Shown here: positions 1-64,000 of the stretch, one piece after another | Layout: every line of letters starts with the position of its first letter | Position numbering within the stretch: the first letter of the stretch is position 1 | Source of the DNA: a virus | Taxonomy: Duplodnaviria > Caudoviricetes | Reading direction: 5' to 3' (one strand) | Virus record (IMG/VR): IMGVR_UViG_3300008262_000001 | DNA length: 64,000 nucleotides | Notes under the pieces: generated by a model | Told to the model about the DNA's origin: nothing | What the model saw: the letters and a program-made list of their open reading frames with translations, nothing else | The model's database searches: none | Position numbers and translations under genes: made by a program

Positions 1-222
1 TCCCTAGGATATTTAGAGAGCTTTAAAAAGGGATTAACAAAAAAATCAATACTTTTTTCTGTCGAAGGGTTAAGTTTAATAGAGAACAAACCAGCAACTA
101 AAGAAATAGATATAGTACAAGAAATAGTGCAATTCTCAATTCCCCTTTTAGAGCAGAGAATTGATCTAGGAAGAAAATTACACTCACAATATCCAACAAT
201 TCTATATGACAAACAACTATAA
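1..222 (+). CDS. 3' end of a hypothetical protein (truncated by window edge)
   Basis: Frame 1 open from base 1 to TAA at 220-222 (SLGYLESFKK...YDKQL*); overlaps start of next ORF. Confidence 0.55.
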   Translation, partial: SLGYLESFKKGLTKKSILFSVEGLSLIENKPATKEIDIVQEIVQFSIPLLEQRIDLGRKLHSQYPTILYDKQL

Positions 223-403
223 TGAATATTTAGAGCAGATAAAGAAGAAACTTGATGCTTTAAACAAAGCTGCAGGAGTTAATCCTCAGGAAAATATACA
301 GATCCAAAACCACAGAAACAATGGAATGCCTGGCAATGACATTTTCGATATGCTAGGAAACGGAGCTAAAATGTGGATGGAAAAAAATAACAATTCCAAA
401 TAA
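206..403 (+). CDS. hypothetical protein
   Basis: 65 aa ORF co-directional with neighbours. Confidence 0.6.
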   Translation: MTNNYNEYLEQIKKKLDALNKAAGVNPQENIQIQNHRNNGMPGNDIFDMLGNGAKMWMEKNNNSK

Positions 404-461
404 TGCTCAAAACATTATCGTAACTTAATGGTCAGTTGGAATAGAATTAGAAAAAGATGAG

Positions 462-1340
462 ATGAGAGATTTTAAAATATCTATAAGATATACTGATCCG
501 TCAAAAAACCTTGCTAGATATTTTGCAGAGGTAACAAAAGAGAAAATGCTTTCCGTACAAGAGGAGGCAGAACTTGCAAAACTAGCTAAAGAAGGTGATC
601 AAGAAGCAAAAGAAAAAATTATCAAGTCAAATCTCAGGTTTGTAATTTCAGTAGCTAAATCTTACGCATCAAGTAAATATCCAGTCGAGGATATTATTTC
701 TGAAGGAAACAGAGGACTAATAGAAGCAATAGATAATTTTGATCCTTCTCAGGGATTTAAATTTATAAGCTATGCTGTGTGGCATATCAGAAAAAATATT
801 CTATCTTTCTTAAATACACACTCAAGAACAATCAGACTTCCACAAAATGTGATTAGTGAAATGAGAAGGTATCAGGAAGCAGAAAACTTTTTTATAGCAG
901 AGCATAGTAGAGAACCTTCGGTAGACGAAATCCTCAGACTTATAGACGAAAAAGGAATGAAGCCTTTTCCGTCAGCAGTGATTGAAACTATAACGAACAA
1001 ACCCGTTCAGGTTTCACTAGATTATGACACTGATGGAGAGGGAGAAAAAGCTTATTCTCCTATTAACTGGATTTCATCTGAAGAAAACACGGAGGATCGG
1101 ATTTTTAAAAGAGATGAACAGGAAGCAATCCGTTTAATTTTTTCATTCTTAAAACCTTTCGAAAAGGAAATTGCTGAAATGAAATTCGGTTTAGGTGAAA
1201 GTGGAGTGGAAAAAACTTTTAATGAAATAGGAATCCACTTTGGTAAAAGCTCCGAATGGGCAAGGGGAACCTTTCGAAAAATAGAAAGAAAAATGAGAAG
1301 AATAGCAAGATTAAAAGGAATAAAATCTAGCTCTATGTAA
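462..1340 (+). CDS. RNA polymerase sigma-70 family factor (RpoD/RpoS-like, lacking region 1.1)
   Basis: Region 1.2 LSVQEEAELAK, 2.1 SNLRFVISVAKSY, 2.2-2.3 GNRGLIEAIDNFDPSQGFKFISYAVWHIR, C-terminal region-4 HTH. Confidence 0.93.
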   Translation: MRDFKISIRYTDPSKNLARYFAEVTKEKMLSVQEEAELAKLAKEGDQEAKEKIIKSNLRFVISVAKSYASSKYPVEDIISEGNRGLIEAIDNFDPSQGFKFISYAVWHIRKNILSFLNTHSRTIRLPQNVISEMRRYQEAENFFIAEHSREPSVDEILRLIDEKGMKPFPSAVIETITNKPVQVSLDYDTDGEGEKAYSPINWISSEENTEDRIFKRDEQEAIRLIFSFLKPFEKEIAEMKFGLGESGVEKTFNEIGIHFGKSSEWARGTFRKIERKMRRIARLKGIKSSSM

Positions 1341-1734
1341 GTTTTACTTCTTGTATTTTAAAAGGCAATTGTTTTTTATAATAGTATAGATGGAAGAAAA
1401 TGTATTCTTCCTCATTCATGTATCCCATTGCAAATTGTCTTTTACCCCATTCAACATCTTTTCTACTTTTCAAATATTTGTGGGCAATCTCCCCGCCTTT
1501 TTCTATATCTTCTTTCAATTTATTATTTAACTGTTTACGAATGGCTTCACATTTTCTTTTTGAAAGAGAAATTTCTTGGATCCATTCATACATTTTGTCT
1601 TTCTCATAATAACAACCCATGATCATGTAAACAACATCAGGACTTTTTGCTTTCATTTTTGAGATTAATTTTTTTCCATTCGATTCTTTTCTTCCACATT
1701 TCCTGCTTATATCCATTGGTGAAAAACCAACCAA
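1333..1734 (-). CDS. hypothetical protein
   Basis: 133 aa ORF; start uncertain. Confidence 0.55.
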   Translation of the reverse strand: MVGFSPMDISRKCGRKESNGKKLISKMKAKSPDVVYMIMGCYYEKDKMYEWIQEISLSKRKCEAIRKQLNNKLKEDIEKGGEIAHKYLKSRKDVEWGKRQFAMGYMNEEEYIFFHLYYYKKQLPFKIQEVKLT

Positions 1735-2014
1735 TAGACTTATCTAAAAAATAGTCTATGTAGAGCAGTGCAAGTTTGAAGTTCATAAACACAAGATTAA
1801 TCAACTATCGCTCAGTAGAAAAAGAAACTTTTTAGCACTTTACTGTTAAATCATAGATGATCTTAGTTTTTACTATAATTTTTCTTATTGTAAATCAACT
1901 GATTGGGTTTCTATTGATTGATCTTGAAAAGAGACCATATGATCCTGTAGGGTCAGTATTTTTTATAAATTTCTGGAGTGTGGTACTTCTTTGGAGATTT
2001 TTCCAAAGAAAAGA

Positions 2015-2617
2015 CTAATGCCACCAGGCCCTCATATCACTTCCATCATATTGACTATCGAAGTCATCTGAGTTATCAAAAATTGCCTTGTAATCAGGAC
2101 CTTTGATAATAGCAATGATTTCTTCCCAGTGATCTTGAGCAATTTCTTTTGATCTTCTCATCACTTTTAAATTGTGACTTTTCTCTTCAGGAAGTCCCGT
2201 ATCAATCATCCTGTACGTCATACCATCACCAGAAGGTTCCCAGACTATTTCTGTATTAATGATCGGTCCTAATTCTTTCTCTGCCAATCCCATGTAGTCA
2301 TCTTTCAAGAAAATATCTAAAAGGTAAGAGAGTCTTTTCATTTTCTCAACCTTTTTATTTTTACTTACAGTTTCTTCAAACGAATATTTGTCGATATACT
2401 TTGCTATATCATCTAAGGATGTTTTTACCAAAGGAAGAATAGAATGAGCTCCATTGTAGTTATTGTAATTCCAAAGATCCTTTCTAAAAACCCAGAGATT
2501 TCTAAAAAATCTAGGCAGGTCATATCTAAATAAATCGTAAATCTTCCAATGTGCCATTCTCCTTGAAGAAATCTTCATCAGGTTTTTCATGAAGGTGTTT
2601 GTGAATTTGAGTTCCAT
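2015..2617 (-). CDS. hypothetical phage protein
   Basis: 200 aa ORF; CATATATA late-motif variant just upstream. Confidence 0.7.
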   Translation of the reverse strand: MELKFTNTFMKNLMKISSRRMAHWKIYDLFRYDLPRFFRNLWVFRKDLWNYNNYNGAHSILPLVKTSLDDIAKYIDKYSFEETVSKNKKVEKMKRLSYLLDIFLKDDYMGLAEKELGPIINTEIVWEPSGDGMTYRMIDTGLPEEKSHNLKVMRRSKEIAQDHWEEIIAIIKGPDYKAIFDNSDDFDSQYDGSDMRAWWH

Positions 2618-2651
2618 AGTTTATATATGACTGGGTTTAAAACGTAGGTGG

Positions 2652-2659
2652 GATAAATA
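2652..2659 (+). promoter_or_regulatory. putative late promoter GATAAATA
   Basis: Recurrent motif about 20 nt before ATG 2680; resembles T4 late promoter TATAAATA. Confidence 0.55.
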
Positions 2660-2679
2660 CATTACAAATATAAGAATAA

Positions 2680-3534
2680 ATGAAACACCTCAAACCAATA
2701 GAAGAGTTTATAAACGAACAACTTTTTAGAAATGCCTATGGAAAGTTTCTAGACCTATTAGGATTGGGTGGACCAGAAGAAGTTAAAGACCCTAAACCTT
2801 CTATAGTTGGTGGTAGTGTGAGATTTTCAGGTTCAGGTGATAAGGGTAAAAATATTCAGCTTCTTATTGACGCAATGAAAAAGCACGGGATCACAAATCC
2901 TTTCACACAAATAGCAATTCTTGGAGTAGTAGGAAAAGAAAGTGGTTACATTCCAAAAATAGAAAAAGGATACGGAAATACCTCACCGGAAAGAATTAGA
3001 AAAATATTTGGAGCAAGAGTAAACGATCTGACAGATGCTCAAATCGATCAAATCAAGACAAATGATGAGAAATTCTTTGATCTCGTTTATGGACCAGGTG
3101 ATAAAACAGGGAAGTCTCAGAAATATGGAAATTCAGCTCCAGGAGACGGTTGGAAATTTAGAGGAAGAGGTTTCAACCAATTAACCTTCAAAGGATCATA
3201 TGAAAAAATGCAAAAGTTATATGATTCAAAAGGAAAGCTAAACAGACAAGTAAACATTGTAACAAATCCAGATTTACTTGATGATCCGGAAGTTGCAGCA
3301 GAATTTGCGGTTCTTTATTTCCTATCTAGAGCATCAAGTCCGCAAATGGCTCAAAAATTTGGTGTTGCAGATATAAACGGTTTTAAAGATCAATTCACTG
3401 CTACCAAAGCAATGACTAATGCAAATGCTGGTTGGGGTAACGATGTTACCAATGACGAAGGATTCGTACGTGCCCAACAATTTGCAGCTAATTTTTCAGT
3501 TGATCTATCTTCAGGAACCGCAACGATGGCTTGA
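2680..3534 (+). CDS. GH19 lysozyme/chitinase-fold peptidoglycan hydrolase with CTS-like N-terminal leader
   Basis: GKESG catalytic-Glu segment, GDGWKFRGRGFNQLTFKGSY motif; N-terminus MKHLKPIEEFINEQLF. Confidence 0.85.
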   Translation: MKHLKPIEEFINEQLFRNAYGKFLDLLGLGGPEEVKDPKPSIVGGSVRFSGSGDKGKNIQLLIDAMKKHGITNPFTQIAILGVVGKESGYIPKIEKGYGNTSPERIRKIFGARVNDLTDAQIDQIKTNDEKFFDLVYGPGDKTGKSQKYGNSAPGDGWKFRGRGFNQLTFKGSYEKMQKLYDSKGKLNRQVNIVTNPDLLDDPEVAAEFAVLYFLSRASSPQMAQKFGVADINGFKDQFTATKAMTNANAGWGNDVTNDEGFVRAQQFAANFSVDLSSGTATMA

Positions 3535-3653
3535 TATATAAGGTATTGAAAAAGCGTACTGTTGTATACTACAGTAAGTCCTTCGGAAATTAGGAAAATT
3601 TTGAAATCCTTTAGGTTTTTCTCCTCTTAAAATTTCCACAAAATAGGCGAAAC

Positions 3654-4154
3654 TTGTCATTTAATTTTATTCATAAACCCCTTGTGATTTTTGATTTCAT
3701 GAATCAAATAGGAATTTTTTTATTCAACAAAAATTTTACTCTAAATAATTTCTTTAAAGTAATATTAATATGCTTTCTTTCCAATTCTGCGAAAGCACAG
3801 ACTAACCAATATGTCGTCGATCTAGAATACTACAATGGTGTTTTAGAAAGAATGGTACAGCTTCAAAGGGATAGTATGCACACCCTTGAATGGAAGCTAC
3901 AAAGAACTAAAGTTGTTATGTTGAAAGAGCACCTAAGGAAAAAAGCTTGGGTGAAAGTTGCAATAGGAGAAACAGCTTTAATCGCGGGAGCAGTTGTTGG
4001 GGTTTTAACTGGAGCATGGATCCCTGCAGCAATGGCAGTTGGATTAGTTGAAATTTTTCTTTTAGTTGAAGGAAAATACAGATTGAACATTAAACAATTA
4101 AAAATAATTAGAAGAGAAGCCTCAGGCGAAAAACTTAGCAACTACATAAAGTAG
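3654..4154 (+). CDS. hypothetical membrane protein (true start probably downstream)
   Basis: Signal-like segment, coiled region and C-terminal hydrophobic hairpin (ALIAGAVVGVLTGAWIPAAMAVGLVEIFLLV). Confidence 0.6.
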   Translation: MSFNFIHKPLVIFDFMNQIGIFLFNKNFTLNNFFKVILICFLSNSAKAQTNQYVVDLEYYNGVLERMVQLQRDSMHTLEWKLQRTKVVMLKEHLRKKAWVKVAIGETALIAGAVVGVLTGAWIPAAMAVGLVEIFLLVEGKYRLNIKQLKIIRREASGEKLSNYIK

Positions 4155-4183
4155 GTGCTAATAAATAAATTAATAAATTATAA

Positions 4184-6466
4184 ATGAAAAATGTATTAGC
4201 AGTTGTTTCATTTGTACTACTTTCTTTTCTGTCACTCGGACAAAGTTTGATAGATGATATAGGTAGACAAGTGTTACTTACACCGAAGCTTGATGCAAGG
4301 AAGCATCAGGTGGACGAATTTTTGGATTTTTACAATGTAGAGATTGTGAGCTATTTAGATCAGCTTGACATCTATGTTGTAAGAACAAATGATTTTGATC
4401 TTCTCACAGCACTCTGTGAGGATAGTGGTTTATTTGGTATAATCGAAAGAGATAGAATGGAAGAAATCAAATTCGATTATATTCCCAATGATACTGAATT
4501 TGCCTCTTGTTGGCATTTGAGACAAGCAAATGACAAAGACATTGATGCAGATGAAGCTTGGGATTTACTTCCAACAGACAACCAATGGGTTTCTGTTGCT
4601 ATGTTTGATGGTGGACTTGATATGACAATTCCCGAATTTGTTGGAAATGTCGACAGCCCGTTTAATGCTGTGAATGGTACTAACTCAGTTCCCTATGTTA
4701 ACTCAGAAGATAAACATGGTACTGCTTGCTCTGGTACAATAGCAGCAAGAACCAATAACGGAATTGGTGTTAGCAGTGTTGGTAACAACTTTGTTAAGGT
4801 TATGCCTGTCAACATTATGTCGCAGGTTTATGCAGGAGGAACTTTTGGAACTTCTACCGGAATTCAAGTTGCAGCAGTTAATGCAGCAATGGCAAATCCC
4901 AATTGTGTTGCTATTGCGATGTCTTATGGTGGTAGCACATACTCTGCAACTCTTGAAAATGCTTTTTTGAATGCAAGGGCAAACGGAAGAGGAGGCAAAG
5001 GAATGATGGTATTTGCTTCTTCCGGTAATGGTTATTCAGGAACTGCAGCTCAATATCCAGCTAACTACAATGGAGTTTGGGGGGTTGGTGCAACAACCTC
5101 ATCAGATACAAGAGCTAGTTTTTCGAATTATGGTCAAATCTGTGACATTTCTGGACCCGGTTCAGCAATTAGAACCACTGACAGACTTGGTGCCGAAGGA
5201 TATGATCCAACTGACTACAAGAGCGTTAGCGGGACATCTTTCAGTTGTCCAATAACAGCTGCAGCTTCAGCAGTTATCGCTTATAAAAACTGGGAGTTAA
5301 CTGATGATGAGATTTTGCAAATTCTATCTTCAACTTGTGAAAAGGTTGGTGGTTACACTTACACTAATAATCCAACTTGGCCTTACAGTACTAGAAGTAA
5401 CGAATTAGGTTATGGAAGGATTAATCTTAAAAATGCAGTTATTGCAACACCCACACCTGGTGGTCCACCTCCACCTCCACCAACAATAGTTTCTAACTAC
5501 ACTGTTAACAATGTAATAGTAACTCCAGCTAGTGTAAACTTAGGAGAGACAATTTTAGTAAACTACAACGCTATAGTTACTGAAGAAGTAAATGTATCAA
5601 CTACCTTTGCCACATTTGTTGGCGTACAATATAGATATTCAGCAAACTCTACATTGGGTGATGCAGATGACATTATAATTGGTGTCGATAGTGTGAGCTT
5701 AGGTGGAGGAAATAATTCTGTAACTAGATCTTTCTCCTATACAGTTGATGGGATGGCAGGTACACGTTACATATTCGTAACCATAAACTATGACAATGCA
5801 GCAGAAGAAACTATAACTTCGGATAACACAAGTTTCAAAGCTTTCAATGTTGCAAATCCATCTATGACGGGAACAGACCTTCGTGTGGAACTTGTTCAAC
5901 CAGTAGCAAATCCCTGGACGACTTCTCTCCAGATAGTAAACACACAATGGAGAGCGGTTAACACAGGAACTACAACAATCAACCAGATCAATTACACAAG
6001 AAGATGGATTGATTGCACAGCAGCTTATGGATGTGTAACAAATTCAACTTGGACAGGCACTTTGCTTCCTGGACAATCAACTTTGCTTCCTGCAAACAAC
6101 ACTTATATAAGTGTGAATCTTTGTCACCCAACAAGATGTGCAGTTCCAGTAGGAACTTCGAACACTTTCAGATTGGATGTGATAAGTGTGAACGGAACAA
6201 TGGGGGACACTGATCCAACTAACAATAGGGTTGATCTTGTTTTCAATCGCCTTGCAACAAGTGGAGAAGATATCATCGGTAATTATCCTCTTCTTGACGA
6301 TCCTGAAGGTGTTTATATTGAAGACGATTATCCAATTGCTGTAGAGATCTACACAATTACTGGAGCTTTATTGGACATTAACAGATATAGTGAATTACCA
6401 AGTGGTATTTACATTATCAAAGCTCAATATATGGATAGAACAGAAACTTTCAAATGGGCTAAATAA
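4184..6466 (+). CDS. secreted S8 subtilisin-like serine protease with CARDB/Ig-like domains and degenerate T9SS type A C-terminal domain
   Basis: Signal peptide; triad MFDGG (D), HGTACSG (H), GTSFSCP (S); oxyanion ASSGNG; poly-Pro linker; C-terminus VEIYTITGALL...LPSGIYIIK. Confidence 0.9.
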   Translation: MKNVLAVVSFVLLSFLSLGQSLIDDIGRQVLLTPKLDARKHQVDEFLDFYNVEIVSYLDQLDIYVVRTNDFDLLTALCEDSGLFGIIERDRMEEIKFDYIPNDTEFASCWHLRQANDKDIDADEAWDLLPTDNQWVSVAMFDGGLDMTIPEFVGNVDSPFNAVNGTNSVPYVNSEDKHGTACSGTIAARTNNGIGVSSVGNNFVKVMPVNIMSQVYAGGTFGTSTGIQVAAVNAAMANPNCVAIAMSYGGSTYSATLENAFLNARANGRGGKGMMVFASSGNGYSGTAAQYPANYNGVWGVGATTSSDTRASFSNYGQICDISGPGSAIRTTDRLGAEGYDPTDYKSVSGTSFSCPITAAASAVIAYKNWELTDDEILQILSSTCEKVGGYTYTNNPTWPYSTRSNELGYGRINLKNAVIATPTPGGPPPPPPTIVSNYTVNNVIVTPASVNLGETILVNYNAIVTEEVNVSTTFATFVGVQYRYSANSTLGDADDIIIGVDSVSLGGGNNSVTRSFSYTVDGMAGTRYIFVTINYDNAAEETITSDNTSFKAFNVANPSMTGTDLRVELVQPVANPWTTSLQIVNTQWRAVNTGTTTINQINYTRRWIDCTAAYGCVTNSTWTGTLLPGQSTLLPANNTYISVNLCHPTRCAVPVGTSNTFRLDVISVNGTMGDTDPTNNRVDLVFNRLATSGEDIIGNYPLLDDPEGVYIEDDYPIAVEIYTITGALLDINRYSELPSGIYIIKAQYMDRTETFKWAK

Positions 6467-6491
6467 ACCCAAGACGAAATATATAAGAAAG

Positions 6492-6521
6492 AGGCTTGGC
6501 ATCCCGCCAGGCCTTTTTTTT
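6492..6521 (+). terminator. rho-independent terminator
   Basis: AGGCTTGGC-ATCCC-GCCAGGCCT hairpin followed by T-run. Confidence 0.8.
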
Positions 6522-6541
6522 AAACTAAATAACTTGTAACT

Positions 6542-6895
6542 ATGAAAAATCTAATCACTATCTTACTTGTGTTGTTTGGTTACTCCGCATTTTCTCAAGA
6601 CGGATTGTATTACTTCAATCAAAATGGAAGAAAAGACACTATAGTGAGTTTATACAATTCATCAGTACCTGAGAGAATTCCTATCGGAGACACTTTAGTT
6701 ACAAGGATAAAGAAAAATCAGATTGATTCAGATGGAGATTTCTTTTTGTTGCTTAAAAGTGGTACAGAAATAAAAGGAAAAATCTTCGTTAAAGAATCTA
6801 GAAAATACATTTTATTTGACTTGTATATAGAAGTAATAAATTACACGAATGGTAATTATTACTCAGCTAAAAGATTTTTAAAACCTGAAGATTAA
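6542..6895 (+). CDS. hypothetical secreted protein
   Basis: Bacteroidota-style signal peptide MKNLITILLVLFGYSAFSQ. Confidence 0.7.
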   Translation: MKNLITILLVLFGYSAFSQDGLYYFNQNGRKDTIVSLYNSSVPERIPIGDTLVTRIKKNQIDSDGDFFLLLKSGTEIKGKIFVKESRKYILFDLYIEVINYTNGNYYSAKRFLKPED

Positions 6896-7479
6896 TTAAC
6901 CCTATAATTTGGGTAAGATCCTAGTGTTGGTTTGACATTTGGAAAATAATACATCTCTACGATCTGTCCATATTGTATTTCCTTCCAAAAGCCTCCAGGA
7001 ACGGTTGATCCTGTTGGCTGCTTAATTGTATTTTTAGAAAAGTCTAGTTTAATATGCACGTAGACATCCTGAGACTTAGCTATTTCTCTTTCTCTTAACT
7101 CCAACATTCTCCAAACACCTCTATTCAAGTCTTGGTGCTGTAAAGCACAATTCAAATATGTAAAGGTTTTATGTAAAGTAGCTTTGTCGCAAGAAAAGTC
7201 AGCAGCAGGTGCCAAATGGCCTTTATCCCAAACGTTGTTTTCATAATCTTCATGTGAAGATGTGTGGATTGAATCACATTTGTAAAAATCCATACCAGCT
7301 CTAGAAGCCTTGCCATTTGGGCATTTCACACTATACCAAATTTCTAGAGGTTGTTCAAATTCTTCAGAGTACAAAATAGTGAAAATGTCAGATTTGACTT
7401 TAATAACCCTTGGAGGATAAAAACAAAAAGAAGTTAAGAATGCAAATAATAAAACGTAAATAATTCTAGCTTTCATCAT
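6892..7479 (-). CDS. DNA/RNA non-specific endonuclease (NucA/Endonuclease_NS family), exported
   Basis: WDKGHLAPAADF and NCALQHQDLNRGVWRMLE motifs; N-terminal signal/TM. Confidence 0.9.
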   Translation of the reverse strand: MMKARIIYVLLFAFLTSFCFYPPRVIKVKSDIFTILYSEEFEQPLEIWYSVKCPNGKASRAGMDFYKCDSIHTSSHEDYENNVWDKGHLAPAADFSCDKATLHKTFTYLNCALQHQDLNRGVWRMLELREREIAKSQDVYVHIKLDFSKNTIKQPTGSTVPGGFWKEIQYGQIVEMYYFPNVKPTLGSYPNYRVN

Positions 7480-7814
7480 CTAAATTTATTGGGATAGAGA
7501 AGTCTAAGTTCGTGTCCTTGTGGAATATCTTTTTTACGTATTCCAAATATCTTTTCTTCTGGACAAGGATCTATCGAATTTTGTAACCTACCATTAATCC
7601 AGGTTTCAATTGTTTTAAAATTGTTTGTACAAGCCCAAGTTTCTATAGATCTGTTCCAATATGATCCAACAAGAAAAGGAAATCTAATATTTGTGTTATT
7701 AACAACTTCAGCTATTTCACTACCTTGGAGATTAACAGTTATTTCCCCTGACATTTTATGTCTGAGGATCATACTTCTTTGATTGAAGTTTTCGTATAAT
7801 TTCAAATTTTTCAT
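7476..7814 (-). CDS. hypothetical protein with CTS-like leader
   Basis: Start MKNLKLYENF at 7814 overlaps upstream stop (TAATG coupling). Confidence 0.65.
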   Translation of the reverse strand: MKNLKLYENFNQRSMILRHKMSGEITVNLQGSEIAEVVNNTNIRFPFLVGSYWNRSIETWACTNNFKTIETWINGRLQNSIDPCPEEKIFGIRKKDIPQGHELRLLYPNKFR

Positions 7815-8377
7815 TACCACGGGTTACTTGATTTGATACCTAATAACTTTCTGTATCGTGCCACATTGCAACTCCAATACTTAGCTTTCCATTTAGGACC
7901 AGGATTATCACATCCCATTCTTTTTTGGAAAGACCTAGCTTTTTTTGGATCTGCGTTATTCACTCTCATACCAGGTTCTCCAAAACCGACTTTTACAACA
8001 TTTCCTTTCTCGTTTTTAGTGTAAACTGAAAATTTTCTGGGACCTCCAGGGGTTCTGTATGGTTTATTAAGATTAACCTTTCTTCCTCTGTATTCTGCTT
8101 CATCAATATCTTCATAGTCTTCAAATGGAACATCTAAGTAAATCTCTTGACCCTCGTAGATTGCTTTGGTGCCAGCATCAGTAGAAATTAACCAAACCTC
8201 ATCCTCATTAAGAGCAATTTTTCCCGTGTTATAAAGAGTTCTTGCTTCATTAACAATTGAAAGCCAAGCATCGGATTCAACTCTAAATACACTCTCTAAA
8301 ATGCTAAGTCCATTTTCAAAATGGTATTGCATATTTTCGGAGATTTTAAAATTTTCGAAGTCCTGTAAATGATTCAT
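7814..8377 (-). CDS. conserved phage protein (DUF6321-like C-terminal domain) with CTS-like leader
   Basis: KVGFGEPGM...KARSFQKRMGCD...KAKYWSC resembles a conserved viral domain recalled as DUF6321; N-terminus MNHLQDFENFKISE. Confidence 0.7.
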   Translation of the reverse strand: MNHLQDFENFKISENMQYHFENGLSILESVFRVESDAWLSIVNEARTLYNTGKIALNEDEVWLISTDAGTKAIYEGQEIYLDVPFEDYEDIDEAEYRGRKVNLNKPYRTPGGPRKFSVYTKNEKGNVVKVGFGEPGMRVNNADPKKARSFQKRMGCDNPGPKWKAKYWSCNVARYRKLLGIKSSNPW

Positions 8378-8384
8378 ACAGGTT

Positions 8385-8392
8385 TATATATC
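8385..8392 (-). promoter_or_regulatory. putative late promoter GATATATA
   Basis: 7 nt upstream of ATG 8377. Confidence 0.55.
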
Positions 8393-8402
8393 CTATTTCT
8401 GG

Positions 8403-9587
8403 TTATCCAAAATAGAATCTTTTTCTAACTTGTAAGAGTAGATCTTTCACGAAATCGGGCGCAACACTTTCTGGTAAAGACGATTCTTTAAATAATCTAT
8501 CAATTTCAATAATGTCTTTTTCTGCAAAGCTTATCAAACTCTCAAGATCAATTTCTCCTCTTCTTATCGCTAATAAATCATGTGCATTTTTTCTTCTAAC
8601 TAAAACTCCTTTTCCCTCTGCAATCTCTTTAGCCATTTCAAGAAGTCTGCGACAGTGCATCATGTTTTTACCATCAATTTTTTGGCCATGAGATTCAACA
8701 TCTACCCATCTTTGCAAATTCCTTTTTTCAAGCCACACTTGATATTCATTGAAATCCTTACAGTGCATAATGTAACCGTCCTTGTTGTAAATGATGTTAC
8801 AAATAGGGGTTTGTCCATTTGGTATCGAGGAAAGACGTAATTGATTTGATTCTGCAACACTTGCCCCATGTCCAGTTTTTACAAGACCTTTGTAGCTGAA
8901 TCCCAATGGTAGACCAGATTCTTTTCTGGTTTCTAAATATATTTCACGAGTTTTAGTCGGAACTTGTTCTGAAAAACATAAATGAGCGTCGGTGTCATAG
9001 TAAAGAGCATATATGTCTCTTGCATTTGGTACGTTTACTGCACCAATGAATTTCTCGTCATATCTTCCATTGTTCCATTGCTTCCATGGTATAGACTTTT
9101 CATCTTCAATTACATAACAAAAATCTAAAACGTCCTTGCGTGAGACTTTGTCTTTGTCCCAGTTTTGTTTCTTGTCCTGTCCCTTAGCCTTCTTGATTTG
9201 CTGAATTGCATAACCAGCAAAAGAATTAGAACATTTCTTAGTCACAAATTTGTCCTTATAACGGAGTATTTCATCCATTGCTGGATGTTTGTATAGAATA
9301 CAGTCTTCGGGCGTGTTTAGAAGCTCTAAAATAGTTGGATTGTTAGTAGATGCAAGTTCTAAAAATCTCTTAATCTCATAAAAGACAGTGTCATTCTTGT
9401 CATCGTTAATTTGGTCTTTATACCCATACCCAAGTATATCATCAAGGCTTTGAATATAAATTCCAGCATAGTCAACATCAGAAGTTGGAAGAGCTGTTCC
9501 GTAAACTTGCGACCCACGTTTCACAACCAGTAATAGCTCAGCTCCTGAAATTTTAGAATTGACTAAGTTGGTAAACTCTTTCATCAT
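8403..9587 (-). CDS. DNA polymerase beta-superfamily nucleotidyltransferase (RlaP/Nuc-transf-like)
   Basis: RGSQVYGTALPTSDVDYAGIY (GS...DxD) motif, NPTILELL, C-terminal KNMMHCRRLL helical domain. Confidence 0.85.
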   Translation of the reverse strand: MMKEFTNLVNSKISGAELLLVVKRGSQVYGTALPTSDVDYAGIYIQSLDDILGYGYKDQINDDKNDTVFYEIKRFLELASTNNPTILELLNTPEDCILYKHPAMDEILRYKDKFVTKKCSNSFAGYAIQQIKKAKGQDKKQNWDKDKVSRKDVLDFCYVIEDEKSIPWKQWNNGRYDEKFIGAVNVPNARDIYALYYDTDAHLCFSEQVPTKTREIYLETRKESGLPLGFSYKGLVKTGHGASVAESNQLRLSSIPNGQTPICNIIYNKDGYIMHCKDFNEYQVWLEKRNLQRWVDVESHGQKIDGKNMMHCRRLLEMAKEIAEGKGVLVRRKNAHDLLAIRRGEIDLESLISFAEKDIIEIDRLFKESSLPESVAPDFVKDLLLQVRKRFYFG

Positions 9588-9612
9588 GATGAGAAATTTT
9601 TAATTTTCTTCT

Positions 9613-9620
9613 CAAAAGTA
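9613..9620 (-). promoter_or_regulatory. Bacteroidota-type -7 promoter element TAnnTTTG (TACTTTTG)
   Basis: Exact match 25 nt upstream of ATG 9587. Confidence 0.5.
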
Positions 9621-9646
9621 GAAAAAGTGTTCCATACAAAAAAATG

Positions 9647-10111
9647 CTAATAGTGTAAATCTAAAAATAGAATATCTGGATCGTCCTTATAAAATACTGG
9701 ACTCCAAACTGGATGGTATTGATTTTTTAAGGTGTCATCTAATTCTACAATGTGGTCTAGAGGATTTTCAACTTTGGGAAATTTACCAGGTTCACCATTC
9801 TTCCTTCTTGTTACTTCTTCCTTCATTCGGATATTCATGGTCTTTGTCCAATGGTAAGAATCTCCCTCCTTCAAATAAACTCCCCATCCTTCAGATTTTG
9901 ATCCTGGAGGGTAAATACCATCCGGGCAGCTTTCACATCCTGACATTCCAGAAATATCTTGTCCATCATAATAACTATCTTCTATTCTCTCAACTATTAC
10001 AGGAGCTTCGTCTGGAATATTATTTTCCTCAATAAATTTTTTCAAATCACCTACAGTCATAAATCCATTACTGGCGTACTTGAAAAGGTCTTTTTTATCT
10101 AACTTTCTCAT
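9647..10111 (-). CDS. hypothetical protein
   Basis: 154 aa ORF, 4-nt overlap with upstream gene. Confidence 0.7.
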   Translation of the reverse strand: MRKLDKKDLFKYASNGFMTVGDLKKFIEENNIPDEAPVIVERIEDSYYDGQDISGMSGCESCPDGIYPPGSKSEGWGVYLKEGDSYHWTKTMNIRMKEEVTRRKNGEPGKFPKVENPLDHIVELDDTLKNQYHPVWSPVFYKDDPDILFLDLHY

Positions 10112-10908
10112 TTTCTAAACCAATTTATCATTCCATCGTAAAAAGCAGAACCATGATTTATAGATCCATAATCCCTGTGTTCAGCAAAGTGTTCCTTATC
10201 TAATTCTTCCATGCTTTCTTCATCGTCAACAAAGACTCTTTTTTTGGGATAAACATTCGTGCGTCTTTTCTTCAACTCATCCCACCAGTCATTTTGTGTC
10301 ATATATTCGAAATCTGGCTGTATCCTAATTTCCCCAGTCTCATATCCAAGTAATATTTTTGCAGGAAGTCCATAGTACCAAATTTTTCTTCCCTCCTCTT
10401 CCTCTGGATTTAAAAAGTTATATGGATGATCCAGCATTTCATCAATCTTAACTTGGGCATGGGCTAAGGCACCTTTCATCTCTCTATAAAAGAATTTATA
10501 AACTTCTTTACCATTGGCACTAATAGTGCATTTTCCACCACTTCTTATATCCCATTCGTCCCACTTGTACTTAGTAGAGTTAAATTGTGAATAATGTATA
10601 CCCCAGCAAACTCGATGAACACCATTGTCAATGTAAGGGATAAGCTCACGAATAATCGGGGCTTCAACTTCTCCAAACTGATTTGTAGTTTCTTCATAAT
10701 CAGACCAATCTAACCACCATGTTTCAGGTTGGCCGTTGTATTTTCCTAAAAGATGACTATAACCTTCTATAGAGTAAACCTGGTAGTTTTTATCACCAAT
10801 CCTGATTTCGAAAATTTTTCTAACATTAGATCTTCCAAATTCATCTTTACCGAATTTCTCACAAGCTTCATGATAAGTTAATCCCTTTTTCCCCATTTTA
10901 GTATTCAT
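10108..10908 (-). CDS. hypothetical phage protein
   Basis: 266 aa ORF in co-directional cluster. Confidence 0.75.
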   Translation of the reverse strand: MNTKMGKKGLTYHEACEKFGKDEFGRSNVRKIFEIRIGDKNYQVYSIEGYSHLLGKYNGQPETWWLDWSDYEETTNQFGEVEAPIIRELIPYIDNGVHRVCWGIHYSQFNSTKYKWDEWDIRSGGKCTISANGKEVYKFFYREMKGALAHAQVKIDEMLDHPYNFLNPEEEEGRKIWYYGLPAKILLGYETGEIRIQPDFEYMTQNDWWDELKKRRTNVYPKKRVFVDDEESMEELDKEHFAEHRDYGSINHGSAFYDGMINWFRK

Positions 10909-10918
10909 GTTTTATTTT

Positions 10919-11140
10919 TCAAAATTTATAAATCCATAAGTGGTTATGGATGTTCAGAAAATCAAGTTCAATTTCAAATTTTGGAGAATGAGAATCCTCA
11001 TATCTGTCCCAGTTAATTTTAAAATTGAATAGACTGATTCCATCAGAAAAATCTCTAACTTTCGAAAAAATCTGGATCTCCCAATACAATTTTCTTTTTG
11101 TTGACAAGACCCCACTTCTACAAAATCCTAAAAAACTCAT
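10919..11140 (-). CDS. hypothetical protein
   Basis: 73 aa; overlaps upstream gene by 4 nt. Confidence 0.6.
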   Translation of the reverse strand: MSFLGFCRSGVLSTKRKLYWEIQIFSKVRDFSDGISLFNFKINWDRYEDSHSPKFEIELDFLNIHNHLWIYKF

Positions 11141-11400
11141 CTAATTTTTTTTAGCCAATTTACGAAATGGTCTGCTATTTCTTTGTCTTCCCATTCGTAT
11201 TGGGTAAAACCATTTCTGCAATATTCTCCAAAGTTTATCATGTCAATCATGGAAAAACCGGGTGTACTTTTAAGTAAGACCTCAACACGATTTGGATCTA
11301 CGCCTTCTCCTTCTTGCTCAATAGATTTCCATTCTTTCTCTATTGAGTCGGAATCTAATTGACTAAATCTATAAGACAATGCTTCTATAATTTCACTCAT
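11137..11400 (-). CDS. hypothetical protein
   Basis: 87 aa ORF in cluster. Confidence 0.65.
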   Translation of the reverse strand: MSEIIEALSYRFSQLDSDSIEKEWKSIEQEGEGVDPNRVEVLLKSTPGFSMIDMINFGEYCRNGFTQYEWEDKEIADHFVNWLKKIR

Positions 11401-11408
11401 ATTTTTGA

Positions 11409-11930
11409 TTATTTAGAACCTATTAAAATCTTTCCATCAACGCTAACCTGTGTCTGTATAACCAATCCATCACTATAAGATTCTTGGCTCACACAGACTT
11501 CGATTGCTTCAGAAAAAACTAAATTTTGAATCGCTGCAATGTCTAAATCATTACCATCAAAATCTTTACCTAGTTCATAAGGAAAAGCAAATATCGGATC
11601 TGCTTCTTCTATTTGGTTACCCATGAAATCTAGAGGGGACGAAATAATGTACTGTCCATTTATAAGAAATAGTACTTGACATTCGGGATCGAAGAAATCT
11701 TTACAAGTTATAAATATCGAAGAAAAATTGTTGATTAAATCCCCTTCTGCTTTCAAAGATTGTTGGTTTTGAGTATCCGATATTTCGTAATAACCGTTAT
11801 TCAATCCATGAATTTGATAAACAGATTTGTCAAGATTTGATACTACGAAATTTCCAATATTTTTATCCAAGTTTCTTAATAGGTCTAATCTGACTAGTTT
11901 TACTTTTCCCTCTAATTTGTCCATTTTCAA
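11409..11930 (-). CDS. hypothetical protein
   Basis: 173 aa ORF in cluster. Confidence 0.65.
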   Translation of the reverse strand: MKMDKLEGKVKLVRLDLLRNLDKNIGNFVVSNLDKSVYQIHGLNNGYYEISDTQNQQSLKAEGDLINNFSSIFITCKDFFDPECQVLFLINGQYIISSPLDFMGNQIEEADPIFAFPYELGKDFDGNDLDIAAIQNLVFSEAIEVCVSQESYSDGLVIQTQVSVDGKILIGSK

Positions 11931-12005
11931 AGATTTTAAAATTTAAATTTATACGAAGCAAAACTGAAAAGATTCAAGTTTTTAGAAAAAAAGGATAAAT
12001 AAACC

Positions 12006-12338
12006 ATGTCTAAGGGGTTTGTTTATTTAATCGTAGAAGCAAACGAGGATGGTCGCGAAAGGTTTAAAATAGGAATTACTAAAAATCACCCTAGGCAAAG
12101 ATTAAACAAGCTAAAAACGGGGAACTCAAATGAGCTTGAGCTTCTTAAATTTTATGAAAGTGAAAACTACAAGAGGATTGAAAAATGGTTTCACATGAAA
12201 TATGCCTCTAAGAAAACCATAGCTAAAAACGAATTCTTCGACCTTTCAGATGTTGAAGTTATAAATTTCATCAACGATTGTGTGGAGATAGATTCTACTA
12301 TTTCGATATTAAAGAAGGAAAATCCCTACTTTAATTAA
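12006..12338 (+). CDS. GIY-YIG/T5orf172 (MUG113-like) nuclease domain protein
   Basis: GFVYLI...FKIGIT...RLNKLKTGN...IEKWFH...NEFF motifs; GATAAATA at 11994-12001. Confidence 0.85.
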   Translation: MSKGFVYLIVEANEDGRERFKIGITKNHPRQRLNKLKTGNSNELELLKFYESENYKRIEKWFHMKYASKKTIAKNEFFDLSDVEVINFINDCVEIDSTISILKKENPYFN

Positions 12339-12923
12339 TTACTTCCTAGGTTTTCTTTCTTTCTTAGCTCTTTGATAGAGTTTTTTATCGTGCATCTTTG
12401 TTGTTTTGCCACCAGTTATAAAAGAATTTACTCTTGCCATTGCCCATTGCTGAGGTGTCGTGCCCGGCACATGGCCGGTCTTCCATGCGACATACCCTTT
12501 TTTCCAAACCTGTGTTAATATACCTTGTGGGAATCCAGTTTTTTCTGATTTGTTTTTTAGTGCCTTCCTTACTGGACTTGATGGAGAGCTGACACCTTCG
12601 AAAAGGAATCCTTCAATTTCTAAGATTGAATTTTCATCCATTTGGTTAAGTTCTTCTATGAATTCCTGTTCTAAATCTTCCAGAACTTGCATGAACTCGA
12701 AAGGATCAGTTATAATATTTTCACCAAACATTTGTTTGTATTTCTTTGTGTATTGACTTTGCTTTGTTTCTACCTTTTCTCCCTTTCCCGCTTTTCTAGA
12801 TTTATAATCTGCATCCCAAGGACCATAAGCAGAAGAATCATCATCACGCTTTTTAGCGTGTTTTTTTATTTCCCTTCGCATTACGTTAGGATTTTTTGTT
12901 AGATATTTCTTAGGAAGTTTCAC
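12339..12923 (-). CDS. conserved viral protein (DUF5824-like)
   Basis: LKNKSEKTG...VWKKGYVAWKTGHVPGTTPQQWAMARVNSF resembles a domain shared by large phages and algal viruses; GTG start; GATATATA at 12939-12946. Confidence 0.7.
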   Translation of the reverse strand: MKLPKKYLTKNPNVMRREIKKHAKKRDDDSSAYGPWDADYKSRKAGKGEKVETKQSQYTKKYKQMFGENIITDPFEFMQVLEDLEQEFIEELNQMDENSILEIEGFLFEGVSSPSSPVRKALKNKSEKTGFPQGILTQVWKKGYVAWKTGHVPGTTPQQWAMARVNSFITGGKTTKMHDKKLYQRAKKERKPRK

Positions 12924-13023
12924 GCAAGTAGGTTTCTTTATATATCTTAAGAAACAAATACAACAACCAAAACTAAATTAAAAGAGTAGGTTCTGAGCAA
13001 TTTGGAAACTAACTTTTGAAGAT

Positions 13024-16000
13024 ATGAAAAAAATAATAGACTGTTTTACATTTAATAATGAATTCGAACTTCTGGAGCTTAGACTTGCTGAAATTTATGA
13101 TGTTGTGGATCAATTTATATTGGTAGAGGCAAACACAACACACCCAGGAAAAAATAAAATATTTTTCTTTGAAGAGAATAAGTGGAGATACGAAAAATGG
13201 ATTGATAAAATTATCCATCTTAAAGTAAATTTTCCTTTGCACTTAGATACTTGGGGAAGAGAAAAATATCAAAGGAATTCAATTATGCCTACTTTATACT
13301 CGTTAGGATTATCAAATGATGATATAGTTGTAATTAGTGATCTCGACGAAATCCCAGATTCGAGCACACTAAACTACATAAAAACTAGTTATCCAATGAA
13401 AGGATTATTTAAGCTAGAGATGGATCATTATTGGGCTTCTATTTACAACAAATTAGTATATCCAGAAAAATGGTATCATGCAAAAATAGTAGACTGGGAG
13501 ACTTTAAAAGGAAGAACCCCAGATGAGTGCAGGCTAGATTTTAATTGTCAATGGTGGGAAAGAGGAGGATGGCATTTATCTTATTTTGGAGGTCCTGAAA
13601 TTATAATTAACAAAATCAATAGTACTGCTCACCAGGAATTAAACCAGGAAAGATTTAAGATAAAGGATGAGGTAATAAGAAAGGTGAAAGAGGGATTAGA
13701 TCTTTTTGACGAATGGAGAACATTCCAAAAAATAGATCCTTTAGAAAATACATATCTTCCTAAAAACTGGGGAATTCTTTCAAAAAACGAGGAAAAATAT
13801 GGGAATAAAATAAAAAACAAAAATAACCTAGTATTAGGAGCCGCCATAAATCTTTCATTAGAAGATATAAGAATTTTTGTAGATTCATTTAGAAGTAAAA
13901 ATCTTAATGACGATGTATATCTGATTATTGAAGAATCAGCATCGCAGGATAAATTGGATTACTTAAAAAAGAATTCAGTAGAAATACTCTCATTTGAATC
14001 AGGGCAAATACTTGAAACGCAACCTAATAATTACAGGTTCATCAAATTCTTAGATTTTTTAAAAGAGAAAAATACATATAAAAATGTTCTTCTATCGGAT
14101 GTTTCTGATGTATATTTTCAATCCGACCCATTTGATGGATTAGATGGTGAATTCATATTTTTTGCGGAGGAGGATGAATCAGAATCAATAGGTTCGAACA
14201 AATTCAATTCTAGATGGATAATACAATGCTTCGGTGAAGAATACTTAGAAAAAATTAAAAATGAGAAAATAGTTTGCTGTGGAACTATTGTAGGATCATA
14301 TGGGAATATTCTTAAGTATTGTAAAAAAAGCTCCTCAGAAATGATCAGAATGTATAATGAGAGGAAAGACTTCTTTTATGACATGATGGATCAAGGAATA
14401 CACAACTATATCTGCTATAATTCTATAGAGGATTTTGTAAATCCGAGCATCAAGAAAAACGGGGATTTTTTCGCAACAATAGGTATTACCTGTGGAGTAG
14501 CACCTGAATCAATAGAGGTGAATGAATTAAAGATCCACGTCAATAAAAAAATACCATCGGTAATCCACCAATATAATAGATCCCGTGAAATTACAGATTC
14601 TATTAAGACACTATTACAGTTGGAAGGAATCGGAGATAAAGTTCTTGAAACTAAAATAGAGGGGTTTTCTATTCTAACATTAAGCAATGATGCTATCGGA
14701 AGAGGAATAAATAAGGGTGAGTCCTGGGAGCCTCATATAGTTTCTTTTCTAAGAAATTACCTAGATAAAGAATCCGTTTTTGTCGACATAGGAAGTAACT
14801 ACGGATGGCATTCATTGATAGCATCTAGCTTATGTAAAACAGTCCACAGTTTTGAGCCTCAATCTTTAATTTATTCTCTCCAGAAAGAAAGTATCAGGAA
14901 AAATAAATTTGAAAACATAATTCAATATAAAAAAGGATTAGGTAGCATAATAACACAATCCAATCTTTCTCCTATAAATTATCACGAAAATGGACTAAAT
15001 ATAGGTGACCTGGGTGTGGGATTAAACGGGGAAAATATAGAAATTATAACTCTTGATTCTATAAACATAGAGAAAGTAGATTTAATTAAGATTGATGTTC
15101 AGGGGTACGAAAATTTTGTCATAGAGGGAGCTACGAAAACTATAGAAAAAAATCGGCCTATCATAATAATAGAGATAGAAGAATTCCAGCTTTCTAAATT
15201 TGGTTTTTCTTCAGCTAACATATTTGAAAAAATAAGAGGCCTGAATTACGAAATCTATCTGATGGAACATTCTTATCCGTCAGATCATATCTGTGTTCCT
15301 TTAGAAAAAGCGGATGAATTTGAGAAAAAAAATAATATAGATCCACTCACTGAAAACAACAACATAAGTAACAGTTATGCTAATGGAGTAAGAAAGAAAT
15401 TTCTGAAATCAAAAAAAAGTTTATCTGGAATACTAGACTTTAATAGAATAAACGGATTTGATAGCGAGGGCGGAACAGACAAAGGAACACTTCATAGCTA
15501 CATAGAAACTTACGAAAGGATCCTATCTAAATACATTGGAAAAAAATCATCAATACTGGAGGTTGGAGTTCAATACGGGGGATCATCCCTTTTATGGCAC
15601 GAGTATTTGGAGGATTCAAATCTAGTAATGGCAGACATTAAAGATCAGATAGGAAAAAATATATTGGACAGATTAAATCAGGAAAGATATAAATTCCACA
15701 TTTTTGATGCTTACACTAAGGAATCACTAGAAAAAATCAAAGAAGAAAATCCCGAAGGATTTGATATTTTGATAGATGATGGACCTCATACATTAGAGAG
15801 TCAAAAGTTTTTTATCAAAAATTACATATCACTAGCAAAAGAAAATAGTGTTATGATTATCGAGGATATTCAAGATATAAATCATACTGCAATATTAAAA
15901 GAATGCTTACCTGAGGAATACAGGGAATCTATAGAGATTATAGATCTTAGAAATCAAAAAAATAGGTACGATGATATAATGTTTATAGTACATATTGGAG

Positions 16001-16653
16001 ATAAAAAATATAAATCCTCCAATTTGGATTTTACATTTGGATGGATTTCTCACAATAAAGAGGCTTTTGAAAAATACCTAGGTCCTTCTCTAGAAAAAAT
16101 AGATGGAAAATATCAATCTATATCCACGGACGACTCAAAAAATCCAGCATATAATTACAATAAAATAATAAGTGAATGTAAAACAAAATGGCTTATTTTG
16201 TGCCACGAGGATGTAGCATTTTCTAATGATCTTTTAGATCAAATAAAAGAAACCGTAAAATTAAACCCAGATTCTAAATTTTTCGGGATGGCAGGATCTA
16301 ATGGCAATCAAATAATTTCTTCAGATTCAAAAGAGTCGAGAGATATTTTAACAGCGGATTCATGTTTTATAGTTATTGATACAGAAAACTTAGATCTCAA
16401 TTTCGACGAAAATACATTTGACGATTTTCATTTATACGTTGAAGATTTTTGTGTACAATTAGGAGAAAATGGAAAGACTATATTGTGTGATTACACGGAA
16501 CCCTATAATTACCCAGATGAGAAAGAAAATAAGAAAAAATGGATTCTACATGGAGGATCTACATATTTTCAATTGGGTTCTCAGTGGGGAAGATATAAAG
16601 AATACAAGGAGAAGTTAAATAAAAAATGGGGAAGAGAAATTCCAACTACATAA
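13024..16653 (+). CDS. multidomain glycan-modification protein: GT17-like + GT-like + FkbM methyltransferase + class I SAM methyltransferase + GT-A domain
   Basis: DCFTFNNEFELLELRL / ISDLDEIP / GGWHLSYFG (GT17); SDVSDVYFQSDPF; VDIGSNYG...IKIDVQGYE (FkbM); TDKGTLHSY...LEVGV...IDDGPH; LCHEDV (GT-A). Confidence 0.85.
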   Translation: MKKIIDCFTFNNEFELLELRLAEIYDVVDQFILVEANTTHPGKNKIFFFEENKWRYEKWIDKIIHLKVNFPLHLDTWGREKYQRNSIMPTLYSLGLSNDDIVVISDLDEIPDSSTLNYIKTSYPMKGLFKLEMDHYWASIYNKLVYPEKWYHAKIVDWETLKGRTPDECRLDFNCQWWERGGWHLSYFGGPEIIINKINSTAHQELNQERFKIKDEVIRKVKEGLDLFDEWRTFQKIDPLENTYLPKNWGILSKNEEKYGNKIKNKNNLVLGAAINLSLEDIRIFVDSFRSKNLNDDVYLIIEESASQDKLDYLKKNSVEILSFESGQILETQPNNYRFIKFLDFLKEKNTYKNVLLSDVSDVYFQSDPFDGLDGEFIFFAEEDESESIGSNKFNSRWIIQCFGEEYLEKIKNEKIVCCGTIVGSYGNILKYCKKSSSEMIRMYNERKDFFYDMMDQGIHNYICYNSIEDFVNPSIKKNGDFFATIGITCGVAPESIEVNELKIHVNKKIPSVIHQYNRSREITDSIKTLLQLEGIGDKVLETKIEGFSILTLSNDAIGRGINKGESWEPHIVSFLRNYLDKESVFVDIGSNYGWHSLIASSLCKTVHSFEPQSLIYSLQKESIRKNKFENIIQYKKGLGSIITQSNLSPINYHENGLNIGDLGVGLNGENIEIITLDSINIEKVDLIKIDVQGYENFVIEGATKTIEKNRPIIIIEIEEFQLSKFGFSSANIFEKIRGLNYEIYLMEHSYPSDHICVPLEKADEFEKKNNIDPLTENNNISNSYANGVRKKFLKSKKSLSGILDFNRINGFDSEGGTDKGTLHSYIETYERILSKYIGKKSSILEVGVQYGGSSLLWHEYLEDSNLVMADIKDQIGKNILDRLNQERYKFHIFDAYTKESLEKIKEENPEGFDILIDDGPHTLESQKFFIKNYISLAKENSVMIIEDIQDINHTAILKECLPEEYRESIEIIDLRNQKNRYDDIMFIVHIGDKKYKSSNLDFTFGWISHNKEAFEKYLGPSLEKIDGKYQSISTDDSKNPAYNYNKIISECKTKWLILCHEDVAFSNDLLDQIKETVKLNPDSKFFGMAGSNGNQIISSDSKESRDILTADSCFIVIDTENLDLNFDENTFDDFHLYVEDFCVQLGENGKTILCDYTEPYNYPDEKENKKKWILHGGSTYFQLGSQWGRYKEYKEKLNKKWGREIPTT

Positions 16654-16661
16654 CAAAATAA

Positions 16662-17207
16662 ATGAAAGATCTAATTTTTGAAAAAATCTGGAATCTCCAG
16701 ACTAACACACCTACACTTAAGAAGTTTTTCTCTTTTAATTTAGAGGATCTTCAGGATAATCCAGAAGAGTGCCTAAAAGAAATAGAGGATTATCTAGAAA
16801 AGCACAAGGATAAAATAGTAGATTTCTCTTTTGAATCATGGATCGACGAGGAGACTTTCCGTCCTATACTAATGATGAAAATGTATCTGGTTGAATCATT
16901 AGCGATGCACCTATATCCTTCCAATACTTTTAATTCTTTGCTTCCGTCTTCTAAAGAAGCAATGCTTATAAGAGAAAGGATTACAAATATGATAAGTGAA
17001 TATGGATTTGAATTTAATACAGAAGAGGTCAGAAAAGTAATTATAGAGAAGCTTAAGTATATTTTAGGTGGGGTAGAGATAATAGACCTAACAACATTTG
17101 AAAATATTGACAATGGTGTACATAATTTCATCGTTAGGCATGAAGACAATGAAATGACCTTAAATGAATATTTAGAGCTCGTAGCGAGCAAGAAAAGACA
17201 TGAATAA
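16662..17207 (+). CDS. hypothetical protein
   Basis: 181 aa, coupled to mgsA. Confidence 0.7.
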   Translation: MKDLIFEKIWNLQTNTPTLKKFFSFNLEDLQDNPEECLKEIEDYLEKHKDKIVDFSFESWIDEETFRPILMMKMYLVESLAMHLYPSNTFNSLLPSSKEAMLIRERITNMISEYGFEFNTEEVRKVIIEKLKYILGGVEIIDLTTFENIDNGVHNFIVRHEDNEMTLNEYLELVASKKRHE

Positions 17208-17592
17208 GGAAGTTTTAAATATAGCTTTAATAGCACATGATGGTAAAAAAGCAGATATGGTAAGCTTTGTAACCAAGCGTTTAGATTTTTTTAATCGGAA
17301 CGATGTGGAAATATATGCTACAGGTACAACCGGTAAATTTTTAAAATTTGCAGGAATACAGAAAGTACACTCCATGCTAAGCGGACCTAATGGAGGAGAC
17401 GCACAAATAGGATCTATGGTGGCTGAGGGAAAGGTAAAAGCTGTTATTTTCTTCCGGGATCCGTTAAACTCACATCCACACGAACCGGATATACAGATGC
17501 TTATGAGGATCTGTGATGTTCATTCAGTTCCATTAGCTACAAATTATATGACAGCTAAATATGTAATTGACTGGTTTACTACAAACACTTAA
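17200..17592 (+). CDS. mgsA: methylglyoxal synthase
   Basis: IALIAHDGKK, YATGTTG, SGPNGGDAQIG, FFRDPL..HPHEPDIQMLMRICDVH..PLATN signature motifs. Confidence 0.96.
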   Translation: MNKEVLNIALIAHDGKKADMVSFVTKRLDFFNRNDVEIYATGTTGKFLKFAGIQKVHSMLSGPNGGDAQIGSMVAEGKVKAVIFFRDPLNSHPHEPDIQMLMRICDVHSVPLATNYMTAKYVIDWFTTNT

Positions 17593-18233
17593 TTAGATTT
17601 CTTTCTTTGGTCATCTTTGAAATCAAGGTCCTTTGATATTTTAGAAAAATCTTCCCCTTTATAATCGAGCTTAGATTTTCTATACTGGGAAACATTATTA
17701 GAGAAGGAAGTAAACACATTATCAACACCGGAATCTGTAGAAGCATAAGTTATAGAATTACCACCTTTGATTCCAATAGATCCCCCAGTTTTAATAGCAT
17801 CTTGATTTGCAGCAAGGAATAAGAAGTTCCAACCCTCTTCTGTTGTGGTTTCTATCATCTTCATGATGGCTTCTCTCTTATACTCTCTACTTGCATTTTC
17901 TTCACCATCCGTAATAATTACAAAAACAACGTCTCTGTCAGTTTTTAATTCCTCTATGGTTTTTCCTATTGCATCCAAAAGAGCAGTTCTACCGCGAGGT
18001 TTAAAATTTTCACCTAGAATTAAATTCTCAGCTTCGGTAACTGGAATACTCTTATAGTTAATCTCATATCGATCGTCAAATTGAACTAAGGTTATGTAAG
18101 CCTTTCCCTCGGAATTCTTTTGCTCATCCAAGAATTTATTAAACCCATTAACTGTGGATTCTCCGATTTCTCTCATAGATCCTGATCTATCTAGAACTAC
18201 TACAATTTCTGTTTCTTGTAAATTTTTTTCCAT
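17589..18233 (-). CDS. von Willebrand factor A domain protein
   Basis: MIDAS DRSGSM, T in GRTALLDAIG, VIITDGEENAS. Confidence 0.9.
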   Translation of the reverse strand: MEKNLQETEIVVVLDRSGSMREIGESTVNGFNKFLDEQKNSEGKAYITLVQFDDRYEINYKSIPVTEAENLILGENFKPRGRTALLDAIGKTIEELKTDRDVVFVIITDGEENASREYKREAIMKMIETTTEEGWNFLFLAANQDAIKTGGSIGIKGGNSITYASTDSGVDNVFTSFSNNVSQYRKSKLDYKGEDFSKISKDLDFKDDQRKKSN

Positions 18234-18315
18234 TAGTAATTAATTATTTAGTGCCTTTTGATTGGCTATTTATTTTAGCATTCGAAATCTATTAGTTTCC
18301 TAAAGTATATAAAAT

Positions 18316-18585
18316 ATGGAGAACCCACTACCATTTGAGGAGGAATGGATTTCAGATAAAATCTCTATAAGAAGATTTGCATCAGATACAAATTCAGAGG
18401 AACTAAAATGGCATTTTGATGAAGAGGATCGGGTAATTGAAACAGAAGAAAACACAGATTGGCAATTCCAATTTGATAATAAATTACCACAGCCAATACT
18501 TGGTAAGATTCTAATCAAGAAAGGAGAATGGCACAGATTAATCAGGGGTTCTTCTGAGTTGAGTATCAAAATAACAAGATTGTAA
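18316..18585 (+). CDS. small cupin-like protein
   Basis: ELKWHFDEEDRVIE...WQFQFDN...KKGEWHRLIRG His-containing cupin pattern. Confidence 0.65.
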   Translation: MENPLPFEEEWISDKISIRRFASDTNSEELKWHFDEEDRVIETEENTDWQFQFDNKLPQPILGKILIKKGEWHRLIRGSSELSIKITRL

Positions 18586-18613
18586 TTTTTTTTAAACTCG
18601 CGATAAATACTTC

Positions 18614-18787
18614 ATGAGCAACGAAGAATATTTAGAAGAAATTTTACACGAAGCACACAGATTAGGTGTGGTTTCAGAGATAATCTCTAGGGTTCCAGAG
18701 AACGTTCAAGACAGGGAAAGAACTGATGCTTTCTTAAAGGCTTTCCGTGAAGTTGTCAAAGAAAAAAATTTAGAGCATTCTCTCTAA
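18614..18787 (+). CDS. small hypothetical protein (57 aa, absent from ORF track)
   Basis: MSNEEYLEEILHEAHRLG...KNLEHSL*; GATAAATA at 18602-18609. Confidence 0.6.
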   Translation: MSNEEYLEEILHEAHRLGVVSEIISRVPENVQDRERTDAFLKAFREVVKEKNLEHSL

Positions 18788-19803
18788 AGAATAATTTCAC
18801 TATCAAGATCTATAAGGTTGTGATCTCCGTCTGGTATCTCAACATAGTCATACTTCTTATAAGTCTTAGCATAACTTTTAGCCTTGTCTTTTAGAATTTG
18901 AACTATATCTGAAGGCATTTTAGTCCCAAAGCAATCTTCAAAAATATATTTGTAAATTCTAATCGATGCGTTGCCTACCAGTCCTGGAGTTTCGTTATGT
19001 TCTATACACCAAGCCTTGTTTTCATTGTCAATAGCAACATCTAAACCAACAAAGTTGAGATTAGGATAGAAGTCAAAAATAGATTGAGCTATAGGCTTTA
19101 TTTGACTCCAATATGGAAATAAATTGATATCTATAGGTTCCCAAATAAACTTGGATTTGATCTCTTTTTCCTTTGCCTCATTTACTCTCAAAGATTTTGA
19201 TTTTTTATTATTTGGAGTTCTGCACCAAACGCCAAAAGCCTTTATTCTTTGATCATTGTTACCCTTAAATAACATTATTCTATACTCGTCTTGAATAGGA
19301 ATACATTCTTGGTAAACATCAAACTTCTTATTTCCTAATTGCTCAATAGAATCTATTTTTTCTACACCCTTGGATTGATAGGAATCATCTTTTTTGGCAA
19401 TGATAGGAAATCTTAATGTTTTTAAATCCTGCTTATTGAACACTGTCTTTGGGAACCAATCTACTTTTTTATCTAAAGCTTTTTTAGCAAGATCTTTCTT
19501 GCCTGGATCGAAGTCTGACGGATGATTATAAATTAAAGACTTCTTAGGTAAATCACCATTCTTCAAAAGATCTTTTGATCTTTTCGGATTTCTCCAGAAA
19601 AGCAATGGCAATTCTTTGTCTATTTTATTGAATTTATTTCTTTCATAGAAATCCACCCAATAGTTTTTCATATCATCACCTATCTCTTCCTCAGCATCCT
19701 GAAAGTTTAGGGAACAATAGATTTGTACCTTTTTGAAAAAGTCATTAACCATTTTTTCAATGTTAGATTTTTGGAAATTTTCAAAAAGTTTGATGTGTTT
19801 CAT
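18784..19803 (-). CDS. ATP-grasp (RimK-like) peptide ligase with CTS-like leader
   Basis: PIIAKKDDSYQSKGV, YQECIP..DEYRI, VGLDVAID...CIEHNETPGL; N-terminus MKHIKLFENF; GATATATA at 19809-19816. Confidence 0.8.
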   Translation of the reverse strand: MKHIKLFENFQKSNIEKMVNDFFKKVQIYCSLNFQDAEEEIGDDMKNYWVDFYERNKFNKIDKELPLLFWRNPKRSKDLLKNGDLPKKSLIYNHPSDFDPGKKDLAKKALDKKVDWFPKTVFNKQDLKTLRFPIIAKKDDSYQSKGVEKIDSIEQLGNKKFDVYQECIPIQDEYRIMLFKGNNDQRIKAFGVWCRTPNNKKSKSLRVNEAKEKEIKSKFIWEPIDINLFPYWSQIKPIAQSIFDFYPNLNFVGLDVAIDNENKAWCIEHNETPGLVGNASIRIYKYIFEDCFGTKMPSDIVQILKDKAKSYAKTYKKYDYVEIPDGDHNLIDLDSEIIL

Positions 19804-19822
19804 AGCAGTATATATCTAAAAT

Positions 19823-19852
19823 AAAAGGGTCAGACTTTGGATGTCTGACCCT
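19823..19852 (-). terminator. rho-independent terminator after endolysin
   Basis: AGGGTCAGAC-loop-GTCTGACCCT 10-bp stem with T-run on the minus strand. Confidence 0.75.
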
Positions 19853-19870
19853 ATAAAATTAAAATAGTGT

Positions 19871-20704
19871 TTAGGCCAAGAGGCTATAGTATTCTTTGAA
19901 ATGTTTGATACGATCAGGTAATCCAATAGTTCCTCCGTTTACTCTCTTTGTTACTGCTGTGACAGTTGCATCATCTGCACCTTTATCACATATGCTCCAA
20001 AGTCCGTTATTGTTGAAGAAAAATGCAGCAGACATCAATGGATATTTAGTTGCAACTAAATCTGGATTGGCTAAGATATCTTCATCAACCATTTTATCGA
20101 AAGCTGAGTAATTAGATTTTCCTGTTAGTTGGATATAACCTCTACCTCTGAATTTATAGCCATCACCAGAAGCTTCATCTCCATTTCCCATTCTAGAAGA
20201 ATAAACCTTGTTGGCAATTTTTTCGGGTTGTCTAGAATATGATTCGTTTAAGTTTCCAGGAAAGTATTTAGGAAAAATCTTTTTAAGGCCATCAGCTGAA
20301 TAGTTTAGATTCTCAGAGACAGCTTTGAAACCTCCTGATTCATGACCACACTGAGCTAAGAAGTGTGCAAGTCTTAAAGTGTTTGTAATTCCAAATTTTG
20401 CAGCAGTGTCTGGAATCTGTGCAATCACTGCATCCGGAATATGACCTTTTAGTTTATCCAGCTTGAAAGAGCTTGATGGAATGGTAACTGGTGATGCTGA
20501 AGGGGCATCAGGAAAAGAAGCAGTAACTCCCATCCGATCCAATGTTGCTGGGCCTGCTATTCCGTCAGCAGTGAGACCGTGTTTTTCTTGCCATTGTTTT
20601 AGCGATTGTTCTGTGCCTGGACCGAAATTTCCGTCTGCTCCAATTCCTAGAGCTTTCTGTAATCTTTCCACATCAGGACCTTTAGAGCCGAGTTTAAGAA
20701 TCAT
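19871..20704 (-). CDS. endolysin: N-terminal peptidoglycan-binding domain + GH19 catalytic domain
   Basis: LKLGSKGPDVERLQ..ADGNFGPGT..WQ..HGLTADGIAGPAT (PG_binding_1); LAHFLAQCGHESGGF, GDGYKFRGRGYIQLTG; GATATATA at 20721-20728. Confidence 0.93.
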   Translation of the reverse strand: MILKLGSKGPDVERLQKALGIGADGNFGPGTEQSLKQWQEKHGLTADGIAGPATLDRMGVTASFPDAPSASPVTIPSSSFKLDKLKGHIPDAVIAQIPDTAAKFGITNTLRLAHFLAQCGHESGGFKAVSENLNYSADGLKKIFPKYFPGNLNESYSRQPEKIANKVYSSRMGNGDEASGDGYKFRGRGYIQLTGKSNYSAFDKMVDEDILANPDLVATKYPLMSAAFFFNNNGLWSICDKGADDATVTAVTKRVNGGTIGLPDRIKHFKEYYSLLA

Positions 20705-20745
20705 GAGATATATTTTTTACTATATATCCCCAAAAAGTCCTTAAT

Positions 20746-20994
20746 TTACTTAAATGAAATCACTTCGATCTCAATAGAATCTCCTGGACAATATTGTTTA
20801 TCTACCACGAACGTGTTGTCCCAACAATCAGTTTTAACCCTCCATTGATTTTTCCTGTTGATTTCATCCATAACAGAAACTATTGGAATTTTTTCAGAAG
20901 AAACAACTTCACATTTGACTTTCTTGACTTCCTTTTGTTTATCGAAACAGCCGATAATGAAAACTGGAATGATTAAATAAATTATTTTTTTCAT
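20746..20994 (-). CDS. small lipoprotein (o-spanin-like candidate)
   Basis: MKKIIYLIIPVFIIG-C lipobox-like signal; immediately upstream of endolysin. Confidence 0.6.
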   Translation of the reverse strand: MKKIIYLIIPVFIIGCFDKQKEVKKVKCEVVSSEKIPIVSVMDEINRKNQWRVKTDCWDNTFVVDKQYCPGDSIEIEVISFK

Positions 20995-21000
20995 AGTCTT

Positions 21001-21186
21001 TTAGTATCGTTTAAAATCTCTTAAATAAACATGGACCCTTTCTTCAGGAATAGAAAAACAGAAACTTTTTTGTGTGAGTTTATTTCCTCCAGGAAATTTA
21101 TCATTCATAACTTCAAAAAGCTCCTTTCTGCTTCCTTCCAATTCAATACCTTCAATGTCAGGGTAATTTAGTGTTTTTCTTCCCAT
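21001..21186 (-). CDS. hypothetical protein
   Basis: 61 aa in co-directional run. Confidence 0.55.
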   Translation of the reverse strand: MGRKTLNYPDIEGIELEGSRKELFEVMNDKFPGGNKLTQKSFCFSIPEERVHVYLRDFKRY

Positions 21187-21270
21187 GAATATTTTAGTCG
21201 TGAAGTCGGAAATAATTCGTCCAATTGTTATTCACCTGCGAATCTATGGGAATTTTCTAAATAAAAAAAA

Positions 21271-21960
21271 TTATTCTCCAGATTTTCCTGATCCTTGCGA
21301 AGCATATTTAACACCCATTATAGTACCGATAATACTAAAGGCATTTGTTAATAGAATACCAAACATATTGCTCCAGGTAGAACTAATTATTTGTGTGTCC
21401 TTATCTGTGAACATTGCAGTTAAATAAAGCCCGGTTGTGACCAAACCTACTCCTAGAATTATATAAAGAGCAACCCTTACTATGGTGCTAATTAATTCGA
21501 ATTGTGTTCTTTTCTGTAGAACATCTAAATCATTTTCAGCATTTTGTTTAGCCTTTTCTGCTTCTTCCCTTGCTCTCTCAGATTTAAGCATTTCTTCCCT
21601 GAGTTCTTGACTCATCCTTTCGTTGTCATCTTTCCAGAGTAGCAGTTCTTTATTTTGACTTTCGATTTGTTCTTTAGAAGTTTCTGTTTGAGTAAGGGCT
21701 TCCTGAAGCTCCTCCATTATTCTTTTGTTCTCATCATTAAGATCCAATAACTCCTTATTTTTTGTCTGGATCTGTTTGGTGATTTCGAGCCTTTTCTTCC
21801 TAGTGGCAATATCTTTCTCTGAACACTTTTTTAAATACTCGCTAAATTCCTCGTCCCCACCAGAATCTATTACTTTAATGATGTTACCTTCTAAAAAAAG
21901 ATTTTTAGATTCAGAGATGGAAATTAATTCCTTCTTTATTTCACTGGTTAGTTTAATCAC
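21271..21960 (-). CDS. coiled-coil protein with two C-terminal TM helices
   Basis: Long E/K/Q heptad region then two hydrophobic helices; GTG start overlaps response regulator TGA. Confidence 0.8.
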   Translation of the reverse strand: MIKLTSEIKKELISISESKNLFLEGNIIKVIDSGGDEEFSEYLKKCSEKDIATRKKRLEITKQIQTKNKELLDLNDENKRIMEELQEALTQTETSKEQIESQNKELLLWKDDNERMSQELREEMLKSERAREEAEKAKQNAENDLDVLQKRTQFELISTIVRVALYIILGVGLVTTGLYLTAMFTDKDTQIISSTWSNMFGILLTNAFSIIGTIMGVKYASQGSGKSGE

Positions 21961-22388
21961 TTATAAACTTTGAAAGGTGCAGTTCTTTTTTTGTATCCGT
22001 CGTAATCCTTTTTAAATTCTTCAAGTCTTGGTTCAATATCATCAGATTTTATAATCCAAAATTGAGCTCCCGCTTGTATTGCTTTAGCCTGTTCATCGGG
22101 TTCATTAGATGATGAAATTATACCTATCACAACGTGATTTCCGTATTCAAAGTTGATTTTTCTAATAAGCTCGATACCATCAAAGGAAGAACCTATGATA
22201 TTCAAGTCAACAAAAACACATTCTGGTTTTTCTGCTGGGTTTTTCTGCCACTGCTGGAAAAGTTTAGCAGCTTCATCTGAGCTGTTCAAGGTCTTTAAAG
22301 AAAGAGTTATATCTAACAATGAACAGGAATCCTCAAAAACTAAGTGGAATAAGTCCTCATCGTCTACTAACAAAATTGAATCAATCAT
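21957..22388 (-). CDS. single-domain response regulator (REC)
   Basis: ILLVDDED acidic pocket, phospho-acceptor in VFVDLN, SSS, WIIK conserved Lys; no output domain. Confidence 0.93.
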   Translation of the reverse strand: MIDSILLVDDEDLFHLVFEDSCSLLDITLSLKTLNSSDEAAKLFQQWQKNPAEKPECVFVDLNIIGSSFDGIELIRKINFEYGNHVVIGIISSSNEPDEQAKAIQAGAQFWIIKSDDIEPRLEEFKKDYDGYKKRTAPFKVYK

Positions 22389-22392
22389 AATT

Positions 22393-23649
22393 TTATTTCA
22401 GTTTAATTATTATTTTGGTTCCGATGTCATTTTTATCACACAACATCTCAAATCCGTGCTCCTTAAAAATTACATTAGAAATACTCAAACCCAGTCCCAT
22501 TTCCCCTTCCTCTTGTTCTTCCCTTTTGCGTTTGATGATTTTTTCAAACTGTTTTCTTGTTAGTCCTCTCCCGTTGTCTTGAACTACGAGATTTTCTTCT
22601 TCCATGTAAATTCTAACATATTTATCCTCGTTGTCATTATATTTAAGTCCATTCTTTATAAGATTATCGAGTGCATTACAAAATAATACTGCATTAACCT
22701 CTAAGTCAGGAAGCGACTCAAGTTTAACCTGGTTTGAATAAGAGGTGTTGCTCATATAGTTTTGCAATATCTCGGAAATACTAATCAACTTTTTATCTAA
22801 AACAACATTTTGCTTTACCAAATTAGTAAACTCGTACACACTCTTGTAAACCCTTTGAGTGTGAGCCAATCCATCCTTAATCATTTTTAAAGAGGTCTCT
22901 ATCTTAAGATTTTGTACTTCTTCTGGAGATATCCTCTTTTCTAAAGAAGTCAGTCCCCTAGGAATGTATGTGTTAATTCCCGAGTGCATATCGTGCCTGA
23001 TAATTCTGGCTGCGTGCTCTAAATAAGTGTTCTTTTTGTTTATATCGTCTAACTGGCTTTCTATCTCTCCGTCTTTGACCCTGATTGTTTTTCTCTGTAA
23101 AAGAACCATAACTCCAAGTATTGAAAGAACTAATCCAATAATTGCAGTATAAAGATATTTCTTATATGTTTCTTTTTCAGTCTTTAAAATTTCCTTGTCA
23201 ACTATAAGATTTCCATTTTCGTCTTTTAAATCTCCAGATTCAAGAGTTAAGGTAACAATGTTCTTTTCCTTTTTAAGAGTTTTAATTGTTCCCTCTTTAG
23301 TTTCGACTAATTTTTGATTAACAACTTTTGCTTGGAGTAACGAATCTCTCTCTTGAATAAGCTTATTTATTTTATTATCAATCTCTTGAAGAATATTCTT
23401 TAAATCCTGCTTGGGAAGTTCTTCGTAAGTTTTTGGTAACGTCTCTAAGAACTGTAAATCTTTTTTAACGCTTTCAACTACAAATAGTTCATCTTCCAAG
23501 ATTGTTGCGGTTATGACTTTTTCCTCCTTAGGTTCAAACACCTTTTCTGGTTCAACCCATACAGGGCGTATTCTTCTGTCCACTACTGTATCTTGCGATA
23601 AAGAAAATAAAGGTAAGAATAGAATTAAAAGGATAAGGGCATTTTTCAT
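22393..23649 (-). CDS. sensor histidine kinase (signal peptide, extracytoplasmic coiled coil, TM, DHp, HATPase)
   Basis: H-box RHDMHSGINTY; N-box NALDNLIKNGLKY; G1 VQDNGRG; G2 GLGL; start MKNALILL at 23649 overlaps upstream TGA. Confidence 0.92.
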   Translation of the reverse strand: MKNALILLILFLPLFSLSQDTVVDRRIRPVWVEPEKVFEPKEEKVITATILEDELFVVESVKKDLQFLETLPKTYEELPKQDLKNILQEIDNKINKLIQERDSLLQAKVVNQKLVETKEGTIKTLKKEKNIVTLTLESGDLKDENGNLIVDKEILKTEKETYKKYLYTAIIGLVLSILGVMVLLQRKTIRVKDGEIESQLDDINKKNTYLEHAARIIRHDMHSGINTYIPRGLTSLEKRISPEEVQNLKIETSLKMIKDGLAHTQRVYKSVYEFTNLVKQNVVLDKKLISISEILQNYMSNTSYSNQVKLESLPDLEVNAVLFCNALDNLIKNGLKYNDNEDKYVRIYMEEENLVVQDNGRGLTRKQFEKIIKRKREEQEEGEMGLGLSISNVIFKEHGFEMLCDKNDIGTKIIIKLK

Positions 23650-24233
23650 TTTTTCCATTGTGATTTGTGTTTCCAAACTTTTCTTTGTCTGATTCTTTCT
23701 TGACCAACAAGTTCCAAATCACCTAGTCCCCCAAATCCCCTTTCTCTTGATCCTGGACCTTGTCCGTTTTCAGAATATTCTAAGAATCTTCTATATTCAC
23801 TGTCTTTCATCCTTGGTAAAAAAATTCCATAGTCGTCAGTTGTAAGAAAATATCTTGAAAGGTCTAAAACATAAAGCTCAGTATCTAAAGGACTTGAGGT
23901 GAAAATAATCGAAGGTGAAAGTGACCATTTCCATATGCTATCTAAAAGAGCGTTATTCCATGCTAAAGAGGAATCTAATGAATTTTTGAGACTATCAATT
24001 TCTTTATTTTGTAATGAAATAAAACGATTAAGACTATCCGTTGTGTTTTTAAAAGCTTTAAATTTATTTAGCATCAACAGATTTTGTTCATCGATAGTTC
24101 TGTTAATCTCTTCACTTTGTGCGATTGTCAGAATAACTACAGAGTCCCCACGAAAAATAGTTTGAATGGGATATTGGTTTTGTGAATAAACCAAAGAAGA
24201 AATTAGGAGGAAAACTAATAATAGCGTTTTCAT
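23646..24233 (-). CDS. secreted coiled-coil protein in signalling operon
   Basis: Signal peptide MKTLLLVFLLISSLVYSQ, coiled coil; coupled to both flanking kinases. Confidence 0.75.
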   Translation of the reverse strand: MKTLLLVFLLISSLVYSQNQYPIQTIFRGDSVVILTIAQSEEINRTIDEQNLLMLNKFKAFKNTTDSLNRFISLQNKEIDSLKNSLDSSLAWNNALLDSIWKWSLSPSIIFTSSPLDTELYVLDLSRYFLTTDDYGIFLPRMKDSEYRRFLEYSENGQGPGSRERGFGGLGDLELVGQERIRQRKVWKHKSQWKK

Positions 24234-26356
24234 TATAGCATCTTTATTTTCATCTTGGTCCCTATTTGGTTTTTCTCACAAGTTATAGAAAATCCATGCT
24301 CGTGAAGAATTGCTACACATATGTTTAAACCTAATCCGGTTCCAGATTCCTTTTGCCCCTCTTTCCTAGTATAGGGTTTAGATAAATGTTCAAAGTCTTC
24401 CTGTGTTATACCTCTTCCATTATCCTGTATATAAAGAGTATCTTCTTCAAAATAAATCTTGACAAATTTTGTTTCCGAGTCATTGTACTTAAGTCCATTC
24501 CTTATTAGGTTGTCTACAGCAGTACAAAATAGTGGTTCATTCACGCTGATTGTTGGAAGATCTGAAATGATAACTTGACTATGATAAGCAGTTGCAGAAA
24601 GATAGTCCTGTAGGATTATTTTTAAATTACAATCTGTTCTATTTAGAACTACATCCTTCTTTACTAAATTTGTAAATTCATAAACACCCTTGTAAACCTT
24701 CTGGGCATGTCTAAGACCTTCTTTGATCATTTTGATTGGAGCTTCAATTTTAAGCGAATCTATATCTTCCTGTTTGAGCCTTCTTTCTAAAGATCCTAGT
24801 CCTCTAGGAATATACGTATTAATCCCAGAGTGCATATCGTGTCTTAAAATTTTAGCAGCATGTTCCAAATAAGTGTTCTTTTTTTCTATTTCATTTTTTT
24901 GTTTAACAGATTCAGTAACATTAGTAGCAATTTTCATTATTCTATATGGTTTCCCATCAGTAGTTAAAATTGGATTATAGGTGGATTGAAGAAAAACCTG
25001 TTCCCCATTTTTTCTGATCCTAACTACATCGTTTGAAAAATAAATTCCCATGCATAGATTTTTCCACATGTTGGAATATTCCCTACTATTTTTCTCCTCT
25101 TCTGAAACAAACAAACTATGATTCTTTCCTTTTATTTCATCAAAAGAATCGTAACCCATAGTTTCCAAAAAAAGATTATTAGCAAACATTATATTCCCGT
25201 CTAAATCAAATTCTATAACAGCATTGGATTGATTGATAGCATTCATCCTATTTCTAATCTCAGTTTCTTTTCTTATAACTTCAGTTACATCTTGTCGAAT
25301 GGAATGGAATCCCTCTAGTTTACCCCCAGAATCAAAAATTGCCTTGATATAAGTATCAACATAATATAAATGTCCATTCTTCGATCTGTTAACTACAATG
25401 TCATTCCATATTTGTCCATTCAAAACTTTCTCATACATTTTCCCCCAGTATCCATCAGGTTGTAGACCGGAGTTTACAATAGAGTGATCTTGACCACAAG
25501 CTTCTTCTAGACTCCAACCAGAAACTTCAGAAAATTTTTCGTTGACATAAGTTATTTTTCCGTTTTTATCAGCTATTGAAACCAGAGATGATTTGTCGAT
25601 AAAATTTTCAGTTTCTTTGATTCTCCTAAGCAAATCATTGGTTTCGTGCATCGAGAATCCAAACGAATATAGCGAAGAAAGGATCTGTGCAAAATTAACT
25701 TCTATTTTTCTCCATTTCCTAGAGGTGAGATTCTCTATACAAATCACACCAATATTTGATCCCTTGTACCAAATAGGAACATCCAGCATCGATTTTATCC
25801 CTAAAGGTTTTAGATATGGATCAGTAAAACATCTTGTGGAGGGATGGTTTTCAGCATCATTTGCAACTATTATTGGTTCATTTCTCAAAGCTTCAAAATA
25901 CTCTGAAAAATCTTTTTCGAATAACTCTATTCCGTCTTGGAATGAATCTTCTAATTTTGAATACAATTGCTGACAAACAATCCCAGATCTATCTTTGTTA
26001 TACAACCAAATAGAAGCTCTATCTGCATCAATCGTTTCCGTTATTTCTTTAGTTACAGACCTTGCTGCTTGATCGATATCACCAAAATAGTAAATTTCAT
26101 TATATGCCTGTTTAATCAGGGAAGAATTAATTTTCTTAGAATAATCATTCAGAAATATTGTGTCTTTCGTTTTGATTTTGAGATCCCTAATGAGCATAAA
26201 AAAGAAGGGAGCGAAAGAAAGGAAACAAATATATTCGGTTATCCTAGTTAACCTAGAACTTTGTACGGTCTCGAAAAGAACTAATGTTTTTACCGAAAAG
26301 AATATTGTCATTAAAACAATACAAACCAGTAAAGATATTTTAGAGGATTTAAGCAT
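24233..26356 (-). CDS. sensor histidine kinase: 2 TM + GAF + 2 PAS + DHp + HATPase
   Basis: ADRASIWLY...SMLDVPI..GVICIE (GAF); ITYVNEKF and AVIEFDLDGNIMFANNLF (PAS); RHDMHSGINTY; AVDNLIRNGLKY; DNGRG; GTGLGL. Confidence 0.95.
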   Translation of the reverse strand: MLKSSKISLLVCIVLMTIFFSVKTLVLFETVQSSRLTRITEYICFLSFAPFFFMLIRDLKIKTKDTIFLNDYSKKINSSLIKQAYNEIYYFGDIDQAARSVTKEITETIDADRASIWLYNKDRSGIVCQQLYSKLEDSFQDGIELFEKDFSEYFEALRNEPIIVANDAENHPSTRCFTDPYLKPLGIKSMLDVPIWYKGSNIGVICIENLTSRKWRKIEVNFAQILSSLYSFGFSMHETNDLLRRIKETENFIDKSSLVSIADKNGKITYVNEKFSEVSGWSLEEACGQDHSIVNSGLQPDGYWGKMYEKVLNGQIWNDIVVNRSKNGHLYYVDTYIKAIFDSGGKLEGFHSIRQDVTEVIRKETEIRNRMNAINQSNAVIEFDLDGNIMFANNLFLETMGYDSFDEIKGKNHSLFVSEEEKNSREYSNMWKNLCMGIYFSNDVVRIRKNGEQVFLQSTYNPILTTDGKPYRIMKIATNVTESVKQKNEIEKKNTYLEHAAKILRHDMHSGINTYIPRGLGSLERRLKQEDIDSLKIEAPIKMIKEGLRHAQKVYKGVYEFTNLVKKDVVLNRTDCNLKIILQDYLSATAYHSQVIISDLPTISVNEPLFCTAVDNLIRNGLKYNDSETKFVKIYFEEDTLYIQDNGRGITQEDFEHLSKPYTRKEGQKESGTGLGLNICVAILHEHGFSITCEKNQIGTKMKIKML

Positions 26357-26369
26357 TTAGTTTACTTGC

Positions 26370-26377
26370 TATATATC
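26370..26377 (-). promoter_or_regulatory. putative late promoter GATATATA heading the kinase operon
   Basis: 13 nt upstream of ATG 26356. Confidence 0.55.
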
Positions 26378-26397
26378 CCCTAAGTAGACAAAGGAAC

Positions 26398-26826
26398 CTA
26401 TGATTTTCTTAATTCCCTAGATAATTCTTTTTCCTTAATAGAAGCTCTTTTGTCATAGTTTTTCTTACCCCTAGAAAGAGCAATTTTTATTTTGATCTTA
26501 CCTCTTTCATTGGTAAATATCAAGAAAGGAACGATTGTAATTCCTGTACTTAATCCTCTTTGCAATTTTGCAATCTCACTTTTTTTAAGGAGTAATTTTT
26601 TAACCCGTAAAGAATCATGAGAAAAATCACCTAAAGGAGAAACATTTAAGCCTTTAAGAAAAATTTCATTTTTGTCAATATAGCAAAAAGCATCTACCAT
26701 AGACACCTTACCTGATATTATAGACTTTACCTCTGAGCCTAACAATTGAATTCCTGCTGTATACTCCTCAAGAAAAAAATAATCGAAAGATGCTTTCCTG
26801 TTTTTAATGTAAATACTATTCTTCAT
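26398..26826 (-). CDS. smpB: SsrA-binding protein
   Basis: NRKASFDYFFLEEYTAGIQLLGSEVKS, RVKKLLLKKSEI, GKKNYDKRASIKEKE. Confidence 0.93.
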   Translation of the reverse strand: MKNSIYIKNRKASFDYFFLEEYTAGIQLLGSEVKSIISGKVSMVDAFCYIDKNEIFLKGLNVSPLGDFSHDSLRVKKLLLKKSEIAKLQRGLSTGITIVPFLIFTNERGKIKIKIALSRGKKNYDKRASIKEKELSRELRKS

Positions 26827-26850
26827 ACGTATAGATCCAATTGCTAAATG

Positions 26851-27054
26851 TTAAGTGGTCTTTGGTGGAACCTTTATTGTTATAGAGTCACCATTTGAAG
26901 ATAATTCGAAGCCTTCTGGAGAGAGATTTTTAAAATATTCCAGATAAAAATCAACACGCTCATTTTTTGGACTATTTGAAACAGGTTCTAGGGTAAAAGA
27001 CTTATATGTCTGTATCCTTGTTCCATAACGTCCAAAATCTGAAAAGGTAGTCAT
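26851..27054 (-). CDS. hypothetical protein
   Basis: 67 aa in tight run. Confidence 0.6.
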   Translation of the reverse strand: MTTFSDFGRYGTRIQTYKSFTLEPVSNSPKNERVDFYLEYFKNLSPEGFELSSNGDSITIKVPPKTT

Positions 27055-27057
27055 AAC

Positions 27058-27393
27058 TTATATATCTGAAAATCCATCCCTATAGTTGATAAGATAATTC
27101 ATCGATTTAATCCAGGCATAAAGGCACACAACAGCGTTTAATTTTTGTAGTATTGGATCTTTCAAACCACAAAGTGTAAGCAAAAGGAAAATCAATCCAG
27201 ATATTCCCACTATGGTTAAACCGTGAGTCCATACCCAAGGCTGCAAAGTGTTTGTAATTAGCTTTATCACCACAGTAAAAAAGAGGACAAGATAAATGAA
27301 ACTGATTATAATATTTTCATCAAGTCCCAATATGATACCAACATCCTTTGCTGTTGCTATAGCTAAAAATATCGTGTATGCTAATTTTGACAT
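27058..27393 (-). CDS. hypothetical membrane protein (about 4 TM)
   Basis: Hydrophobic throughout. Confidence 0.7.
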   Translation of the reverse strand: MSKLAYTIFLAIATAKDVGIILGLDENIIISFIYLVLFFTVVIKLITNTLQPWVWTHGLTIVGISGLIFLLLTLCGLKDPILQKLNAVVCLYAWIKSMNYLINYRDGFSDI

Positions 27394-27396
27394 AGG

Positions 27397-28812
27397 CTAG
27401 AATCTTTTTAGAACATAAAGTTTGTTACTTGACCTTGTGTAGGCTGTGTATTTTATCCGATTTCGTTCAACAACATTGATGTTGACGTCTATATCATCTT
27501 CCAGAACAAAAGCTGCTTGATAGGTGCTTCCCTGGGATTTATGAGCAGTGATTGCATAAGCGTAACTTACGTCTGCGAATCTTCTGAGAAATTCATAATA
27601 CTTTATCCACGATTTATCTTTCCCTTTTTTCTCTATTGCTGTTTTTTTCAAATGGTTTGCTATCACCTGAAACCCACTTTCGCTTGATTCGTGAAGGATA
27701 TCTATATAAAATACTAGTTCCTTTCCATCATCGTTTAGAAAGCTAACTCCTGTTTCATAATACTGAAGAACAATTGATTGATCTTCTATGCTAAATTTAG
27801 AATCCTTAACTTTGAAATTGACAACTGAGAATTCGTCATTAGTATTAAATAGGATTTCATTGTTCTCTATAACAGGATTATTAGCAATTAATTTTTCACC
27901 AATCAAGATTTTTGCTTCTAATGATTTATCACCATAAATAACTTTCCTTGCTAGGTTATTCATGGTAGAAACAGTTTTGTTCCTCCAAGCGATTATCTTT
28001 GCATATTCAGGATCTTCTTTAAACCTGTCGGAATTGAAGTATGAATCCAGAATTGAAGGGAACTTAGATTTTATTTCTGGTGAGTTTAGATTTAAGTACT
28101 CGATGCCCTCTCCCCTTTCGGATATTTTGGTTTGTGTCCCTGTGTCAATACTTGGATTTTCAAGATCACTCCTGATTAATATTGAGGTATCGATAATTGG
28201 ATTACCCTCTTTCTGTCTCATTATTTTTTTAAGCTCAACAGTACAAATTCCATAAAGCTGGGCAAGTTCTGGTCGGAAGGGTATGCAATCAGGTCTTCCC
28301 ACAGGAGGAATTTGTGCAGGATCTCCCATACAAATAATTTTGATTTTATCCCTATATTTTATGATCTCATGGAATAGATCGTCGCTCAACATTGAAACCT
28401 CGTCAATCACTAAGAGTTTTGTTGAAGCAATTGGAGGTCTGAATTCTCCGTCGTTTACAAACTCTTGCTTACCATCTGAAGTAATTCTCTCTTTCAGTCC
28501 AAGCATTTTGTGGACGGTAGTGAACACTATCCTGTTGTTAATGATACCAGTTTGTTTCTTAATAACCCTAACAGATTTATTAGTGGGACCAGTTACTGCT
28601 ATTTTATACCAAGCTTTATTTGGATAAAGAGCTTCAAGAACATACTTGACTAAAAGACTCACACAAAATGTTTTGCCAGTTCCTGCCCAACCCTTGAGTA
28701 CATAAATATCATTGGAAGAACCTGCAACAAAGTCCTTCAATTGATCAAATGCTAGCTGTTGATCCTCATTCAACATTGAAGAATCAAATAGCCTAATTTC
28801 TTTTTTGCCCAC
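27397..28812 (-). CDS. SF1B DNA helicase, T4 Dda/RecD-like
   Basis: Walker A GWAGTGKT, TTVHKML, Walker B IDEVSM, GDPAQIPPV, YAITAHKSQGST, YTAYTR. Confidence 0.93.
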   Translation of the reverse strand: MGKKEIRLFDSSMLNEDQQLAFDQLKDFVAGSSNDIYVLKGWAGTGKTFCVSLLVKYVLEALYPNKAWYKIAVTGPTNKSVRVIKKQTGIINNRIVFTTVHKMLGLKERITSDGKQEFVNDGEFRPPIASTKLLVIDEVSMLSDDLFHEIIKYRDKIKIICMGDPAQIPPVGRPDCIPFRPELAQLYGICTVELKKIMRQKEGNPIIDTSILIRSDLENPSIDTGTQTKISERGEGIEYLNLNSPEIKSKFPSILDSYFNSDRFKEDPEYAKIIAWRNKTVSTMNNLARKVIYGDKSLEAKILIGEKLIANNPVIENNEILFNTNDEFSVVNFKVKDSKFSIEDQSIVLQYYETGVSFLNDDGKELVFYIDILHESSESGFQVIANHLKKTAIEKKGKDKSWIKYYEFLRRFADVSYAYAITAHKSQGSTYQAAFVLEDDIDVNINVVERNRIKYTAYTRSSNKLYVLKRF

Positions 28813-28870
28813 TTTCTTTTTTGGATAAATGTAAGAATTATAGTGAAAAAGAGTGGTTTGGGTTCGAAAT

Positions 28871-29509
28871 TTATTCTACTGGATTTCCCATTTCGTCGAA
28901 TTTGTAGTTGTTTGACTCAATTCTTTGTTCAACCTCTTCTGTCTCGTATTGAGAATCTATTGATCTTGAAATTCTATCTAAAACGAAAATCATATGAGAT
29001 TTGAATTTCTTTTCCGCTTCCCCTATATAGTGGTCTATTCTAGAAACCCTTTCTTTGGTCATCTCGTCCTCGTTTTCGATCTCAAATTCTATTTGTGTAT
29101 ATGAACCGGAATCTTTAAAAGTGTAATAAAGATCTTCCCAATAAAAAGGAGAAATTCCAAGCCATCCAAGAAACATTTCATTGTGGTTGATTTCCAAAGC
29201 TTTTGCACAGTGAATGTATCTTCCCACCTCAAAACTTATTCCAGTCCTTTCATTACCGATCATTGGAGATCCATCAAGATCTTTATCATAGTTTGGGCCG
29301 AATATTCTAAATAAATCCTCGTGTGTGGGTTCAAAAAGATAATCATCATCCACTACCCAATAAGGAATATCCTCCGCTCCATATTCTCCCATTTCCATTC
29401 CCTTTTGTATTTTAGAAATGGCATTTTTCTTCGCAGGATCGGAAAGCTCTTCAAAACTGAAAGTTTTTGTCCCTTGTTCAAAGAGGACGAAATTTTTGAT
29501 AATTTTCAT
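28871..29509 (-). CDS. acidic hypothetical protein with CTS-like leader
   Basis: MKIIKNFVLFEQ; GATATATA at 29515-29522. Confidence 0.7.
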   Translation of the reverse strand: MKIIKNFVLFEQGTKTFSFEELSDPAKKNAISKIQKGMEMGEYGAEDIPYWVVDDDYLFEPTHEDLFRIFGPNYDKDLDGSPMIGNERTGISFEVGRYIHCAKALEINHNEMFLGWLGISPFYWEDLYYTFKDSGSYTQIEFEIENEDEMTKERVSRIDHYIGEAEKKFKSHMIFVLDRISRSIDSQYETEEVEQRIESNNYKFDEMGNPVE

Positions 29510-29528
29510 CCTCCTATATATCAGAAAC

Positions 29529-30587
29529 TTACTTCTTAGACTTCTTGTCAGTCTTTTCTACTTTTTCTTCTTTTGGCGAGTTGGTAACATCTACAAATTC
29601 TCCAAGTTGAATACCAGGGATTATATCAGAGATATCAGGGATAGAAATGGAAGGAGCTTTTGGAACAACAGATTCCACCTTAGTTATAGTTTCTCTTGGT
29701 GAAAATATTGGATTACTTAAATCATCTCCTTTTAAGATATTCAAGACATACGTGTGGTCAAACAAATTACCAGGAGGTGTTGCAACTTGAATTGCATCGC
29801 CAGTTATGTCGAATGGATCGTAGAGACTATTTCTGGTGCTTCCGATTTCAAATTGTGATGTGATGTTTTTGTGAATATCATAGCCAAACACTGTTGGTGA
29901 ATTACCTATCCAAAAAACGTACGATGGCAAGCCTAAAGCAGCTGCAGCGTGTTGCATATATGAATCTATGAAAATTCTTTTATCGCTGAACATAAGAGCT
30001 AAAGCTAACACTCTTGGGCCATGTGAAAGATAATCTACACCATTTAATCCCATTTGATCCTCTCTCTTAATCTGAATAACTCTATAATCATTCTTGAATT
30101 CATCAGCTATTCTTTGAGCTAAGTATGGAGGAATATCCCTTGCCCAGGAATATTTGTTGTTGGTTTGTGCACCACCAAATGGTTGGATGAGTAAAATTGG
30201 TTTTGTTTTATTGAGCAGCACTTCTACTTGATCTCTTTCGAGATGGGTAAAGTAAAGTTCGGGGGTTGTACCTAGAGAATCGATTCCATATAAATCGCAC
30301 CAGACATCAACTAGATGTTTTTTTCTATAAATTGCTTCAGTACTTCCGTAAGGATCATGTGTGAAGATCAATGTGTCTTTATCTTTGACATAATCATCGT
30401 AAAAATAAGCAGTTTGTCCAAATTGAATAACTCTATGAACCCTTGGATTGTTAATCCAAATATCTGGATGAGCTGTAAGTATTACAATTTTTCTATCAGG
30501 ATATTTAAAGTTCATAGCACGAACAACTGCTGTTGCTATGACATTTTTACCTATTCCTCCTGAGATTTGAAAAACAACGTATTTCAT
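29529..30587 (-). CDS. GT9/heptosyltransferase-like glycosyltransferase
   Basis: SGGIGKNVIATAV, INNPRV, IFIDSYMQHAAAALG motifs. Confidence 0.75.
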   Translation of the reverse strand: MKYVVFQISGGIGKNVIATAVVRAMNFKYPDRKIVILTAHPDIWINNPRVHRVIQFGQTAYFYDDYVKDKDTLIFTHDPYGSTEAIYRKKHLVDVWCDLYGIDSLGTTPELYFTHLERDQVEVLLNKTKPILLIQPFGGAQTNNKYSWARDIPPYLAQRIADEFKNDYRVIQIKREDQMGLNGVDYLSHGPRVLALALMFSDKRIFIDSYMQHAAAALGLPSYVFWIGNSPTVFGYDIHKNITSQFEIGSTRNSLYDPFDITGDAIQVATPPGNLFDHTYVLNILKGDDLSNPIFSPRETITKVESVVPKAPSISIPDISDIIPGIQLGEFVDVTNSPKEEKVEKTDKKSKK

Positions 30588-30634
30588 TTTTATCTTTCTA
30601 AATTATAGAAGATAAAATGACATTGTTTCTAAGA

Positions 30635-33600
30635 TTAGGCCAATAATATTTTGTAAGCTGTTCCATTTATATAAGCACATAATGCACAGGTTGCAGCTGA
30701 CGAAGTTGTAAGAAGGAGAGGCGAAGAAGAAGATCCCAAGGAAAGTGTAGAGCTAACTCCTGTTGCACCAACTCCTATTATGATACTGTTACAAACGTTA
30801 TTTGTAGTAGAATCAGCGCCATATCCTATAATAATATTATTACACCCAGTTGTTAAAGTTCCATCGACAGATAGTGCTCCAATAGCTACGTTGTTGCAAC
30901 CTGTAGTAACAGAACAACCTGCTGACCTTCCAAGAAAAGTATTATATTCACCCAAGGTGTTGCACGAACCTGCATTACTACCATAAAACGAATTGAAGCC
31001 TCCTGTTGTATTTCGTAATCCAGCTTGGTCACCTACAAAAGTATTATTAACTCCTATGGTGTTACTACAAGCATTACAATTGCCTATAAAAATATTATTA
31101 GAACCGGTTGTATTCAAATATCCAGCTCTGTAACCTAAAAATATGTTTTCGTCTCCACAAGTGTTACAAAATCCAGCTTGCGAACCAACAAATGTATTAT
31201 AATGTGAAGGTTTACCTATCGCAGGAATTGTATTGTAACCTGCTTGGTAACCAATGTAGGTGTTTTCAGAACCAGTAGAGTTGCAGTATCCACTTTGGAA
31301 TCCAACATATGTGTTGTGATAACCAGTAGTATTTGCCCCTCCAGAATCTGCTCCTACAAACACGTTTTTACAACCAATCGTATTTGCGTCTCCTGCACAT
31401 GTTCCTAAGTAAACGTTACAAGATCCTGTTGTGTTTGAAAATCCACTACAGAATCCTAGAATAGTATTATTTGTTCCAATAGTGCCGCAAAAATAAGAAC
31501 AAGATCCAATTGCAATATTATTTGATCCTGTAGTATTGGCTTGTGCTGCTTTGTTTCCAAGAAAAATATTATCGTTTCCACATGTGTTATTATACCCCGC
31601 ACCATTTCCTAAAAAAGTATTTCCACCTCCTGTCGTATTTAAACCACCTGAACATGTTCCAATATAAACATTTGAACATGCTGGAGTTGTTTCGTTAGTC
31701 CCTGCACAAGCTCCAACAAAAACACTACATCTTGTTCCCGTTGAATTTTTTCCGGCTTGGTAACCTATTGCAGTTTGTAATGCAGATTCTGAACCCAAAC
31801 AACCCGCCTGGTATCCTACATATGTATTACGAGCTCCTGTAGTGTTACAATAACCAGATTCAAAACCTACAAAGACGTTTGAATCACCAGTTGTGTTAAG
31901 ATGTCCTGCACAGGTTCCTATGAAAGTTGAACAACCACCAGTAGTATTACACATACCGGACAAGTAACCAACAAAGGTATTTTGTGATCCAGTTGTACTG
32001 AATCTACCTGCTAATGTGCCTAAAAAAGTATTATTTCCTCCAAAAGTATTCGTGAATCCCGAGCATATTCCCAAAAATGTATTAGATGAGCCAGTTGTAT
32101 TACATGCTCCGCTGTTGAAACCTATGAATGTATTGGATCCACCAGTAGTGTTTTTACCACCACCACTTGCTCCAACGAATGTATTACATGCACCTGTTGT
32201 ATTTAGAGATCCAGCATATGCACCAATCATTACGCTTCCATTGGAACAAAGTGTACAATTACCTGAATTTCTTCCTATAAGTACCATATCGCAGCTACAA
32301 TCAAGCCTTTGCCCTGCCAAATTTCCTAAAACCACATTACAAGCAACATAACTTTGACAGCTAGAACCACCTGGAGAGGTTGCTGCAATACAAGTACCTA
32401 AAAATATATTGCCAGTGTTACATACGAAACAATTGTGCATTACAATACATCTTCCTATCGCAATTGTCGAAGAAGAATCGTAGGAACCTCCTCCCCCCTG
32501 AATCAAACTTCCTATATTTATGGGACTAGTTCCAGAGCCACCGACTCCAACATTATATCCAATCGAAATGTATTCGCATGTACTAGGAGTATTTTTTCCA
32601 TTTGTTTTTCCGATTGTTATACCACATCCTGTTGCACATATACCAACCTCTCCAATTGCTATTGTACTGTTTATCTGATCAGCAAAAGCTAAAACAACAT
32701 CGCTAAACTGTGGGTTGAGCAAAACATTTCCACAACCAGAAGGAACTCTTGTTGAATTACTGATGATGATATTACAAGTTCCTCCTGTGAAATTTCCAGC
32801 TACTCCTCCAGAAGCTCCTAAAATAATATTTTTGGATCCTGTCGTCATACCAGTAGCAGCACAATTTCCTATAATGAGATTGTTGGATCCTGTCGTCATA
32901 GCAGTAGCAGCAAGATGTCCTATTATAATAGATCCTGTTGATCCTGTGGCTGAAAAAGCCGAACAATTACCGATAAAAAGGTTAAAAGAACCAGTGGCAT
33001 TACATCTACCAGCTAAAATGCCTATTGCTAGGTTATTAGACCCAAATGTATTGGTTAGGAGCGTGCAGGTTCCAATTGAAATGTTACAAGCCCCTGTTGT
33101 ATTGTTTAGAAGCCCGCAGGCTCCAATTGCAATGTTACAAGAAGCTAGCCTGTTTGTTAATAACGAGCATTGGCCAATTGAAATATTATCTGAGCCTAAA
33201 TTGCAAAAGGAGCCACATTGTCCTAATGAAATATTATTTGTCCCTGTTTGGTTTCGGGCAGAGTTACATAGTCCAATTGAGATATTATCGGTTCCTCTAG
33301 TGCCGCACAGTTGAGACGATACGCCTATTGCTATATTACAGCTTCCAGTTGTGTTTTTGGACCCAGCAAAATTTCCTAAAAAAATGTTATCAGTCCCGCA
33401 ATTTACACATCCAGCAAGCCTACCAATTGCTATTGTATCAGCGCCTACAGTACTTTCAAGTCCTGCACAAACTCCAATAAAGATATTGCCCGACAGAGTA
33501 GTGTGACCAGCTCCACTACATTCGCCGATGAATATATTTTTTTGCCCAGTACTGACGTTTAGCCCTGAACAACTTCCTAGAAAAATATTACCGCATCCTG

Positions 33601-34300
33601 AAGAGCTTGAAAATCCAGAACAGGGTCCTATAAAAATATTATTGTGACATCGGTTTTTATTTCCTGCTTGATATCCTATAAAAACGTTTTGACAACCAGA
33701 AGTTGCTCCAGATCCAGCTTCATATCCTATCATGATATTACCACAGGAGTCTGCTCCGGTTAAATTAGCTCCTGCCTGATATCCTATAAGAACTCCTCCT
33801 GTAATGTTGCATGCTGATTTTCCAGCTTCTGCCCCTATAAACACGTTTCTTCCCTGAGTGTTTAGCGCGCCACTACATTCACCAATAAACACATTGGAAG
33901 TTCCTGTTGTAGTAACGCATCCGGAAAGATTACCAATATAAACGTTGCTACATCCAGTAGTCGTGAGAGCACCAGCTGATGCTCCAACAAAGATATTATT
34001 GCAACTAGATCCACATAATCCTGTTCCTGCCCCTTCTCCTATTACAATATTTCTTGCTCCAGTCCCGGTTTGGTCGGGGATAAATATGTTACCGCACGCT
34101 TGATTGTAAACCCCTATTCCGCTTAATCCCCCACTTCCATCATTAATCTGAAAAGATCCAGTGACCCCTCCAGGCGATGCCCCTGATCCGCCAGAAGCAC
34201 TTCCGTAGGTGAAGATATCATTAACTGGATCGTAAATAGGAATTTGTCCTGTTGCACCAGTTGAGCTTGAACATACGGAGATAAATTTTCTATCCGACAT
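30635..34300 (-). CDS. Cys/Gly-rich repeat protein, probable beta-helical/YadA-like tail fibre or adhesin
   Basis: Dozens of ~14-aa N-x-F-I/L-G-x-x-A/S-G repeats with frequent Cys; fibre-like N-terminus GGVTGSFQINDGSGGLSG; GATATATA at 34316-34323. Confidence 0.75.
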   Translation of the reverse strand: MSDRKFISVCSSSTGATGQIPIYDPVNDIFTYGSASGGSGASPGGVTGSFQINDGSGGLSGIGVYNQACGNIFIPDQTGTGARNIVIGEGAGTGLCGSSCNNIFVGASAGALTTTGCSNVYIGNLSGCVTTTGTSNVFIGECSGALNTQGRNVFIGAEAGKSACNITGGVLIGYQAGANLTGADSCGNIMIGYEAGSGATSGCQNVFIGYQAGNKNRCHNNIFIGPCSGFSSSSGCGNIFLGSCSGLNVSTGQKNIFIGECSGAGHTTLSGNIFIGVCAGLESTVGADTIAIGRLAGCVNCGTDNIFLGNFAGSKNTTGSCNIAIGVSSQLCGTRGTDNISIGLCNSARNQTGTNNISLGQCGSFCNLGSDNISIGQCSLLTNRLASCNIAIGACGLLNNTTGACNISIGTCTLLTNTFGSNNLAIGILAGRCNATGSFNLFIGNCSAFSATGSTGSIIIGHLAATAMTTGSNNLIIGNCAATGMTTGSKNIILGASGGVAGNFTGGTCNIIISNSTRVPSGCGNVLLNPQFSDVVLAFADQINSTIAIGEVGICATGCGITIGKTNGKNTPSTCEYISIGYNVGVGGSGTSPINIGSLIQGGGGSYDSSSTIAIGRCIVMHNCFVCNTGNIFLGTCIAATSPGGSSCQSYVACNVVLGNLAGQRLDCSCDMVLIGRNSGNCTLCSNGSVMIGAYAGSLNTTGACNTFVGASGGGKNTTGGSNTFIGFNSGACNTTGSSNTFLGICSGFTNTFGGNNTFLGTLAGRFSTTGSQNTFVGYLSGMCNTTGGCSTFIGTCAGHLNTTGDSNVFVGFESGYCNTTGARNTYVGYQAGCLGSESALQTAIGYQAGKNSTGTRCSVFVGACAGTNETTPACSNVYIGTCSGGLNTTGGGNTFLGNGAGYNNTCGNDNIFLGNKAAQANTTGSNNIAIGSCSYFCGTIGTNNTILGFCSGFSNTTGSCNVYLGTCAGDANTIGCKNVFVGADSGGANTTGYHNTYVGFQSGYCNSTGSENTYIGYQAGYNTIPAIGKPSHYNTFVGSQAGFCNTCGDENIFLGYRAGYLNTTGSNNIFIGNCNACSNTIGVNNTFVGDQAGLRNTTGGFNSFYGSNAGSCNTLGEYNTFLGRSAGCSVTTGCNNVAIGALSVDGTLTTGCNNIIIGYGADSTTNNVCNSIIIGVGATGVSSTLSLGSSSSPLLLTTSSAATCALCAYINGTAYKILLA

Positions 34301-34357
34301 TAAGACTTTTTCTTCTATATATCATAGAAGAAAACTGGGAACATAGTTTCTTGACAA

Positions 34358-34870
34358 TTAAATAGAACTGAGAAAAATTCTCAATTTATGTAAGCATTCC
34401 TTATCATATAAATTGAAAATAGGTATTCCTAAATTTTTGGCTATCCTCATGGCTTGTCCAGTGCCGCCTTTTATTAATCCCCCTTGTGTCCAGCAAACTA
34501 TAAAATCTACTGGGGTAGAGAGATCTTGACCTAATACTTGAAAGCTATTCCTTGTCATTAAATCCTTAGCAGATCCTGATAGTCCTGTCCAATTCGGGTG
34601 GTGTTTTTTTGCCAACTCTCTAGCTTCTAAAACTATTTTTGGTTCAAAGATATCTAAGAAAAGATCTGAAATATTTTGATTGAATCCTTTCCAGGGTAGA
34701 TAAATTTCTTTCTCCCCTTTAAATAATGATTCAAACATTAGATCAGCCCCAGGGGCACCTCCAGATCTTAGTGTAAAATTATTTTTATGGAGCATCGAGC
34801 AAACCTCCTCAATCATTGGCTTGACTCCATTTGGGGTTTCTCTAGAACCTATTCCTGCAAAATATTTCAT
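34358..34870 (-). CDS. SLOG-superfamily (DprA/YpsA-like) nucleotide-binding protein
   Basis: FAGIGSRETP, LRSGGAPGAD, GGTGQAMRIA..GIPIFNL. Confidence 0.8.
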   Translation of the reverse strand: MKYFAGIGSRETPNGVKPMIEEVCSMLHKNNFTLRSGGAPGADLMFESLFKGEKEIYLPWKGFNQNISDLFLDIFEPKIVLEARELAKKHHPNWTGLSGSAKDLMTRNSFQVLGQDLSTPVDFIVCWTQGGLIKGGTGQAMRIAKNLGIPIFNLYDKECLHKLRIFLSSI

Positions 34871-34878
34871 AAATAAAT

Positions 34879-35205
34879 TTAAATCTTTTTATAGAAGTCT
34901 TGACCTGAACCAGTGACATACCTAACTGAAACACCACCTTTCGTGTGTAATTCGACAAATAACGGATTTCCTATCTGCATACAGATATGAACTTCTCTAT
35001 AATTCAGTTTCATTTCAATTAGAGGTTCACGATCTTTACCTAAGAATTTTAATTTACTACCCTCTATATTTATTTTTTCACTGATGACCACATGAACGCA
35101 TCCATCTTTTCCTGACGCATTCCAATCTTCTGCTTTGGGTAAATTATCGAGGGGAATCAATTTAATTTTTCTGTGATTTGCTAAAAATAATGGAATCTTC
35201 TCCAT
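34879..35205 (-). CDS. hypothetical protein
   Basis: 108 aa. Confidence 0.6.
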   Translation of the reverse strand: MEKIPLFLANHRKIKLIPLDNLPKAEDWNASGKDGCVHVVISEKINIEGSKLKFLGKDREPLIEMKLNYREVHICMQIGNPLFVELHTKGGVSVRYVTGSGQDFYKKI

Positions 35206-35494
35206 TTATCCAAGCTCCTGGTTCTCCAATTTCTATTTTTTCGTCTGTGTAAAACCCAAGTCCGTTCTCCAAAACAACCCAATATTTATATTCGGAACCC
35301 CTATCCTGCATCTCAACTTCGGTGACAGGAATAGGGAACCAAGCGTTTTCTATAGTTTGTTCTATGTCATTCCTCTTTTTAGATTCTTGAGCTTCGTTTT
35401 TTCCAGAGGGAAAGAAAAAACTGATTAGAACCGATGAAGTTGCAAGTACAAGCATAGCAACTACGAAAGTCCTGAAAGCACTGAAAAATTTCAT
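35162..35494 (-). CDS. hypothetical protein with N-terminal TM
   Basis: 110 aa. Confidence 0.6.
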   Translation of the reverse strand: MKFFSAFRTFVVAMLVLATSSVLISFFFPSGKNEAQESKKRNDIEQTIENAWFPIPVTEVEMQDRGSEYKYWVVLENGLGFYTDEKIEIGEPGAWINGEDSIIFSKSQKN

Positions 35495-35505
35495 AAAGCT
35501 TTAAA

Positions 35506-35718
35506 TTATTCTTTTTCCCAAACTAGTTCTTCATCAACAAAGATTTTGACTATCTTTTCATCCTTGATTATTCTTTGGATGTAAGCTGATGGATTTTTTA
35601 TTTTGTCGTAAACCAGTCTTAATCCTTCAGAAGAGATGGTTTCTACAGTTGATCCTCCAGGTATAAGGCTATCTGGATTCTTCCTAAAATTGTCTTTAAC
35701 TTGAATAGATTTTTCCAT
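35506..35718 (-). CDS. hypothetical protein
   Basis: 70 aa; TAGATTTG (-7 element) at 35740-35747. Confidence 0.65.
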   Translation of the reverse strand: MEKSIQVKDNFRKNPDSLIPGGSTVETISSEGLRLVYDKIKNPSAYIQRIIKDEKIVKIFVDEELVWEKE

Positions 35719-35788
35719 TTTTTAAGTATTAAATCAAAGCAAATCTAGAAGTTTCGGACAAATTAAAAAAATTTACTCAATGAAAGTT

Positions 35789-36562
35789 TTAAGCAATAAC
35801 ACCTTGTTGTGAGTCCCAAGTGGCTTTATATGGTCCTACATATCTAAATGAAGCAGTCTTTGAAGGATTTCTTTGGGCCACGTTGTCCCAAGAATTGAGG
35901 TTGTAATTAAGCTCAATTTGACCTTTCTTATCTCCTTGGAATCCTCCTGATGAGTTTGAAATTATATTGCCTCCGTCAACCACAACACCAACGTGACCCG
36001 GTCTTGTTCCTCTGGATGTTAGGATGATATCACCTGGTTGGGATTCTGTTTTCCAGTTAGTAATTTTCTTCCATACTGATCCAGGTTTTTCGGATTCTTT
36101 AGAAAAGTGTTCCCACATGCTCGAAGTTCCTAAAGTGATAGCTCCACTTCCTGCTATTGCATAACCTGTTGCTCTGTAAAAAATCATAGATACTGCAGCA
36201 GCACAACCTAAATTTCCTCCATCAGTTCCTGGAATTTTTCTGGTGGGAACATTCAAATTAGCATAAGCAGAATTAACTATGTTACCAATTGGACCCGAAG
36301 TTGGTTGCTTTATATTTCCATTCTCACTTTTATCAGTTATTCCAACAGTCGCTCCATATCCATCCATTTCACTAGCTTGGATCTTTTGTATTTGTACTCT
36401 TGGACTTCCTTGACCTGAAGGATTGTCTGCATTCAAAAGATTTGGTTCTTTCTCACCCTCTTCCTCAAAAGAAAAATTAAGCAACTTTGCAAATTTCAGA
36501 ATATCAGATCCGAATAGTTGTTCGTTTATAGTGAATTGGTCTAATGATTTAATATGCTTCAT
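35789..36562 (-). CDS. NlpC/P60-CHAP-like papain-fold hydrolase with CTS-like leader
   Basis: LGCAAAVSMIF (Cys), QPGDIIL, GHVGVV (His); N-terminus MKHIKSLDQFTINEQLFG. Confidence 0.7.
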   Translation of the reverse strand: MKHIKSLDQFTINEQLFGSDILKFAKLLNFSFEEEGEKEPNLLNADNPSGQGSPRVQIQKIQASEMDGYGATVGITDKSENGNIKQPTSGPIGNIVNSAYANLNVPTRKIPGTDGGNLGCAAAVSMIFYRATGYAIAGSGAITLGTSSMWEHFSKESEKPGSVWKKITNWKTESQPGDIILTSRGTRPGHVGVVVDGGNIISNSSGGFQGDKKGQIELNYNLNSWDNVAQRNPSKTASFRYVGPYKATWDSQQGVIA

Positions 36563-36572
36563 TATTGGTAAT

Positions 36573-37322
36573 TTATGCGTAACTAGATAAAGATTTTACT
36601 GCATCCTCATTGGTCTTCATGTGACTGTTTTCTTTCTGGGATAATTTCGTCTTTACTGAACTTGATATAGACGAAGTAGCGGAAGAATTATTTCCGCCAA
36701 AGGAAGTGTAGTAATATTCAACCTTATCCGGATTTTCTTTAGCAAGATTTGTATAAAAACTTCCTACGTCTTGATTGCCCATCCAAATATCTACAAGATA
36801 AATCTTATCAAATTCACCAGCTCCAACCTCTTTAAGAAGTTTTTTTCCAGGTCTATATCCTCCAGAGAAAAGATAAAGTATCTTTTTTGATGGGTAGTTT
36901 CCAACCTTATTTTGAATTGCTGTGTAAGCCCCAGTACCATCTACGTTGTGATCATTTGCTACGAAGAGATTATATCTGTTATTAAATCCTGCAAAGTAAT
37001 CGTACATATAAACTCCGCTCTTTCTTCCCCCGACATCAGTTCCTCCATATACTACAACCAAAGGGCTAGTTGGTTTTTCTCCTTGAGTAAATTTACCGAA
37101 TGATCCAAGATCCTTTGCTGATTCAGGTGCTTTCTCTGTTTTTTGAGTTACAATTGGTTCACCTTGTGAAGTTCCAGATTTTTTAACGGGAGTTGCATCT
37201 GAAGAAGAGGATGATTTTTGGTCACCCTTTCCAAATAAGGTCTCTCCAAATTTTCTCACATCCGCTCCAAATAGCTGTTCGTCAATTTTCAAAAATTGAT
37301 TTATATGCTTCAAATGCTTCAT
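36573..37322 (-). CDS. alpha/beta-hydrolase-like protein with CTS-like leader
   Basis: VVVYGG, LFSGGY nucleophile-elbow-like, YLVD, late His; N-terminus MKHLKHINQFLKIDEQLFG; GATATATA at 37329-37336. Confidence 0.6.
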   Translation of the reverse strand: MKHLKHINQFLKIDEQLFGADVRKFGETLFGKGDQKSSSSSDATPVKKSGTSQGEPIVTQKTEKAPESAKDLGSFGKFTQGEKPTSPLVVVYGGTDVGGRKSGVYMYDYFAGFNNRYNLFVANDHNVDGTGAYTAIQNKVGNYPSKKILYLFSGGYRPGKKLLKEVGAGEFDKIYLVDIWMGNQDVGSFYTNLAKENPDKVEYYYTSFGGNNSSATSSISSSVKTKLSQKENSHMKTNEDAVKSLSSYA

Positions 37323-37391
37323 AGATTATATATATCGCATAAATAAATCGATAGAACTAGAAATTATCAGAAAGATTCTAGTATAACAGCT

Positions 37392-37607
37392 ATGAAAAAT
37401 TACGAAAAGCAAATTGAAGAATTTGGAAAAGAGATTGCAGATGAGGTCGTTCAGAAAATGAGAGATCCTAAATTCACTCCCTATCTTGAAAGGTACAAAG
37501 TCGCTACCTCTATCTCAAGAATACATGATGTTGAAATTATGGTAGCAATGGAGGATTTAGAGAAATCAATCTCAAAACACATCAAGAGAATGCTTGAAAT
37601 GAATTAG
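37392..37607 (+). CDS. hypothetical protein
   Basis: 71 aa. Confidence 0.6.
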   Translation: MKNYEKQIEEFGKEIADEVVQKMRDPKFTPYLERYKVATSISRIHDVEIMVAMEDLEKSISKHIKRMLEMN

Positions 37608-37633
37608 GATATATAATTAATATATGTTCAAAA

Positions 37634-38224
37634 ATGGACAAATTCACAATTAAAAAAATGGATAAACTAGATTTTGGAGCTATTAAAGATCTTACAGATC
37701 AGCACCAAGAAGTCCCAATGGGAATGAATGGAATCGTTAAGCCAAACTGCCTTCCAGAAGAAGTTCAAGAAACTTTGAATTCTAGAATTGGTGATGAATA
37801 CATTGCTTATTATTTCTACAGAAATGCAGCTAACTGGTGTAACGAAAAAAACTACAACAAAGCGGGTGCTTTTTTCGATAAAGAAGCAGAAGGTGAATTA
37901 GAGCATGGCAAAGGATTACAAGAATATTTAGTTCAATGGAACACTATTCCTGCAATACCAGGTGTAGCAACAAAACAAGAATTTGCTAGTTTAGTTGACA
38001 TCATCAACAAAGCTTACGAGTTGGAATATAACCTTTTGATGAAATATTCGGAGGATCAGAAAAACTTCCATAGTGTTCACCCGGCAACCTATAACTTTAT
38101 TCAAAAATACGTTGATATTCAAAATGGTGAGGTAGCAGAATATGCAGATCTTTTGAATGCCCTTGAATTGATTGATATCAACAGCAAACTTGATGTCTTG
38201 TTCTTCGAGAAAAACTATTTCTGA
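37634..38224 (+). CDS. ferritin-like protein
   Basis: DEYIAYYFY, FFDKEAEGELEHG, AYELE, QNGEVAE ferroxidase-type pattern; GATATATA at 37608-37615. Confidence 0.88.
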   Translation: MDKFTIKKMDKLDFGAIKDLTDQHQEVPMGMNGIVKPNCLPEEVQETLNSRIGDEYIAYYFYRNAANWCNEKNYNKAGAFFDKEAEGELEHGKGLQEYLVQWNTIPAIPGVATKQEFASLVDIINKAYELEYNLLMKYSEDQKNFHSVHPATYNFIQKYVDIQNGEVAEYADLLNALELIDINSKLDVLFFEKNYF

Positions 38225-38243
38225 GGAACTTCAAAGACTTTTT

Positions 38244-38269
38244 AAAAAAGCCCTTAGGGCTTTTTTTTT
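38244..38269. terminator. bidirectional terminator
   Basis: AAAAAAGCCC-TTA-GGGCTTTTTTTT. Confidence 0.7.
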
Positions 38270-38284
38270 GTGAATATATAATTC

Positions 38285-38776
38285 ATGTCTTTCTTTAAAG
38301 AAATCCCTCAAATACTCTCAGAGTTTTCTAAAGCTCAGAAATTGTGGGCTTTGATTCTATTGTTGTTCACAATTGTAATAATTACTATTTCCCCTTCATT
38401 GATATCAGCAATAACAATGGACAGAAAAGACTTGGAACAGAAAATAGACAGCAAGCAAACAGAAATTGAAAATTTGAAGGGTTCTATATTTGAGTTAGAT
38501 TCTTTGGTTAGAACAAACCAAAAGAACTGCACAAATGAAATACTTAAAAGAGAAGAAGAATTTCTAGAAATGCTTGATGAGCTTAAAGACGATGCCTTAA
38601 AAACAGGTAGGAACAACCTTGTTTTTGAAAATTTAGAAAAAGGAAATCCTGACAAAGACTCTATTATTCTGGTTAGGCCTTCACCTCAAATTAATACTTT
38701 ACCAATGGTGAAGAAAATAGAGAAATTTGAGAAAAAAATAAGGGCCCAGAATTTGTCTGAGCCCTTACCTAATTAA
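38285..38776 (+). CDS. TM + coiled-coil protein (i-spanin-like candidate)
   Basis: Single N-terminal TM, long coiled coil; AATATATA immediately upstream. Confidence 0.6.
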   Translation: MSFFKEIPQILSEFSKAQKLWALILLLFTIVIITISPSLISAITMDRKDLEQKIDSKQTEIENLKGSIFELDSLVRTNQKNCTNEILKREEEFLEMLDELKDDALKTGRNNLVFENLEKGNPDKDSIILVRPSPQINTLPMVKKIEKFEKKIRAQNLSEPLPN

Positions 38777-39246
38777 AGCGACGAAGCTGCCAATCCAGGC
38801 ATTAACCTGGTTATATAAAGATATTGAGATATCACCTTGCCTGGGTTAATCTGAATCTTTTTCCCGTTATTAAGTTTTAAAGTTATCTCATGAGATCTTC
38901 TTCTGTTACCTTTCCATCTACGATCTTTGAATGCTTTAACTATTCTTACCGAAGGGTCTCTTCCCTCTTTCCATGCTGTTAAGCTAAGACTCATAGGTGG
39001 GTGAAATCCCATTTCGAAATATCTTTGAATTAAGATTAAGTCTTTCTCTTCTGTAACCTCTTCTCCTTCCGCTAATTTATTAAGAAGTAACTCGTAAGCA
39101 TTCCTAATCCTATAAGTTGTTAAAAACATGTCCGAATGTTCTGAACTTTGAGGAAACAAAGGACAGTTTGGTGCAATCCATGCTTTCACTCCTGGGTCGT
39201 TTTTCAAAGCGTAATTTAAACTACTGGTAATCTGATTTTTTTCCAT
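38773..39246 (-). CDS. hypothetical protein
   Basis: 157 aa. Confidence 0.65.
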   Translation of the reverse strand: MEKNQITSSLNYALKNDPGVKAWIAPNCPLFPQSSEHSDMFLTTYRIRNAYELLLNKLAEGEEVTEEKDLILIQRYFEMGFHPPMSLSLTAWKEGRDPSVRIVKAFKDRRWKGNRRRSHEITLKLNNGKKIQINPGKVISQYLYITRLMPGLAASSL

Positions 39247-39391
39247 ATTTATTTATTTTTTGATTTGTTATAGGTCTTATATGCAGGGGCATATGATTAG
39301 TTTATGGTTTTTGGTGAAAAAAATTGAAAATTTTTCTACTTGGAAAGAAAAAACACAAAACCCCTATAAAAATCAAGCATTTAAATAAATA

Positions 39392-39796
39392 CTACTTGTT
39401 GAATCTAGAAATGATACTGGCTCCAGCCTTGATATTAGCTATTCCTTCTCCCTCTAGATCTGAAGTGTTTAGACCTTTGAATTCTCCTACAGATTCAAAG
39501 TTTTTATTGAACTGAGAATAATCGAACTTCAATGGATTCATTGAAGATGTTAGAAGTCTAATAAATCCTCCGTCTTTGCTCTTCTTGTGGGCAATGAAAA
39601 GACCAGCTTTAGAAGCTCCCATAGATTCAAACTCAGGGGTCATGTTCTTTAAATCAGAGTAAGACAAAGATTCAGGCATAGATGAATTGATAGGATTTTC
39701 GATTTCAGCATCATAAGGAAACCAATCAAAGGTAAAATCTTCGATTACAATATCTGAGGGTAAACTGAACTCCTCGAAAAGTTTTAAATACTTCAT
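39392..39796 (-). CDS. hypothetical protein with CTS-like leader
   Basis: MKYLKLFEEF N-terminus. Confidence 0.7.
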   Translation of the reverse strand: MKYLKLFEEFSLPSDIVIEDFTFDWFPYDAEIENPINSSMPESLSYSDLKNMTPEFESMGASKAGLFIAHKKSKDGGFIRLLTSSMNPLKFDYSQFNKNFESVGEFKGLNTSDLEGEGIANIKAGASIISRFNK

Positions 39797-39914
39797 TTGT
39801 CAAAAATTATTTCGCTAGCTAAAACGGTTATTAAAGCTCCAATTGCACATGAAGCTAATATAAATAAAACAGATTTTACTCTTTGTTTCATTTCTCTTAT
39901 ATATCGAACCACAC

Positions 39915-39943
39915 AAAAAAAGCCTGGATTGACCAGGCTTTTT
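39915..39943. terminator. bidirectional terminator
   Basis: AAAAAAAGCCTGG-ATTGA-CCAGGCTTTTT. Confidence 0.75.
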
Positions 39944-39960
39944 AGATCTGAAAGATCTTA

Positions 39961-40329
39961 TTATTTAGAAGTAAGCTCTTTAGTTGTTGTAAAGAAGTTA
40001 CGCTTACCACGTCTAACTCGGTAGATCGTTTGTTTTCCTTTCATAGAAATTGTCTCGAAAGAAAGTTCAGTTCCTGCTTTTGCGCAAGATGAATTTTCAG
40101 ATTCAAGGCGCAAATTCCAATAAAGTCTTACTGGAAATCCAAAAGCTTGAGTGAAAGACTCAACCACTGCTTCTTCAGTAACTACTGGTTTAGAAGCAAC
40201 AACTGGCTTAATACTCTTAGGTTTAACAGAAACAGGTTTTACTGCTGAATCAGAACCAACTGTGCGACCTACTCGTACTGTTGACATCGGTTTGCGGATA
40301 GTACCGCTTGTTGAAACTTTTTTAGACAT
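39961..40329 (-). CDS. basic hypothetical protein
   Basis: K/R/V/P-rich N-terminus; TACATTTG (-7 element) at 40374-40381. Confidence 0.7.
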   Translation of the reverse strand: MSKKVSTSGTIRKPMSTVRVGRTVGSDSAVKPVSVKPKSIKPVVASKPVVTEEAVVESFTQAFGFPVRLYWNLRLESENSSCAKAGTELSFETISMKGKQTIYRVRRGKRNFFTTTKELTSK

Positions 40330-40527
40330 GTGTTTAGAAGTTTTGTTATGTTAACATTTATTTGTTAACAACGCAAATGTATAATGGGAATTACTACGAA
40401 AAAAACTTTTTAATGGTTTTTTTGAGTTTTTTTTAGATCTTCTTAGAAAAATCCAATAAAATATGGATTGTGAAATTTTCATGATTAATGGTTGAAATCT
40501 TTGAAATATATAAGGATAAAGAGGTAT

Positions 40528-41199
40528 ATGAAAAGAATATTCGCTATAATCCTGTTTCTAATTATTTCATTTTCAATGAGCTCGCAAACAGGAAACTTAT
40601 ACATTGGTCTATCTTCAGTAGCAATAGATGACAATGCAAAGTCTTCTGTGGTATTGAATAAAGACAACATTAGCTACCTACCCATACCAACGAAATTAAG
40701 CCTAATTAGAATTTACTCCAACGATTTATTTTTCAGAGTAGATGGAGGATATTTGAAATTAAATGAGCAGCTTTATGGTGAAAGATACAGAAATCCAGGT
40801 GACATGTTTTCTTTTGATGGTTCAATAGGGTACAGGTTAAGACTTAAAAAAGAGTCACCAAGATTCGATAGAAAGAAAAACTTTTTCAGTTCATATTCAA
40901 TCTATGGAGCAGCTTTAACTGGTTTAGGATACACTTACAAAACTCTTTATCCAATTGAGTTTACTTCCGCATATACACTCAACGCAGGGTTTAATCTCAC
41001 TTTTAATTTCTTGTCAAGCAAAATTGCTTTCAATTTTCAAACATTGGGAAAGTTTGGTCTTCATAAGATGTTTCCACACCACGGAACAAATTACATAGAT
41101 TTTTCTATTGGAATCTTTTACAAGTTGATGGACTATAATAAAAACTCGCTCAAAGCTAAAACATTTAAGAGAGAGGCAAGAAAAAATCAAAACGAATGA
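40528..41199 (+). CDS. secreted, probable outer-membrane beta-barrel protein
   Basis: Signal peptide MKRIFAIILFLIISFSMSSQ; alternating aromatic/Gly strands ending DFSIGIFYKL. Confidence 0.6.
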   Translation: MKRIFAIILFLIISFSMSSQTGNLYIGLSSVAIDDNAKSSVVLNKDNISYLPIPTKLSLIRIYSNDLFFRVDGGYLKLNEQLYGERYRNPGDMFSFDGSIGYRLRLKKESPRFDRKKNFFSSYSIYGAALTGLGYTYKTLYPIEFTSAYTLNAGFNLTFNFLSSKIAFNFQTLGKFGLHKMFPHHGTNYIDFSIGIFYKLMDYNKNSLKAKTFKREARKNQNE

Positions 41200-41720
41200 A
41201 ATTCATCATCAAAAAAGGAGAGCACTTTTCAAGTCCTGAGAGGATAACGAAAAAGATTTTTGATTTTATAAATCTACAAGGATACAAAGGTTTTTGGACA
41301 AAGTTTGATGAATCTTGTCTTTATGATTTAGGTTCTGAAGATCAAAGTGATATAAACAAACTATTTGGGATATCCTCAGGGTTTCATCATAACAATTCTG
41401 CAAGATTTGGATGGAGAGCTGATGGGAATATTATTAAACTGTCATCGTATTGCTACATCAACGGAGAAAGAAAATCGAAAGACCTAATCGATTTAAGATT
41501 AGGTCAATGGTATAAACTTTCAATCTCAATTAGACCAGGAGCTTATTTATTTGAGGTAGAGGATCAAGAAAAATCTTTATTCTCGTACTTTGTTGGTACA
41601 AACCGGAGATTTTACTGGGGATATAATTTGTGGCCATATTTCGGGGGAAATCAAACAGCTCCTCATAATATGGTTATTGAGTTAGAAGATTTCGATCCTT
41701 ATTTTCAAGGAAGGATTTAA
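41196..41720 (+). CDS. conserved hypothetical, beta-sandwich (lectin-like) protein
   Basis: 174 aa aromatic-rich; ATGA coupling. Confidence 0.65.
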   Translation: MKFIIKKGEHFSSPERITKKIFDFINLQGYKGFWTKFDESCLYDLGSEDQSDINKLFGISSGFHHNNSARFGWRADGNIIKLSSYCYINGERKSKDLIDLRLGQWYKLSISIRPGAYLFEVEDQEKSLFSYFVGTNRRFYWGYNLWPYFGGNQTAPHNMVIELEDFDPYFQGRI

Positions 41721-41722
41721 AT

Positions 41723-42088
41723 CTATTTTTCAAAAACTTCCCCGGAGGTGAGCTTTAACTCCTCCAAATCCACCTTATACTTATTGGAAAGATTCTTGAA
41801 CTTTAACCCGACCAGGAAGTGGATAAAGCCTGCGAAAAAAGCAAAAAGGATTCCAGGGAACCAAATTACCATTAAAGTGTATCCAATGAAGTTGTGCATT
41901 TCTCCATTAATAACTACATCAATAAAAGCAACAATAAAAGTTATTCCTGCAATCCATTTGAAAGCGGGAATGTATTTGGCTAACTTCTGAACTTGTACAT
42001 ACAGCTTTAAAATAAAGGATTCAGAAATTTCTTTTTTAAGTTCTTGATTCATTTTTTTATTTTTGTTTGATGGGTAATTACGAAACAA
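41723..42088 (-). CDS. hypothetical membrane protein
   Basis: Two hydrophobic helices. Confidence 0.6.
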   Translation of the reverse strand: MFRNYPSNKNKKMNQELKKEISESFILKLYVQVQKLAKYIPAFKWIAGITFIVAFIDVVINGEMHNFIGYTLMVIWFPGILFAFFAGFIHFLVGLKFKNLSNKYKVDLEELKLTSGEVFEK

Positions 42089-42130
42089 CCCTTAGACTTC
42101 TTATATAATCTTTACTTTACAAAATTTCAC

Positions 42131-43276
42131 ATGCAAAACAGAAAAATATGTTTGGCAATGATAGTCAAAAACGAAGCACAAGTTATCGAAAGATGTCTGT
42201 CGTCTGTTAAAAATATCATTGACTATTGGGTTATTGTTGATACTGGATCAACTGACGGAACACAGGATCTAATTACAAAGACAATGGAAGCCTACGAAAT
42301 TCCTGGAGAACTTCATGAAAAGGAATGGGTTAATTTTGAAGTTAACAGAAACCAAAGTTTAGATTTAGCAAAAGGGAAGGCTGAATATACTTTGGTAATC
42401 GATGCGGATGATTTTTTGATTGCACCAAACCCCAGCATTTTTAGAACCTTATCAGATCATGCCTATAAGGTGGAAATAAAGCTTGGGGATAAAACATACC
42501 ATAGAATCCAAATATTTAAATCCAATCTAGACTGGGAGTATGAAGGAATTTTACATGAGTATTTAAAAATCCCAAAAATAGAAAAATATCAAGAGGGTAT
42601 CTTGGATGGTGTAACAATGATAGCATCTTCTAGTGCTTGTCAAGGTGATCCAAAATATCTAGAAGATGCACAAATCTTAGAGAAGGAACTTAAGAGAAAA
42701 GATTTAAGTGCCAATCTTAGGAACAGATACATGTTTTACATAGCTCAAAGTTATTTTGATGGCAAAGACTATAAAAAAGCAATTGAGTACTTTCAAAAAA
42801 GAGGTAAAGCTGGGGGTTGGCCGGAAGAAGTTTATGTTTCGCTTTGGATGGCTGCTAAATCAAAATATCTAAATTCAAGCTCAAATTCCCAAATATTAGA
42901 ATCTTTTGTCAAAGCTTGGGAATATAGACCACAAAGAAAAGAAGCAACTTACGACCTTATCAATTTCCTTTCATCAGTTGGTAAAAAAAGGTTAGCATTT
43001 CTAATATCTAAGGATTCTTTAAATCAGCCTCCGTTAGCTGACTCATTGTGTGTTGACAAATCGATTTATGAATGGAAATTCATTAACCAATATGCAACCC
43101 TTTGTTATCAAAATGGATACATTTCAGAAGGTCTAATGGCTCTAGAAAAATTAACAGAATCTTCTATTTTTGTAACTCTAAGCGAAAAAGAACAAAAATC
43201 TGTCTGGGCAAATTTAGAACTTCACCAGTTAACTCTAATGTGTAGTTTCGAGGTCCCATCAGGATACGTAAATTAA
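42131..43276 (+). CDS. GT2 glycosyltransferase with TPR-like C-terminus
   Basis: CLAMIVKNEAQVIERCL, VDTGSTDGT, IDADD, LHEYL; helical repeats. Confidence 0.88.
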   Translation: MQNRKICLAMIVKNEAQVIERCLSSVKNIIDYWVIVDTGSTDGTQDLITKTMEAYEIPGELHEKEWVNFEVNRNQSLDLAKGKAEYTLVIDADDFLIAPNPSIFRTLSDHAYKVEIKLGDKTYHRIQIFKSNLDWEYEGILHEYLKIPKIEKYQEGILDGVTMIASSSACQGDPKYLEDAQILEKELKRKDLSANLRNRYMFYIAQSYFDGKDYKKAIEYFQKRGKAGGWPEEVYVSLWMAAKSKYLNSSSNSQILESFVKAWEYRPQRKEATYDLINFLSSVGKKRLAFLISKDSLNQPPLADSLCVDKSIYEWKFINQYATLCYQNGYISEGLMALEKLTESSIFVTLSEKEQKSVWANLELHQLTLMCSFEVPSGYVN

Positions 43277-43304
43277 AAAAAAAGCTCCTGCGGGAGCTTT
43301 TTTT
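43275..43304. terminator. bidirectional terminator
   Basis: A-run GCTCC-TGCG-GGAGC T-run between convergent genes. Confidence 0.8.
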
Positions 43305-43321
43305 GTGGGGGTAAAAATTGC

Positions 43322-44986
43322 CTAATTGCCAACTAAGAAATTTTTAACTTCTATAACTTCAGGGGTAGTGAACACATACATGTATAACCCGCAGGGGTGA
43401 TTATCGTAATCAATCGACATTATGTTTTCAGGTTGAATGTTTGTCTCTAAACATTTCTTGCCATTCATGTCATATACTTCAATTGTTCCTTGACTATCCG
43501 ATAGATTTTTAAAGAACACCTGGTTTGGAGATGATTGGATTTGTAACGATTCTTTCCTTCCTATTTCCTTGCTTGGTAAATCTTCTGCATCCAATTCACT
43601 ATTAGCGTTCTCTCCGGTGTTTAAAAATCTAATCGTCTGTGAGCAAACAGATGAATTTCCTGAGCAATCTGTAACTGTCCATTGTCTAATCAAAGTGTAT
43701 TCATTTGAGCAATCGGTATCAAAAGCAAAATCACCCGCTCCAGAAATTGGAGCGAACTGTCCTGGTTGACTCGGAAATACTCCAGAGTAATTGAACCAAC
43801 CACCAAATCCATTAGCTGAGGAATTATAGTTATTGGCTCCGTTCCCGTACTGAAAACCAAAATATTGATTTGCAGGAGCGTGAGTTAGACTTATTGCAGA
43901 TCCTGTATAATCGCCGAATCCAGTTAACTCTGCACCATCGCCATTGTTTAATAGATAGTAGATCCACGAATCGTGATTTGACTCACTGCCGTTGCAGTCT
44001 GCTTTGAAGCTTGTGGGATAAGATAAAGAAGTCCATTCTTCCCAAGTATATGCTCCAGTAAAAGTAACATCAACAAGAAATCCATTTTGGTTGTTGAATA
44101 CGTTTGTCAGCATTGCAGATATTCTGATTGTGTTACTATCAATTTGAGTTATCTGTCCAGATTCAACACTATAAAACCTATGGAGAACAGGTAAGTTCAT
44201 CAATTGCATTCCCCAATCAACTAACCCACCATTTACGATAACGTCGCAATTACCACCACTTGATGCAGGTGGAGTAAATATCGAACAATTGGGTGTACTA
44301 TCACCTAAATAGAATTCTTCATAATTAACTGTAAGGTTCTGGTCACAATTATCAGAGACTAAGATCTCGTAACCCTCTGGTAATGTTTCTCCCGTACTTA
44401 AAACAAGATCTGGCGGACAATTACTTATAGTGGGTTCAGATAAGTCCTGAAAAGAAATATTTTGACTGAAATAAGAAGAGTTACCGCATTCATCTGTTGC
44501 GGTCCAAATTCTATAGAAAGAAGAATCACATCCAAAATACTGAACTTCAGTATCTTGATAAGTAAGAACAATGTCCGATGAGCAATTATCAATGACTTGA
44601 GGATATGCGAGAGTATCATCAGATCCACATCCCACTACAATTTGACTTTGTAGATTAACAAAAGAAGGGGATGATTCATCAACAATATAGATGTTTTGTG
44701 ACTCAACTGCTTGGTTGCCTTGATCATCAAAAGCTCTATAAACCCTGAATATATTGATAGATCCTGCACAGTCTCCAGAAAAAACCTCTTCGTAGAATAC
44801 AAGCTCAACTAGAGTATCACAGTTGTCAAAGACATCAGGAATAGCAGAAGATAAATCATCATTGCAACCTAAAGTCACATTGGGATTAAAGTTAACATAC
44901 CAGGGATTAATAGTATCACCTGCACAAGACTGAGAAAAGATCTGCAAATAAAAAAGTGTAAAAAATAATAGAAGTGAATATTTCAT
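43322..44986 (-). CDS. secreted HYR-like/Ig repeat protein with T9SS type A C-terminal domain
   Basis: Signal MKYSLLLFFTLFYLQIFSQ; repeats DNCD...RIWTATDECGNSS; C-terminus IEVYDMNGKK...GLYMYVF. Confidence 0.8.
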   Translation of the reverse strand: MKYSLLLFFTLFYLQIFSQSCAGDTINPWYVNFNPNVTLGCNDDLSSAIPDVFDNCDTLVELVFYEEVFSGDCAGSINIFRVYRAFDDQGNQAVESQNIYIVDESSPSFVNLQSQIVVGCGSDDTLAYPQVIDNCSSDIVLTYQDTEVQYFGCDSSFYRIWTATDECGNSSYFSQNISFQDLSEPTISNCPPDLVLSTGETLPEGYEILVSDNCDQNLTVNYEEFYLGDSTPNCSIFTPPASSGGNCDVIVNGGLVDWGMQLMNLPVLHRFYSVESGQITQIDSNTIRISAMLTNVFNNQNGFLVDVTFTGAYTWEEWTSLSYPTSFKADCNGSESNHDSWIYYLLNNGDGAELTGFGDYTGSAISLTHAPANQYFGFQYGNGANNYNSSANGFGGWFNYSGVFPSQPGQFAPISGAGDFAFDTDCSNEYTLIRQWTVTDCSGNSSVCSQTIRFLNTGENANSELDAEDLPSKEIGRKESLQIQSSPNQVFFKNLSDSQGTIEVYDMNGKKCLETNIQPENIMSIDYDNHPCGLYMYVFTTPEVIEVKNFLVGN

Positions 44987-45042
44987 ATTTTGGAAATGGT
45001 TTGAAAAATTATACACCGTTTCCAAAAAAGATTACAGAAGAC

Positions 45043-45708
45043 TTACAAAAAAACTTTTAGATTGGATTCAAATACGGAGGTAAACTCCTCTATTTTGGGA
45101 ATTTGAGACATTGTGGGAGTAAGCCCGGTAGAAAGGTAAGCCTGTATTTCATCCATTACTACTTCTTCACAATAGCCCATTGAAGTAATTAGATAGGACA
45201 TATTATTGACAACCTCCTGTGGTAGGGAATTCACTAAAGCCGTTGCTTTTTCTTTGTATTCAGGATTCACATAAAAAAGGCCATGAGAAATTTCATGATC
45301 CATGATCCTACCATCTTCACTATTAACACCAATAAGATACCATCTAGTTTCTTGTTCTAACTGTGCTTTAACAGCGTCAATTATCTCTTTCATAACATAG
45401 TCGTAAGGCGTGGCTAAAGTGTCGCTATTGTCATCTAACACATGATTTATACATTGCTCAACTATGTCTCCAGGAACATTGAAACCCCCCCAATCACCAG
45501 GGTAGGTAAAAAAGCTGGAATCATTTTCTTTTCTGTAATGATTCATATACTGAAAGATATCGAAATGCTTTCCTCTAAAATCTGGAAAGGGTGATTCATA
45601 AAATTCCTGGCACCTAAGAAAAAGCATTGCCCTTTCATAAGAATCTTCTACGACAACAACAAAAATCCCCGAAGAAGCTTTTTTCAAAGTGTAATTTACC
45701 ATCTTCAT
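45043..45708 (-). CDS. conserved hypothetical phage protein, possible metallopeptidase-like
   Basis: HEISHG (HExxH) and distal DEIQAY. Confidence 0.65.
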   Translation of the reverse strand: MKMVNYTLKKASSGIFVVVVEDSYERAMLFLRCQEFYESPFPDFRGKHFDIFQYMNHYRKENDSSFFTYPGDWGGFNVPGDIVEQCINHVLDDNSDTLATPYDYVMKEIIDAVKAQLEQETRWYLIGVNSEDGRIMDHEISHGLFYVNPEYKEKATALVNSLPQEVVNNMSYLITSMGYCEEVVMDEIQAYLSTGLTPTMSQIPKIEEFTSVFESNLKVFL

Positions 45709-45748
45709 AAATTCAAAAAGCTTCTTCGGGATTTTTTTAAAAAATATT

Positions 45749-46210
45749 TTATTTTTTCATGAAGTCAAAAGCTGCAGTTGAGCTTGTCATAACAAATTCA
45801 TGATATTCATCTTGGCAGTGAGACTCATTTACACGAAGCACCAAAGTTGAGCATTTTTTAAAGTGGTCTAGGAATATTTGGTTTTCTTCTGCACTGAGAT
45901 CATCCAGCATAAAAATAGTTGATGAGTCACTTGACTTTGCACAATTGAAAGTGTATTTTAGACTTTCGGTCCCACACTTCAAAGCCATGTCTACAGTGGG
46001 ATAATCGTCACAAAAGTAACTTCCAGTAACATAAAAAGCAATTTCTCCCTCTACATTTTCCATTTTCAGAAATGCCGATTTATCTTTCGAGGAACAATAG
46101 GCAATTTTGTAAGAAGGATCAATTTTGTTGTCAACTTTTTTAAAAACCCATTGCGAATAGGAAAGATTAGAGAAACAAGTAACAATTAAAACCAGAACTA
46201 AATTTTTCAT
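45749..46210 (-). CDS. secreted hypothetical protein
   Basis: Signal MKNLVLVLIVTCFSNLSYSQ; TAAGTTTG at 46239-46246. Confidence 0.7.
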   Translation of the reverse strand: MKNLVLVLIVTCFSNLSYSQWVFKKVDNKIDPSYKIAYCSSKDKSAFLKMENVEGEIAFYVTGSYFCDDYPTVDMALKCGTESLKYTFNCAKSSDSSTIFMLDDLSAEENQIFLDHFKKCSTLVLRVNESHCQDEYHEFVMTSSTAAFDFMKK

Positions 46211-46307
46211 TTTTTTAAATTTTAAATTTATAAACACCCAAACTTATACATAGGTTTAGTAAATAAAAAATGTTTTCTAAAAAAAAAAAACAGAAAAATC
46301 TAAAGTA

Positions 46308-46640
46308 TTAATCCTCATCAGGTATGAATTCGAAAGTATTGCTCAGTTTTTCTTCTTCAAGTCTTTCAATATCCTCATACAACCTTTTCAGGAAAGATTT
46401 TTCTCCATCATCGCCTGAGACTAACCAATCTACCCTTTGTGCGAAAATTTCAGCTTTTCTAATTTGGTACCAGGCCTCCTTGAAATGAGCAATGACTTCA
46501 TCCGAATATTGATAATGATAATCGGGGTCCCAGGAATTTTGCTTCTCCCTTTTGACGTTGTTTTTTCTTATTATCTGATCGATACTGTCAGCAATAACCC
46601 TTATTTTGTATTGATCGTAATTAAAATGACCACCACTCAT
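46308..46640 (-). CDS. hypothetical phage protein
   Basis: MSGGHFNY...VDWLVSGDDGE pattern seen in phage orphans. Confidence 0.7.
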   Translation of the reverse strand: MSGGHFNYDQYKIRVIADSIDQIIRKNNVKREKQNSWDPDYHYQYSDEVIAHFKEAWYQIRKAEIFAQRVDWLVSGDDGEKSFLKRLYEDIERLEEEKLSNTFEFIPDED

Positions 46641-46642
46641 AT

Positions 46643-46915
46643 TTATGCAATTTTAATGTATTCTTCAACTTTGTTCCAATACGAAAGGAACATGGGATGT
46701 AATTTTGTATATCCAGTGCCATTTGGGAATGGAGAATCATTAAATGATGGGTCGTCCTCCCTACTTTCTTTGATTTTGCTGATCAAAAGCATAGAGCATT
46801 CCTTGGCAATTGATGTACAAAGTATTTCATTCCCACATTCAGTGTCCTCGCTCATCAAGATGATCTTAAATGAAGACATAATTTCTTCCGCCTTGATTTT
46901 AGGATCTACAGTCAT
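46643..46915 (-). CDS. hypothetical protein
   Basis: 90 aa in tight run. Confidence 0.65.
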   Translation of the reverse strand: MTVDPKIKAEEIMSSFKIILMSEDTECGNEILCTSIAKECSMLLISKIKESREDDPSFNDSPFPNGTGYTKLHPMFLSYWNKVEEYIKIA

Positions 46916-46920
46916 AATTT

Positions 46921-47223
46921 TTACTTTGTAAATTCAACGCAATATAAATCAACATAGTCAAGTCCTTCTTTTTTTAGATTCAAATAATGACAATTGTATG
47001 TCAAATAGCCTTCGTAGTCAGTTGATTTCTTGGGATCAGCAGGAGTAAAACTTATTCTCTCGCCCATTGGATTGTCAGGAATTTTATAACCCCTTGTTAC
47101 ATCATAAAACTCATCAACCTCTTTTTTGATCAGATCTAAAGATTGGGAAACTGCAAGAGGCTTACTCTTATTCCCTTTGTTTGCTCGTAGAATAGCAACA
47201 TAAACTTTAGACATATTTTTCAA
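46921..47223 (-). CDS. hypothetical protein
   Basis: 100 aa in tight run. Confidence 0.65.
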   Translation of the reverse strand: MKNMSKVYVAILRANKGNKSKPLAVSQSLDLIKKEVDEFYDVTRGYKIPDNPMGERISFTPADPKKSTDYEGYLTYNCHYLNLKKEGLDYVDLYCVEFTK

Positions 47224-47281
47224 TTTTATACCCTAAGTTATAGAAGTAGTCAGAAAAAGGATTCGCAAAAATCTATTATTT

Positions 47282-47593
47282 TTAGAAAGATGAAAATCCT
47301 TTCAAATGAGTTAACCCTTCATTAAAATCTTCCCCTAATATTTTGATGGACCCATCCTCATTGAATCTAACCCCATCAGACCCTAATATCTTTGCATCTT
47401 GTCCGATTAACTCCCTGTCCATAAATTCAGGACCAAACTCTTTTACACTTTTTACTCCATCTAAATCTACAACAAATTGTAGTTGCTCAATTCCTTGGTG
47501 TTGTTTGATCAATGACTTGATTTTACCCTTTATAGAAACATAATCACTTGAACCACCCTTAACAGGTTTCAATTTAGCTCTCAGTATATTCAT
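47282..47593 (-). CDS. hypothetical protein
   Basis: 103 aa; GATATATA at 47613-47620. Confidence 0.65.
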   Translation of the reverse strand: MNILRAKLKPVKGGSSDYVSIKGKIKSLIKQHQGIEQLQFVVDLDGVKSVKEFGPEFMDRELIGQDAKILGSDGVRFNEDGSIKILGEDFNEGLTHLKGFSSF

Positions 47594-47622
47594 GGAAGAA
47601 AATTTGATATTCTATATATCAC

Positions 47623-47644
47623 AAAAAAAGCGGCCTTAGCCGCT
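47623..47644 (-). terminator. rho-independent terminator after cyclophilin
   Basis: GCGGC-CTTA-GCCGC with T-run on the minus strand. Confidence 0.7.
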
Positions 47645-47662
47645 TCATATGATAAATTAAGA

Positions 47663-48094
47663 TTAATCAAGGATATCAATCGAAACGATTTTGTCTCCCT
47701 GCTGAACTTGATCAATAACATTCAATCCCTCAATCACTTTACCAAAACATGTGTGGTTTCTATCTAAGTGTTGAGTGTTTTGTCTATTGTGACAAATAAA
47801 AAATTGGGACCCTCCGGTATTTCTACCTGCGTGTGCCATGGACAAAACGCCTTTATCATGATATTGATTTCCTCCATCAAGTTCGCAAGGAATTGAGTAG
47901 CCAGGACCACCGGCTCCAGTTCCTTGTGGGCACCCACCTTGAATTACGAAATTGGGGATCACTCGATGAAAATTCAGTCCATTGTAAAATCCCTTTTTAG
48001 AAAGATCAACAAAGTTTTTAACAGTTCCAGGTGCATCAGCCTCGTAGAATTCTACGACCATATCACCTTTTGAGGTTTTAATTATTCCTTTCAT
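47663..48094 (-). CDS. cyclophilin-type peptidyl-prolyl cis-trans isomerase
   Basis: FYNGLNFHRVIPNFVIQGGCP, GVLSMAHAGRNTGGSQFFI, HLDRNHTCFGKV; start MKGIIKT at 48094. Confidence 0.95.
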   Translation of the reverse strand: MKGIIKTSKGDMVVEFYEADAPGTVKNFVDLSKKGFYNGLNFHRVIPNFVIQGGCPQGTGAGGPGYSIPCELDGGNQYHDKGVLSMAHAGRNTGGSQFFICHNRQNTQHLDRNHTCFGKVIEGLNVIDQVQQGDKIVSIDILD

Positions 48095-48151
48095 TTTTTG
48101 CTTTTCTGATTTTATCGATGTATCAAAAATGGTTTCAAAATTGAAAACCAC

Positions 48152-48177
48152 AAAAAAAGGGTCCTAAGACCCTTTTT
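48152..48177. terminator. bidirectional terminator
   Basis: AAAAAAAGGGTC-CTAA-GACCCTTTTT. Confidence 0.75.
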
Positions 48178-48193
48178 ATAAAAGCATTTCAGT

Positions 48194-48358
48194 TTAAGCC
48201 TTTTTAGCTACAACAGACCATACCACACCTACTAATGTCATAGCAGATCCTATCATTTCAGCAATTTGACCATCTGAAGCCAAACCTTTAGCAACTAAAA
48301 TACCGCCCATGAAAGTAAGGGCATGTCTAACGAATCCTAAAATTTGTTCTTTTTGCAT
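48194..48358 (-). CDS. small 2-TM holin-like protein (Pam3-gp28-like)
   Basis: MQKEQILGFVRHALTFMGGILVAKG...LVGVVWSVVAKK; GATATATA at 48374-48381. Confidence 0.7.
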   Translation of the reverse strand: MQKEQILGFVRHALTFMGGILVAKGLASDGQIAEMIGSAMTLVGVVWSVVAKKA

Positions 48359-48450
48359 GTTTTGGTTTTCTTCTATATATCCGAAAGTGTGATTTATTAA
48401 CAAGGCATATCTGTTTTCATAAATAAAAATACATTTGGAAAAAAGAAAAT

Positions 48451-48720
48451 ATGATTACGGAGATCATCAACATATCAGTGGTAGGTAACAATTTTAAAAT
48501 TACCTATGTGATCAGAAGCAAAAAGAAAGCATATCAAACATCGATACCTACTAAAATTCTTTCCAATTTAGACGTAATTTTAGGAGATCAGAAAAACTCT
48601 GTCTTACAGACATATGTCACTAGAACACACAAAGAATACTACGAACTCGATCTCACTGAAGTTAAATTAATTTTAGACGATGAAGAAATAATAAAGAAAA
48701 AACTGGAATGGATCAAATAG
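48451..48720 (+). CDS. hypothetical protein
   Basis: 89 aa. Confidence 0.55.
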   Translation: MITEIINISVVGNNFKITYVIRSKKKAYQTSIPTKILSNLDVILGDQKNSVLQTYVTRTHKEYYELDLTEVKLILDDEEIIKKKLEWIK

Positions 48721-49033
48721 TCTCCTCATCATTATCAGAATTAAAAATATCATTAAATAGAGCTTTGTAAGCTCCCATTTGCTTTGATCTAACCTCTCTA
48801 GAGATTTTCTCTAATCCTATAACCATCCCTAGAAGGACAAGCTTCTTTTCATAGGCAGACAATTTTGAGTCTCTAACCTCAAACTCCTCAAACTTTATAT
48901 CAGAAGCAGAAACAATCATTAGATCAGAAAGAGTCTCGCTACTTGACCAATTTTTGTGGACTGTTTCTAGTAGTGAGTCAAAATATTCCTCATCCAAGCC
49001 TAACCCAGAGGTGATAGTTGAATCTTTAGACAT
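48713..49033 (-). CDS. hypothetical protein
   Basis: 106 aa. Confidence 0.6.
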   Translation of the reverse strand: MSKDSTITSGLGLDEEYFDSLLETVHKNWSSSETLSDLMIVSASDIKFEEFEVRDSKLSAYEKKLVLLGMVIGLEKISREVRSKQMGAYKALFNDIFNSDNDEETI

Positions 49034-49117
49034 TTTCTTTGTTTTTACGTAGCTAAATTAAATCAAGTGCAAAAGCAAAAAAAATTTTTCAAGAAATATA
49101 TATGGAAAATATCCAAA

Positions 49118-49234
49118 ATGGCCAGAGCTAAAAAAGAAGGTAAGAAAAGAAAGAATAGAAAAAATCTGCTTAAGAACATTAAGAGAATCCAAAACAACGA
49201 CAAGGTCTTAAAAGCTCTTTCTGAAGCTAAATAG
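49118..49234 (+). CDS. very basic 38-aa peptide (absent from ORF track)
   Basis: MARAKKEGKKRKNRKNLLKNIKRIQNNDKVLKALSEAK*; AATATATA at 49095-49102. Confidence 0.55.
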   Translation: MARAKKEGKKRKNRKNLLKNIKRIQNNDKVLKALSEAK

Positions 49235-49236
49235 TC

Positions 49237-49467
49237 TTACTCTCTATTATTCCATTTTTCATCTCTGAATATGAGAAATAAAAGTCCAGGGACGAAAAGC
49301 AAAGCACAAAGACCTAATGTAAAAACTAAGGGAAACCATAGTAATACTGTAACTGCAATCCAATTCCAATTTATCAATCCTAGGATTTTAAACAGTATCA
49401 GAAAAAAAGAAATAACAAGTGACGAAATTTCATAGTAATATTTCCTGAATATTTTTTTGAATTCCAT
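49237..49467 (-). CDS. small membrane protein
   Basis: LFLILFKILGLINWNWIAVTVLLW pattern. Confidence 0.65.
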   Translation of the reverse strand: MEFKKIFRKYYYEISSLVISFFLILFKILGLINWNWIAVTVLLWFPLVFTLGLCALLFVPGLLFLIFRDEKWNNRE

Positions 49468-49476
49468 TTATTAAGT

Positions 49477-49968
49477 CTACATCGGTTTTAAGAGAAAGTA
49501 CCAGCCTGATTGGATGTTTAGGCTGTCCTGTATAGATATGAAAATTCTACCATCTTCTCTCTTGGCCTCTAATTCCCACGCACTATCTTTTCCTACTGTA
49601 ACAATCCACGTGTTTCCGTTTTCATCTTTAGCATATGATTGCCTGTACATTTTGTATTCATCAAAAAACTTTTCACCAAGGAAACCATTGTTTGGTAGAC
49701 CCTCGGATTTCAAGGTCATCTTTTCAGGAAATTTCAAACCAATAAGCGTGTTGTTTTTTGTGCACTCGATGTAAATAGTGCTTTTGCTTGATTTGACCTG
49801 CCTTTTAACCCATGTGAAATCAATTGGGTTTTCTTGTGGCCTAACAGCCTCTTCGATATAAATGATCTTGTAAAGATCCGCATCAAAGTTGTTCTTGTCC
49901 TTATAATTTTGGCAAAGAATAAAAGTAGGGGCAAACAGGCATAAACAAAACAGGTTTAGTAACTTCAT
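49477..49968 (-). CDS. secreted hypothetical protein
   Basis: Signal-peptide-like N-terminus. Confidence 0.65.
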   Translation of the reverse strand: MKLLNLFCLCLFAPTFILCQNYKDKNNFDADLYKIIYIEEAVRPQENPIDFTWVKRQVKSSKSTIYIECTKNNTLIGLKFPEKMTLKSEGLPNNGFLGEKFFDEYKMYRQSYAKDENGNTWIVTVGKDSAWELEAKREDGRIFISIQDSLNIQSGWYFLLKPM

Positions 49969-50053
49969 GTTAACATAATATATCTCAAATCTAATAAAAT
50001 TTTCTACTACAAATCCGATAATAACAGATATATAACAGAAACTGAAAAAACTT

Positions 50054-50404
50054 ATGTCTCTTAAAAAACTCTTAATCGGAGAAACGACTTATGTCAAAGT
50101 TGAAGACAAAAACCGTTTCTATTACATGCTCCAACAAATGCAGGGCAACAGATGGAAAATCACTGGCATTGTGCTCTTCCTTTTCTTCTTTATCATTTTT
50201 GGAATCAACATCGCAGTTTTCTGCAACGTAAACATTGAAGAAGATTGGAAAGAAATGCTCCTTATCCTTTTTGGCGCATTTGTAGGTAACTTGAATAAAG
50301 TTGTTGACTACTGGTTCAATTCTGAAGATCGTGATAAAATGCTTATCCAAAAGGTTGATGAGGAAGATGGTACTTCACTCTCAAACGCAACAGAAAACAA
50401 ATAA
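50054..50404 (+). CDS. 2-TM membrane protein, holin-like
   Basis: Two TM helices, GAFVGNLNKVVDYWF, acidic tail; GATATATA at 50027-50034. Confidence 0.65.
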   Translation: MSLKKLLIGETTYVKVEDKNRFYYMLQQMQGNRWKITGIVLFLFFFIIFGINIAVFCNVNIEEDWKEMLLILFGAFVGNLNKVVDYWFNSEDRDKMLIQKVDEEDGTSLSNATENK

Positions 50405-50409
50405 ATTAG

Positions 50410-50439
50410 AAAAAGCAGAAATTTAAATTTCTGCTTTTT
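50410..50439. terminator. perfect 30-bp palindrome / terminator
   Basis: AAAAAGCAGAAATTT|AAATTTCTGCTTTTT. Confidence 0.75.
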
Positions 50440-50491
50440 TTGTGGGCATTGCTAGAGGTGTAAAGGATTATTTTAAAAAGATACATAGGAT

Positions 50492-50875
50492 ATGAAAAAA
50501 CTATTTGTAACTCTACTTTTCTTTTTTGTTAATCTTAGTCTGTTTTGTCAGCTGAAAGCTTATGCTGTAAATCTCACTGTTGGAATAAGAAATAACCAAT
50601 ATGATGAATTCTATTGGGGTGAAACTAAGGCAATAGAAGAAATTATTCCAATTTATATAGACAACAAAGACATTACTATCCTAACAGAAAAAGTTCAGTA
50701 TTATCAGACACTAATGCCTGAATATGAGACGAAAGATGGAAAAGGTTTTTATTGGTTTGCATTTGATTCAGAAATGAAGAAATGCAAATTTTATATGTAC
50801 AACGACGGAGCAGATATTATTATGATCGAGTACGACGACGTTTGTATTATCTACGGAATCTTGTACGTAGATTAG
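50492..50875 (+). CDS. secreted hypothetical protein
   Basis: Signal MKKLFVTLLFFFVNLSLFCQ. Confidence 0.7.
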   Translation: MKKLFVTLLFFFVNLSLFCQLKAYAVNLTVGIRNNQYDEFYWGETKAIEEIIPIYIDNKDITILTEKVQYYQTLMPEYETKDGKGFYWFAFDSEMKKCKFYMYNDGADIIMIEYDDVCIIYGILYVD

Positions 50876-50888
50876 AAATGTAATGAGT

Positions 50889-51251
50889 TTAAATTTCTCG
50901 GATTAATCTTACACTAAATTTGTCCCCCTTGTAAGCAGAACCTACACTCATGTCCCAAAGGTAAGCTACTTGTTTGGTGGGAAATCCTGAATTTACATCG
51001 GAAATCCAATATCCTGATCCTCTGTCAAAATTTAGGATTCTAAGGTCATAAAATTGTTTGAAAAATCTGAATTGGTCAAAGTTTGGAATTTTCCAGCCAT
51101 CTCCCATTTCCTGGCAGAGATGAACAACAGAATCAAACGAAAAAATACTCTGACCTCTTCCATAATGATCGAATCTAATTTCAAGATCATAATAAGACAA
51201 ATCATTATCCATGATTTCAATATTCCCAACCTTATGTGATTTGTATTTCAT
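50889..51251 (-). CDS. DUF1566/Lcl C-terminal-like (C-type lectin fold) protein
   Basis: GWKIPNFDQF...YWIS...SVRLIREI. Confidence 0.7.
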   Translation of the reverse strand: MKYKSHKVGNIEIMDNDLSYYDLEIRFDHYGRGQSIFSFDSVVHLCQEMGDGWKIPNFDQFRFFKQFYDLRILNFDRGSGYWISDVNSGFPTKQVAYLWDMSVGSAYKGDKFSVRLIREI

Positions 51252-51709
51252 TCGGAAACTAAATGTGTTATACCCAAGCTTTCTAACATGTCTTTATCCC
51301 AATTTTTATAAAATCCAATTTTTACAAGTAATGACCTTGCAACATTTAGCTCGGATTTTTTTTGAATCAACATAGCAGGATGTTCCCAAACCGTTTTCTT
51401 TCCCAGTAAAGTTAGTGTTTCGTCTGGATGTGAATTCAAAAAAATATATTCGGGATATTCAAGATTGTAACAGTCACAAATATCAGCAAGATCTTCATAA
51501 CTTATATCTAAATAAGGAACAATACAAATAGAAATTTCTTCAGTGAATGGAACTAACTCAGAAATTGTTGGCCTATTCTCTACAAGTTTAACCTCATCAT
51601 TTAACCAAGCTTTCATAGCAAAGGGACAAGCAGGTCCTGAATCTAATGATGATATCCTCAAAATCCATTCATATAAAGATTTTTGTAAATTTGTGGAATC
51701 TGTTAACAT
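51248..51709 (-). CDS. DUF1415-like hypothetical protein
   Basis: ACPFAMKAW, FLNSHPDE, MLIQKKSEL. Confidence 0.6.
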   Translation of the reverse strand: MLTDSTNLQKSLYEWILRISSLDSGPACPFAMKAWLNDEVKLVENRPTISELVPFTEEISICIVPYLDISYEDLADICDCYNLEYPEYIFLNSHPDETLTLLGKKTVWEHPAMLIQKKSELNVARSLLVKIGFYKNWDKDMLESLGITHLVSE

Positions 51710-51724
51710 TTTTATTATTTATCC

Positions 51725-52438
51725 CTAAACGTGAATCAAATACCAAGCTCCATCAAAGTCTTCCACTAAACAGCTTGAATTTTCACAAAAGTCCCCTGAA
51801 TTCATATAGTCACTTTCCATTTTAGGATAATGTATGTGACCACAAACAGCTACATCATATCCTTTTTGTTTCGTTAATGCTTTAGCATTTTCTTCAAAAT
51901 CAGAAACAAAATTTATAGCTCCCTTAACCGACTGCTTAACAGAATTAGCCAAAGAATGATACGGAAGATTGAATTTTTTCCTTGTATAATTATAGATTGT
52001 ATTTAGTCGAATAACTAAGTCATAAGACCACCCACCAATGACTGCAAGCCATCTGGCTTTCATAATTACAAAATCAAGAACATCTCCATGAAAGCAAAAA
52101 TATTTTCTCCCATCTATCCCATAATGAACGTATTTCCTTGTAATTTTTATATTGTTTAAAGTGAAAGGTATAAATGGTTTTAAAAAATCGTCATGGTTTC
52201 CCCTGATATAAATAACTTCAGTTCCAGTCTCGGAAAATTTCATAAATTTTCTAAATATCTTAGTGCAATCCTTTTTCCATTTACTACCATTTTTTAAAGC
52301 CCAGCCATCAATTATATCCCCGTTTAGTATTAATTTTTCAGATTTATTGGTTCTCAAAAACTGTATTATCTTGTCCGTTTGAGATTGTCTAGATCCCAAA
52401 TGCAAATCACTCATTATAATAGTTTTCCATTCTCTCAT
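51725..52438 (-). CDS. metallophosphoesterase, UDP-2,3-diacylglucosamine diphosphatase (LpxH-like) family
   Basis: SDLHLG, LNGDIIDGW, IRGNHDD, FHGD, CGHIH, NSGDF. Confidence 0.88.
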   Translation of the reverse strand: MREWKTIIMSDLHLGSRQSQTDKIIQFLRTNKSEKLILNGDIIDGWALKNGSKWKKDCTKIFRKFMKFSETGTEVIYIRGNHDDFLKPFIPFTLNNIKITRKYVHYGIDGRKYFCFHGDVLDFVIMKARWLAVIGGWSYDLVIRLNTIYNYTRKKFNLPYHSLANSVKQSVKGAINFVSDFEENAKALTKQKGYDVAVCGHIHYPKMESDYMNSGDFCENSSCLVEDFDGAWYLIHV

Positions 52439-52758
52439 ATGAGATTAGAGACTATTTGGGCTACCTTATATCCAGTGAAAGCTCCAAGTGATGCAGACCC
52501 AGGTAAAATAATAAATCTTCCCAGTTTTGTTTTATATTTTTCCCTATTAACTATATAAGAAATGAGCATGTAATAGAGTAAAAAATTTAAAAAAACCAAA
52601 GAATCAACTTCTTTCGACATGAAAACAACAATTGAATTACCCATAAATCCCCAAGAAAAATTTATAAAAGTTTCTTTAATCAATTCTAAAGGGGTAGTGA
52701 TGGCTCCAAAAATATCAATGGATTGAGTTAGGGGATTATCTTTCTTTGCACTTTTCAT
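52435..52758 (-). CDS. membrane protein
   Basis: 3 hydrophobic segments; coupled to both neighbours. Confidence 0.7.
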   Translation of the reverse strand: MKSAKKDNPLTQSIDIFGAITTPLELIKETFINFSWGFMGNSIVVFMSKEVDSLVFLNFLLYYMLISYIVNREKYKTKLGRFIILPGSASLGAFTGYKVAQIVSNLI

Positions 52759-53459
52759 TTCCAGTAAGTTTTGTGTCCGGAGAAAAATTCTTTATTATTC
52801 CTGTGAAGATAGGATTTACACATTAATTTAAGCATGTACCATATCCCCTTATTCTCAAATCTTCTAGCGGGAGTAAAAATATTTTTTCTAAGAATCCCAA
52901 ATTTACCATTTGAAATTTTTTTCGATAACAAATAGTCTTCTGCTACCTTAGCATCTTCATCAAAACCTCCCAAATTCTGAAAAGTTTGAGTCCTAAACAT
53001 CATAAACCCTCCAAGACAAAAAGGGGTAAAAGGTTTTATTAATTTTTGAATTAAATCAAAACATCTAAACACGTAATTATAATTTCCATTGGAAGTTCTA
53101 ACCTTTGTAGTTAAAAGATCGAGATTATTGTTTTTAATTGAATCGATACACTCAGAAAGCAAATTCATATCCAATATGAAAATATCGGCATCCATGAACA
53201 AAACATAGGGTGTTGTAACAAGTCTTGCACCGGCATTTCTAGCCTTTCCTGGTAATCCCCCATTTATTACACAAAGGTTAAATCTGTAGGAGTTACAAGA
53301 TTTTAGAATTTCTTTAGTACCATCATCAGAATCATCGGCTACAATTACGGTTGTGCCATCGATATTTTTTTGAGAATTTAATAAATTCAAAGCAGTAACA
53401 ATAATCCCAGATTCATTCTTGCAGGGGATCACTATAGTTAGAAGGTCTTTTAAATCCAT
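52755..53459 (-). CDS. GT2 glycosyltransferase
   Basis: TIVIPCKNE, VADDSDDGT, ARNAGA, FMDAD, GFDE..AEDY. Confidence 0.9.
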   Translation of the reverse strand: MDLKDLLTIVIPCKNESGIIVTALNLLNSQKNIDGTTVIVADDSDDGTKEILKSCNSYRFNLCVINGGLPGKARNAGARLVTTPYVLFMDADIFILDMNLLSECIDSIKNNNLDLLTTKVRTSNGNYNYVFRCFDLIQKLIKPFTPFCLGGFMMFRTQTFQNLGGFDEDAKVAEDYLLSKKISNGKFGILRKNIFTPARRFENKGIWYMLKLMCKSYLHRNNKEFFSGHKTYWK

Positions 53460-53620
53460 AAAAATCCGGAGGAAATGGGATTTCCGTTTTTTAGTTTTTC
53501 TTGATTTATATATTCAAGAAAAAATGATCCTTATGCTAAGGATTGGAATAATAACAATTTCTTTATTCTGATATTACCACAGAATAAAATCCTCGAACTT
53601 TTAGGGGTTTAATATTGTAG

Positions 53621-53762
53621 TGATCGAGGAAGGATTCGAACCTTCACAGCTGTCATTATAGTGACCGCATTTTTTCAATGCTTTTTTTACCACAAGGCTA
53701 TAACCTCGTTACGTCTACCAGGAGATAATTATCTAGAATCATCCCACTTCCGCCACTCGATC
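53621..53762 (-). ncRNA. tRNA-like RNA with expanded arms (element 1, 142 nt)
   Basis: Acceptor GATCGAG/CTCGATC; TGGCGGAA...GGTAGACG D-arm frame with inserted hairpin; stem ACGAGG/CCTTGT; two variable hairpins; T-arm GAAGG-TTCGAAT-CCTTC. Confidence 0.75.
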
Positions 53763-53765
53763 AAA

Positions 53766-54065
53766 TTGGGTGGGTTAATGAGTGGTTTCCCCCACCTCTT
53801 TTTACTCTGTATCAATCTACTAGCAAAGTAGTATCAACCTGCGCCACTCTGTGTTTTTCCCACCTTGAGATTACTGGTGAGTAGATATATCGGTTTTCTA
53901 TTTCTTAAAAACCTGTTGGTCTTACCCGTTGAAAACATCCAACACTACTGGGAGGAGGTGTGTCGCTCTCCTTTATTCCCATGATGTCCCACTCGCGCCG
54001 TAGACATTCTGCGGAATCATTCTTAAAGTCTTGATTCGAAGACTCTGAGTATCTCTTACTCATTG
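53766..54065 (-). ncRNA. structured non-coding RNA core, possibly GOLLD-like 3' domain
   Basis: No credible ORF; nested stems GGTGGG/CCCACC, GAGTGG/CCACTC, TGTTGG/CCAACA, TGAGTA/TACTCA, AGTCTT/AAGACT. Confidence 0.5.
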
Positions 54066-54239
54066 TAGTCAGGACAGGATTCGAACCTGTATGAACACTT
54101 TGAAATTTACCTACGCACAGTGAGGTAGTGTTCTTCATCATTCGCATTGCCTAATCATTGAGCGCTTTTACATTTCGGTTGCCGTGCGTGTCAATAAGCG
54201 TCTACCAAGGCCCAAAGCGCCTTATTCCGCCACCTGACT
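54066..54239 (-). ncRNA. tRNA-like RNA with expanded arms (element 2, 174 nt)
   Basis: Acceptor AGTCAGG/CCTGACT; D-loop hairpin AAGGC/GCCTT; TATTGA/TCAATG stem with 29-nt loop; variable GAACACT/AGTGTTC; T-arm ACAGG-TTCGAAT-CCTGT. Confidence 0.75.
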
Positions 54240-54540
54240 ATATTCAAAGGAAAACAGAAGATGGGGGTGTGGACATCTGTTTTTACGATTGGCATTTCTT
54301 GCTAGTGCTAGCCCCTAATTCCCAACCAACCAGTATTTCAAAGAACTCATAATTTATACTGGCAAAAAAGTAAAGAATTCCAAAGTGTAGATTAAAAATT
54401 GAAAGAAAGCTAATTTTTGACTTTAACGCAATTGGGAACGATCTTACCGTTTTTGTCCTTTGTCCCAATTTGTTTGTATCCCTTCCAGCAGGGATTTTTT
54501 TTCTCAGCTATAAATTCCTTGTAATTTAGTATCATATTGA

Positions 54541-54855
54541 TTAAATATTTCTAACCGGGCGAATACCCAGTTTGTTAGATCTAGTATTTTTTGAAGAGTA
54601 TGATCCTGTACTAAAATTTATAACCGCATTGTAACCATCTTGAGTTGATCGATCACTCCAATATAATCCTGTTGGATTAAAACCAAGAATTCCAAGTTTG
54701 TGAAGTTCGTACAAATAGCCAAGCTCCTTAAGAGTTGGAATTCTCCAATCACCTCCCCTAAGAGCTGAACATAAAGCCTTACCACTTAAAAATTCCCTAT
54801 CTGGGAGATCCCTATAGAAAATTTCCAGATCTCCAACTATTAGATTTTTTTTCAT
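54541..54855 (-). CDS. DUF1566/Lcl C-terminal-like protein
   Basis: DWRIPTLKELGYL...YWS...GIRPVRNI. Confidence 0.75.
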   Translation of the reverse strand: MKKNLIVGDLEIFYRDLPDREFLSGKALCSALRGGDWRIPTLKELGYLYELHKLGILGFNPTGLYWSDRSTQDGYNAVINFSTGSYSSKNTRSNKLGIRPVRNI

Positions 54856-54944
54856 GTCAGTATTCCTTATATATTAAAGAACATCATAAATATATAAAAG
54901 GGATATTCTCAAAAAATTTCCTAAACTTAAACAAAAAACTAATC

Positions 54945-55502
54945 ATGAGGAAACTATTTATTACCCTTTTAGCACTTGTTCCTGTGGCTCTGTTTTCCCA
55001 ATCAACACTAAGCCCAGACACTGTTTGCTTCCAATCAACGGAATCAATTTACCAAGTTGATAATGAAGCTGGGAACACCTACACCTGGACTGTTCAAGCT
55101 CCTGGTGTTATACTTTCAGGTCAAGGCACCAACATTATTAATGTTGACTGGGCAGGAGCTGCTCCTGGATTAATAGGCACTGCAGTATCTGTTTTTCCTA
55201 CAAACCAATACGGGTGTGTGGGCCCAACAGTCAATATGGATGTTTTTATTTACAACGAAACACCTGTTGTCACCCCAATGACTTTTTGTTTTGATGAACC
55301 ATGCACTAATCTAATAGGAACACCCCTTGGAGGAACATGGAGTGGTCCAGGAGTTGTTGGTGCTCAGTTTTGCCCGAGCACAGCAGGTGTTGGGGATCAC
55401 GTTGTGACATACACATACACAGTAGGAGAATGTGTATTTACTGCCACAGGAACAATGACGGTTTATCCAGTACCGACTATTTCTCCCATTAGTCACGACT
55501 AA
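54945..55502 (+). CDS. secreted Ig/PKD-like protein
   Basis: Signal peptide; YTWTV, GQGTNIINVDW, GGTWSGPGV, FCPSTAGVG motifs of Bacteroidota surface proteins; ends YPVPTISPISHD. Confidence 0.8.
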   Translation: MRKLFITLLALVPVALFSQSTLSPDTVCFQSTESIYQVDNEAGNTYTWTVQAPGVILSGQGTNIINVDWAGAAPGLIGTAVSVFPTNQYGCVGPTVNMDVFIYNETPVVTPMTFCFDEPCTNLIGTPLGGTWSGPGVVGAQFCPSTAGVGDHVVTYTYTVGECVFTATGTMTVYPVPTISPISHD

Positions 55503-56065
55503 TGAAACGTTTAGTTTTGTTCGTGCTATTGGTGCTGAGCAAATTCTCCTTTACACAGCAAACAATAGAACTTTGCGAAGATTATAAAAACACTTTCACT
55601 TATTACTCTTCATCGAATGTTGTGGGGAGTTGGTTCTGGACAGTTGGCTCAGATACTCTTTCACATTCAAATACAGTCACTATCACTTGGGACACTCCTG
55701 GGAATTATGAAATAGTAGCTAATTTTGAAAGTGGCTGTCCAATAAACCCTAAAACTTATTGGGTCCATGTTATTGAGTGCATGGAATCAATAATCTATTT
55801 TCCCAACGCATTCACACCAAATGCTGATGGGATAAACGACAGGTGGGGTCCAAATGGAATGGGTATTGTGAAAATAGAATGGAAAATATTCGATAGATGG
55901 GGATTACAAATTTATGAATCCCACTCAATAGAAGATCTTTGGGATGGCTCTTTCAGAGGAGGAGATTATTATGTGCAAAATGACGTTTATATATATAAAG
56001 CGGAATGGACAGGAAAAGACGGGGCAACAGGAAGTAAAATAGGACACGTTGTACTAATAAGATAA
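55502..56065 (+). CDS. secreted protein with gliding-motility-associated (T9SS type B) C-terminal domain
   Basis: YFPNAFTPNADGIND, IFDRWGLQIYES, WDG, VYIYK, GHVVLIR. Confidence 0.9.
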   Translation: MKRLVLFVLLVLSKFSFTQQTIELCEDYKNTFTYYSSSNVVGSWFWTVGSDTLSHSNTVTITWDTPGNYEIVANFESGCPINPKTYWVHVIECMESIIYFPNAFTPNADGINDRWGPNGMGIVKIEWKIFDRWGLQIYESHSIEDLWDGSFRGGDYYVQNDVYIYKAEWTGKDGATGSKIGHVVLIR

Positions 56066-56075
56066 AAACAAAAAT

Positions 56076-57221
56076 ATGAAACACTGGGTAACAATAGTGT
56101 TTTTCATAGCAAGTCTTTCTTCATTTTCTCAGTGTGACAATGCAGATTTTGAACTAGGAAATTTTTCAGGTTGGTCAGGAAGAACTGGGTTTTGCTGCCC
56201 AATAGACTTGCCCAATGCAGGATTAGTTGCGACCAGACACCTTATCACATCTGGATCAGGAACAGATCCCAGAACATGCAACCAAGTACCAGTAGTTTCA
56301 CCACTGGGGGGAAATTTCTCAGCTAGACTAGGAAATCCAAATAGAGGATCTAGAGCAGAAAGCCTAAGCTACACTTATACAGTGACAGCAAACTCAAGTC
56401 TCTTTACCTACCAATATGCTGTGGTATTTGAAGATCCTGGACACATCGATGATGAACAGCCAAGATTTGAAACCCAAGTTATTGCAGGAGGCAATCCCAT
56501 TCCATGTACCCAATATATGGTGAGCTCATCATCCAATCTTCCTGGATTTCAAACCTGTCCAGGTATAGATTGGCAAGGAAACCCTATTAATATTGTTTAT
56601 AGAAACTGGACAACAGTAGGAGTGGATCTTAGTGCATTTATTGGCCAATCAGTAACATTGGAATTCAAAACAGGTGATTGTGATCTTGGTGCACATTTTG
56701 GATATGCTTATATAGATGCAATCGGATGTCAGCCAATGGAACTAGAGGTCTTGTATTGTGTTCAAGATAGTGTTGCAAATCTCACCGCTCCACCAGGGTT
56801 TGCAAGTTACCAATGGAGCACAGGAGAAACCTCTCAATCAATCACGGTTGATCCAGACATTTACGATCAAATAACTTGTACTCTAACCTCTTTTTCCGGA
56901 TGTGTTGCTACCTTGACCACATTCATAAATCCAGCAGACCCGCAAGTGAACTTTTCATCAGAAAATTCATGCTTCTGTGAAGACTCCTCAGCAGAATTCA
57001 TCAATTCATCAACATCAATCCATAGTCCAATAATTGCTTGGCTTTGGGAATTCGGAGACGGTACAACATCTACAGAGCAATCTCCCACACACATCTATAC
57101 ACAACCAGGAACATATAATGTCACACTAACTGCCACTACTGAATTAGGATGCTGGGATTCAAGAACTTATCCTGTCACATTTTATCCATGTCCAACCATT
57201 TCTCCTATATCGCATAATTAA
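56076..57221 (+). CDS. secreted PKD-domain protein (SprB-like N-terminal module)
   Basis: NADFELGNF, WEFGDGTTSTEQSPTHIYTQPGTYNVTL (PKD); ends YPCPTISPISHN. Confidence 0.85.
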   Translation: MKHWVTIVFFIASLSSFSQCDNADFELGNFSGWSGRTGFCCPIDLPNAGLVATRHLITSGSGTDPRTCNQVPVVSPLGGNFSARLGNPNRGSRAESLSYTYTVTANSSLFTYQYAVVFEDPGHIDDEQPRFETQVIAGGNPIPCTQYMVSSSSNLPGFQTCPGIDWQGNPINIVYRNWTTVGVDLSAFIGQSVTLEFKTGDCDLGAHFGYAYIDAIGCQPMELEVLYCVQDSVANLTAPPGFASYQWSTGETSQSITVDPDIYDQITCTLTSFSGCVATLTTFINPADPQVNFSSENSCFCEDSSAEFINSSTSIHSPIIAWLWEFGDGTTSTEQSPTHIYTQPGTYNVTLTATTELGCWDSRTYPVTFYPCPTISPISHN

Positions 57222-57224
57222 GGA

Positions 57225-57857
57225 CTATTCCACTGCGACTAAATATCCATAAGGATTGAAAGTGGCACCCTTTCCAAAGAAATCACAAATTCCAATATTG
57301 ATTCTAAATCTGTCTGAATACTGGTCTAGTTCAGCAACAAATTTATTAGGGCCACCTTTTAACGATGGCTGGTTAGAAGCAATCCCGTCCTCGATAATAT
57401 AATAGCCGCCTTTTTTGACCAAGGGATTAAACTTTATAAAAGCATCCCTAACATCATCATAAACATGTGATCCGTCATCGATCACGAGGATATTTTCATA
57501 ACCCTCACATTCACTTAAATCATAACTTTGGTAACCTCCAAAGTAACACTTGATCCTGGGATTCTCCATTACCTGATTGTCATACTCCCTTTCTTTCAAA
57601 TCAATAGTGTGTACCACACCATCTCCTAACTTCTCTAAAATATCAGCAATATAAAGTGCACCACCACCATTGAAAGTTCCTATTTCAATTACTAAATCTG
57701 GATTCAACTCAGTTATAACCATCTGATATAAGACATAATCAAATGGACATTTAACATAGTTAATACCCCGGTAAAAAACTCCGAAATGACCAGTTCTTTT
57801 ACCAGGATCTCCATAAATATCTTTTAGACTAACAACGGGATCAGATTTTTCACTCAT
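57225..57857 (-). CDS. CmcI (cephalosporin hydroxylase-family) SAM methyltransferase
   Basis: KCPFDYVLYQ, PDLVIEIGTFNGG, VIDDGSH, YYIIEDG. Confidence 0.85.
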   Translation of the reverse strand: MSEKSDPVVSLKDIYGDPGKRTGHFGVFYRGINYVKCPFDYVLYQMVITELNPDLVIEIGTFNGGGALYIADILEKLGDGVVHTIDLKEREYDNQVMENPRIKCYFGGYQSYDLSECEGYENILVIDDGSHVYDDVRDAFIKFNPLVKKGGYYIIEDGIASNQPSLKGGPNKFVAELDQYSDRFRINIGICDFFGKGATFNPYGYLVAVE

Positions 57858-57906
57858 AGATAGATGTTTGACATCTTACCCAATAACACAGAAAAATTTC
57901 AAGAAC

Positions 57907-58443
57907 TCAACCACTTATACCTTTAGATCTCATCTTGGAGATAATTCTAGAAAAATCTATTCCAGAGACTTTTAATTCCCCAATGTCCATTAAACTCCAA
58001 ATTGATCTTTTCTCATACGGAGGACTCCAATATGATTGGCCAAAGGACCAATTAAAATAAACAGTATCTAATTCAGGATTTTGAATAATAGTAACACTGG
58101 CAAATGCCAAGGGATGTGTTGAATACCCAAGCATATCAAAAACCTCATTCATCACCTCTTTACCCAAATAACTATGTTCGGTTGTGAAGTGGTCTCCCTC
58201 AATCTTTTCAATGATATCATTAGCAGTTTGCTGACTAATTGGAAAGATATCCCAGCCTGGTGTATAATGAGATTCGTAAATACAAACAATAGCCGAAGGA
58301 ACTGTATCAAATTTATCTACTGTTTCAAAAATAGGAAACTCAAGAGGATGACTTCCAATAACAATCCATGCCTCCTCGCTCAATATAGCAGGATGAGAAC
58401 CATTCTTCGTTACAAAAGATCCAAGATAAACACTATTAGACAT
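57907..58443 (-). CDS. hypothetical protein
   Basis: 178 aa; GATATATA at 58450-58457. Confidence 0.65.
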   Translation of the reverse strand: MSNSVYLGSFVTKNGSHPAILSEEAWIVIGSHPLEFPIFETVDKFDTVPSAIVCIYESHYTPGWDIFPISQQTANDIIEKIEGDHFTTEHSYLGKEVMNEVFDMLGYSTHPLAFASVTIIQNPELDTVYFNWSFGQSYWSPPYEKRSIWSLMDIGELKVSGIDFSRIISKMRSKGISG

Positions 58444-58592
58444 GTCTTTTATATATCGGCAAAAATATCACAAAAACATTTTTTTCTCTTCTGGGTTTTT
58501 TCTACATTTACTTATATATCCAAGACCTCCAAAATGCTCGCGCTTTTTAGGCCCCCTGGGACCTCTTCAGCTTGTAGATTTTTCTAAGTCCC

Positions 58593-59081
58593 CTAGACTA
58601 AACCAGAGACTTCCAACTTTTGCAAAAAAGTCCACACACTCACACGAGAAGGAATAATCCTGGACAACTCCTCAGAAACAAAAAGAGGATCATAACTCTT
58701 AGACCAATCCACAGACTTCACCTCCATAGTCACATAAGCACTCTCCTGACCACAGTACTCTGCATATTGCTCAGACAACTCAGAAAGGACCTCTTCAGAA
58801 CCCAAGTCAGCAAGACTATAAGGTCCATCACCAAAATACTTCAACATAGGAACAATCGAATCATCTATATAGCTATGTAACATTTCATTACGTGTGACAT
58901 CAACCACAACATAAATCTGAGGATGAGTCAAAGAAATAATAGCCATACCAAAAGGGCCATCACTCCAATCAAATAGGAGGTTACCATTGACATCACGCAT
59001 CTCCTCACCAGTCTCATCTCTCTTCGACCTAATAGGAAAATGATGAAACAAACTTATAAGTGCAAAACCCCCTTCCTGCAT
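58593..59081 (-). CDS. hypothetical protein
   Basis: 162 aa; GATATATA at 59098-59105. Confidence 0.65.
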   Translation of the reverse strand: MQEGGFALISLFHHFPIRSKRDETGEEMRDVNGNLLFDWSDGPFGMAIISLTHPQIYVVVDVTRNEMLHSYIDDSIVPMLKYFGDGPYSLADLGSEEVLSELSEQYAEYCGQESAYVTMEVKSVDWSKSYDPLFVSEELSRIIPSRVSVWTFLQKLEVSGLV

Positions 59082-59109
59082 AAATCCTATTTGTTACTAT
59101 ATATCACCC

Positions 59110-59311
59110 GAGGCGCATCCCTAGGAACACCCATTCCACCGCGCACGTAAAAATTTCAAAACAGCACACACCCACTTTTTAGGGCCCAACATCCCCCAAC
59201 ATAGTAAATGTATATAAATACAAACCCGAAAACTCGAGGCGAACCCTAAAAACCCCCATTCCACCCCGCACGTAAAAATTTCAAAAACGGACACACCCAC
59301 TTTTTAGGGCC
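59110..59311 (+). repeat. two imperfect ~77-bp direct repeats (59110-59187, 59236-59311)
   Basis: Both contain GAGGCG...CCCATTCCACC.CGCACGTAAAAATTTCAAAA...CACACCCACTTTTTAGGGCC. Confidence 0.9.
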
Positions 59312-59407
59312 TAGGCCCACCCCTAGATAATACAAATGGGGATATCTCCTACATAGCATAGAAGGCAAAGAGATATAAGGTCTAAAGACTCTCCCAGACA
59401 TACCCTT

Positions 59408-59944
59408 AAGGCGAACCATCTAAGATATACCAAGAAGGAAAGCCTTGAAGTGAAGCTCTAAGACATATAGGGTGTGGAAACTTTGAGGCGAACCTCTAAG
59501 ACATCAGGTATGGAAACTTTGAGGCGAACCCTAGAAAAAGGCCAATTTCTAGGCTCGCTAATTTTTCTAGGGGCCTAGACCTGGGGAAAATCGCCGTATA
59601 GGCCCACCGGCCCCTTGGGTCTGTAAAACTTGTGTTTTTAGGGTTTTTTTAGGGGGATGTGACCACTTTGCATAGGAGGGGGGTAAAAGGGGGTATCCTC
59701 TATAGGGCCATTATTTTGGGTGTTTCTTGCAGGATAAGGGTTTTGTCAGGGATTGTCTTTGGAATTGGGGGTGCCTCAGAAGGGATTCTTTCTATAATCA
59801 GCATGTACAAAAGGCCATAGTGCTGAGACAATGTGAATGGGGTGCCTCAGAAGTAATCCTGTCTCTGGTTTTTCCGCGAATACTCTCGGAATCTGCAGAT
59901 TGCTGGGAAAGCATCTTGACATCTATTTCTTTGTGGGGTGCCTC
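59408..59944. repeat. iteron-like GAGGC-core repeats in opposite orientations
   Basis: (G/A)AGGCGAACC at 59408, 59485, 59521 on +; GGTGCCTC (GAGGCACC on -) at 59770, 59841, 59937. Confidence 0.8.
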
Positions 59945-60117
59945 AGAGAGGCTTATTTTAAGTGCTTTCCTTGGATAATATCCAGATTTGGAGTGACATG
60001 ATATTGTGGGGGTTCCGCAGGTGGACAGATTCTTTTCCAAATCATGTGATTTTTTTGGGTCTTGTCTCTTTTAGGGGAGTTTGGGAATAGATAGTAGTAC
60101 TAAATAAATTTTGATTT

Positions 60118-60378
60118 ATGGAATTATTGCTTAAATGGTTTAACGAGAAGGATAAGCTTCAGCATGTATTGGCTGGTGGGGTGATTTTTGTGCTTTTTTC
60201 TATTGATTTTAAATGGGTGTGGGCTTGGTTAGCGGTGGTTGTTGCTGCTTTGGGAAGGGAATTATGGGGATATTGGTTTAGTAAGAAGCGTATTAGTCTT
60301 GAGGATATAGGAGCGACATTGTTGGGAGGGGGTTTATTTTGTCTACTTCTCTTTGCTCACTACCAGAACAACTTGTAG
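60118..60378 (+). CDS. small membrane protein (VanZ-like KDK..H / E...D pattern)
   Basis: KDKLQHVLAG...GRELW...SLEDIGATLLGG. Confidence 0.65.
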   Translation: MELLLKWFNEKDKLQHVLAGGVIFVLFSIDFKWVWAWLAVVVAALGRELWGYWFSKKRISLEDIGATLLGGGLFCLLLFAHYQNNL

Positions 60379-60677
60379 ATGAACTATTAGAAGGGAAGGT
60401 GCCTTCGAGTCGGATTTAGAAATGGTGTAACTCTTGGGTTTTAAAGAAATCATGTGTAGCATATGCCTAGATGAGGAGCCTCATATTGGATACAGATGTA
60501 TTTCTTTTTTGGACAATCTTTATTATAGAAGGGAAAATCAAGAAATCAAGAGTAGCATATGCTTAGATGAGGTGCCTTCTTCAAGTGTTGAAAGAAACCA
60601 AAAAACCTCAACAAAAGAACTCTCATCTTTTTTACTTTTAACCCTTTGTATCGTGGACATTTTATACTCTTAAAAAT

Positions 60678-60948
60678 TATGATAATAAAAGAAATCAAAG
60701 AAGATGGATTCTCTATTGGTAGAGAAAATGATCCTAGAGCTAAAACTATCATAATCAAGCGTGGTATTAATGCAAAGATTAATAGAGCTTATGATAATCT
60801 ACCCGCACTTATTCAACTCTTGATTCTAATGATACTAGTTGGCTCTCAAATGATTTTTACTCACTATTTTGGAAACATTGGGTATATCTACTGGTCTATA
60901 CCTACACTTATTTTTTCTATATCTAGGTTTATTTACATTATGAAATGA
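60678..60948 (+). CDS. hypothetical membrane protein
   Basis: Two C-terminal TM helices; start MIIKEIKED assumed. Confidence 0.55.
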
Positions 60949-60972
60949 TTGTTTGCCCAGATGAGGTGCCTG

Positions 60973-61299
60973 CTATTGAATAGAAGTGCTTGTGTTTTCT
61001 CCTTTCCACTTTTTTGGGTCTCTTTGAGGAGTTTTGTTGTTCTTGTAACCTTCTGGGTAGTACTTTTCGATTGATTTGTAGTGCTTCCAAGAGTGTCTAA
61101 GCATGAGAATTAGTGGTGTGACCACAAGGAAGGGGATAATTAGAGATATTGGACCGTGTGTGTACCATAGAGTGTAGTGGTCTTCTGATGGGATGAATTC
61201 GTTATGGAGATAGCCTCCGAGTATTAGTAGACACATTCCCATGTGGTATTTGTAATTTTTGAAGATAACTGTGAAGAGGAGATACCAGTCTGTTTTCAT
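60973..61299 (-). CDS. hypothetical membrane protein
   Basis: Two TM helices; AATATATA upstream. Confidence 0.6.
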   Translation of the reverse strand: MKTDWYLLFTVIFKNYKYHMGMCLLILGGYLHNEFIPSEDHYTLWYTHGPISLIIPFLVVTPLILMLRHSWKHYKSIEKYYPEGYKNNKTPQRDPKKWKGENTSTSIQ

Positions 61300-61362
61300 G
61301 ATGATGTTTTTCTTATATATTTAATCTATATTTGTGGAGTTACGGTTTAAATAGTAAAAACT

Positions 61363-61626
61363 ATGAGTGAGCAAAAGATTAAAATTCGTATGATTGAGAC
61401 ATGGACAACTATAGTTGTTAGGGAATGTCTTGAAATTGATGCTAAAGAGTTTTCTGAGCTTGATGGAATGACAGTTGAGGAGATGCAGAATTATATAAAA
61501 TCCAACTGGCATGAGATGGAGAGTGAAAGACATGGGGTTTCTCTTTCCATTTTTGAGATGTGCTGTAATGAGGATGTTGCTAGTGAGAGAATAAAGAATG
61601 AAACTTATGATGTTGAGTTTGAGTAA
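61363..61626 (+). CDS. hypothetical protein
   Basis: 87 aa; TATATTTG (-7 element) at 61327-61334. Confidence 0.65.
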   Translation: MSEQKIKIRMIETWTTIVVRECLEIDAKEFSELDGMTVEEMQNYIKSNWHEMESERHGVSLSIFEMCCNEDVASERIKNETYDVEFE

Positions 61627-61634
61627 AAGATAAT

Positions 61635-61829
61635 ATGGATTATCTCTTTATAGCATTTTTAGTCTTAGTTTTCGTTACTGCCTGGGATGTATTCTCGGGG
61701 GAGAATTCTGGATTTGGACTATTGCTCATATTTTCTATATTTTGGCCAATCACATTATTTTCATCGCTCATGATATGGTTATTAACTATCCCTGATAGAA
61801 ATTGGGAGAAGAAAAATAAGAAATTCTAG
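61635..61829 (+). CDS. small membrane protein
   Basis: 64 aa hydrophobic; IFWPITL motif. Confidence 0.6.
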   Translation: MDYLFIAFLVLVFVTAWDVFSGENSGFGLLLIFSIFWPITLFSSLMIWLLTIPDRNWEKKNKKF

Positions 61830-61891
61830 TAGGGGGTGTGTTCCCTGTTAGATGTGTGTTGTTTTAAATTGTGTTTTTATTGTTTATCACG

Positions 61892-61922
61892 AAAAACCCC
61901 GCTCTTCTGGAACGGGGTTTTT
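61892..61922. terminator. bidirectional terminator
   Basis: AAAAACCCCG...CGGGGTTTTT between convergent genes. Confidence 0.75.
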
Positions 61923-61942
61923 CAATTGTGAGGGGATTGGTG

Positions 61943-62581
61943 TTAGAAGATACTCATTCTTTCAAACATGCGATGCACTTCAAAAGCTTCTTCTCTCTTG
62001 AACCCTTCTGGAATGTAAAGTTCACTCCACATGGCCGGGTGGGTTTGAATGCAATTTCTGAGATTTGTTTCGTAATCAAGAGCATCATCCCAAAGGTTCA
62101 CGGCCTTGATTTTCTCTACTGAGAAGTGAATAGTGCGTTTTAGACACTCTGGTCCAATACCAGAGGTGATACTCTCAGGAACAGTTAAAGGCATACCACA
62201 TTTACAACACTTACCCTCGTGGTAAATAGCAAGAGCTTCGAAACGCTCAAGGGTTTCTAAGTTTCTAAGCAACCAAACCCAAGTCTTGAAACCAATGTAG
62301 TCTTTAGAAAGACCCATTTGCTCCACACGAGAACTAAAAGTTCGGGTTTGTAGATTGAGAAAACCTAGGAGGGTGTAACCATAGTTATTATCACCAAGAG
62401 CTTTACACTCCACCACGTACATGTGAGGAACGGGTTCATTGGCCTTCCTCATTTGCTTCACCTTAAAGGTGATGTAGTTATCAGTGGTCTTGTTCTCAAG
62501 GGTGAAAACTGCACGACCAGCAAAGATGAAGTTACGAAACTGATTTGGCGAAATGGGTTTACGAGAAGCTGAGGATTTCAT
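61943..62581 (-). CDS. DUF6011-like zinc-finger-containing phage protein
   Basis: FIFAGRAVFTL, HEGKCCKCGMPLTVPESITSGIGPEC; ATG 62581 chosen because TATATTTG lies at 62600-62607. Confidence 0.8.
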   Translation of the reverse strand: MKSSASRKPISPNQFRNFIFAGRAVFTLENKTTDNYITFKVKQMRKANEPVPHMYVVECKALGDNNYGYTLLGFLNLQTRTFSSRVEQMGLSKDYIGFKTWVWLLRNLETLERFEALAIYHEGKCCKCGMPLTVPESITSGIGPECLKRTIHFSVEKIKAVNLWDDALDYETNLRNCIQTHPAMWSELYIPEGFKREEAFEVHRMFERMSIF

Positions 62582-62614
62582 GGGAGAAGTATTAGGCTCC
62601 AAATATAGAAAATT

Positions 62615-63061
62615 CTACTTGGAATAAAAAATAGTTGCCCACTTTTTTTTGAGGGATTTGTCCCAGTATTTTTCTATGGCTTTGGAGATGATGCTGATGA
62701 GGATCAAAGAACCGAATATAAGACCCGTAGCGAACATTATTGCTCCTAAGAATGGTAAACTATTGCTTGATTGTACGACCCATTTAAACACAAAGAAAAA
62801 GCATGTTAAGAAGGTGATGCTTTTGAATGTTTCCAGCCAAAAAAGGAATTGGGATTTTTTGAGAGTTAATTTTGGTGGAGTGGAGTTGTGGTTTTCGTAG
62901 GCTTCTATAACTTGTTCTGGATGTGAGAGTTGAATGAGAGCTGGAGGGGGTACTCCAGGAACGACATAGTAGGTCTCAATTTCTTCGATAAGAAGTTCAT
63001 GTTCTTTGTCTTGGAGGGTTCTATTTTTTTCTAATAGCTCTTTGGTTAATGGTCCGATCAT
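62615..63061 (-). CDS. hypothetical membrane protein
   Basis: Two C-terminal TM helices. Confidence 0.6.
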   Translation of the reverse strand: MIGPLTKELLEKNRTLQDKEHELLIEEIETYYVVPGVPPPALIQLSHPEQVIEAYENHNSTPPKLTLKKSQFLFWLETFKSITFLTCFFFVFKWVVQSSNSLPFLGAIMFATGLIFGSLILISIISKAIEKYWDKSLKKKWATIFYSK

Positions 63062-63095
63062 GGCTTAGATGTGTTTAGAGAGGGTTCCCGATTAG

Positions 63096-63686
63096 TTAGT
63101 TGATTTGATTCTTTTTCCAAATCATAGCTTCTTTGAAAGCACTTCTTGATAATGGAATATAAACGTCTTTTTCACCAAGTTGTACAAGAGATTCGTTGGG
63201 GGTTTGGCGAAAAGAGAAGTTGGCTAATTCTCCAGTTTTTGCACAAATTGCATGAACCTTTGTGACATGTTCTGCTATTGCTAACAAGTGTGGAATTGGT
63301 CCAAATGGTTTGCCTTGAAAATCCATATCAAGTCCAGCTACGATAACCCTAATGCCTCTATTCGCTAAGGTGTTACACACGTTGGGTAATTCTTCGTCGA
63401 AAAATTGTGCTTCATCAATAGCAACACAAGTTGCATTTCCACATGCTATTAAGATTTCGGAGGAGTGTTCTACGACAGTGCTAGACATACTGTTTTTGTC
63501 ATGACTCACAACATCACTATTGTGATATCTTGTATCGATAGATGGTTTGAAACATTTGACTTCTTGTTTTGCAAATTGTACTCTACGAATTCTTCGAATT
63601 AGTTCTTCAGTTTTTCCAGAAAACATAGAACCACATATAACTTCGATAGATCCTTGAAGATTGGATGGAGTAGATTCTAAAAACAT
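63096..63686 (-). CDS. tdk: thymidine kinase
   Basis: [36 protein letters not shown], terminal Zn-binding/lasso region. Confidence 0.96.
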
Positions 63687-63717
63687 TTGTGAGCTTATTT
63701 TGGATGGGGAACCTTAA

Positions 63718-63939
63718 CTAGACATCCATTGATTTCTTTTCTTCGTTTTCATATTCTTCTTTCATGAGAATTTCATAAGCTTCAGTGAAAGTTTTTCCTC
63801 TCAGGCACATTTCCCATAATTTAAGATATGAGTTCTTTTCTCTTTCTGATAGAGTTTGTAAATTTTCATAAATCCACATACCCGTTTCTCTTTCTGTGTT
63901 TCTTTGAGCAACTCTAATAAGTTGTTGTATTGGTGTCAT
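63718..63939 (-). CDS. hypothetical protein
   Basis: 73 aa. Confidence 0.6.
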   Translation of the reverse strand: MTPIQQLIRVAQRNTERETGMWIYENLQTLSEREKNSYLKLWEMCLRGKTFTEAYEILMKEEYENEEKKSMDV

Positions 63940-64000
63940 GCTATTAGTTATTGAGGATCCCCAGATTATTTTTTAGTAGCACCAGAATTTTTTGTTTCAG

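Follow-up and report, generated by a model that had tools for sequence, protein, structure and literature searches.

Results

A two-component operon adjoins the endolysin gene of a huge freshwater phage

The window, that is, the whole stretch of 64,000 nt from IMG/VR record IMGVR_UViG_3300008262_000001 that was analysed here, is DNA of a huge freshwater phage. It encodes a virion structural/tail-spike-like protein, and its phage origin is also backed by relatives on IMG/VR contigs as long as 385 kb and by an identical CC2TM protein on a 313-kb contig. Open reading frame (ORF) calls on the window give five tightly coupled minus-strand genes in the order HK1, secreted protein, HK2, REC and CC2TM (coiled-coil/2-TM protein; Table 1). 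The stop of HK1 and the secreted-protein ORF have 1 nt in common, the likely HK2 start forms an ATGA overlap with the secreted-protein stop, HK2 and REC are separated by 4 nt, and REC and CC2TM share a GTGA overlap, a translational coupling that was always present across relatives. The same strand continues with genes for a 61-aa protein, a lipoprotein and the endolysin, which a terminator (10-bp stem and T-run) closes; from the operon start (26377) through to the end of the endolysin gene, the minus strand has no other terminator-like site. A previous reading of this DNA from its letters and ORFs (the sequence-only reading) had described a five-gene operon joined by start/stop overlaps or a 4-nt gap and followed by this same string of genes and terminator, and our ORFs and coupling agree with it throughout.

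Table 1. Positions of the operon, its parts and neighbouring features in the window
Feature	Position	Strand	Remarks
GATATATA promoter-like motif	26370..26377	-	13 nt before HK1 ATG
HK1	24233..26356	-	GAF-PAS-PAS kinase; Pfam and topology
Secreted 195-aa protein	23646..24233	-	Signal peptide, beta-hairpin, long helix, small beta domain
HK2	22393..23676	-	Likely start is ATG at 23649
REC, stand-alone receiver, 143 aa	21957..22388	-	Response_reg
CC2TM (coiled-coil/2-TM protein)	21271..21960	-	Last of five coupled genes
CC2TM N-terminal input domain, residues 1-36	21853..21960	-	Motif LEGN-I-K
CC2TM coiled-coil stalk, residues 37-152	21505..21852	-	Length and sequence variable
CC2TM membrane hairpin	21271..21504	-	TM1 (153-185), short outer loop, TM2 (196-219), short C-terminal tail
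Conserved soluble 61-aa protein	21001..21186	-	Downstream of CC2TM
82-aa lipoprotein	20746..20994	-	Lipobox Cys16
GATATATA second copy	20721..20728	-	16 nt before endolysin ATG
Endolysin, PG_binding_1 and GH19	19871..20704	-	Pfam, PHROGs
Intrinsic terminator	19826..19852	-	Closes gene string
116-aa 2-TM protein	50054..50404	+	GATATATA upstream

The motif GATATATA occurs 18 times against 3.3 expected, a count that no shuffle reached, and is found 4-19 nt upstream in 14 of about 105 ORFs. The copies ahead of the operon and of the endolysin gene, both pointed out before, thus belong to an enriched and gene-proximal motif. In relatives, [AG]TAT[AT]TAT stands at the equivalent place before 41% of first kinases and 36% of endolysin genes versus 14% of all ORFs; only 0-2% of the genes for REC, CC2TM and the secreted protein have it. 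Presence before the first kinase together with near-absence before the internal genes indicates that the five genes form one operon. Late expression of this operon is suggested by a single observation, namely that the motif is common to a structural gene and the endolysin gene.

Two kinases with a common phospho-acceptor site precede a stand-alone receiver

HK1 is composed of a 2-TM anchor, a GAF domain (residues 93-229), two PAS domains (259-350 and 379-482), an atypical DHp with His506 and HATPase_c; HK2 has a signal/TM segment, an extracytoplasmic coiled-coil domain of about 140 aa, a TM segment (173-198), a DHp like that of HK1 (His228) and HATPase_c. Pfam recognizes GAF, both PAS and HATPase_c in HK1 and HATPase_c in HK2. 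No Pfam HisKA model was reached by the DHp of either protein, which places them in an atypical subfamily. Across 115 kinase cores the RHDMHSG H-box (His506 in HK1, His228 in HK2), NGLKYN, DNGRG and GLGL are conserved, and both proteins carry the features of a histidine kinase, a DHp phospho-acceptor histidine plus N, G1 and G2 boxes in the CA domain. REC is 143 aa long, matches Response_reg (E 1.7e-9) and has no output domain; D9, D10, D61, S92 and K114, which supply the acidic pocket, phospho-Asp, Ser/Thr and Lys expected of a receiver, are invariant in 58 sequences. The catalytic boxes, judged intact on first reading, are therefore not only present in the window but invariant in relatives, from the H, N, G1 and G2 boxes to the REC pocket.

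Residues around the phospho-histidine are identical in HK1 and HK2, as is the DHp recognition helix, so that the two kinases plausibly feed one common REC. Phosphotransfer from kinase to REC would be in line with the operon coupling and with these identical DHp residues.

CC2TM joins a conserved membrane hairpin to an exchangeable input

In an AF2 model of CC2TM (pLDDT 86), residues 37-185 form a single helix that runs through TM1. Within the protein, conservation peaks in TM2, whose invariant residues (W196, N198, G201, T205, N206, S209, G212, T213, G216) form a small-xxx-small zipper of the GxxxG kind; the predicted topology of the hairpin is N-in/C-in. We considered CC2TM as a member of a described holin family and set this aside: it has no Pfam domain and no PHROG match above threshold, and it does not significantly resemble any holin, antiholin, spanin or other family. 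The sole hint was Phage_holin_9, matched below its cut-off of 27 bits (E 0.014-0.044) in 8 of 58 members, and a Foldseek search against viral models returned only CC2TM's own orthologue. Its two TM helices and recurrent linkage to an endolysin would suit a holin or antiholin, but its cytoplasmic extension of about 150 aa is atypical.

Natural fusions separate these parts. GAF or PAS-PAS domains homologous to those of HK1 (51% identity for the GAF) are fused straight to the CC2TM stalk and hairpin, with neither kinase nor REC nearby. Two such genes (L166, L170) lie within cassettes encoding an N-TM coiled-coil (i-spanin-like) protein, a lipoprotein, a small TM protein and a GH19 endolysin, so that both spanin-type architectures are found beside the fusion gene, and three more (L161, L162, L164) adjoin endolysin-like genes. 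Lysis cassettes with such fusions also hold other small TM proteins; the small holin- and spanin-like TM proteins of these cassettes have no family match in databases. Elsewhere, the N-terminal domain (39% identical, E 2e-24) and stalk start of CC2TM are fused to HisKA-HATPase kinases that directly follow the orthologous 143-aa REC (65% identical) with a start/stop overlap, the pairing of REC with the N-terminal domain thus being kept while the output was swapped. Kinases of this kind are found too in bacterial-looking two-component loci without lysis genes. From these fusions CC2TM reads as an input domain, a signalling helix and a membrane output, which supports the earlier proposal that the relay ends in a membrane effector. 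The output in turn reads as belonging to lysis, with holin, antiholin and trigger as alternative roles.

Lysis genes recur beside the core across many rearrangements

The endolysin of the window is well supported by PG_binding_1 (E 3e-13), Glyco_hydro_19 (E 1.2e-8) and the endolysin family phrog_181 (E 5e-69), and endolysins of Flavobacterium and Olleya phages match it at the DNA level. We found no signal sequence, SAR or TM segment in it, hence it needs a holin for export. The copy of the 61-aa protein in a syntenic relative is 64% identical. The lipobox Cys16 of the 82-aa lipoprotein is kept in a 46%-identical relative, Cys28 and Cys57 are conserved, and the protein is a possible spanin-type component; the window has no recognizable N-terminally anchored coiled-coil partner for it. 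A PHROGs search assigned none of CC2TM, the secreted protein, the 61-aa protein and the lipoprotein to a family, and it gave no homology to RI, RIII or T. By architecture only, as it has no family match, the 116-aa 2-TM protein is a holin-like candidate, and its homologues (86-89% identical) directly follow CC2TM in 20-24 related loci.

Among 105 dereplicated loci, the endolysin is the only recurrent neighbour outside the operon (55 loci), with every other non-operon cluster at 24 loci or fewer. When only the 57 loci flanked by at least 5 kb on both sides were considered, it was present in 35, lying downstream on the same strand in 15, upstream and divergent in 13, upstream on the same strand in 6 and downstream on the opposite strand in 1. 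On a REC+CC2TM tree the endolysin switches side or orientation at least 20 times, which means that proximity survives many rearrangements. An endolysin or a small 1-4-TM protein cluster lies within about 5 kb in 50 of 61 loci, and the commonest genes immediately 3' of CC2TM encode a 2-TM protein (20 loci) or the endolysin (13 loci). The link to lysis genes, proposed from one genome, therefore holds far beyond it. On the whole we lean towards the reading that the phage encodes a two-component relay and that the membrane protein at its end is part of the lysis apparatus.

It is also conceivable, albeit rather unlikely, that the relay is real and its output non-lytic (superinfection exclusion, ion/energy homeostasis or envelope remodelling), the endolysin being close by through a shared late or accessory region. 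The core does lie in a hypervariable accessory region, so that linkage could partly reflect such a shared zone; a GH19 endolysin is missing from the 5-9 kb around 22 of the 57 well-flanked loci, lysis families give no match to CC2TM, and the 116-aa protein, whose homologues follow CC2TM in relatives, sits 28 kb away in the window. Yet among these highly variable neighbours lysis-type genes alone recur, their proximity outlasts the rearrangements counted above, and the GAF/PAS-CC2TM fusions lie among spanin-like genes, small TM proteins and endolysin.

That REC mainly targets another phage or host protein (a second-tier kinase, transcription factor or host regulator), leaving CC2TM as scaffold, phosphate sink or localizer, we regard as improbable. 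REC is the most conserved component (73-92% identity to the window's copy versus 50-71% for CC2TM in the same relatives), which means that it could have further partners; it also has an invariant C-terminal tail, its closest solved relatives are ordinary single-domain regulators, and the kinases with a CC2TM N-terminal domain that follow REC in some genomes indicate that the relay can feed further signalling. What speaks against this reading is the set of fusions in which sensors are joined to stalk and hairpin with loss of REC and kinase, since there the signal is delivered to the hairpin itself, and the near-invariance of TM2, which is unexpected in a mere anchor.

The module is widespread and apparently viral

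The kinase-REC-CC2TM core is found in hundreds of IMG/VR contigs (up to 385 kb), and a CC2TM protein identical to that of the window is present on a 313-kb contig. The order HK-REC-CC2TM with start/stop overlaps was found in 148 of 157 fetched loci, and the core in 101-102 of the 105 dereplicated ones. The 6382 protein clusters at 90% identity amount to thousands of intact variants, from lake and other metagenomes and from genomes of 200-385 kb. Neither REC nor CC2TM had a match in 50,697 GenBank phage records. The rarity in lytic phages stated by the sequence-only reading thus applies to sequenced isolates, whereas in metagenomes the module is very common. The HK-HK-REC-CC2TM synteny with endolysin or spanin genes for which it suggested a search stood in part: core and lysis linkage recur, but HK2 and the secreted protein co-occur in only 26 of the 105 loci. 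The secreted protein, for which Pfam, PHROGs and a fold search gave neither a family nor a fold, accompanies HK2 as an optional partner, and the envelope branch is an optional insert outside the conserved core.

CC2TM is apparently a compact, virus-only family: its clusters carry viral labels, and the 8 matches in genome collections are all MAG contigs, scattered over 8 different lineages in the way that mis-binned phage DNA would be. With these labels and contigs, thousands of intact variants, invariant catalytic residues and synteny kept in close relatives, it is very hard to see the operon as a decaying remnant or a host-derived passenger (moron) without role in the phage cycle, even though its PAS, GAF and REC domains are bacterial in type and N-terminal-domain kinases are found in bacterial-looking loci.

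Discussion

We tentatively propose a phosphorelay-gated lysis switch confined to huge freshwater phages, a scheme that is quite possible but short of probable, in which histidine kinase sensing of cytoplasmic and envelope signals would act through REC on a new membrane hairpin that triggers or blocks the holin, so that the phage would decide post-translationally and minute by minute when to burst the cell; alternatively, fused GAF/PAS sensors would drive the hairpin. In the relay favoured above, HK1, membrane-anchored with cytoplasmic GAF and PAS sensors, would autophosphorylate on the common DHp histidine, as would HK2, where present, with its extracytoplasmic sensor and secreted partner. Both would pass phosphate to Asp61 of the single REC, which may then act through contact with CC2TM's small N-terminal domain. 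The resulting change would run along the long, probably dimeric, helix straight into TM1 and alter the packing of the conserved, small-residue-rich TM2 in the inner membrane. The hairpin might form or gate a small lesion that depolarizes the membrane and thereby triggers the true holin, or it might bind the holin as an antiholin; either way, the sensed signals would set the moment at which the cytoplasmic GH19 endolysin gets to the wall. Within this relay we infer phosphotransfer, the docking, the membrane action of the hairpin, the sign of the effect (delay or trigger), the cues and late timing; envelope, redox or light cues for the kinases are a guess.

Stand-alone receivers of the CheY type act by contact, and CheY-P binds the N-terminal peptide of FliM. 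REC resembles CheY in having no output domain, separate kinases and a target with a short conserved N-terminal region, but its proposed target is a coiled-coil/2-TM protein while that of CheY is the motor switch. Pinholins such as S21 68 have two TM helices, N-in/C-in topology and a glycine-zipper TM2. The two-helix hairpin of CC2TM, with its predicted N-in/C-in topology, invariant small-xxx-small TM2 face and place in a lysis cassette, is similar, but CC2TM has in addition about 150 aa of cytoplasmic input domain and stalk, and shows no sequence homology to them; moreover, a pinhole alone would not release the endolysin found here, which has no SAR or signal sequence. The GAF-CC-2TM and PAS-PAS-CC-2TM variants share exactly the build of one-component sensors (PAS/GAF-coiled coil-output), except that the output is an undescribed two-helix membrane hairpin instead of an enzyme or DNA-binding domain.

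Closest in function would be T4-type lysis inhibition (antiholin RI, RIII, holin T) and the ICP1 lysis-inhibition system (PMC11413866, PMC7182436). As in these, a phage-encoded sensing device with an extracytoplasmic branch, encoded with or near lysis genes, would retime lysis post-translationally at the membrane step, the effect on lysis being our proposal here. The systems differ in that there is no sequence relation, PHROGs and Pfam giving nothing for CC2TM, that the sensing route here consists of histidine kinases and a phospho-receiver as opposed to direct antiholin-holin binding, and that the cues of this module need not be superinfection. In bacteria, LytSR or CidR control the holin-like CidAB and LrgAB (for example, PMC3507848), likewise tying a two-component system to holin- or antiholin-like membrane proteins. 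LytSR control is, however, transcriptional through a LytTR DNA-binding regulator, whereas REC has no DNA-binding domain and the system is viral. LytSR-type regulation was accordingly rejected, HK1 and HK2 carrying GAF/PAS or coiled-coil sensors and no LytS 5TM/His_kinase domains in Pfam.

The timing of lysis is central to phage life history, and outside T-even-type lysis inhibition and ICP1 we know of no mechanism by which a lytic phage senses conditions to retime lysis. A literature search found no paper that describes the HK-REC-CC2TM module, which is built from domains with easily tested biochemistry. If our reading is true, the module would be the first known case of signal transduction governing when a phage lyses its host, and it would offer a general and modular alternative to T4 lysis inhibition; it would define a new membrane effector family, provide a natural sensor-to-lysis switch for synthetic biology and give a testable way into the question of how huge phages sense cell state and surroundings. 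Even without a lysis output, a virus-specific and widely conserved relay ending in a membrane hairpin would be an undescribed type of phage signalling.

Organisation of the operon and its downstream genes

The gene string was obtained from ORF listing and translation of the minus strand and comprises a GAF-PAS-PAS histidine kinase (HK1), a secreted protein, a second histidine kinase with an extracytoplasmic coiled coil (HK2), a stand-alone receiver (REC) and a coiled-coil protein with two transmembrane (TM) helices (CC2TM), followed by three further genes ending with the endolysin. HK1 and the secreted-protein gene overlap by 1 nt, the secreted-protein gene and HK2 share ATGA if the latter begins at the ATG at 23649, HK2 and REC are 4 nt apart, and REC and CC2TM share GTGA. 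A terminator with a 10-bp stem was found at 19826-19852 and is the only terminator-like site detected on this strand from the operon start to that point. The sequence-only reading had described five minus-strand genes joined by overlaps or a 4-nt gap, then a small gene, a lipoprotein and a PG-binding GH19 endolysin, with a terminator closing the string. The same junctions were recovered, and the ORFs, the database assignment of the endolysin and the terminator all agree with that description.

Genes from the start of the operon to the endolysin
Gene	Coordinates	Strand	Length
HK1	24233-26356	minus	707 aa
Secreted protein	23646-24233	minus	195 aa
HK2	22393-23676	minus	427 aa
REC (receiver)	21957-22388	minus	143 aa
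CC2TM	21271-21960	minus	229 aa
Small ORF	21001-21186	minus	61 aa
Lipoprotein	20746-20994	minus	82 aa
Endolysin	19871-20704	minus	277 aa

Pfam domains were assigned to HK1 (GAF, two PAS, HATPase_c), HK2 (HATPase_c), REC (Response_reg) and the endolysin (PG_binding_1 and Glyco_hydro_19), and in PHROGs both kinases match phage 'kinase' families and the endolysin matches phrog_181 (E 5e-69). Searches of Pfam, PHROGs and PADLOC returned no family for CC2TM, the secreted protein, the 61-aa protein, the lipoprotein or the small TM proteins, and matches to JetC and V_ATPase_I were rejected as coiled-coil noise. By hydropathy, HK1 has two TM helices near its N terminus, HK2 has a signal/TM segment and a single TM helix at 173-198, CC2TM has two C-terminal TM helices and the endolysin has none. 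An AF2 model of the secreted protein (pLDDT 74) gave no fold match in a PDB search.

The kinase-REC-CC2TM core is conserved among related loci

In IMG/VR, HK2-like kinases were found at 592 or more loci and CC2TM at 222 or more, and many of the loci among the matches listed sit on contigs of 100-385 kb. A tblastn search with the window's proteins (157 loci) revealed one constant order of kinase, REC and CC2TM. The sensor part of the kinase varies: it may include an N-terminal pair of TM helices, GAF may be present or absent, and PAS domains number one or two. The synteny proposed for large phages, with two kinases in the operon and an endolysin nearby, stood in part: the kinase-REC-CC2TM core is fixed and the endolysin recurs, but the HK2 branch (the secreted protein plus HK2) is an optional insert, present in 26 of 105 dereplicated loci.

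Relatives of REC are 73-92% identical to the window's copy and those of CC2TM 50-71%. Catalytic boxes that had been judged intact by eye are kept in relatives: the kinase cores retain the RHDMHSG H-box and the N, G1 and G2 boxes, and D9, D10, D61, S92 and K114 of REC are invariant. Residues around the phospho-accepting histidine are identical in HK1 and HK2, which fits a scheme in which both kinases would serve one receiver.

The CC2TM family comprises 6382 relatives at 90% clustering and 218 representatives at 50%, and the search of protein representatives found no relatives more distant than these 218 clusters. Its Atlas clusters are labelled viral. Eight matches were obtained in species-representative genomes, all on MAG contigs and spread over eight different lineages, as expected of mis-binned phage DNA. 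Among GenBank phages neither CC2TM nor REC was matched, and HK1 matches are at the PAS level only.

Domain fusions and predicted structure of CC2TM

An exhaustive search of representatives identified longer proteins containing parts of CC2TM, which fall into two types. In the first, sensor domains are joined to the hairpin formed by the two TM helices (TM1 and TM2): a GAF domain 51% identical to that of HK1 is followed by CC2TM residues 60-222 (P0134), and PAS-PAS or PAS is followed by the stalk end and hairpin (P0177, P0172). Neither kinase nor receiver was found on the contigs carrying these sensor-hairpin fusions. At one such locus (L166) the fusion gene is followed by genes for a 78-aa 2-TM protein, a 93-aa coiled-coil protein with an N-terminal TM helix, a 125-aa lipoprotein, a 77-aa ORF, a GH19 endolysin and a TM-anchored glucosaminidase. 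At another (L170) the gene on one side of it encodes a 99-aa N-TM coiled-coil protein, and those on the other side a 150-aa lipoprotein, an 89-aa TM protein and a PG_binding_1+GH19 endolysin; three more PAS-hairpin fusions (L161, L162, L164) stand beside endolysin-like genes.

In the second type, the N-terminal domain of CC2TM and the beginning of the stalk are joined to a HisKA-HATPase kinase (P0229, P0244, P0215, P0254, P0256), with 39% identity to CC2TM over this part (E 2e-24). At L167, L168 and on two short contigs, the gene immediately before the kinase fusion encodes a 143-aa receiver, which at L167 shares 65% identity with the window's REC, and the two genes have a start/stop overlap as at the REC/CC2TM junction. 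Two other kinases with this domain lie in bacterial-looking, kinase-rich loci, one of them beside a divergent receiver. At such bacterial-looking loci, L174:1183-2169 and a 4-kb ENA contig (P0254), the domain heads HisKA kinases that lie near MASE11 and HisKA kinases, a cupin and a glutamine synthetase. Pfam has no name for this domain, which may serve more generally as an input module coupled to receivers. In a 348-aa protein (P0191), the N-terminal domain, stalk and TM1 are continued by a polytopic membrane region resembling a permease, which may reflect another type of fusion or a chimeric assembly.

Taken together, the two fusion types show from their domain arrangement that CC2TM joins a putative input domain to a membrane output through a transmitting helix. 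The N-terminal domain emerges as the part that goes with the receiver, and the hairpin as the part to which sensor domains are wired and which is at home in lysis cassettes.

An AF2 model built from 58 sequences (pLDDT 86) consists of a small N-terminal domain, an unbroken helix over residues 37-185, TM1 included, and then TM2 after a tight turn. Conservation is concentrated in an N-terminal LEGN-I-K motif and in TM2, whose invariant residues (W196, N198, G201, T205, N206, S209, G212, T213, G216) form a small-xxx-small face with GxxxG; such faces serve tight helix packing. The charge distribution along the sequence itself suggests an N-in/C-in hairpin. A Foldseek search of the model against viral structures returned only its own orthologue.

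CC2TM often lies close to endolysin and small membrane protein genes

All ORFs within 9 kb of REC were clustered across the 105 dereplicated loci. The endolysin is the only recurrent neighbour outside the operon, present in 55 of the 105 loci and in 35 of the 57 that have at least 5 kb on both sides, and every remaining non-operon cluster occurs in at most 24 of 105. It is placed downstream on the same strand (15 loci), upstream and divergent (13), upstream on the same strand (6) or downstream on the opposite strand (1). On the tree of REC and CC2TM this arrangement changes at least 20 times, indicating that endolysin proximity has outlasted many rearrangements of an otherwise fluid region. 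In the closest relatives (78% CC2TM identity) the whole string from HK1 to the endolysin is kept, including the 61-aa gene, as is the lipobox cysteine of the lipoprotein.

Most often, the gene directly after CC2TM encodes a 2-TM protein of very high conservation (20 loci), the endolysin (13 loci) or other small proteins with 2-4 TM helices, and an endolysin or such a small membrane protein lies within about 5 kb in 50 of 61 well-flanked loci. Database searches assigned these small proteins to no family, so the labels 'holin-like' and 'spanin-like' describe architecture only.

The window also encodes a 2-TM protein at 50054-50404 (plus strand) that has no family match; its first ~105 residues, with the motif VVDYWF, are almost invariant across relatives and are followed by a variable acidic Pro/Glu tail. 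Homologues occur at L126:1068-1589 and 23 other loci, directly after CC2TM in 20-24 relatives. In the window the gene is 28 kb from CC2TM, yet it is preceded by the promoter-like motif GATATATA. Homology between CC2TM and the 2-TM family following it was rejected (hhalign probability only 0.13%), so the two have a similar layout without common descent being indicated. Another holin-type candidate without a family match is a 111-aa protein of about three TM helices, encoded two genes upstream of the operon (27058-27393, minus strand; 48% identity in the close relative L172).

A promoter-like motif precedes both the operon and the endolysin

GATATATA occurs 18 times in the window against 3.3 expected and stands 4-19 nt upstream of 14 gene starts. 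The genes concerned include HK1 and the endolysin, the two places at which the motif had earlier been noticed, as well as a 1221-aa virion structural/tail-spike-like protein and the 2-TM protein at 50054. An ATP-grasp-like gene directly after the terminator (18784-19803, minus strand; sub-threshold ATPgrasp_ST) carries a separate GATATATA 5 nt upstream of its ATG and is kept beside the endolysin in close relatives.

The literal motif precedes the operon in only 2 of 86 relatives and is hence not conserved. Relatives carry a related TATTTAT-type element, [AG]TAT[AT]TAT, often GATATTTAT or GTATTTAT. It is located 5-20 nt upstream of the first kinase gene, in many cases right behind a terminator formed by a GC-rich hairpin and a T-run, and it also precedes the endolysin. 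GATATTTAT and GTATTTAT stand where the window has GATATATA, and the three look like lineage-specific variants of one promoter element. The element occurs in the 40 nt before the start of 41% of the first kinase genes and 36% of the endolysin genes, compared to 14% of all ORFs and 0-2% of REC, CC2TM and secreted-protein genes. This distribution supports the operon being a single predicted transcription unit with the same promoter class as the endolysin. Expression may be 'late', given that the motif also precedes a structural gene and the endolysin. In a scan for sigma-70-type promoters, matches were no commoner than in shuffles.

Phage context and putative host

Among the products encoded in the window are a virion structural protein, SmpB, helicases and glycosyltransferases, and the window's own CC2TM protein is recorded on a 313-kb contig. 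The DNA of the window is present in lake and freshwater metagenome runs from several studies. As to the host, a weak T9SS C-terminal sorting domain and endolysin DNA resembling Flavobacterium/Olleya only hint at Bacteroidota. The sorting domain belongs to a 567-aa protein with HYR_4C repeats (43322-45025, minus strand).

The SmpB gene lies directly upstream of the operon (26398-26826, minus strand; Pfam E 1.4e-44; phrog_6791). It is absent from L172, which has the same synteny, and is thus a recent gain or loss. Other genes encode a 760-aa S8 subtilase (4184-6466, plus strand), an RlaP-type nucleotidyltransferase of an RNA repair family and a DprA-like protein (phrog_768, E 6e-56) (8403-9587 and 34358-34870, both minus strand), and a 1209-aa protein with GT17, FkbM methyltransferase, Methyltransf_24 and GT2-like domains (13024-16653, plus strand), part of a glycan-modifying gene set that extends into relatives.

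A putative relay to the lysis cassette

The most likely reading of the operon is a kinase-receiver relay that would control a membrane protein of the lysis cassette. A kinase would phosphorylate REC, phosphorylated REC would act on the N-terminal domain of CC2TM, and the signal would run down the CC2TM helix into the hairpin. Given that the endolysin is cytoplasmic and that relatives encode separate small TM proteins, CC2TM is more likely to regulate the holin, as an antiholin or by triggering it through depolarisation, than to be the sole holin. Canonical holins fire when membrane potential is lost, making either direction of lysis control plausible.

The main rival explanation gives CC2TM a membrane function other than lysis control, within the same late region. 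A weaker one places the true target of REC elsewhere; the sensor-hairpin fusions speak against it. A complex prediction of CC2TM with REC from custom alignments (score 0.20, mark 0.32) counts neither way.

For a relay acting on lysis, the functionally nearest known system is T4-type lysis inhibition (PMC11413866), with ICP1 (PMC7182436); the window's system has no homology to it and differs in its sensing principle. REC would work like CheY-type single-domain regulators. Bacterial LytSR and Cid/Lrg offer a parallel, but control there is transcriptional. In the papers searched on phage histidine kinases, two-component systems and antiholins, we found no account of a phage kinase or receiver coupled to lysis. 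On its predicted domains and gene neighbourhood, the system is classed with two-component systems, its membrane output being new, virus-specific and situated in the lysis cassette.

Follow-up and report, generated by a model that had tools for sequence, protein, structure and literature searches.

What kind of RNA is encoded by two tRNA-Leu-shaped sequences that offer no usable anticodon loop and that standard tRNA finders pass over? The sequences, here called elements A and B, lie in a 64,000-nt stretch of viral DNA (the window), which is AT-rich (GC 32–41%) and contains phage genes (a Dda-like helicase, a tail-spike/virion protein and a lysis-type hydrolase) as well as Bacteroidota-style type IX secretion cargo genes. 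Both elements are found on the minus strand of a hairpin-rich gap of about 1.1 kb (53460–54540) that holds no convincing gene (Table 1). The terminator-like hairpin on the 3′ side of B may mark the end of the transcription unit. It is also visible in a weak Rfam alignment to sroB (E ≤ 10); having just two G–C pairs, it escaped the terminator scan. A sigma-70 promoter scan is uninformative here, the probable host being a member of the Bacteroidota. Complementarity of the middles and D hairpins of A and B to the rest of the window is limited to chance-level matches of at most 13 nt, an observation that speaks against the reading favoured below.

Table 1. Features of the locus, in window coordinates; bracketed coordinates run in the direction of the RNA.
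Feature	Coordinates	Strand	Basis or remark
Small Lcl_C-like gene	54855..54541	minus	Bounds the upstream side of the gap holding A and B
Element A, 174-nt tRNA-Leu-like RNA gene, AGTCAGG-type scaffold	54066..54239 (54239..54066)	minus	Sequence, parsed frame, R2 score
A, acceptor 5′ strand AGTCAGG	54233..54239	minus	7/7 pairs with CCTGACT at 54067-54073
A, D-loop insert, 18 nt, hairpin AAGGC/GCCTT (5 bp), between A15 and G18	54207..54224	minus	Sequence, RNAfold
A, middle module, 108 nt, in place of anticodon and variable arms	54091..54198	minus	Sequence, folding, comparison with L206
A, T arm ACAGG-TTCGAAT-CCTGT, U48 just before	54074..54090	minus	Sequence
A, discriminator A	54066	minus	Sequence
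Element B, 142-nt tRNA-Leu-like RNA gene, GATCGAG-type scaffold	53621..53762 (53762..53621)	minus	Sequence, parsed frame, R2 score
B, D-loop insert, 28 nt, 9-bp hairpin GGGATGATT/AATTATCTC	53720..53747	minus	Sequence, RNAfold
B, middle module, 66 nt	53646..53711	minus	Sequence, folding
B, T arm GAAGG-TTCGAAT-CCTTC	53629..53645	minus	Sequence
Terminator-like hairpin ATCCTTA/TAAGGAT, then U run	53518..53543	minus	About 80 nt downstream of B; read from sequence
Family-2 glycosyltransferase	53459..52755	minus	Bounds the downstream side of the gap holding A and B

An earlier note on this DNA had placed two such RNAs of 142 and 174 nt here, and both sizes and positions were confirmed, with the two elements on the same, minus strand. 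The perfect 7-bp acceptor stems, the TG at positions 8–9 (U8-G9), the Leu-type D-arm frame GCGGAA...GGTAGACG and the perfect T arms with TTCGAAT that it had listed can be read directly in the sequence. Its further description, of D-loop hairpins that differ between the copies, of multi-hairpin middles and of the lack of both a 7-nt anticodon loop and an encoded CCA, also proved accurate. RNAfold recovered the D-loop hairpins and T arms of both elements. Pair 3–70 is U–A in A and in B, and each shares with tRNA-Leu the acceptor stem, the Leu-type D arm, the T arm, A73 and the combination of A15 and U48.

The middles of the two elements are built differently. At the anticodon position of A there is a 43-nt branched arm and no 7-nt anticodon loop; the module as a whole consists of a long branched hairpin, a linker and a variable-arm-like helix, GAACAC/GTGTTC, which ends 2 nt before the T stem. 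The middle of B is made up of a hairpin that resembles an anticodon arm and whose loop is non-canonical, of a linker rich in A and of two small hairpins. The loop of the anticodon-arm-like hairpin comes to 4, 6 or 8 nt, and never 7, according to how one draws the stem. The acceptor stem of B, GATCGAG/CTCGATC, forms 7/7 pairs and is followed by a discriminator A. In A, the leader ends in AU before AGUCAGG, and CCUGACU-A is followed by the trailer CAA; in B, the leader ends in UU before GAUCGAG, and CUCGAUC-A is followed by CUA. Folding energy alone is not remarkable for B (z-score −2.7) and unremarkable for A (z-score −0.16).

Standard tools did not recognize either element: ARAGORN reported 0 genes over the window in its standard mode, and nothing in its relaxed and tmRNA modes. 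A search of the window against Rfam gave no family at the gathering threshold, with RF00005 (tRNA) below its gathering score. At E ≤ 10, the only match for the elements was to tRNA-Sec (15 bits), and there was none to GOLLD, ROOL, an intron, tmRNA or YrlA. In intron mode, ARAGORN did return calls for A and B: His(GUG), with an intron of 86 nt, and Thr(AGU), with one of 64 nt, each intron beginning at nucleotide 34. We rejected these calls, which are inconsistent with the Leu scaffold.

To define the family to which A and B belong, we scanned viral contigs for TGGCGGAA, followed after 12–40 bases by TGGTAGACG, and obtained at least 119 loci. The 3′ ends of members were located by the T arm alone, acceptor pairing not being demanded. 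Among the matches listed, 77 frames were defined in this way; 63 of them have 7/7 acceptor pairs and 6 more have 6/7. In an alignment of 30 sequences, all seven acceptor pairs and four of the five T-stem pairs change on both sides, and 99.8% of the cells are paired, as against 35–41% when the partners are slid. The 107 model-aligned matches gave the same covariation (99% paired against 33–43% slid, both alignments). A covariance model (R2) was built from these 107 matches, none of them from the window. With it, A scored 76.2 bits (E = 1.6e-19) and B scored 67.5 bits (E = 4.9e-17), values far beyond chance; the next-best R2 score in the 64 kb was 13 bits, so the window holds exactly two family members. 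The homologues, whose collection the earlier note had suggested, thus carry abundant compensatory changes, and its observation that stem sequences differ while pairing is kept holds for A against B and across the family. These changes, together with the missing anticodon loop, support its view of the two RNAs as non-decoding tRNA mimics under structural selection. The AGTCAGG acceptor of A is common to 37 of 64 non-identical members. When the locus and family members were compared with GenBank phages by blastn, the outcome was either no match or generic matches to tRNA D or T arms, and no clear member. Our literature search found no description of a tRNA-Leu-like family of this kind, or of a hairpin in a tRNA D loop.

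Which parts of the tRNA does the family keep? We counted conserved bases in the 64 non-identical members, among the matches listed. Position 48, immediately ahead of the T stem, holds U in 63/64; all 64 have TTCGAAT or something close to it as the T loop; and 54 have A73 as the discriminator. U48 and A73 lie outside all of the search patterns, whereas U8, A14, A15, G18G19 and A20a lie inside the motifs used for collecting. The family keeps the acceptor, the Leu-type D arm, U48 and the T arm, that is, the elbow half of the tRNA L shape, and hypervariable folded modules take the place of the anticodon and variable arms.

The retained bases can be compared with the requirements of leucyl-tRNA synthetase (LeuRS). 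The E. coli enzyme needs A73, the A15–U48 pair, G18G19, A20a and contacts of the D loop with the T loop; the anticodon and the long variable arm are dispensable, and a tRNA-Leu lacking both arms is still charged (reviewed in PMC9976931). The invariant part of the family thus corresponds to the known leucylation set and the variable part to what LeuRS ignores. Because of this match between the invariant core and the E. coli determinants, we infer that family members probably bind LeuRS, which makes the link to a synthetase raised in the earlier note plausible. A73 is absent in 10 of the 64 members, and leucylation therefore cannot be universal. The Leu-type core could also be an ancestral inheritance that was not kept for LeuRS, a point that counts against the reading we favour below.

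A second point of that kind concerns the D loop. Inserts between A15 and G18 are present in some two thirds of the members collected, and almost every insert folds as a hairpin. At this site, the hairpin alters the D-loop geometry that is read by LeuRS and might block charging. The type seen most frequently has a stem of 8 bp and the cap GG-UGU-CC. This class was represented by 22 distinct sequences, picked without pairing as a criterion; in them, six of the seven tested pairs change on both sides, and 99.4% of the cells are paired against 42–56% when slid. Neither the 5-bp D hairpin of A nor the 9-bp one of B belongs to this covarying class. The hairpin is an optional module. Locus L206, whose element is 93% identical to the body of A, has the plain D loop GGAATGGTAGA and no D hairpin, and members without any D-loop insert occur on several contigs, where they pass RF00005 at 37–41 bits. 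A covarying hairpin within the D loop is the feature special to this finding. It shows that the tRNA elbow tolerates expansion at a site that is absent from a 2020 review of non-canonical tRNAs (PMC7609411).

The middle of the molecule is far more variable than the scaffold. Among the matches listed, middles in confirmed frames range from 23 to 144 nt and fall into many unrelated types. In many members, the anticodon arm is reduced to a linker of 9–14 nt, after which a single long helix, resembling an overgrown variable arm, ends 2 nt before the T stem. A pattern scan for the middle of A retrieved four viral contigs, namely two loci already collected plus L206 and L207. L206 is the only close relative of A in that scan, with 93% identity over 144 nt and the 5′ scaffold. 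The 3′ half of the module recurs in L049, L207 and L008. Its outer helix is kept with a different sequence in L008 and L049 (GAACAC/GTGTTC against GAGTTCCA/TGGAATTC), and an A-rich strand, UWAA...AAA, is conserved among A-type modules; both comparisons were made by eye and are weaker than the scaffold statistics. For the middle of B, the pattern scans run gave no homologue.

Acceptor type, D hairpin and middle module occur in differing combinations. Scans for the scaffold of B located its acceptor in L208 and L210, where it is accompanied by the common D hairpin and other middles; L079 has the same kind of middle as L208, with a different acceptor and a different D hairpin. The boundaries of the element are sharp. 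The window is homologous to L206 over 54241..54064, or A with a margin of 2 nt at either end, and over nothing else; L206 is located in a tRNA array unrelated to the locus of A, and its flanks are unrelated. The conserved unit shared by unrelated genome contexts is exactly the RNA gene. On the other side of the gap, we found 80 phages with a 52–72% identical copy of the neighbouring glycosyltransferase. They keep the genes downstream of it, and none of the 80 has a family member at the syntenic place, synteny ending at the start of the glycosyltransferase. Taken together, the differing combinations, the sharp L206 boundaries and the lack of syntenic copies make the RNA gene a discrete unit, subject to gain, loss and recombination.

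Such behaviour is also what would be seen if the elements were DNA that is selfish or in decay: a cassette derived from a tRNA and spread between phage genomes by recombination at the conserved ends, from which the phage gains nothing. The variable position among related phages, the patchy distribution, the sharp unit boundaries in unrelated contexts and the shuffled modules all fit this proposal. It does not, however, account for the strong selection on pairing in all three scaffold helices and in the D hairpin, or for the conservation of bases that make tertiary contacts, which point to selection on the folded RNA and not just on DNA ends. Moreover, no direct repeats, terminal repeats or target-site duplications were found flanking A or B. 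Clustering of the neighbouring ORFs in 48 loci, with Pfam searches of the recurrent ones, revealed no linked recombinase, transposase or integrase and no recurrent partner protein. We consider selfish DNA an improbable explanation. That no protein gene consistently adjoins the elements is an observation that also weighs against the reading we favour.

The L206 boundaries bear equally on whether A and B could be domains of one large, ornate RNA of about 0.9 kb, similar to GOLLD or ROOL. Those RNAs lie near tRNAs in phages, and the hairpin-rich non-coding gap holds both elements. Nevertheless, neither family matched in Rfam even at the permissive threshold, and members occur singly inside tRNA arrays. 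The 300-nt stretch between A and B and the stretch upstream fold no better than shuffles (z = −1.7 and −0.13), and the former is not conserved in L206, the closest relative of A. With linkers that are neither conserved nor unusually structured, we rejected both a large GOLLD-like RNA, which we regard as extremely unlikely, and a released intervening RNA. The proposal that the elements are docking modules of a larger RNA is likewise unsupported, since homology with L206 extends no more than 2 nt past either end of A.

The sequences flanking the elements resemble those of tRNA genes. In the family, the leader has U at −1 in 46/64 members and A at −2 in 45/64. The trailer has C74 in 61 of the 64, followed by A or U at position 75 (C in just 2) and mostly by A at position 76. 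The 126 tRNAs called by ARAGORN in the same loci have an identical leader and C74-W75-A76 trailer pattern. A and B conform to this pattern, having U48, A73 and C74, an A or U after C74, and U at −1. Ordinary ARAGORN-called tRNA genes lie beside the element in 19 of the 47 loci examined, and in L039, L064, L068, L078 and L102 the element is inside or at the edge of a tRNA array. Elements and tRNAs are on the same strand wherever they were compared (for example, in L039 and L064), and L087 and L112 contain 6–7 members within about 3 kb. The tRNA-like flanks and the array location make maturation by the tRNA pathway likely.

The arrays that hold members also hold normal tRNA-Leu, which indicates that the elements do not stand in for it. 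This bears on whether A and B are functional tRNA-Leu genes, their additional hairpins being introns or expansions that are tolerated. Such a reading could draw on the ARAGORN intron-mode calls and on L025, in which a normal Leu(UAA) anticodon arm occurs along with a D-loop insert of 20 nt. However, the His and Thr identities of those calls contradict the Leu scaffold, and no single excision yields a 5-bp stem, a 7-nt loop and U33. The inserts of 18–28 nt are far too short for group I introns, and we know of no mechanism in bacteria or phages by which a hairpin would be cut out of a D loop. Working tRNA-Leu genes are thus very unlikely. We rejected an intron-bearing tRNA, there being no excision that restores a tRNA and no intron signature; the earlier note had named known introns spliced to give normal tRNAs as a finding that would overturn its reading, and neither an Rfam intron nor a restoring excision was found.

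Recognition by RNase P and RNase Z, proposed earlier as a means of releasing the RNA between the elements, is plausible in view of the tRNA-like flanks, whereas the release itself is unsupported, as the intervening 300 nt are unconserved and fold like shuffles. In a broader form of this proposal, the elements would serve as punctuation: cuts by RNase P and RNase Z would separate neighbouring RNAs or mRNAs, and the excised RNA would have no function. An ATG 2 nt after A, and ATGs about 15 nt after several other family members, are compatible with such a role, as are the flanks. An acceptor/T minihelix would suffice for it, however, leaving unexplained the Leu-type D arm, U48, the D hairpin and the middle that is 93% identical in an unrelated context. 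Many members, moreover, lie between tRNAs, where there is no mRNA to release. We therefore doubt that punctuation is what the elements are for.

The family is essentially phage-borne. We searched 185,579 prokaryotic species genomes (one each) for the exact AGTCAGG scaffold pattern and found it on five contigs, all of them short contigs from metagenome-assembled genomes (MAGs). They are labelled Flavobacterium (two), Chitinophagaceae, Peregrinibacteria and Neisseriaceae, and four of the five have tRNA genes called by ARAGORN. On the basis of these tRNA genes we judge all five contigs to be phage-like and take them for phage DNA in the bins, which would fit Bacteroidota hosts.

On balance, we favour, with somewhat better than even confidence, the reading that A and B are genes for stable, non-decoding RNAs that derive from a phage tRNA-Leu, are matured like tRNAs, are possibly leucylated and carry variable folded modules. 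According to this reading, the elements would be transcribed with tRNAs or in the manner of tRNAs. Host RNase P and 3′ maturation enzymes would cut the transcripts, CCA would be added, and the tRNA body would lend the RNAs stability. The RNAs would probably bind host LeuRS and may be leucylated; we propose this because the set of bases kept is what E. coli LeuRS needs, a set from which the anticodon and variable arms are excluded. The variable modules would be the working parts on a common scaffold, and may bind proteins or act as decoys.

A live variant of this main reading, though an unlikely one, is that the top half of tRNA-Leu acts as a decoy or sponge for a host factor that recognizes the elbow or the acceptor end, with the modules tuning specificity or stability. 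Candidate targets would be LeuRS, a defence toxin that targets tRNAs, a toxin that modifies CCA ends or an immune protein that senses tRNAs. Phage tRNAs are reported to counter tRNA-cleaving defences, and a phage-restricted family with several copies per genome and a retained set of LeuRS determinants would suit such a role. In contrast, the absence of an anticodon loop leaves nothing to cut for the best-known class of tRNA nucleases, which makes the anticodon-nuclease decoy suggested in the earlier note unlikely. A simple sponge does not explain the diverse, structured middles, and no defence or counter-defence gene is linked to the elements.

To go further and regard the family as leucylatable, non-decoding adaptor RNAs is speculative, and we hold it to be slightly less probable still. 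LeuRS would then charge the common top half, and the modules and the D hairpin would direct the charged or LeuRS-bound RNA to different partners. If this were true, it would amount to aminoacyl-tRNA mimicry outside translation, with one module per target, serving, for example, to deliver leucine, to blind the sensing of amino acids or tRNAs, or to neutralize tRNA-directed immunity.

The usual view of phage tRNA genes is that they assist codon usage or serve as spares against tRNA-cutting defences. The family described here is a large, tRNA-derived one that cannot decode, is missed by standard finders and keeps features for synthetase recognition and maturation, with a middle that diversifies freely. 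Phage tRNA annotation under-counts such genes, which a covariance model like R2 recovers.

How do A and B compare with known RNAs? A first comparison is with the class II tRNA-Leu of bacteria and phages (RF00005). The likeness extends to the 7-bp acceptor, U8, the Leu-type D arm GCGGAA..GGUAGACGC, A15 and U48, to the UUCGAAU T arm, A73 and the tRNA-like leader and trailer, and to the location in phage tRNA arrays. A and B differ from tRNA-Leu in that they have no 5-bp stem with a 7-nt, U33-containing loop and no Leu anticodon, and in that they carry a hairpin insert of 18–28 nt in the D loop and a middle of 66–108 nt. The nearest published RNAs are species 1 and 2 of phage T4 (rnaC and rnaD), oversized stable RNAs of 139 and 119 nt at the end of the T4 tRNA cluster. 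To our knowledge, their function is still not known decades after their discovery. Like A and B, rnaC has a T arm with TTCGAAT (CCGGG-TTCGAAT-CCCGG); unlike them, it shows no Leu-type D arm or D-loop hairpin in its sequence. A further covariance model of the family, R1, scored rnaC at 22.5 bits over the 3′ 92 nt (E about 1e-4), below the genuine T4 tRNA-Leu and tRNA-Ser. We regard rnaC and rnaD, on the strength of these sequence comparisons, as analogues and not as demonstrated members of the family.

Three further systems embody a related principle, and A and B did not qualify as members of any of them. In tmRNA, a tRNA-like acceptor/T domain is charged without an anticodon, and a structured, often pseudoknotted RNA replaces the anticodon arm. 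However, tmRNA has alanine identity (G3–U70), a reduced D arm, a reading frame for a tag and a length of about 360 nt, whereas A and B have a full Leu-type D arm, U–A at 3–70 and no match to tmRNA in ARAGORN or Rfam. YrlA, which phages have too, is a non-coding RNA with a tRNA-like domain (D and T arms, elbow) that is recognized by tRNA enzymes, and its ends form a Ro-binding stem, a permuted topology. In A and B, the ends of the RNA form the acceptor, so that the topology is not permuted, and Rfam gave no match. Finally, in engineered tRNA scaffolds, a foreign folded RNA is placed at the anticodon arm and the tRNA body provides processing and stability. This is the same architecture as that of the tRNA-Leu-like family. 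The scaffolds are laboratory designs and usually class I, whereas A and B are natural, Leu-specific and equipped with an additional D-loop hairpin. If they are made and charged, A and B would stand as nature's equivalent of the engineered tRNA scaffold, and phages would be using the host tRNA machinery in a new way.

The four oversized tRNA-like genes listed first in the table are barely caught by the Rfam tRNA model. The scaffold is non-Leu in two of them; in the other two the Leu D arm has the variant sequence GCGAAA, and one of these also has a hairpin in the D loop. The pattern search on the Leu-type D arm therefore took in only part of the phenomenon. Inserts in the D loop also extend to what, from its sequence, looks like a genuine tRNA-Leu(UAA) on contig L025: its anticodon loop reads CTTAAAA and its D-loop insert of 20 nt has no hairpin fold. 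This gene was missed by ARAGORN.

Family members can be densely clustered. One array spans about 3 kb and holds seven members (L087, about 9200-12200); another holds six within about 3 kb (L112, about 10700-12650). Because member lengths differ, the hypervariable middles must differ among the members of these arrays. Some middle modules elsewhere contain a second, nested T-arm-like hairpin, e.g. GGGTTCGAGTCCC, which gives them the appearance of one tRNA-like unit placed inside another.

The linker between A and B, the two tRNA-Leu-like elements of the window, contains scaffold-like fragments: the minus-strand sequence GAGTGGCGCAGG, and a hairpin with TTCGAAT in its loop region. These may be relics of a third, decayed family copy; they received no score from the family covariance models. 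An ATG 2 nt past element A opens a 52-codon frame, which lies within an 80-aa ORF (53905..54147). The product of the frame is hydrophilic, and the frame is probably not a gene.

A glycosyltransferase gene marks the border of a variable region: its synteny with the downstream metallophosphoesterase gene is kept in 80 or more large contigs of phages, up to 294 kb long (relatives L126-L205), and the whole region upstream of the glycosyltransferase gene, with A, B and the cargo genes for type IX secretion, is specific to this phage. The window also encodes an RlaP protein, a DNA polymerase beta-like member of an RNA repair pathway; such a phage enzyme could be relevant to the ends of tRNA or tRNA-like RNA, but its gene is 45 kb away from the two elements.

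Coordinates of the features discussed (L-numbers, loci on other contigs)
Feature	Location	Strand	Detail
Oversized tRNA-like genes	L124:751-846, L037:2535-2626, L037:1687-1839, L125:275-395		Rfam tRNA model, 34-50 bits
Apparent tRNA-Leu(UAA) with D-loop insert	L025:3843-3945	+	anticodon and variable arms normal
Middle modules with nested T-arm-like hairpin	L078:2813-2958, L037:2777-3009, L118:4317-4484		
Scaffold-like linker fragments	window 53837-53849, 53995-54045		
52-codon frame	window 53905-54063	-	
Glycosyltransferase	window 52755-53459	-	metallophosphoesterase downstream
RlaP family nucleotidyltransferase, 394 aa	window 8403-9587	-	Pfam PF10127, E = 2.4e-17; phrog_388
tmRNA	L077:134-549	+	RF00023, 54 bits

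On one phage contig, L077, a tmRNA gene and a family member occur together. CCA is hardly ever encoded by the ordinary tRNA genes that phages carry at loci L001-L125; these genes share a common trailer (C74, A/U75, A76) and a common leader (A-N-A-U) instead. This pattern may be a signature of RNA processing in these phage-host systems.

Follow-up and report, generated by a model that had tools for sequence, protein, structure and literature searches.

How a protein might be displayed by way of a type IX secretion system (T9SS), when the sorting domain of its operon resides on a separate polypeptide, is the question raised by three genes in the window (the whole stretch of 64,000 nucleotides of viral DNA that was analysed). 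A sequence-only reading had taken them for a phage operon feeding the host T9SS. The ORF listing gave gene A (54945–55502, 185 aa), gene B (55502–56065, 187 aa) and gene C (56076–57221, 381 aa), all on the plus strand and tightly packed; the ATG of B overlaps the TAA of A as TAATG, and 10 nt separate B from C. The N-termini of A, B and C have the basic n-region and hydrophobic core typical of signal peptides, followed by S/T-Q (…FSQ, …FTQQ and …FSQC). Read from the sequence, the Gln comes after the likely cleavage site of these putative signal peptides, and residues 2–16 of A and of C were modelled as a helix by AlphaFold2 (AF2). The earlier description of three coupled genes was confirmed, with probable signal peptides on all of them. 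We rejected the possibility that A-B-C are three pieces of one broken gene (pseudogene), because dozens of phages keep the trio and A, B and C each start with a putative signal peptide.

The phage setting was also borne out. Relatives are IMG/VR jumbo-phage contigs of 294–322 kb with a terminase, and two cassette-bearing relatives, of 294 and 322 kb, have a large terminase and are 100% complete by CheckV. The 64-kb window itself gave matches to an endolysin, a phage-type sigma factor and a Dda-like helicase, and has no capsid or terminase gene. The source is a giant freshwater phage of Bacteroidota; from the hallmark genes and the genome-sized contigs of the relatives, it is of the tailed jumbo type. 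The operon had no blastn match among INPHARED phages, an Rfam scan of 53300–61500 gave none at gathering score, and the counts of promoters and terminators in our scan were about equal to chance expectation. A protein with a type A C-terminal sorting domain (CTD) is also encoded in the window (43322–45025).

B consists of a putative signal peptide, a small PKD-like domain (about residues 21–95) and a T9SS type B CTD (55796–56062, plus strand, residues 99–187, FPNAFTPNADGIND … GHVVLIR). The latter scored 49.1 bits with CHU_C PF13585, where the cut-off is 27, and 48.8 bits with TIGR04131, where it is 35; it is a full type B domain with the usual motifs that ends in GHVVLIR, as fused type B CTDs do. 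B has 34 homologues of near-equal length. As had been proposed, this domain is confined to the middle gene: among A, B and C, only B matched the two profiles.

Protein A was resolved by Pfam and AF2 into a putative signal peptide (about residues 1–19), a PKD_6 Ig-like domain (PF19408, 37.9 bits, above the gathering score of 25, E = 2.4e-9), a second Ig-like domain and a free C-terminal tail. In C, Pfam, AF2 and Foldseek indicated a putative signal peptide, a MAM-like jelly roll (about residues 20–225), an Ig-like domain (about 226–286), a PKD domain (287–370; PF18911, 66 bits, cut-off 27) and again a free tail. The best Foldseek matches of C were the MAM-Ig-FN regions of RPTPmu and PTPRK and fragments of Aureispira GhpA. 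The modelled layout of MAM-like jelly roll, Ig and PKD thus looks adhesin-like, and the filament imagined in the sequence-only reading was not supported by it. Neither A nor C had a CTD match at E ≤ 1 in Pfam or NCBIfam, and therefore they are not canonical T9SS substrates.

A PorP/SprF shuttle (PF11751) was absent from the phage records G001, G005 and G006, and no PorP/SprF gene was seen adjoining the operon. Because these three records lack the shuttle, B must use host T9SS parts. The claim that the operon depends on the host T9SS was supported, since the phage relatives do not bring a shuttle and B is a genuine CTD protein of type B.

We then considered the ends of A and C. The last residues are YPVPTISPISHD in A and YPCPTISPISHN in C. 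The tag of A (55467–55499, plus strand, residues 175–185, PVPTISPISHD) consists of a Pro-rich linker and I-S-H-D at the free C-terminus, and that of C (57186–57218, plus strand, residues 371–381, PCPTISPISHN) forms its C-terminal end. In a six-frame scan of the 64 kb (ORFs of at least 40 aa), PTISPISHD and PTISPISHN belonged to the only two ORFs ending in H[ND]. The near-identity of the two endings noticed earlier is real. The synonymous codons of the A and C tags differ at 6 of the 9 shared residues (CCG/CCA, ACT/ACC, CCC/CCT, ATT/ATA, AGT/TCG and CAC/CAT); therefore the identity has been kept at the protein level, and a recent duplication or gene conversion of the tag was rejected. We also dropped an intein-like ‘HN’ ending, as the Asn is the last residue and the domain before it is PKD. 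MAFFT set the last four residues, ISHN, against FTPN in the PNAFTPN motif of the CTD; a match of this length is too short for judging homology between the tag and the CTD start, which is a weak lead.

Could the motif simply complete the Ig fold of each protein? The AF2 models (pLDDT 89 for A and 90 for C) place both tails outside the folds. The last strand of A (163–174) stops at Y174 and that of C at Y370, and the next 11 residues are lower-confidence coil in both (pLDDT about 58 for residues 371–381 of C); the Pfam PKD match in C already ends at 364. Neither the sequence analysis nor AF2 provided any evidence in favour of such completion, which we regard as very improbable.

The ending is conserved throughout the families. 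All 27 homologues of A are tagged (I-x-H-[ND] ending); P177, P181 and I182 do not vary in their alignment (A3), where H184 is conserved at 90% or more. Among 120 homologues of C, 111 (93%) lack a CTD and end in N/D; every one of these 111 has Ile at −4, and 87 of them have His at −2. Alignment A5 shows an invariant I378, with P373 and H380 conserved at 90% or more. Conservation extends across sequences sharing just 45% identity, and whole sublineages have T, F, I or Y in place of the His at −2. The tag also ends an unrelated beta-propeller cargo, as in L096 (…GPIQHN), P0185 and P0201 (…PISHD) and P0195 (…QLIIN), while ∼83 of the 150 propeller relatives among those listed are long proteins with type B CTDs. 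The family-wide conservation and this third, unrelated cargo family establish the shared ending as a real, selected and modular tag.

Such a terminus might be a site of chemistry. The C-terminal Asn/Asp would then be joined covalently to B or a surface polymer, through transpeptidation or a bond of the isopeptide kind, with an outcome like sortase-type anchoring. The final N/D of the C homologues and the conserved His before it are compatible with this, as Asx-His chemistry serves protein-ligating and self-cleaving systems. However, the operon has no ligase, sortase or PorU-like gene, the His is dispensed with in whole sublineages, and we know of no precedent for covalent attachment of type B cargo. 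We consider this mode improbable.

Next, we compared fused and split forms of the cargo. The C-type domain occurs at no fewer than 588 loci (at least) in bacterial genomes. The 64 unique bacterial ORFs examined comprise 58 with a terminal type B CTD, none with the tag and 6 that are unclear; the cargo domain is thus fused to a type B CTD at 58/58 classifiable loci, with no tags. No ORF ending in PI.H[ND] was found in five bacterial genomes that carry the fused C-type domain. The viral comparison covered 39 IMG/VR loci of the cargo domain. In jumbo phages, the cargo is either fused, with neither a tag nor an adjoining small CTD gene, or else tagged. A small stand-alone CHU_C gene neighbours the tagged cargo at 18 of the 39 loci, in the orders A-B-C, C-A-B or B-C. 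Fused forms account for 8 of the 39, and 8/8 are without a tag and without a small CHU_C neighbour; in the fused-form contigs G012 and G013, CHU_C occurs just at the ends of 602–886 aa ORFs and no ORF ends in I.H[ND]. In G006, a complete phage, the genes form two separate pairs: A+B lies at 239 kb, and C with a carrier, Bmin, at 271 kb. The only tag bearers in G005 and G006 are A and C. A single viral clade of the C-type domain was rejected (AU test p = 2.8e-6, for a group named after the tree was seen). On this phylogeny the C-type domain entered phages at least two times, with tagged forms in both lineages; in the second, L133 has A-like, B and C proteins all present.

These data bear on the view that the tail has no sorting role, namely that it is an inter-domain linker left over from gene fission and kept as a cap against periplasmic proteases, with A and C acting in the periplasm or after lysis and B unrelated to them. 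The Pro-rich YP.PTIS does resemble the usual linker after PKD/Ig domains in multi-domain relatives. But the linkers of fused relatives that we inspected have no tag-like motif, and a mere remnant is difficult to reconcile with an invariant Ile at −4 and N/D at −1 at 45% identity, in three unrelated cargo families and after two independent phage acquisitions. It also leaves the association with mini-CTD genes unexplained, and we find this view unlikely to a similar degree as covalent attachment.

Of the docking suggested earlier, comparative genomics supports a functional link between tag and carrier: fused and split forms do not co-occur, the neighbours come in several orders, and G006 has 1:1 pairs. 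Adhesin-like proteins with the tag and a neighbouring mini-CTD suggest, at the level of gene content, a two-piece (‘piggy-back’) export or display route. The -2 residue class also agrees between tags on different cargoes of one phage in 10/10 phage groups listed. Most groups have H/H; L117, L118 and L133 have T/T, and the residues of L008 and L163 are aliphatic or aromatic. The same concordance within a phage would also be expected if the reader of the tags were a host protein.

Such a host component, rather than B, might be a PorP/SprF-type shuttle, PorV, SprA or another reader of free C-termini in the periplasm or outer membrane, in which case B would be a small cargo in its own right, or a decoy that ties up host shuttles. 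Twelve tagged viral loci of one subfamily (…VFTN, …ILHD) have no CHU_C within 5 kb, nor anywhere in the 24–32% of the genome that was covered. The tagged propeller of G001 lies ∼5 kb from B and has no carrier of its own, and the alignment of B has no column that co-varies with or discriminates tag class. Bmin has no domain beyond its CTD, and the tag could mimic a piece of the sorting signal, as in the MAFFT superposition of ISHN over FTPN, although this four-residue match has no statistical weight. On the other hand, tag and mini-CTD are tightly syntenic in three gene orders and paired 1:1 in G006, small CHU_C genes are absent where the cargo is fused, and the tag is missing from all bacterial proteins examined. 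Known T9SS signals, moreover, are folded domains of 60–100 residues (PMC12618676). Reading by a host component is therefore, in our judgement, rather unlikely, though it deserves more weight than the covalent and remnant views.

We return to B as the carrier. The multimer prediction proposed with the sequence-only reading as a check was run for A with B and was weakly supportive: the pair scored 0.48 against 0.16 for the best control, which falls in the weak band and describes the whole pair, not the position of the tag. The same mark was reached by 58/80 solved complexes and 2/110 mismatched pairs, but at scores of 0.60 or below it was reached by just 7/80 solved complexes and by both passing mismatches. 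The B+A runs had at least 98% contact agreement and a partner pLDDT of at least 88. Donor-strand complementation, one of the modes suggested earlier, was unsupported because Bmin comprises nothing beyond a signal peptide and the CTD; from its sequence, the missing Ig domain argues against an Ig groove as the general acceptor.

We see an even chance that the tag stands in for the covalent CTD, linking the cargo to carrier B so that it is displayed at the surface in a T9SS-dependent way. The data show how the genes are arranged and which are neighbours, that the tag is modular and runs through the families, that fused and split forms exclude each other, and that the modelled tail lies outside its own fold; from this we infer the binding, co-export and surface location of A and C. 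In Bacteroidota bacteria, A/C-type cargo domains are covalently fused to a type B CTD. In this jumbo-phage lineage the covalent CTD would have been swapped for a Pro-rich linker and I-x-[H]-[N/D]-COOH, and the mini-protein B encoded next door would provide the CTD in trans. A, B and C would all reach the periplasm via Sec, where the free tags of A and C would dock on B, or on B together with a host PorP/SprF-type shuttle complex. Cargo without a CTD would next be brought by the host T9SS to the infected cell's surface, or be anchored there, where it may serve as a phage-directed adhesin or surface-remodelling layer. A type B CTD and its cognate shuttle are enough for export and set the final location (PMC12618676). 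More tentatively, and with somewhat less than even confidence, we propose that I-x-H-[N/D]-COOH is a phage-specific, trans-acting T9SS address, by which any periplasmic protein lacking a CTD could attach non-covalently to a stand-alone type B CTD carrier and be taken to the surface by the host T9SS.

By definition, a T9SS substrate bears its C-terminal domain covalently. For type B, the way the signal is recognised is still under investigation (PMC12618676). If the proposed route is true, it would be the first piggy-back export route for the T9SS, whose translocon could then move hetero-complexes, and it would give jumbo phages a modular kit for remodelling the surface of infected Bacteroidota cells. 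The tag, with its conserved core of four residues, would offer a minimal handle for dissecting CTD-shuttle recognition and a small means of protein display on Bacteroidota. It would also mean that jumbo phages, which captured bacterial cargo at least twice and converted three cargo families to the tag, invest in re-surfacing their hosts. This matters for how cells adhere and glide, for superinfection exclusion and for particle attachment in lakes.

In the papers we searched on T9SS cargo of phages, on type B CTDs and on piggy-back export, neither the tag nor a trans-acting CTD nor T9SS piggy-back export is described. Donor-strand complementation or exchange operates in chaperone-usher pili and in type V (FimA/Mfa1) pili. 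As there, a terminal extension lies outside its own Ig fold and could insert into a partner, but our locus has no usher, chaperone, lipoprotein processing or sign of polymerisation, and Bmin has no Ig domain. LPXTG, PEP-CTERM and GlyGly-CTERM are short C-terminal sorting signals that contain a basic tail besides a transmembrane helix and are removed by a sortase-like enzyme dedicated to them. They too are short motifs common to unrelated exported proteins of one genome, whereas the A/C tag is a polar extreme C-terminus with no such enzyme nearby. Tat ‘hitchhiker’ co-export, e.g. of E. coli PaoABC (PMC4273604), is an analogy in which one subunit has the export signal and folded partners travel along; its translocon and membrane are different, Tat has no conserved terminal tag, and for the T9SS the mode is hypothetical. 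‘Cryophage’ encodes T9SS cargo with type A sorting domains on an endoglucanase, a GH39 protein and a PA14 protein (PMC7468147). It is likewise a Bacteroidota phage feeding the host T9SS, and our window has its own type A CTD protein (43322–45025), but the CTDs of the Cryophage cargo are covalent and no split form or short tag was reported there (PMC7468147). A further comparison is with type B cargoes that have cognate PorP/SprF shuttles, namely SprB/SprF and Fjoh_3952/Fjoh_3951 of Flavobacterium johnsoniae and PG1035/PorP of Porphyromonas gingivalis (PMC12618676, PMC9143113). Unlike in these, cargo and CTD are separate polypeptides in the phage, the cargo ends in a conserved ∼11-residue tail (Pro-rich linker and four-residue core), and no shuttle gene lies beside A-B-C, so that the phage must borrow that of its host. 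Like them, the operon has a full type B CTD, in B, and a putative Sec signal peptide comes first, and the domains of A, C and the propeller are of the kinds found on bacterial type B substrates.

Genes A, B and C lie next to one another on the + strand of the window. A (54945-55502) encodes a 185-aa protein in which PKD_6 precedes a second Ig-like domain; B (55502-56065) encodes a 187-aa protein with a small PKD-like domain followed by a type B T9SS C-terminal sorting domain (CTD); and C (56076-57221) encodes a 381-aa protein with an unannotated N-terminal domain and a PKD domain. The ATG of B overlaps the stop codon of A, C starts 10 nt downstream of B, and all three proteins have signal-peptide-like starts (a basic and then a hydrophobic segment, with S/T-Q at the end). 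In profile searches, the sorting domain of B scored 49.1 bits with PF13585 (CHU_C) and 48.8 bits with TIGR04131, each exceeding the cut-off. A terminates in PVPTISPISHD and C in PCPTISPISHN, and over all six frames of the window only these two ORFs end in H[ND]. The three packed genes, the type B domain in B alone and the near-identical ends of A and C, all described in the sequence-only reading, were borne out in full, and both the gene architecture and the shared tag are solid observations. Synonymous codons differ at 6 of the 9 residues common to the two tags, which rules out a recent DNA copy as the source of the match and indicates that it was kept by selection at the peptide level.

C has several hundred homologues, and the tag was counted in the best 120. 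CTD is absent and the final residue is N or D in 111 of the 120; these 111 proteins have Ile at -4 without exception and His at -2 in 87 cases (positions from the C-terminus). The I-x-H-[ND] ending was present in 27/27 A homologues, and sublineages carry the variants I-Y-T-[ND], I-I-I-N, I-Q-F-N and V-F-T-N. A third, unrelated cargo with the same ending in phage contexts is a beta-propeller protein (…GPIQHN in L096, …PISHD in P0201, …QLIIN in P0195, and P0185 likewise tagged); its family is very large and consists for the most part of long, CTD-bearing proteins. By these comparisons, the tag is family-wide and modular. Next to such counts, it is improbable that the tail is a linker remnant without function, and we hold covalent attachment through its terminal Asx, present as N or D in nearly all of these proteins, to be no likelier.

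In a scan of prokaryotes with one genome per species, the C-type domain occurred at at least 588 loci, exclusively in Bacteroidota. The best 80 of these loci gave 64 unique ORFs, of which 58 have a type B CTD at the end and 6 are truncated or unclear. The tag was found in none of the 64, and in five of those genomes no ORF has a PI.H[ND] end. The 39 viral loci compared fall into four groups. In 18, the cargo is tagged and a small stand-alone CHU_C protein adjoins it (orders A-B-C, C-A-B or B-C); one more tagged locus lies on a contig that stops directly after the A gene. In 8, the cargo is fused to the CTD, without tag and without a small CHU_C neighbour. The other 12 form a …VFTN / …ILHD subfamily with CHU_C absent within 5 kb, for which the sequence covers 24-32% of the genomes. 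On two fused-form contigs searched whole, CHU_C occurred solely as the terminal part of ORFs of 602-886 aa, and no tagged ORF was present. The complete phage G006 has two separate pairs, A with a 192-aa B and C with a 111-aa minimal carrier (Bmin) that consists of a signal peptide and the CTD with no further domain, and at locus L163 a B-like protein accompanies two tagged proteins, a propeller and an A-like one. The proposed search for the motif and its gene neighbours found the tag in three cargo families and, at 18 of the viral loci, a mini-CTD protein beside it. Comparative genomics lends good support to a functional link between the tag and a stand-alone CTD carrier. The fused-versus-split pattern is most economically read as one in which the tag would take the place of the peptide bond that joins cargo to CTD.

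In a tree built on the N-terminal domain of C-type proteins, most viral sequences form one clade, chiefly tagged, with three small fused lineages nested inside. Deep within the bacterial clade lies a second viral group, L122-L136, whose sister is a bacterial gene (SH-aLRT 100); one member of this group, L133, has the complete set of A-like, B and C. The AU test rejected a single viral clade with p = 2.8e-6, a test weakened by the fact that this group was defined after inspection of the tree. By these results, the tag sits on cargo that was captured by phages at least twice.

The class of the -2 residue agrees between the tags of different cargoes of one phage in 10/10 groups compared (the window with L001-L003 and L005/L099; L004/L100 of G001; L106-L113 with L119-L120; L107; L121; G006; L008; L163; L117/L118; L133). 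Most groups have H/H; T/T occurs in L117, L118 and L133, and L008 and L163 have aliphatic or aromatic residues. This concordance fits one common reader, B or a host protein alike, and no alignment column of B follows the tag class. That a host protein reads the tag, B being an independent cargo or decoy, is unlikely beside the link of tag and carrier, though likelier than the two alternatives considered before it.

Confident AlphaFold2 models of C and A (pLDDT 90 and 89) place the end of the final beta-strand at Y370 and Y174, respectively, and leave the 11-residue tails as coil of lower confidence. The tail is thus very improbably a strand that completes the protein's own Ig fold. The C model is similar in fold to MAM-Ig-FN ectodomains and to fragments of the Aureispira grappling-hook protein, a predicted adhesin-like layout. 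For docking of cargo on the carrier, as the sequence-only reading had proposed, complex prediction gave weak support: mature B with mature A, run with a separate alignment for each, scored 0.48 versus 0.16 for the best control, in a range (≤0.60) where the calibration holds 7 solved complexes and both passing mismatched pairs. In that calibration the mark was reached by 58/80 solved complexes versus 2/110 mismatched pairs; at least 98% of contacts agreed between runs, with partner pLDDT of at least 88.

A CTD by itself is enough for T9SS export and also sets the fate of the cargo, gliding-track loading versus static anchoring (PMC12618676, PMC9143113). We propose that A and C would dock on B, or on B bound to its shuttle; no gene for a PorP/SprF-type shuttle was found in the phage relatives, so B would have to engage one of the host, and the docked proteins may then reach or remain at the infected-cell surface. 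Since the CTD is the sole domain of Bmin, a docking site on B, if there is one, should be on the CTD itself, which speaks against donor-strand docking in an Ig groove as the general mechanism. There is no sign of a polymer, nor of the filament that had also been suggested. Speculatively, the display could serve to make infected cells adhere, to interfere with gliding adhesins or to mask surface receptors against superinfection.

Phage-type matches in the window include an endolysin, a phage sigma-factor and a Dda-helicase, besides many auxiliary genes. The cassette was found again on IMG/VR contigs, two of which (322 and 294 kb) are complete by CheckV and encode the large terminase; its flanks in relatives contain NAD-salvage, thymidylate synthase and RNA ligase genes and numerous small ORFs. 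In the closest relatives (C 89% identical), the upstream DNA (L001:5114-7815) encodes NAMPT and phosphoribosyltransferase-like proteins of NAD salvage and a 599-aa CHU_C protein, and its counterpart in the window (51700-53460) encodes a metallophosphoesterase, a small membrane protein and a GT2 glycosyltransferase instead; this DNA looks like a flexible island. Immediately upstream of the cassette, on the opposite strand, 54541-54855 (-) encodes a 104-aa protein that weakly matches Lcl_C (DUF1566-type) and keeps this position in the close relatives L001-L003. Some relatives have a 60-64-aa ORF between the carrier and C genes, acidic and cytoplasmic-looking at L006:7820-8014 and lipoprotein-like at L008:7812-7994; the window is without it. 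A 760-aa subtilase (Peptidase_S8; 4184-6466, +) is kept in related phages, also at L006:9869-12151 and L009:5317-7686, lies within 1-2 kb of a C-family gene in two of them, and could be a processing protease for secreted proteins. In a 1209-aa fusion protein (13024-16653, +), two methyltransferases, one of them FkbM, are joined with a GT17-like glycosyltransferase and a GT2-like domain; together with GT2 and CmcI-type methyltransferase genes at 52755-53459 and 57225-57857, this protein suggests that the phage may modify surface glycans as well. The stretch 59100-61000 has few long ORFs and is rich in short direct repeats (68-nt copies at 59119 and 59244; 21-38-nt families at 59228-59537, 59768-59960 and 60444-60974), with no Rfam match at the gathering score.

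The literature searched contained no account of a CTD acting in trans, of T9SS piggy-back export or of the tag, and one report of T9SS cargo encoded by a phage, whose type A CTDs are covalent (PMC7468147). Like that cargo, a 567-aa protein encoded in the window at 43322-45025 (-) carries a covalent sorting domain of type A (TIGR04183, 24.9 bits; cut-off 23), besides HYR_4C repeats, and so the phage also encodes T9SS cargo of the conventional kind, with a covalent tag.
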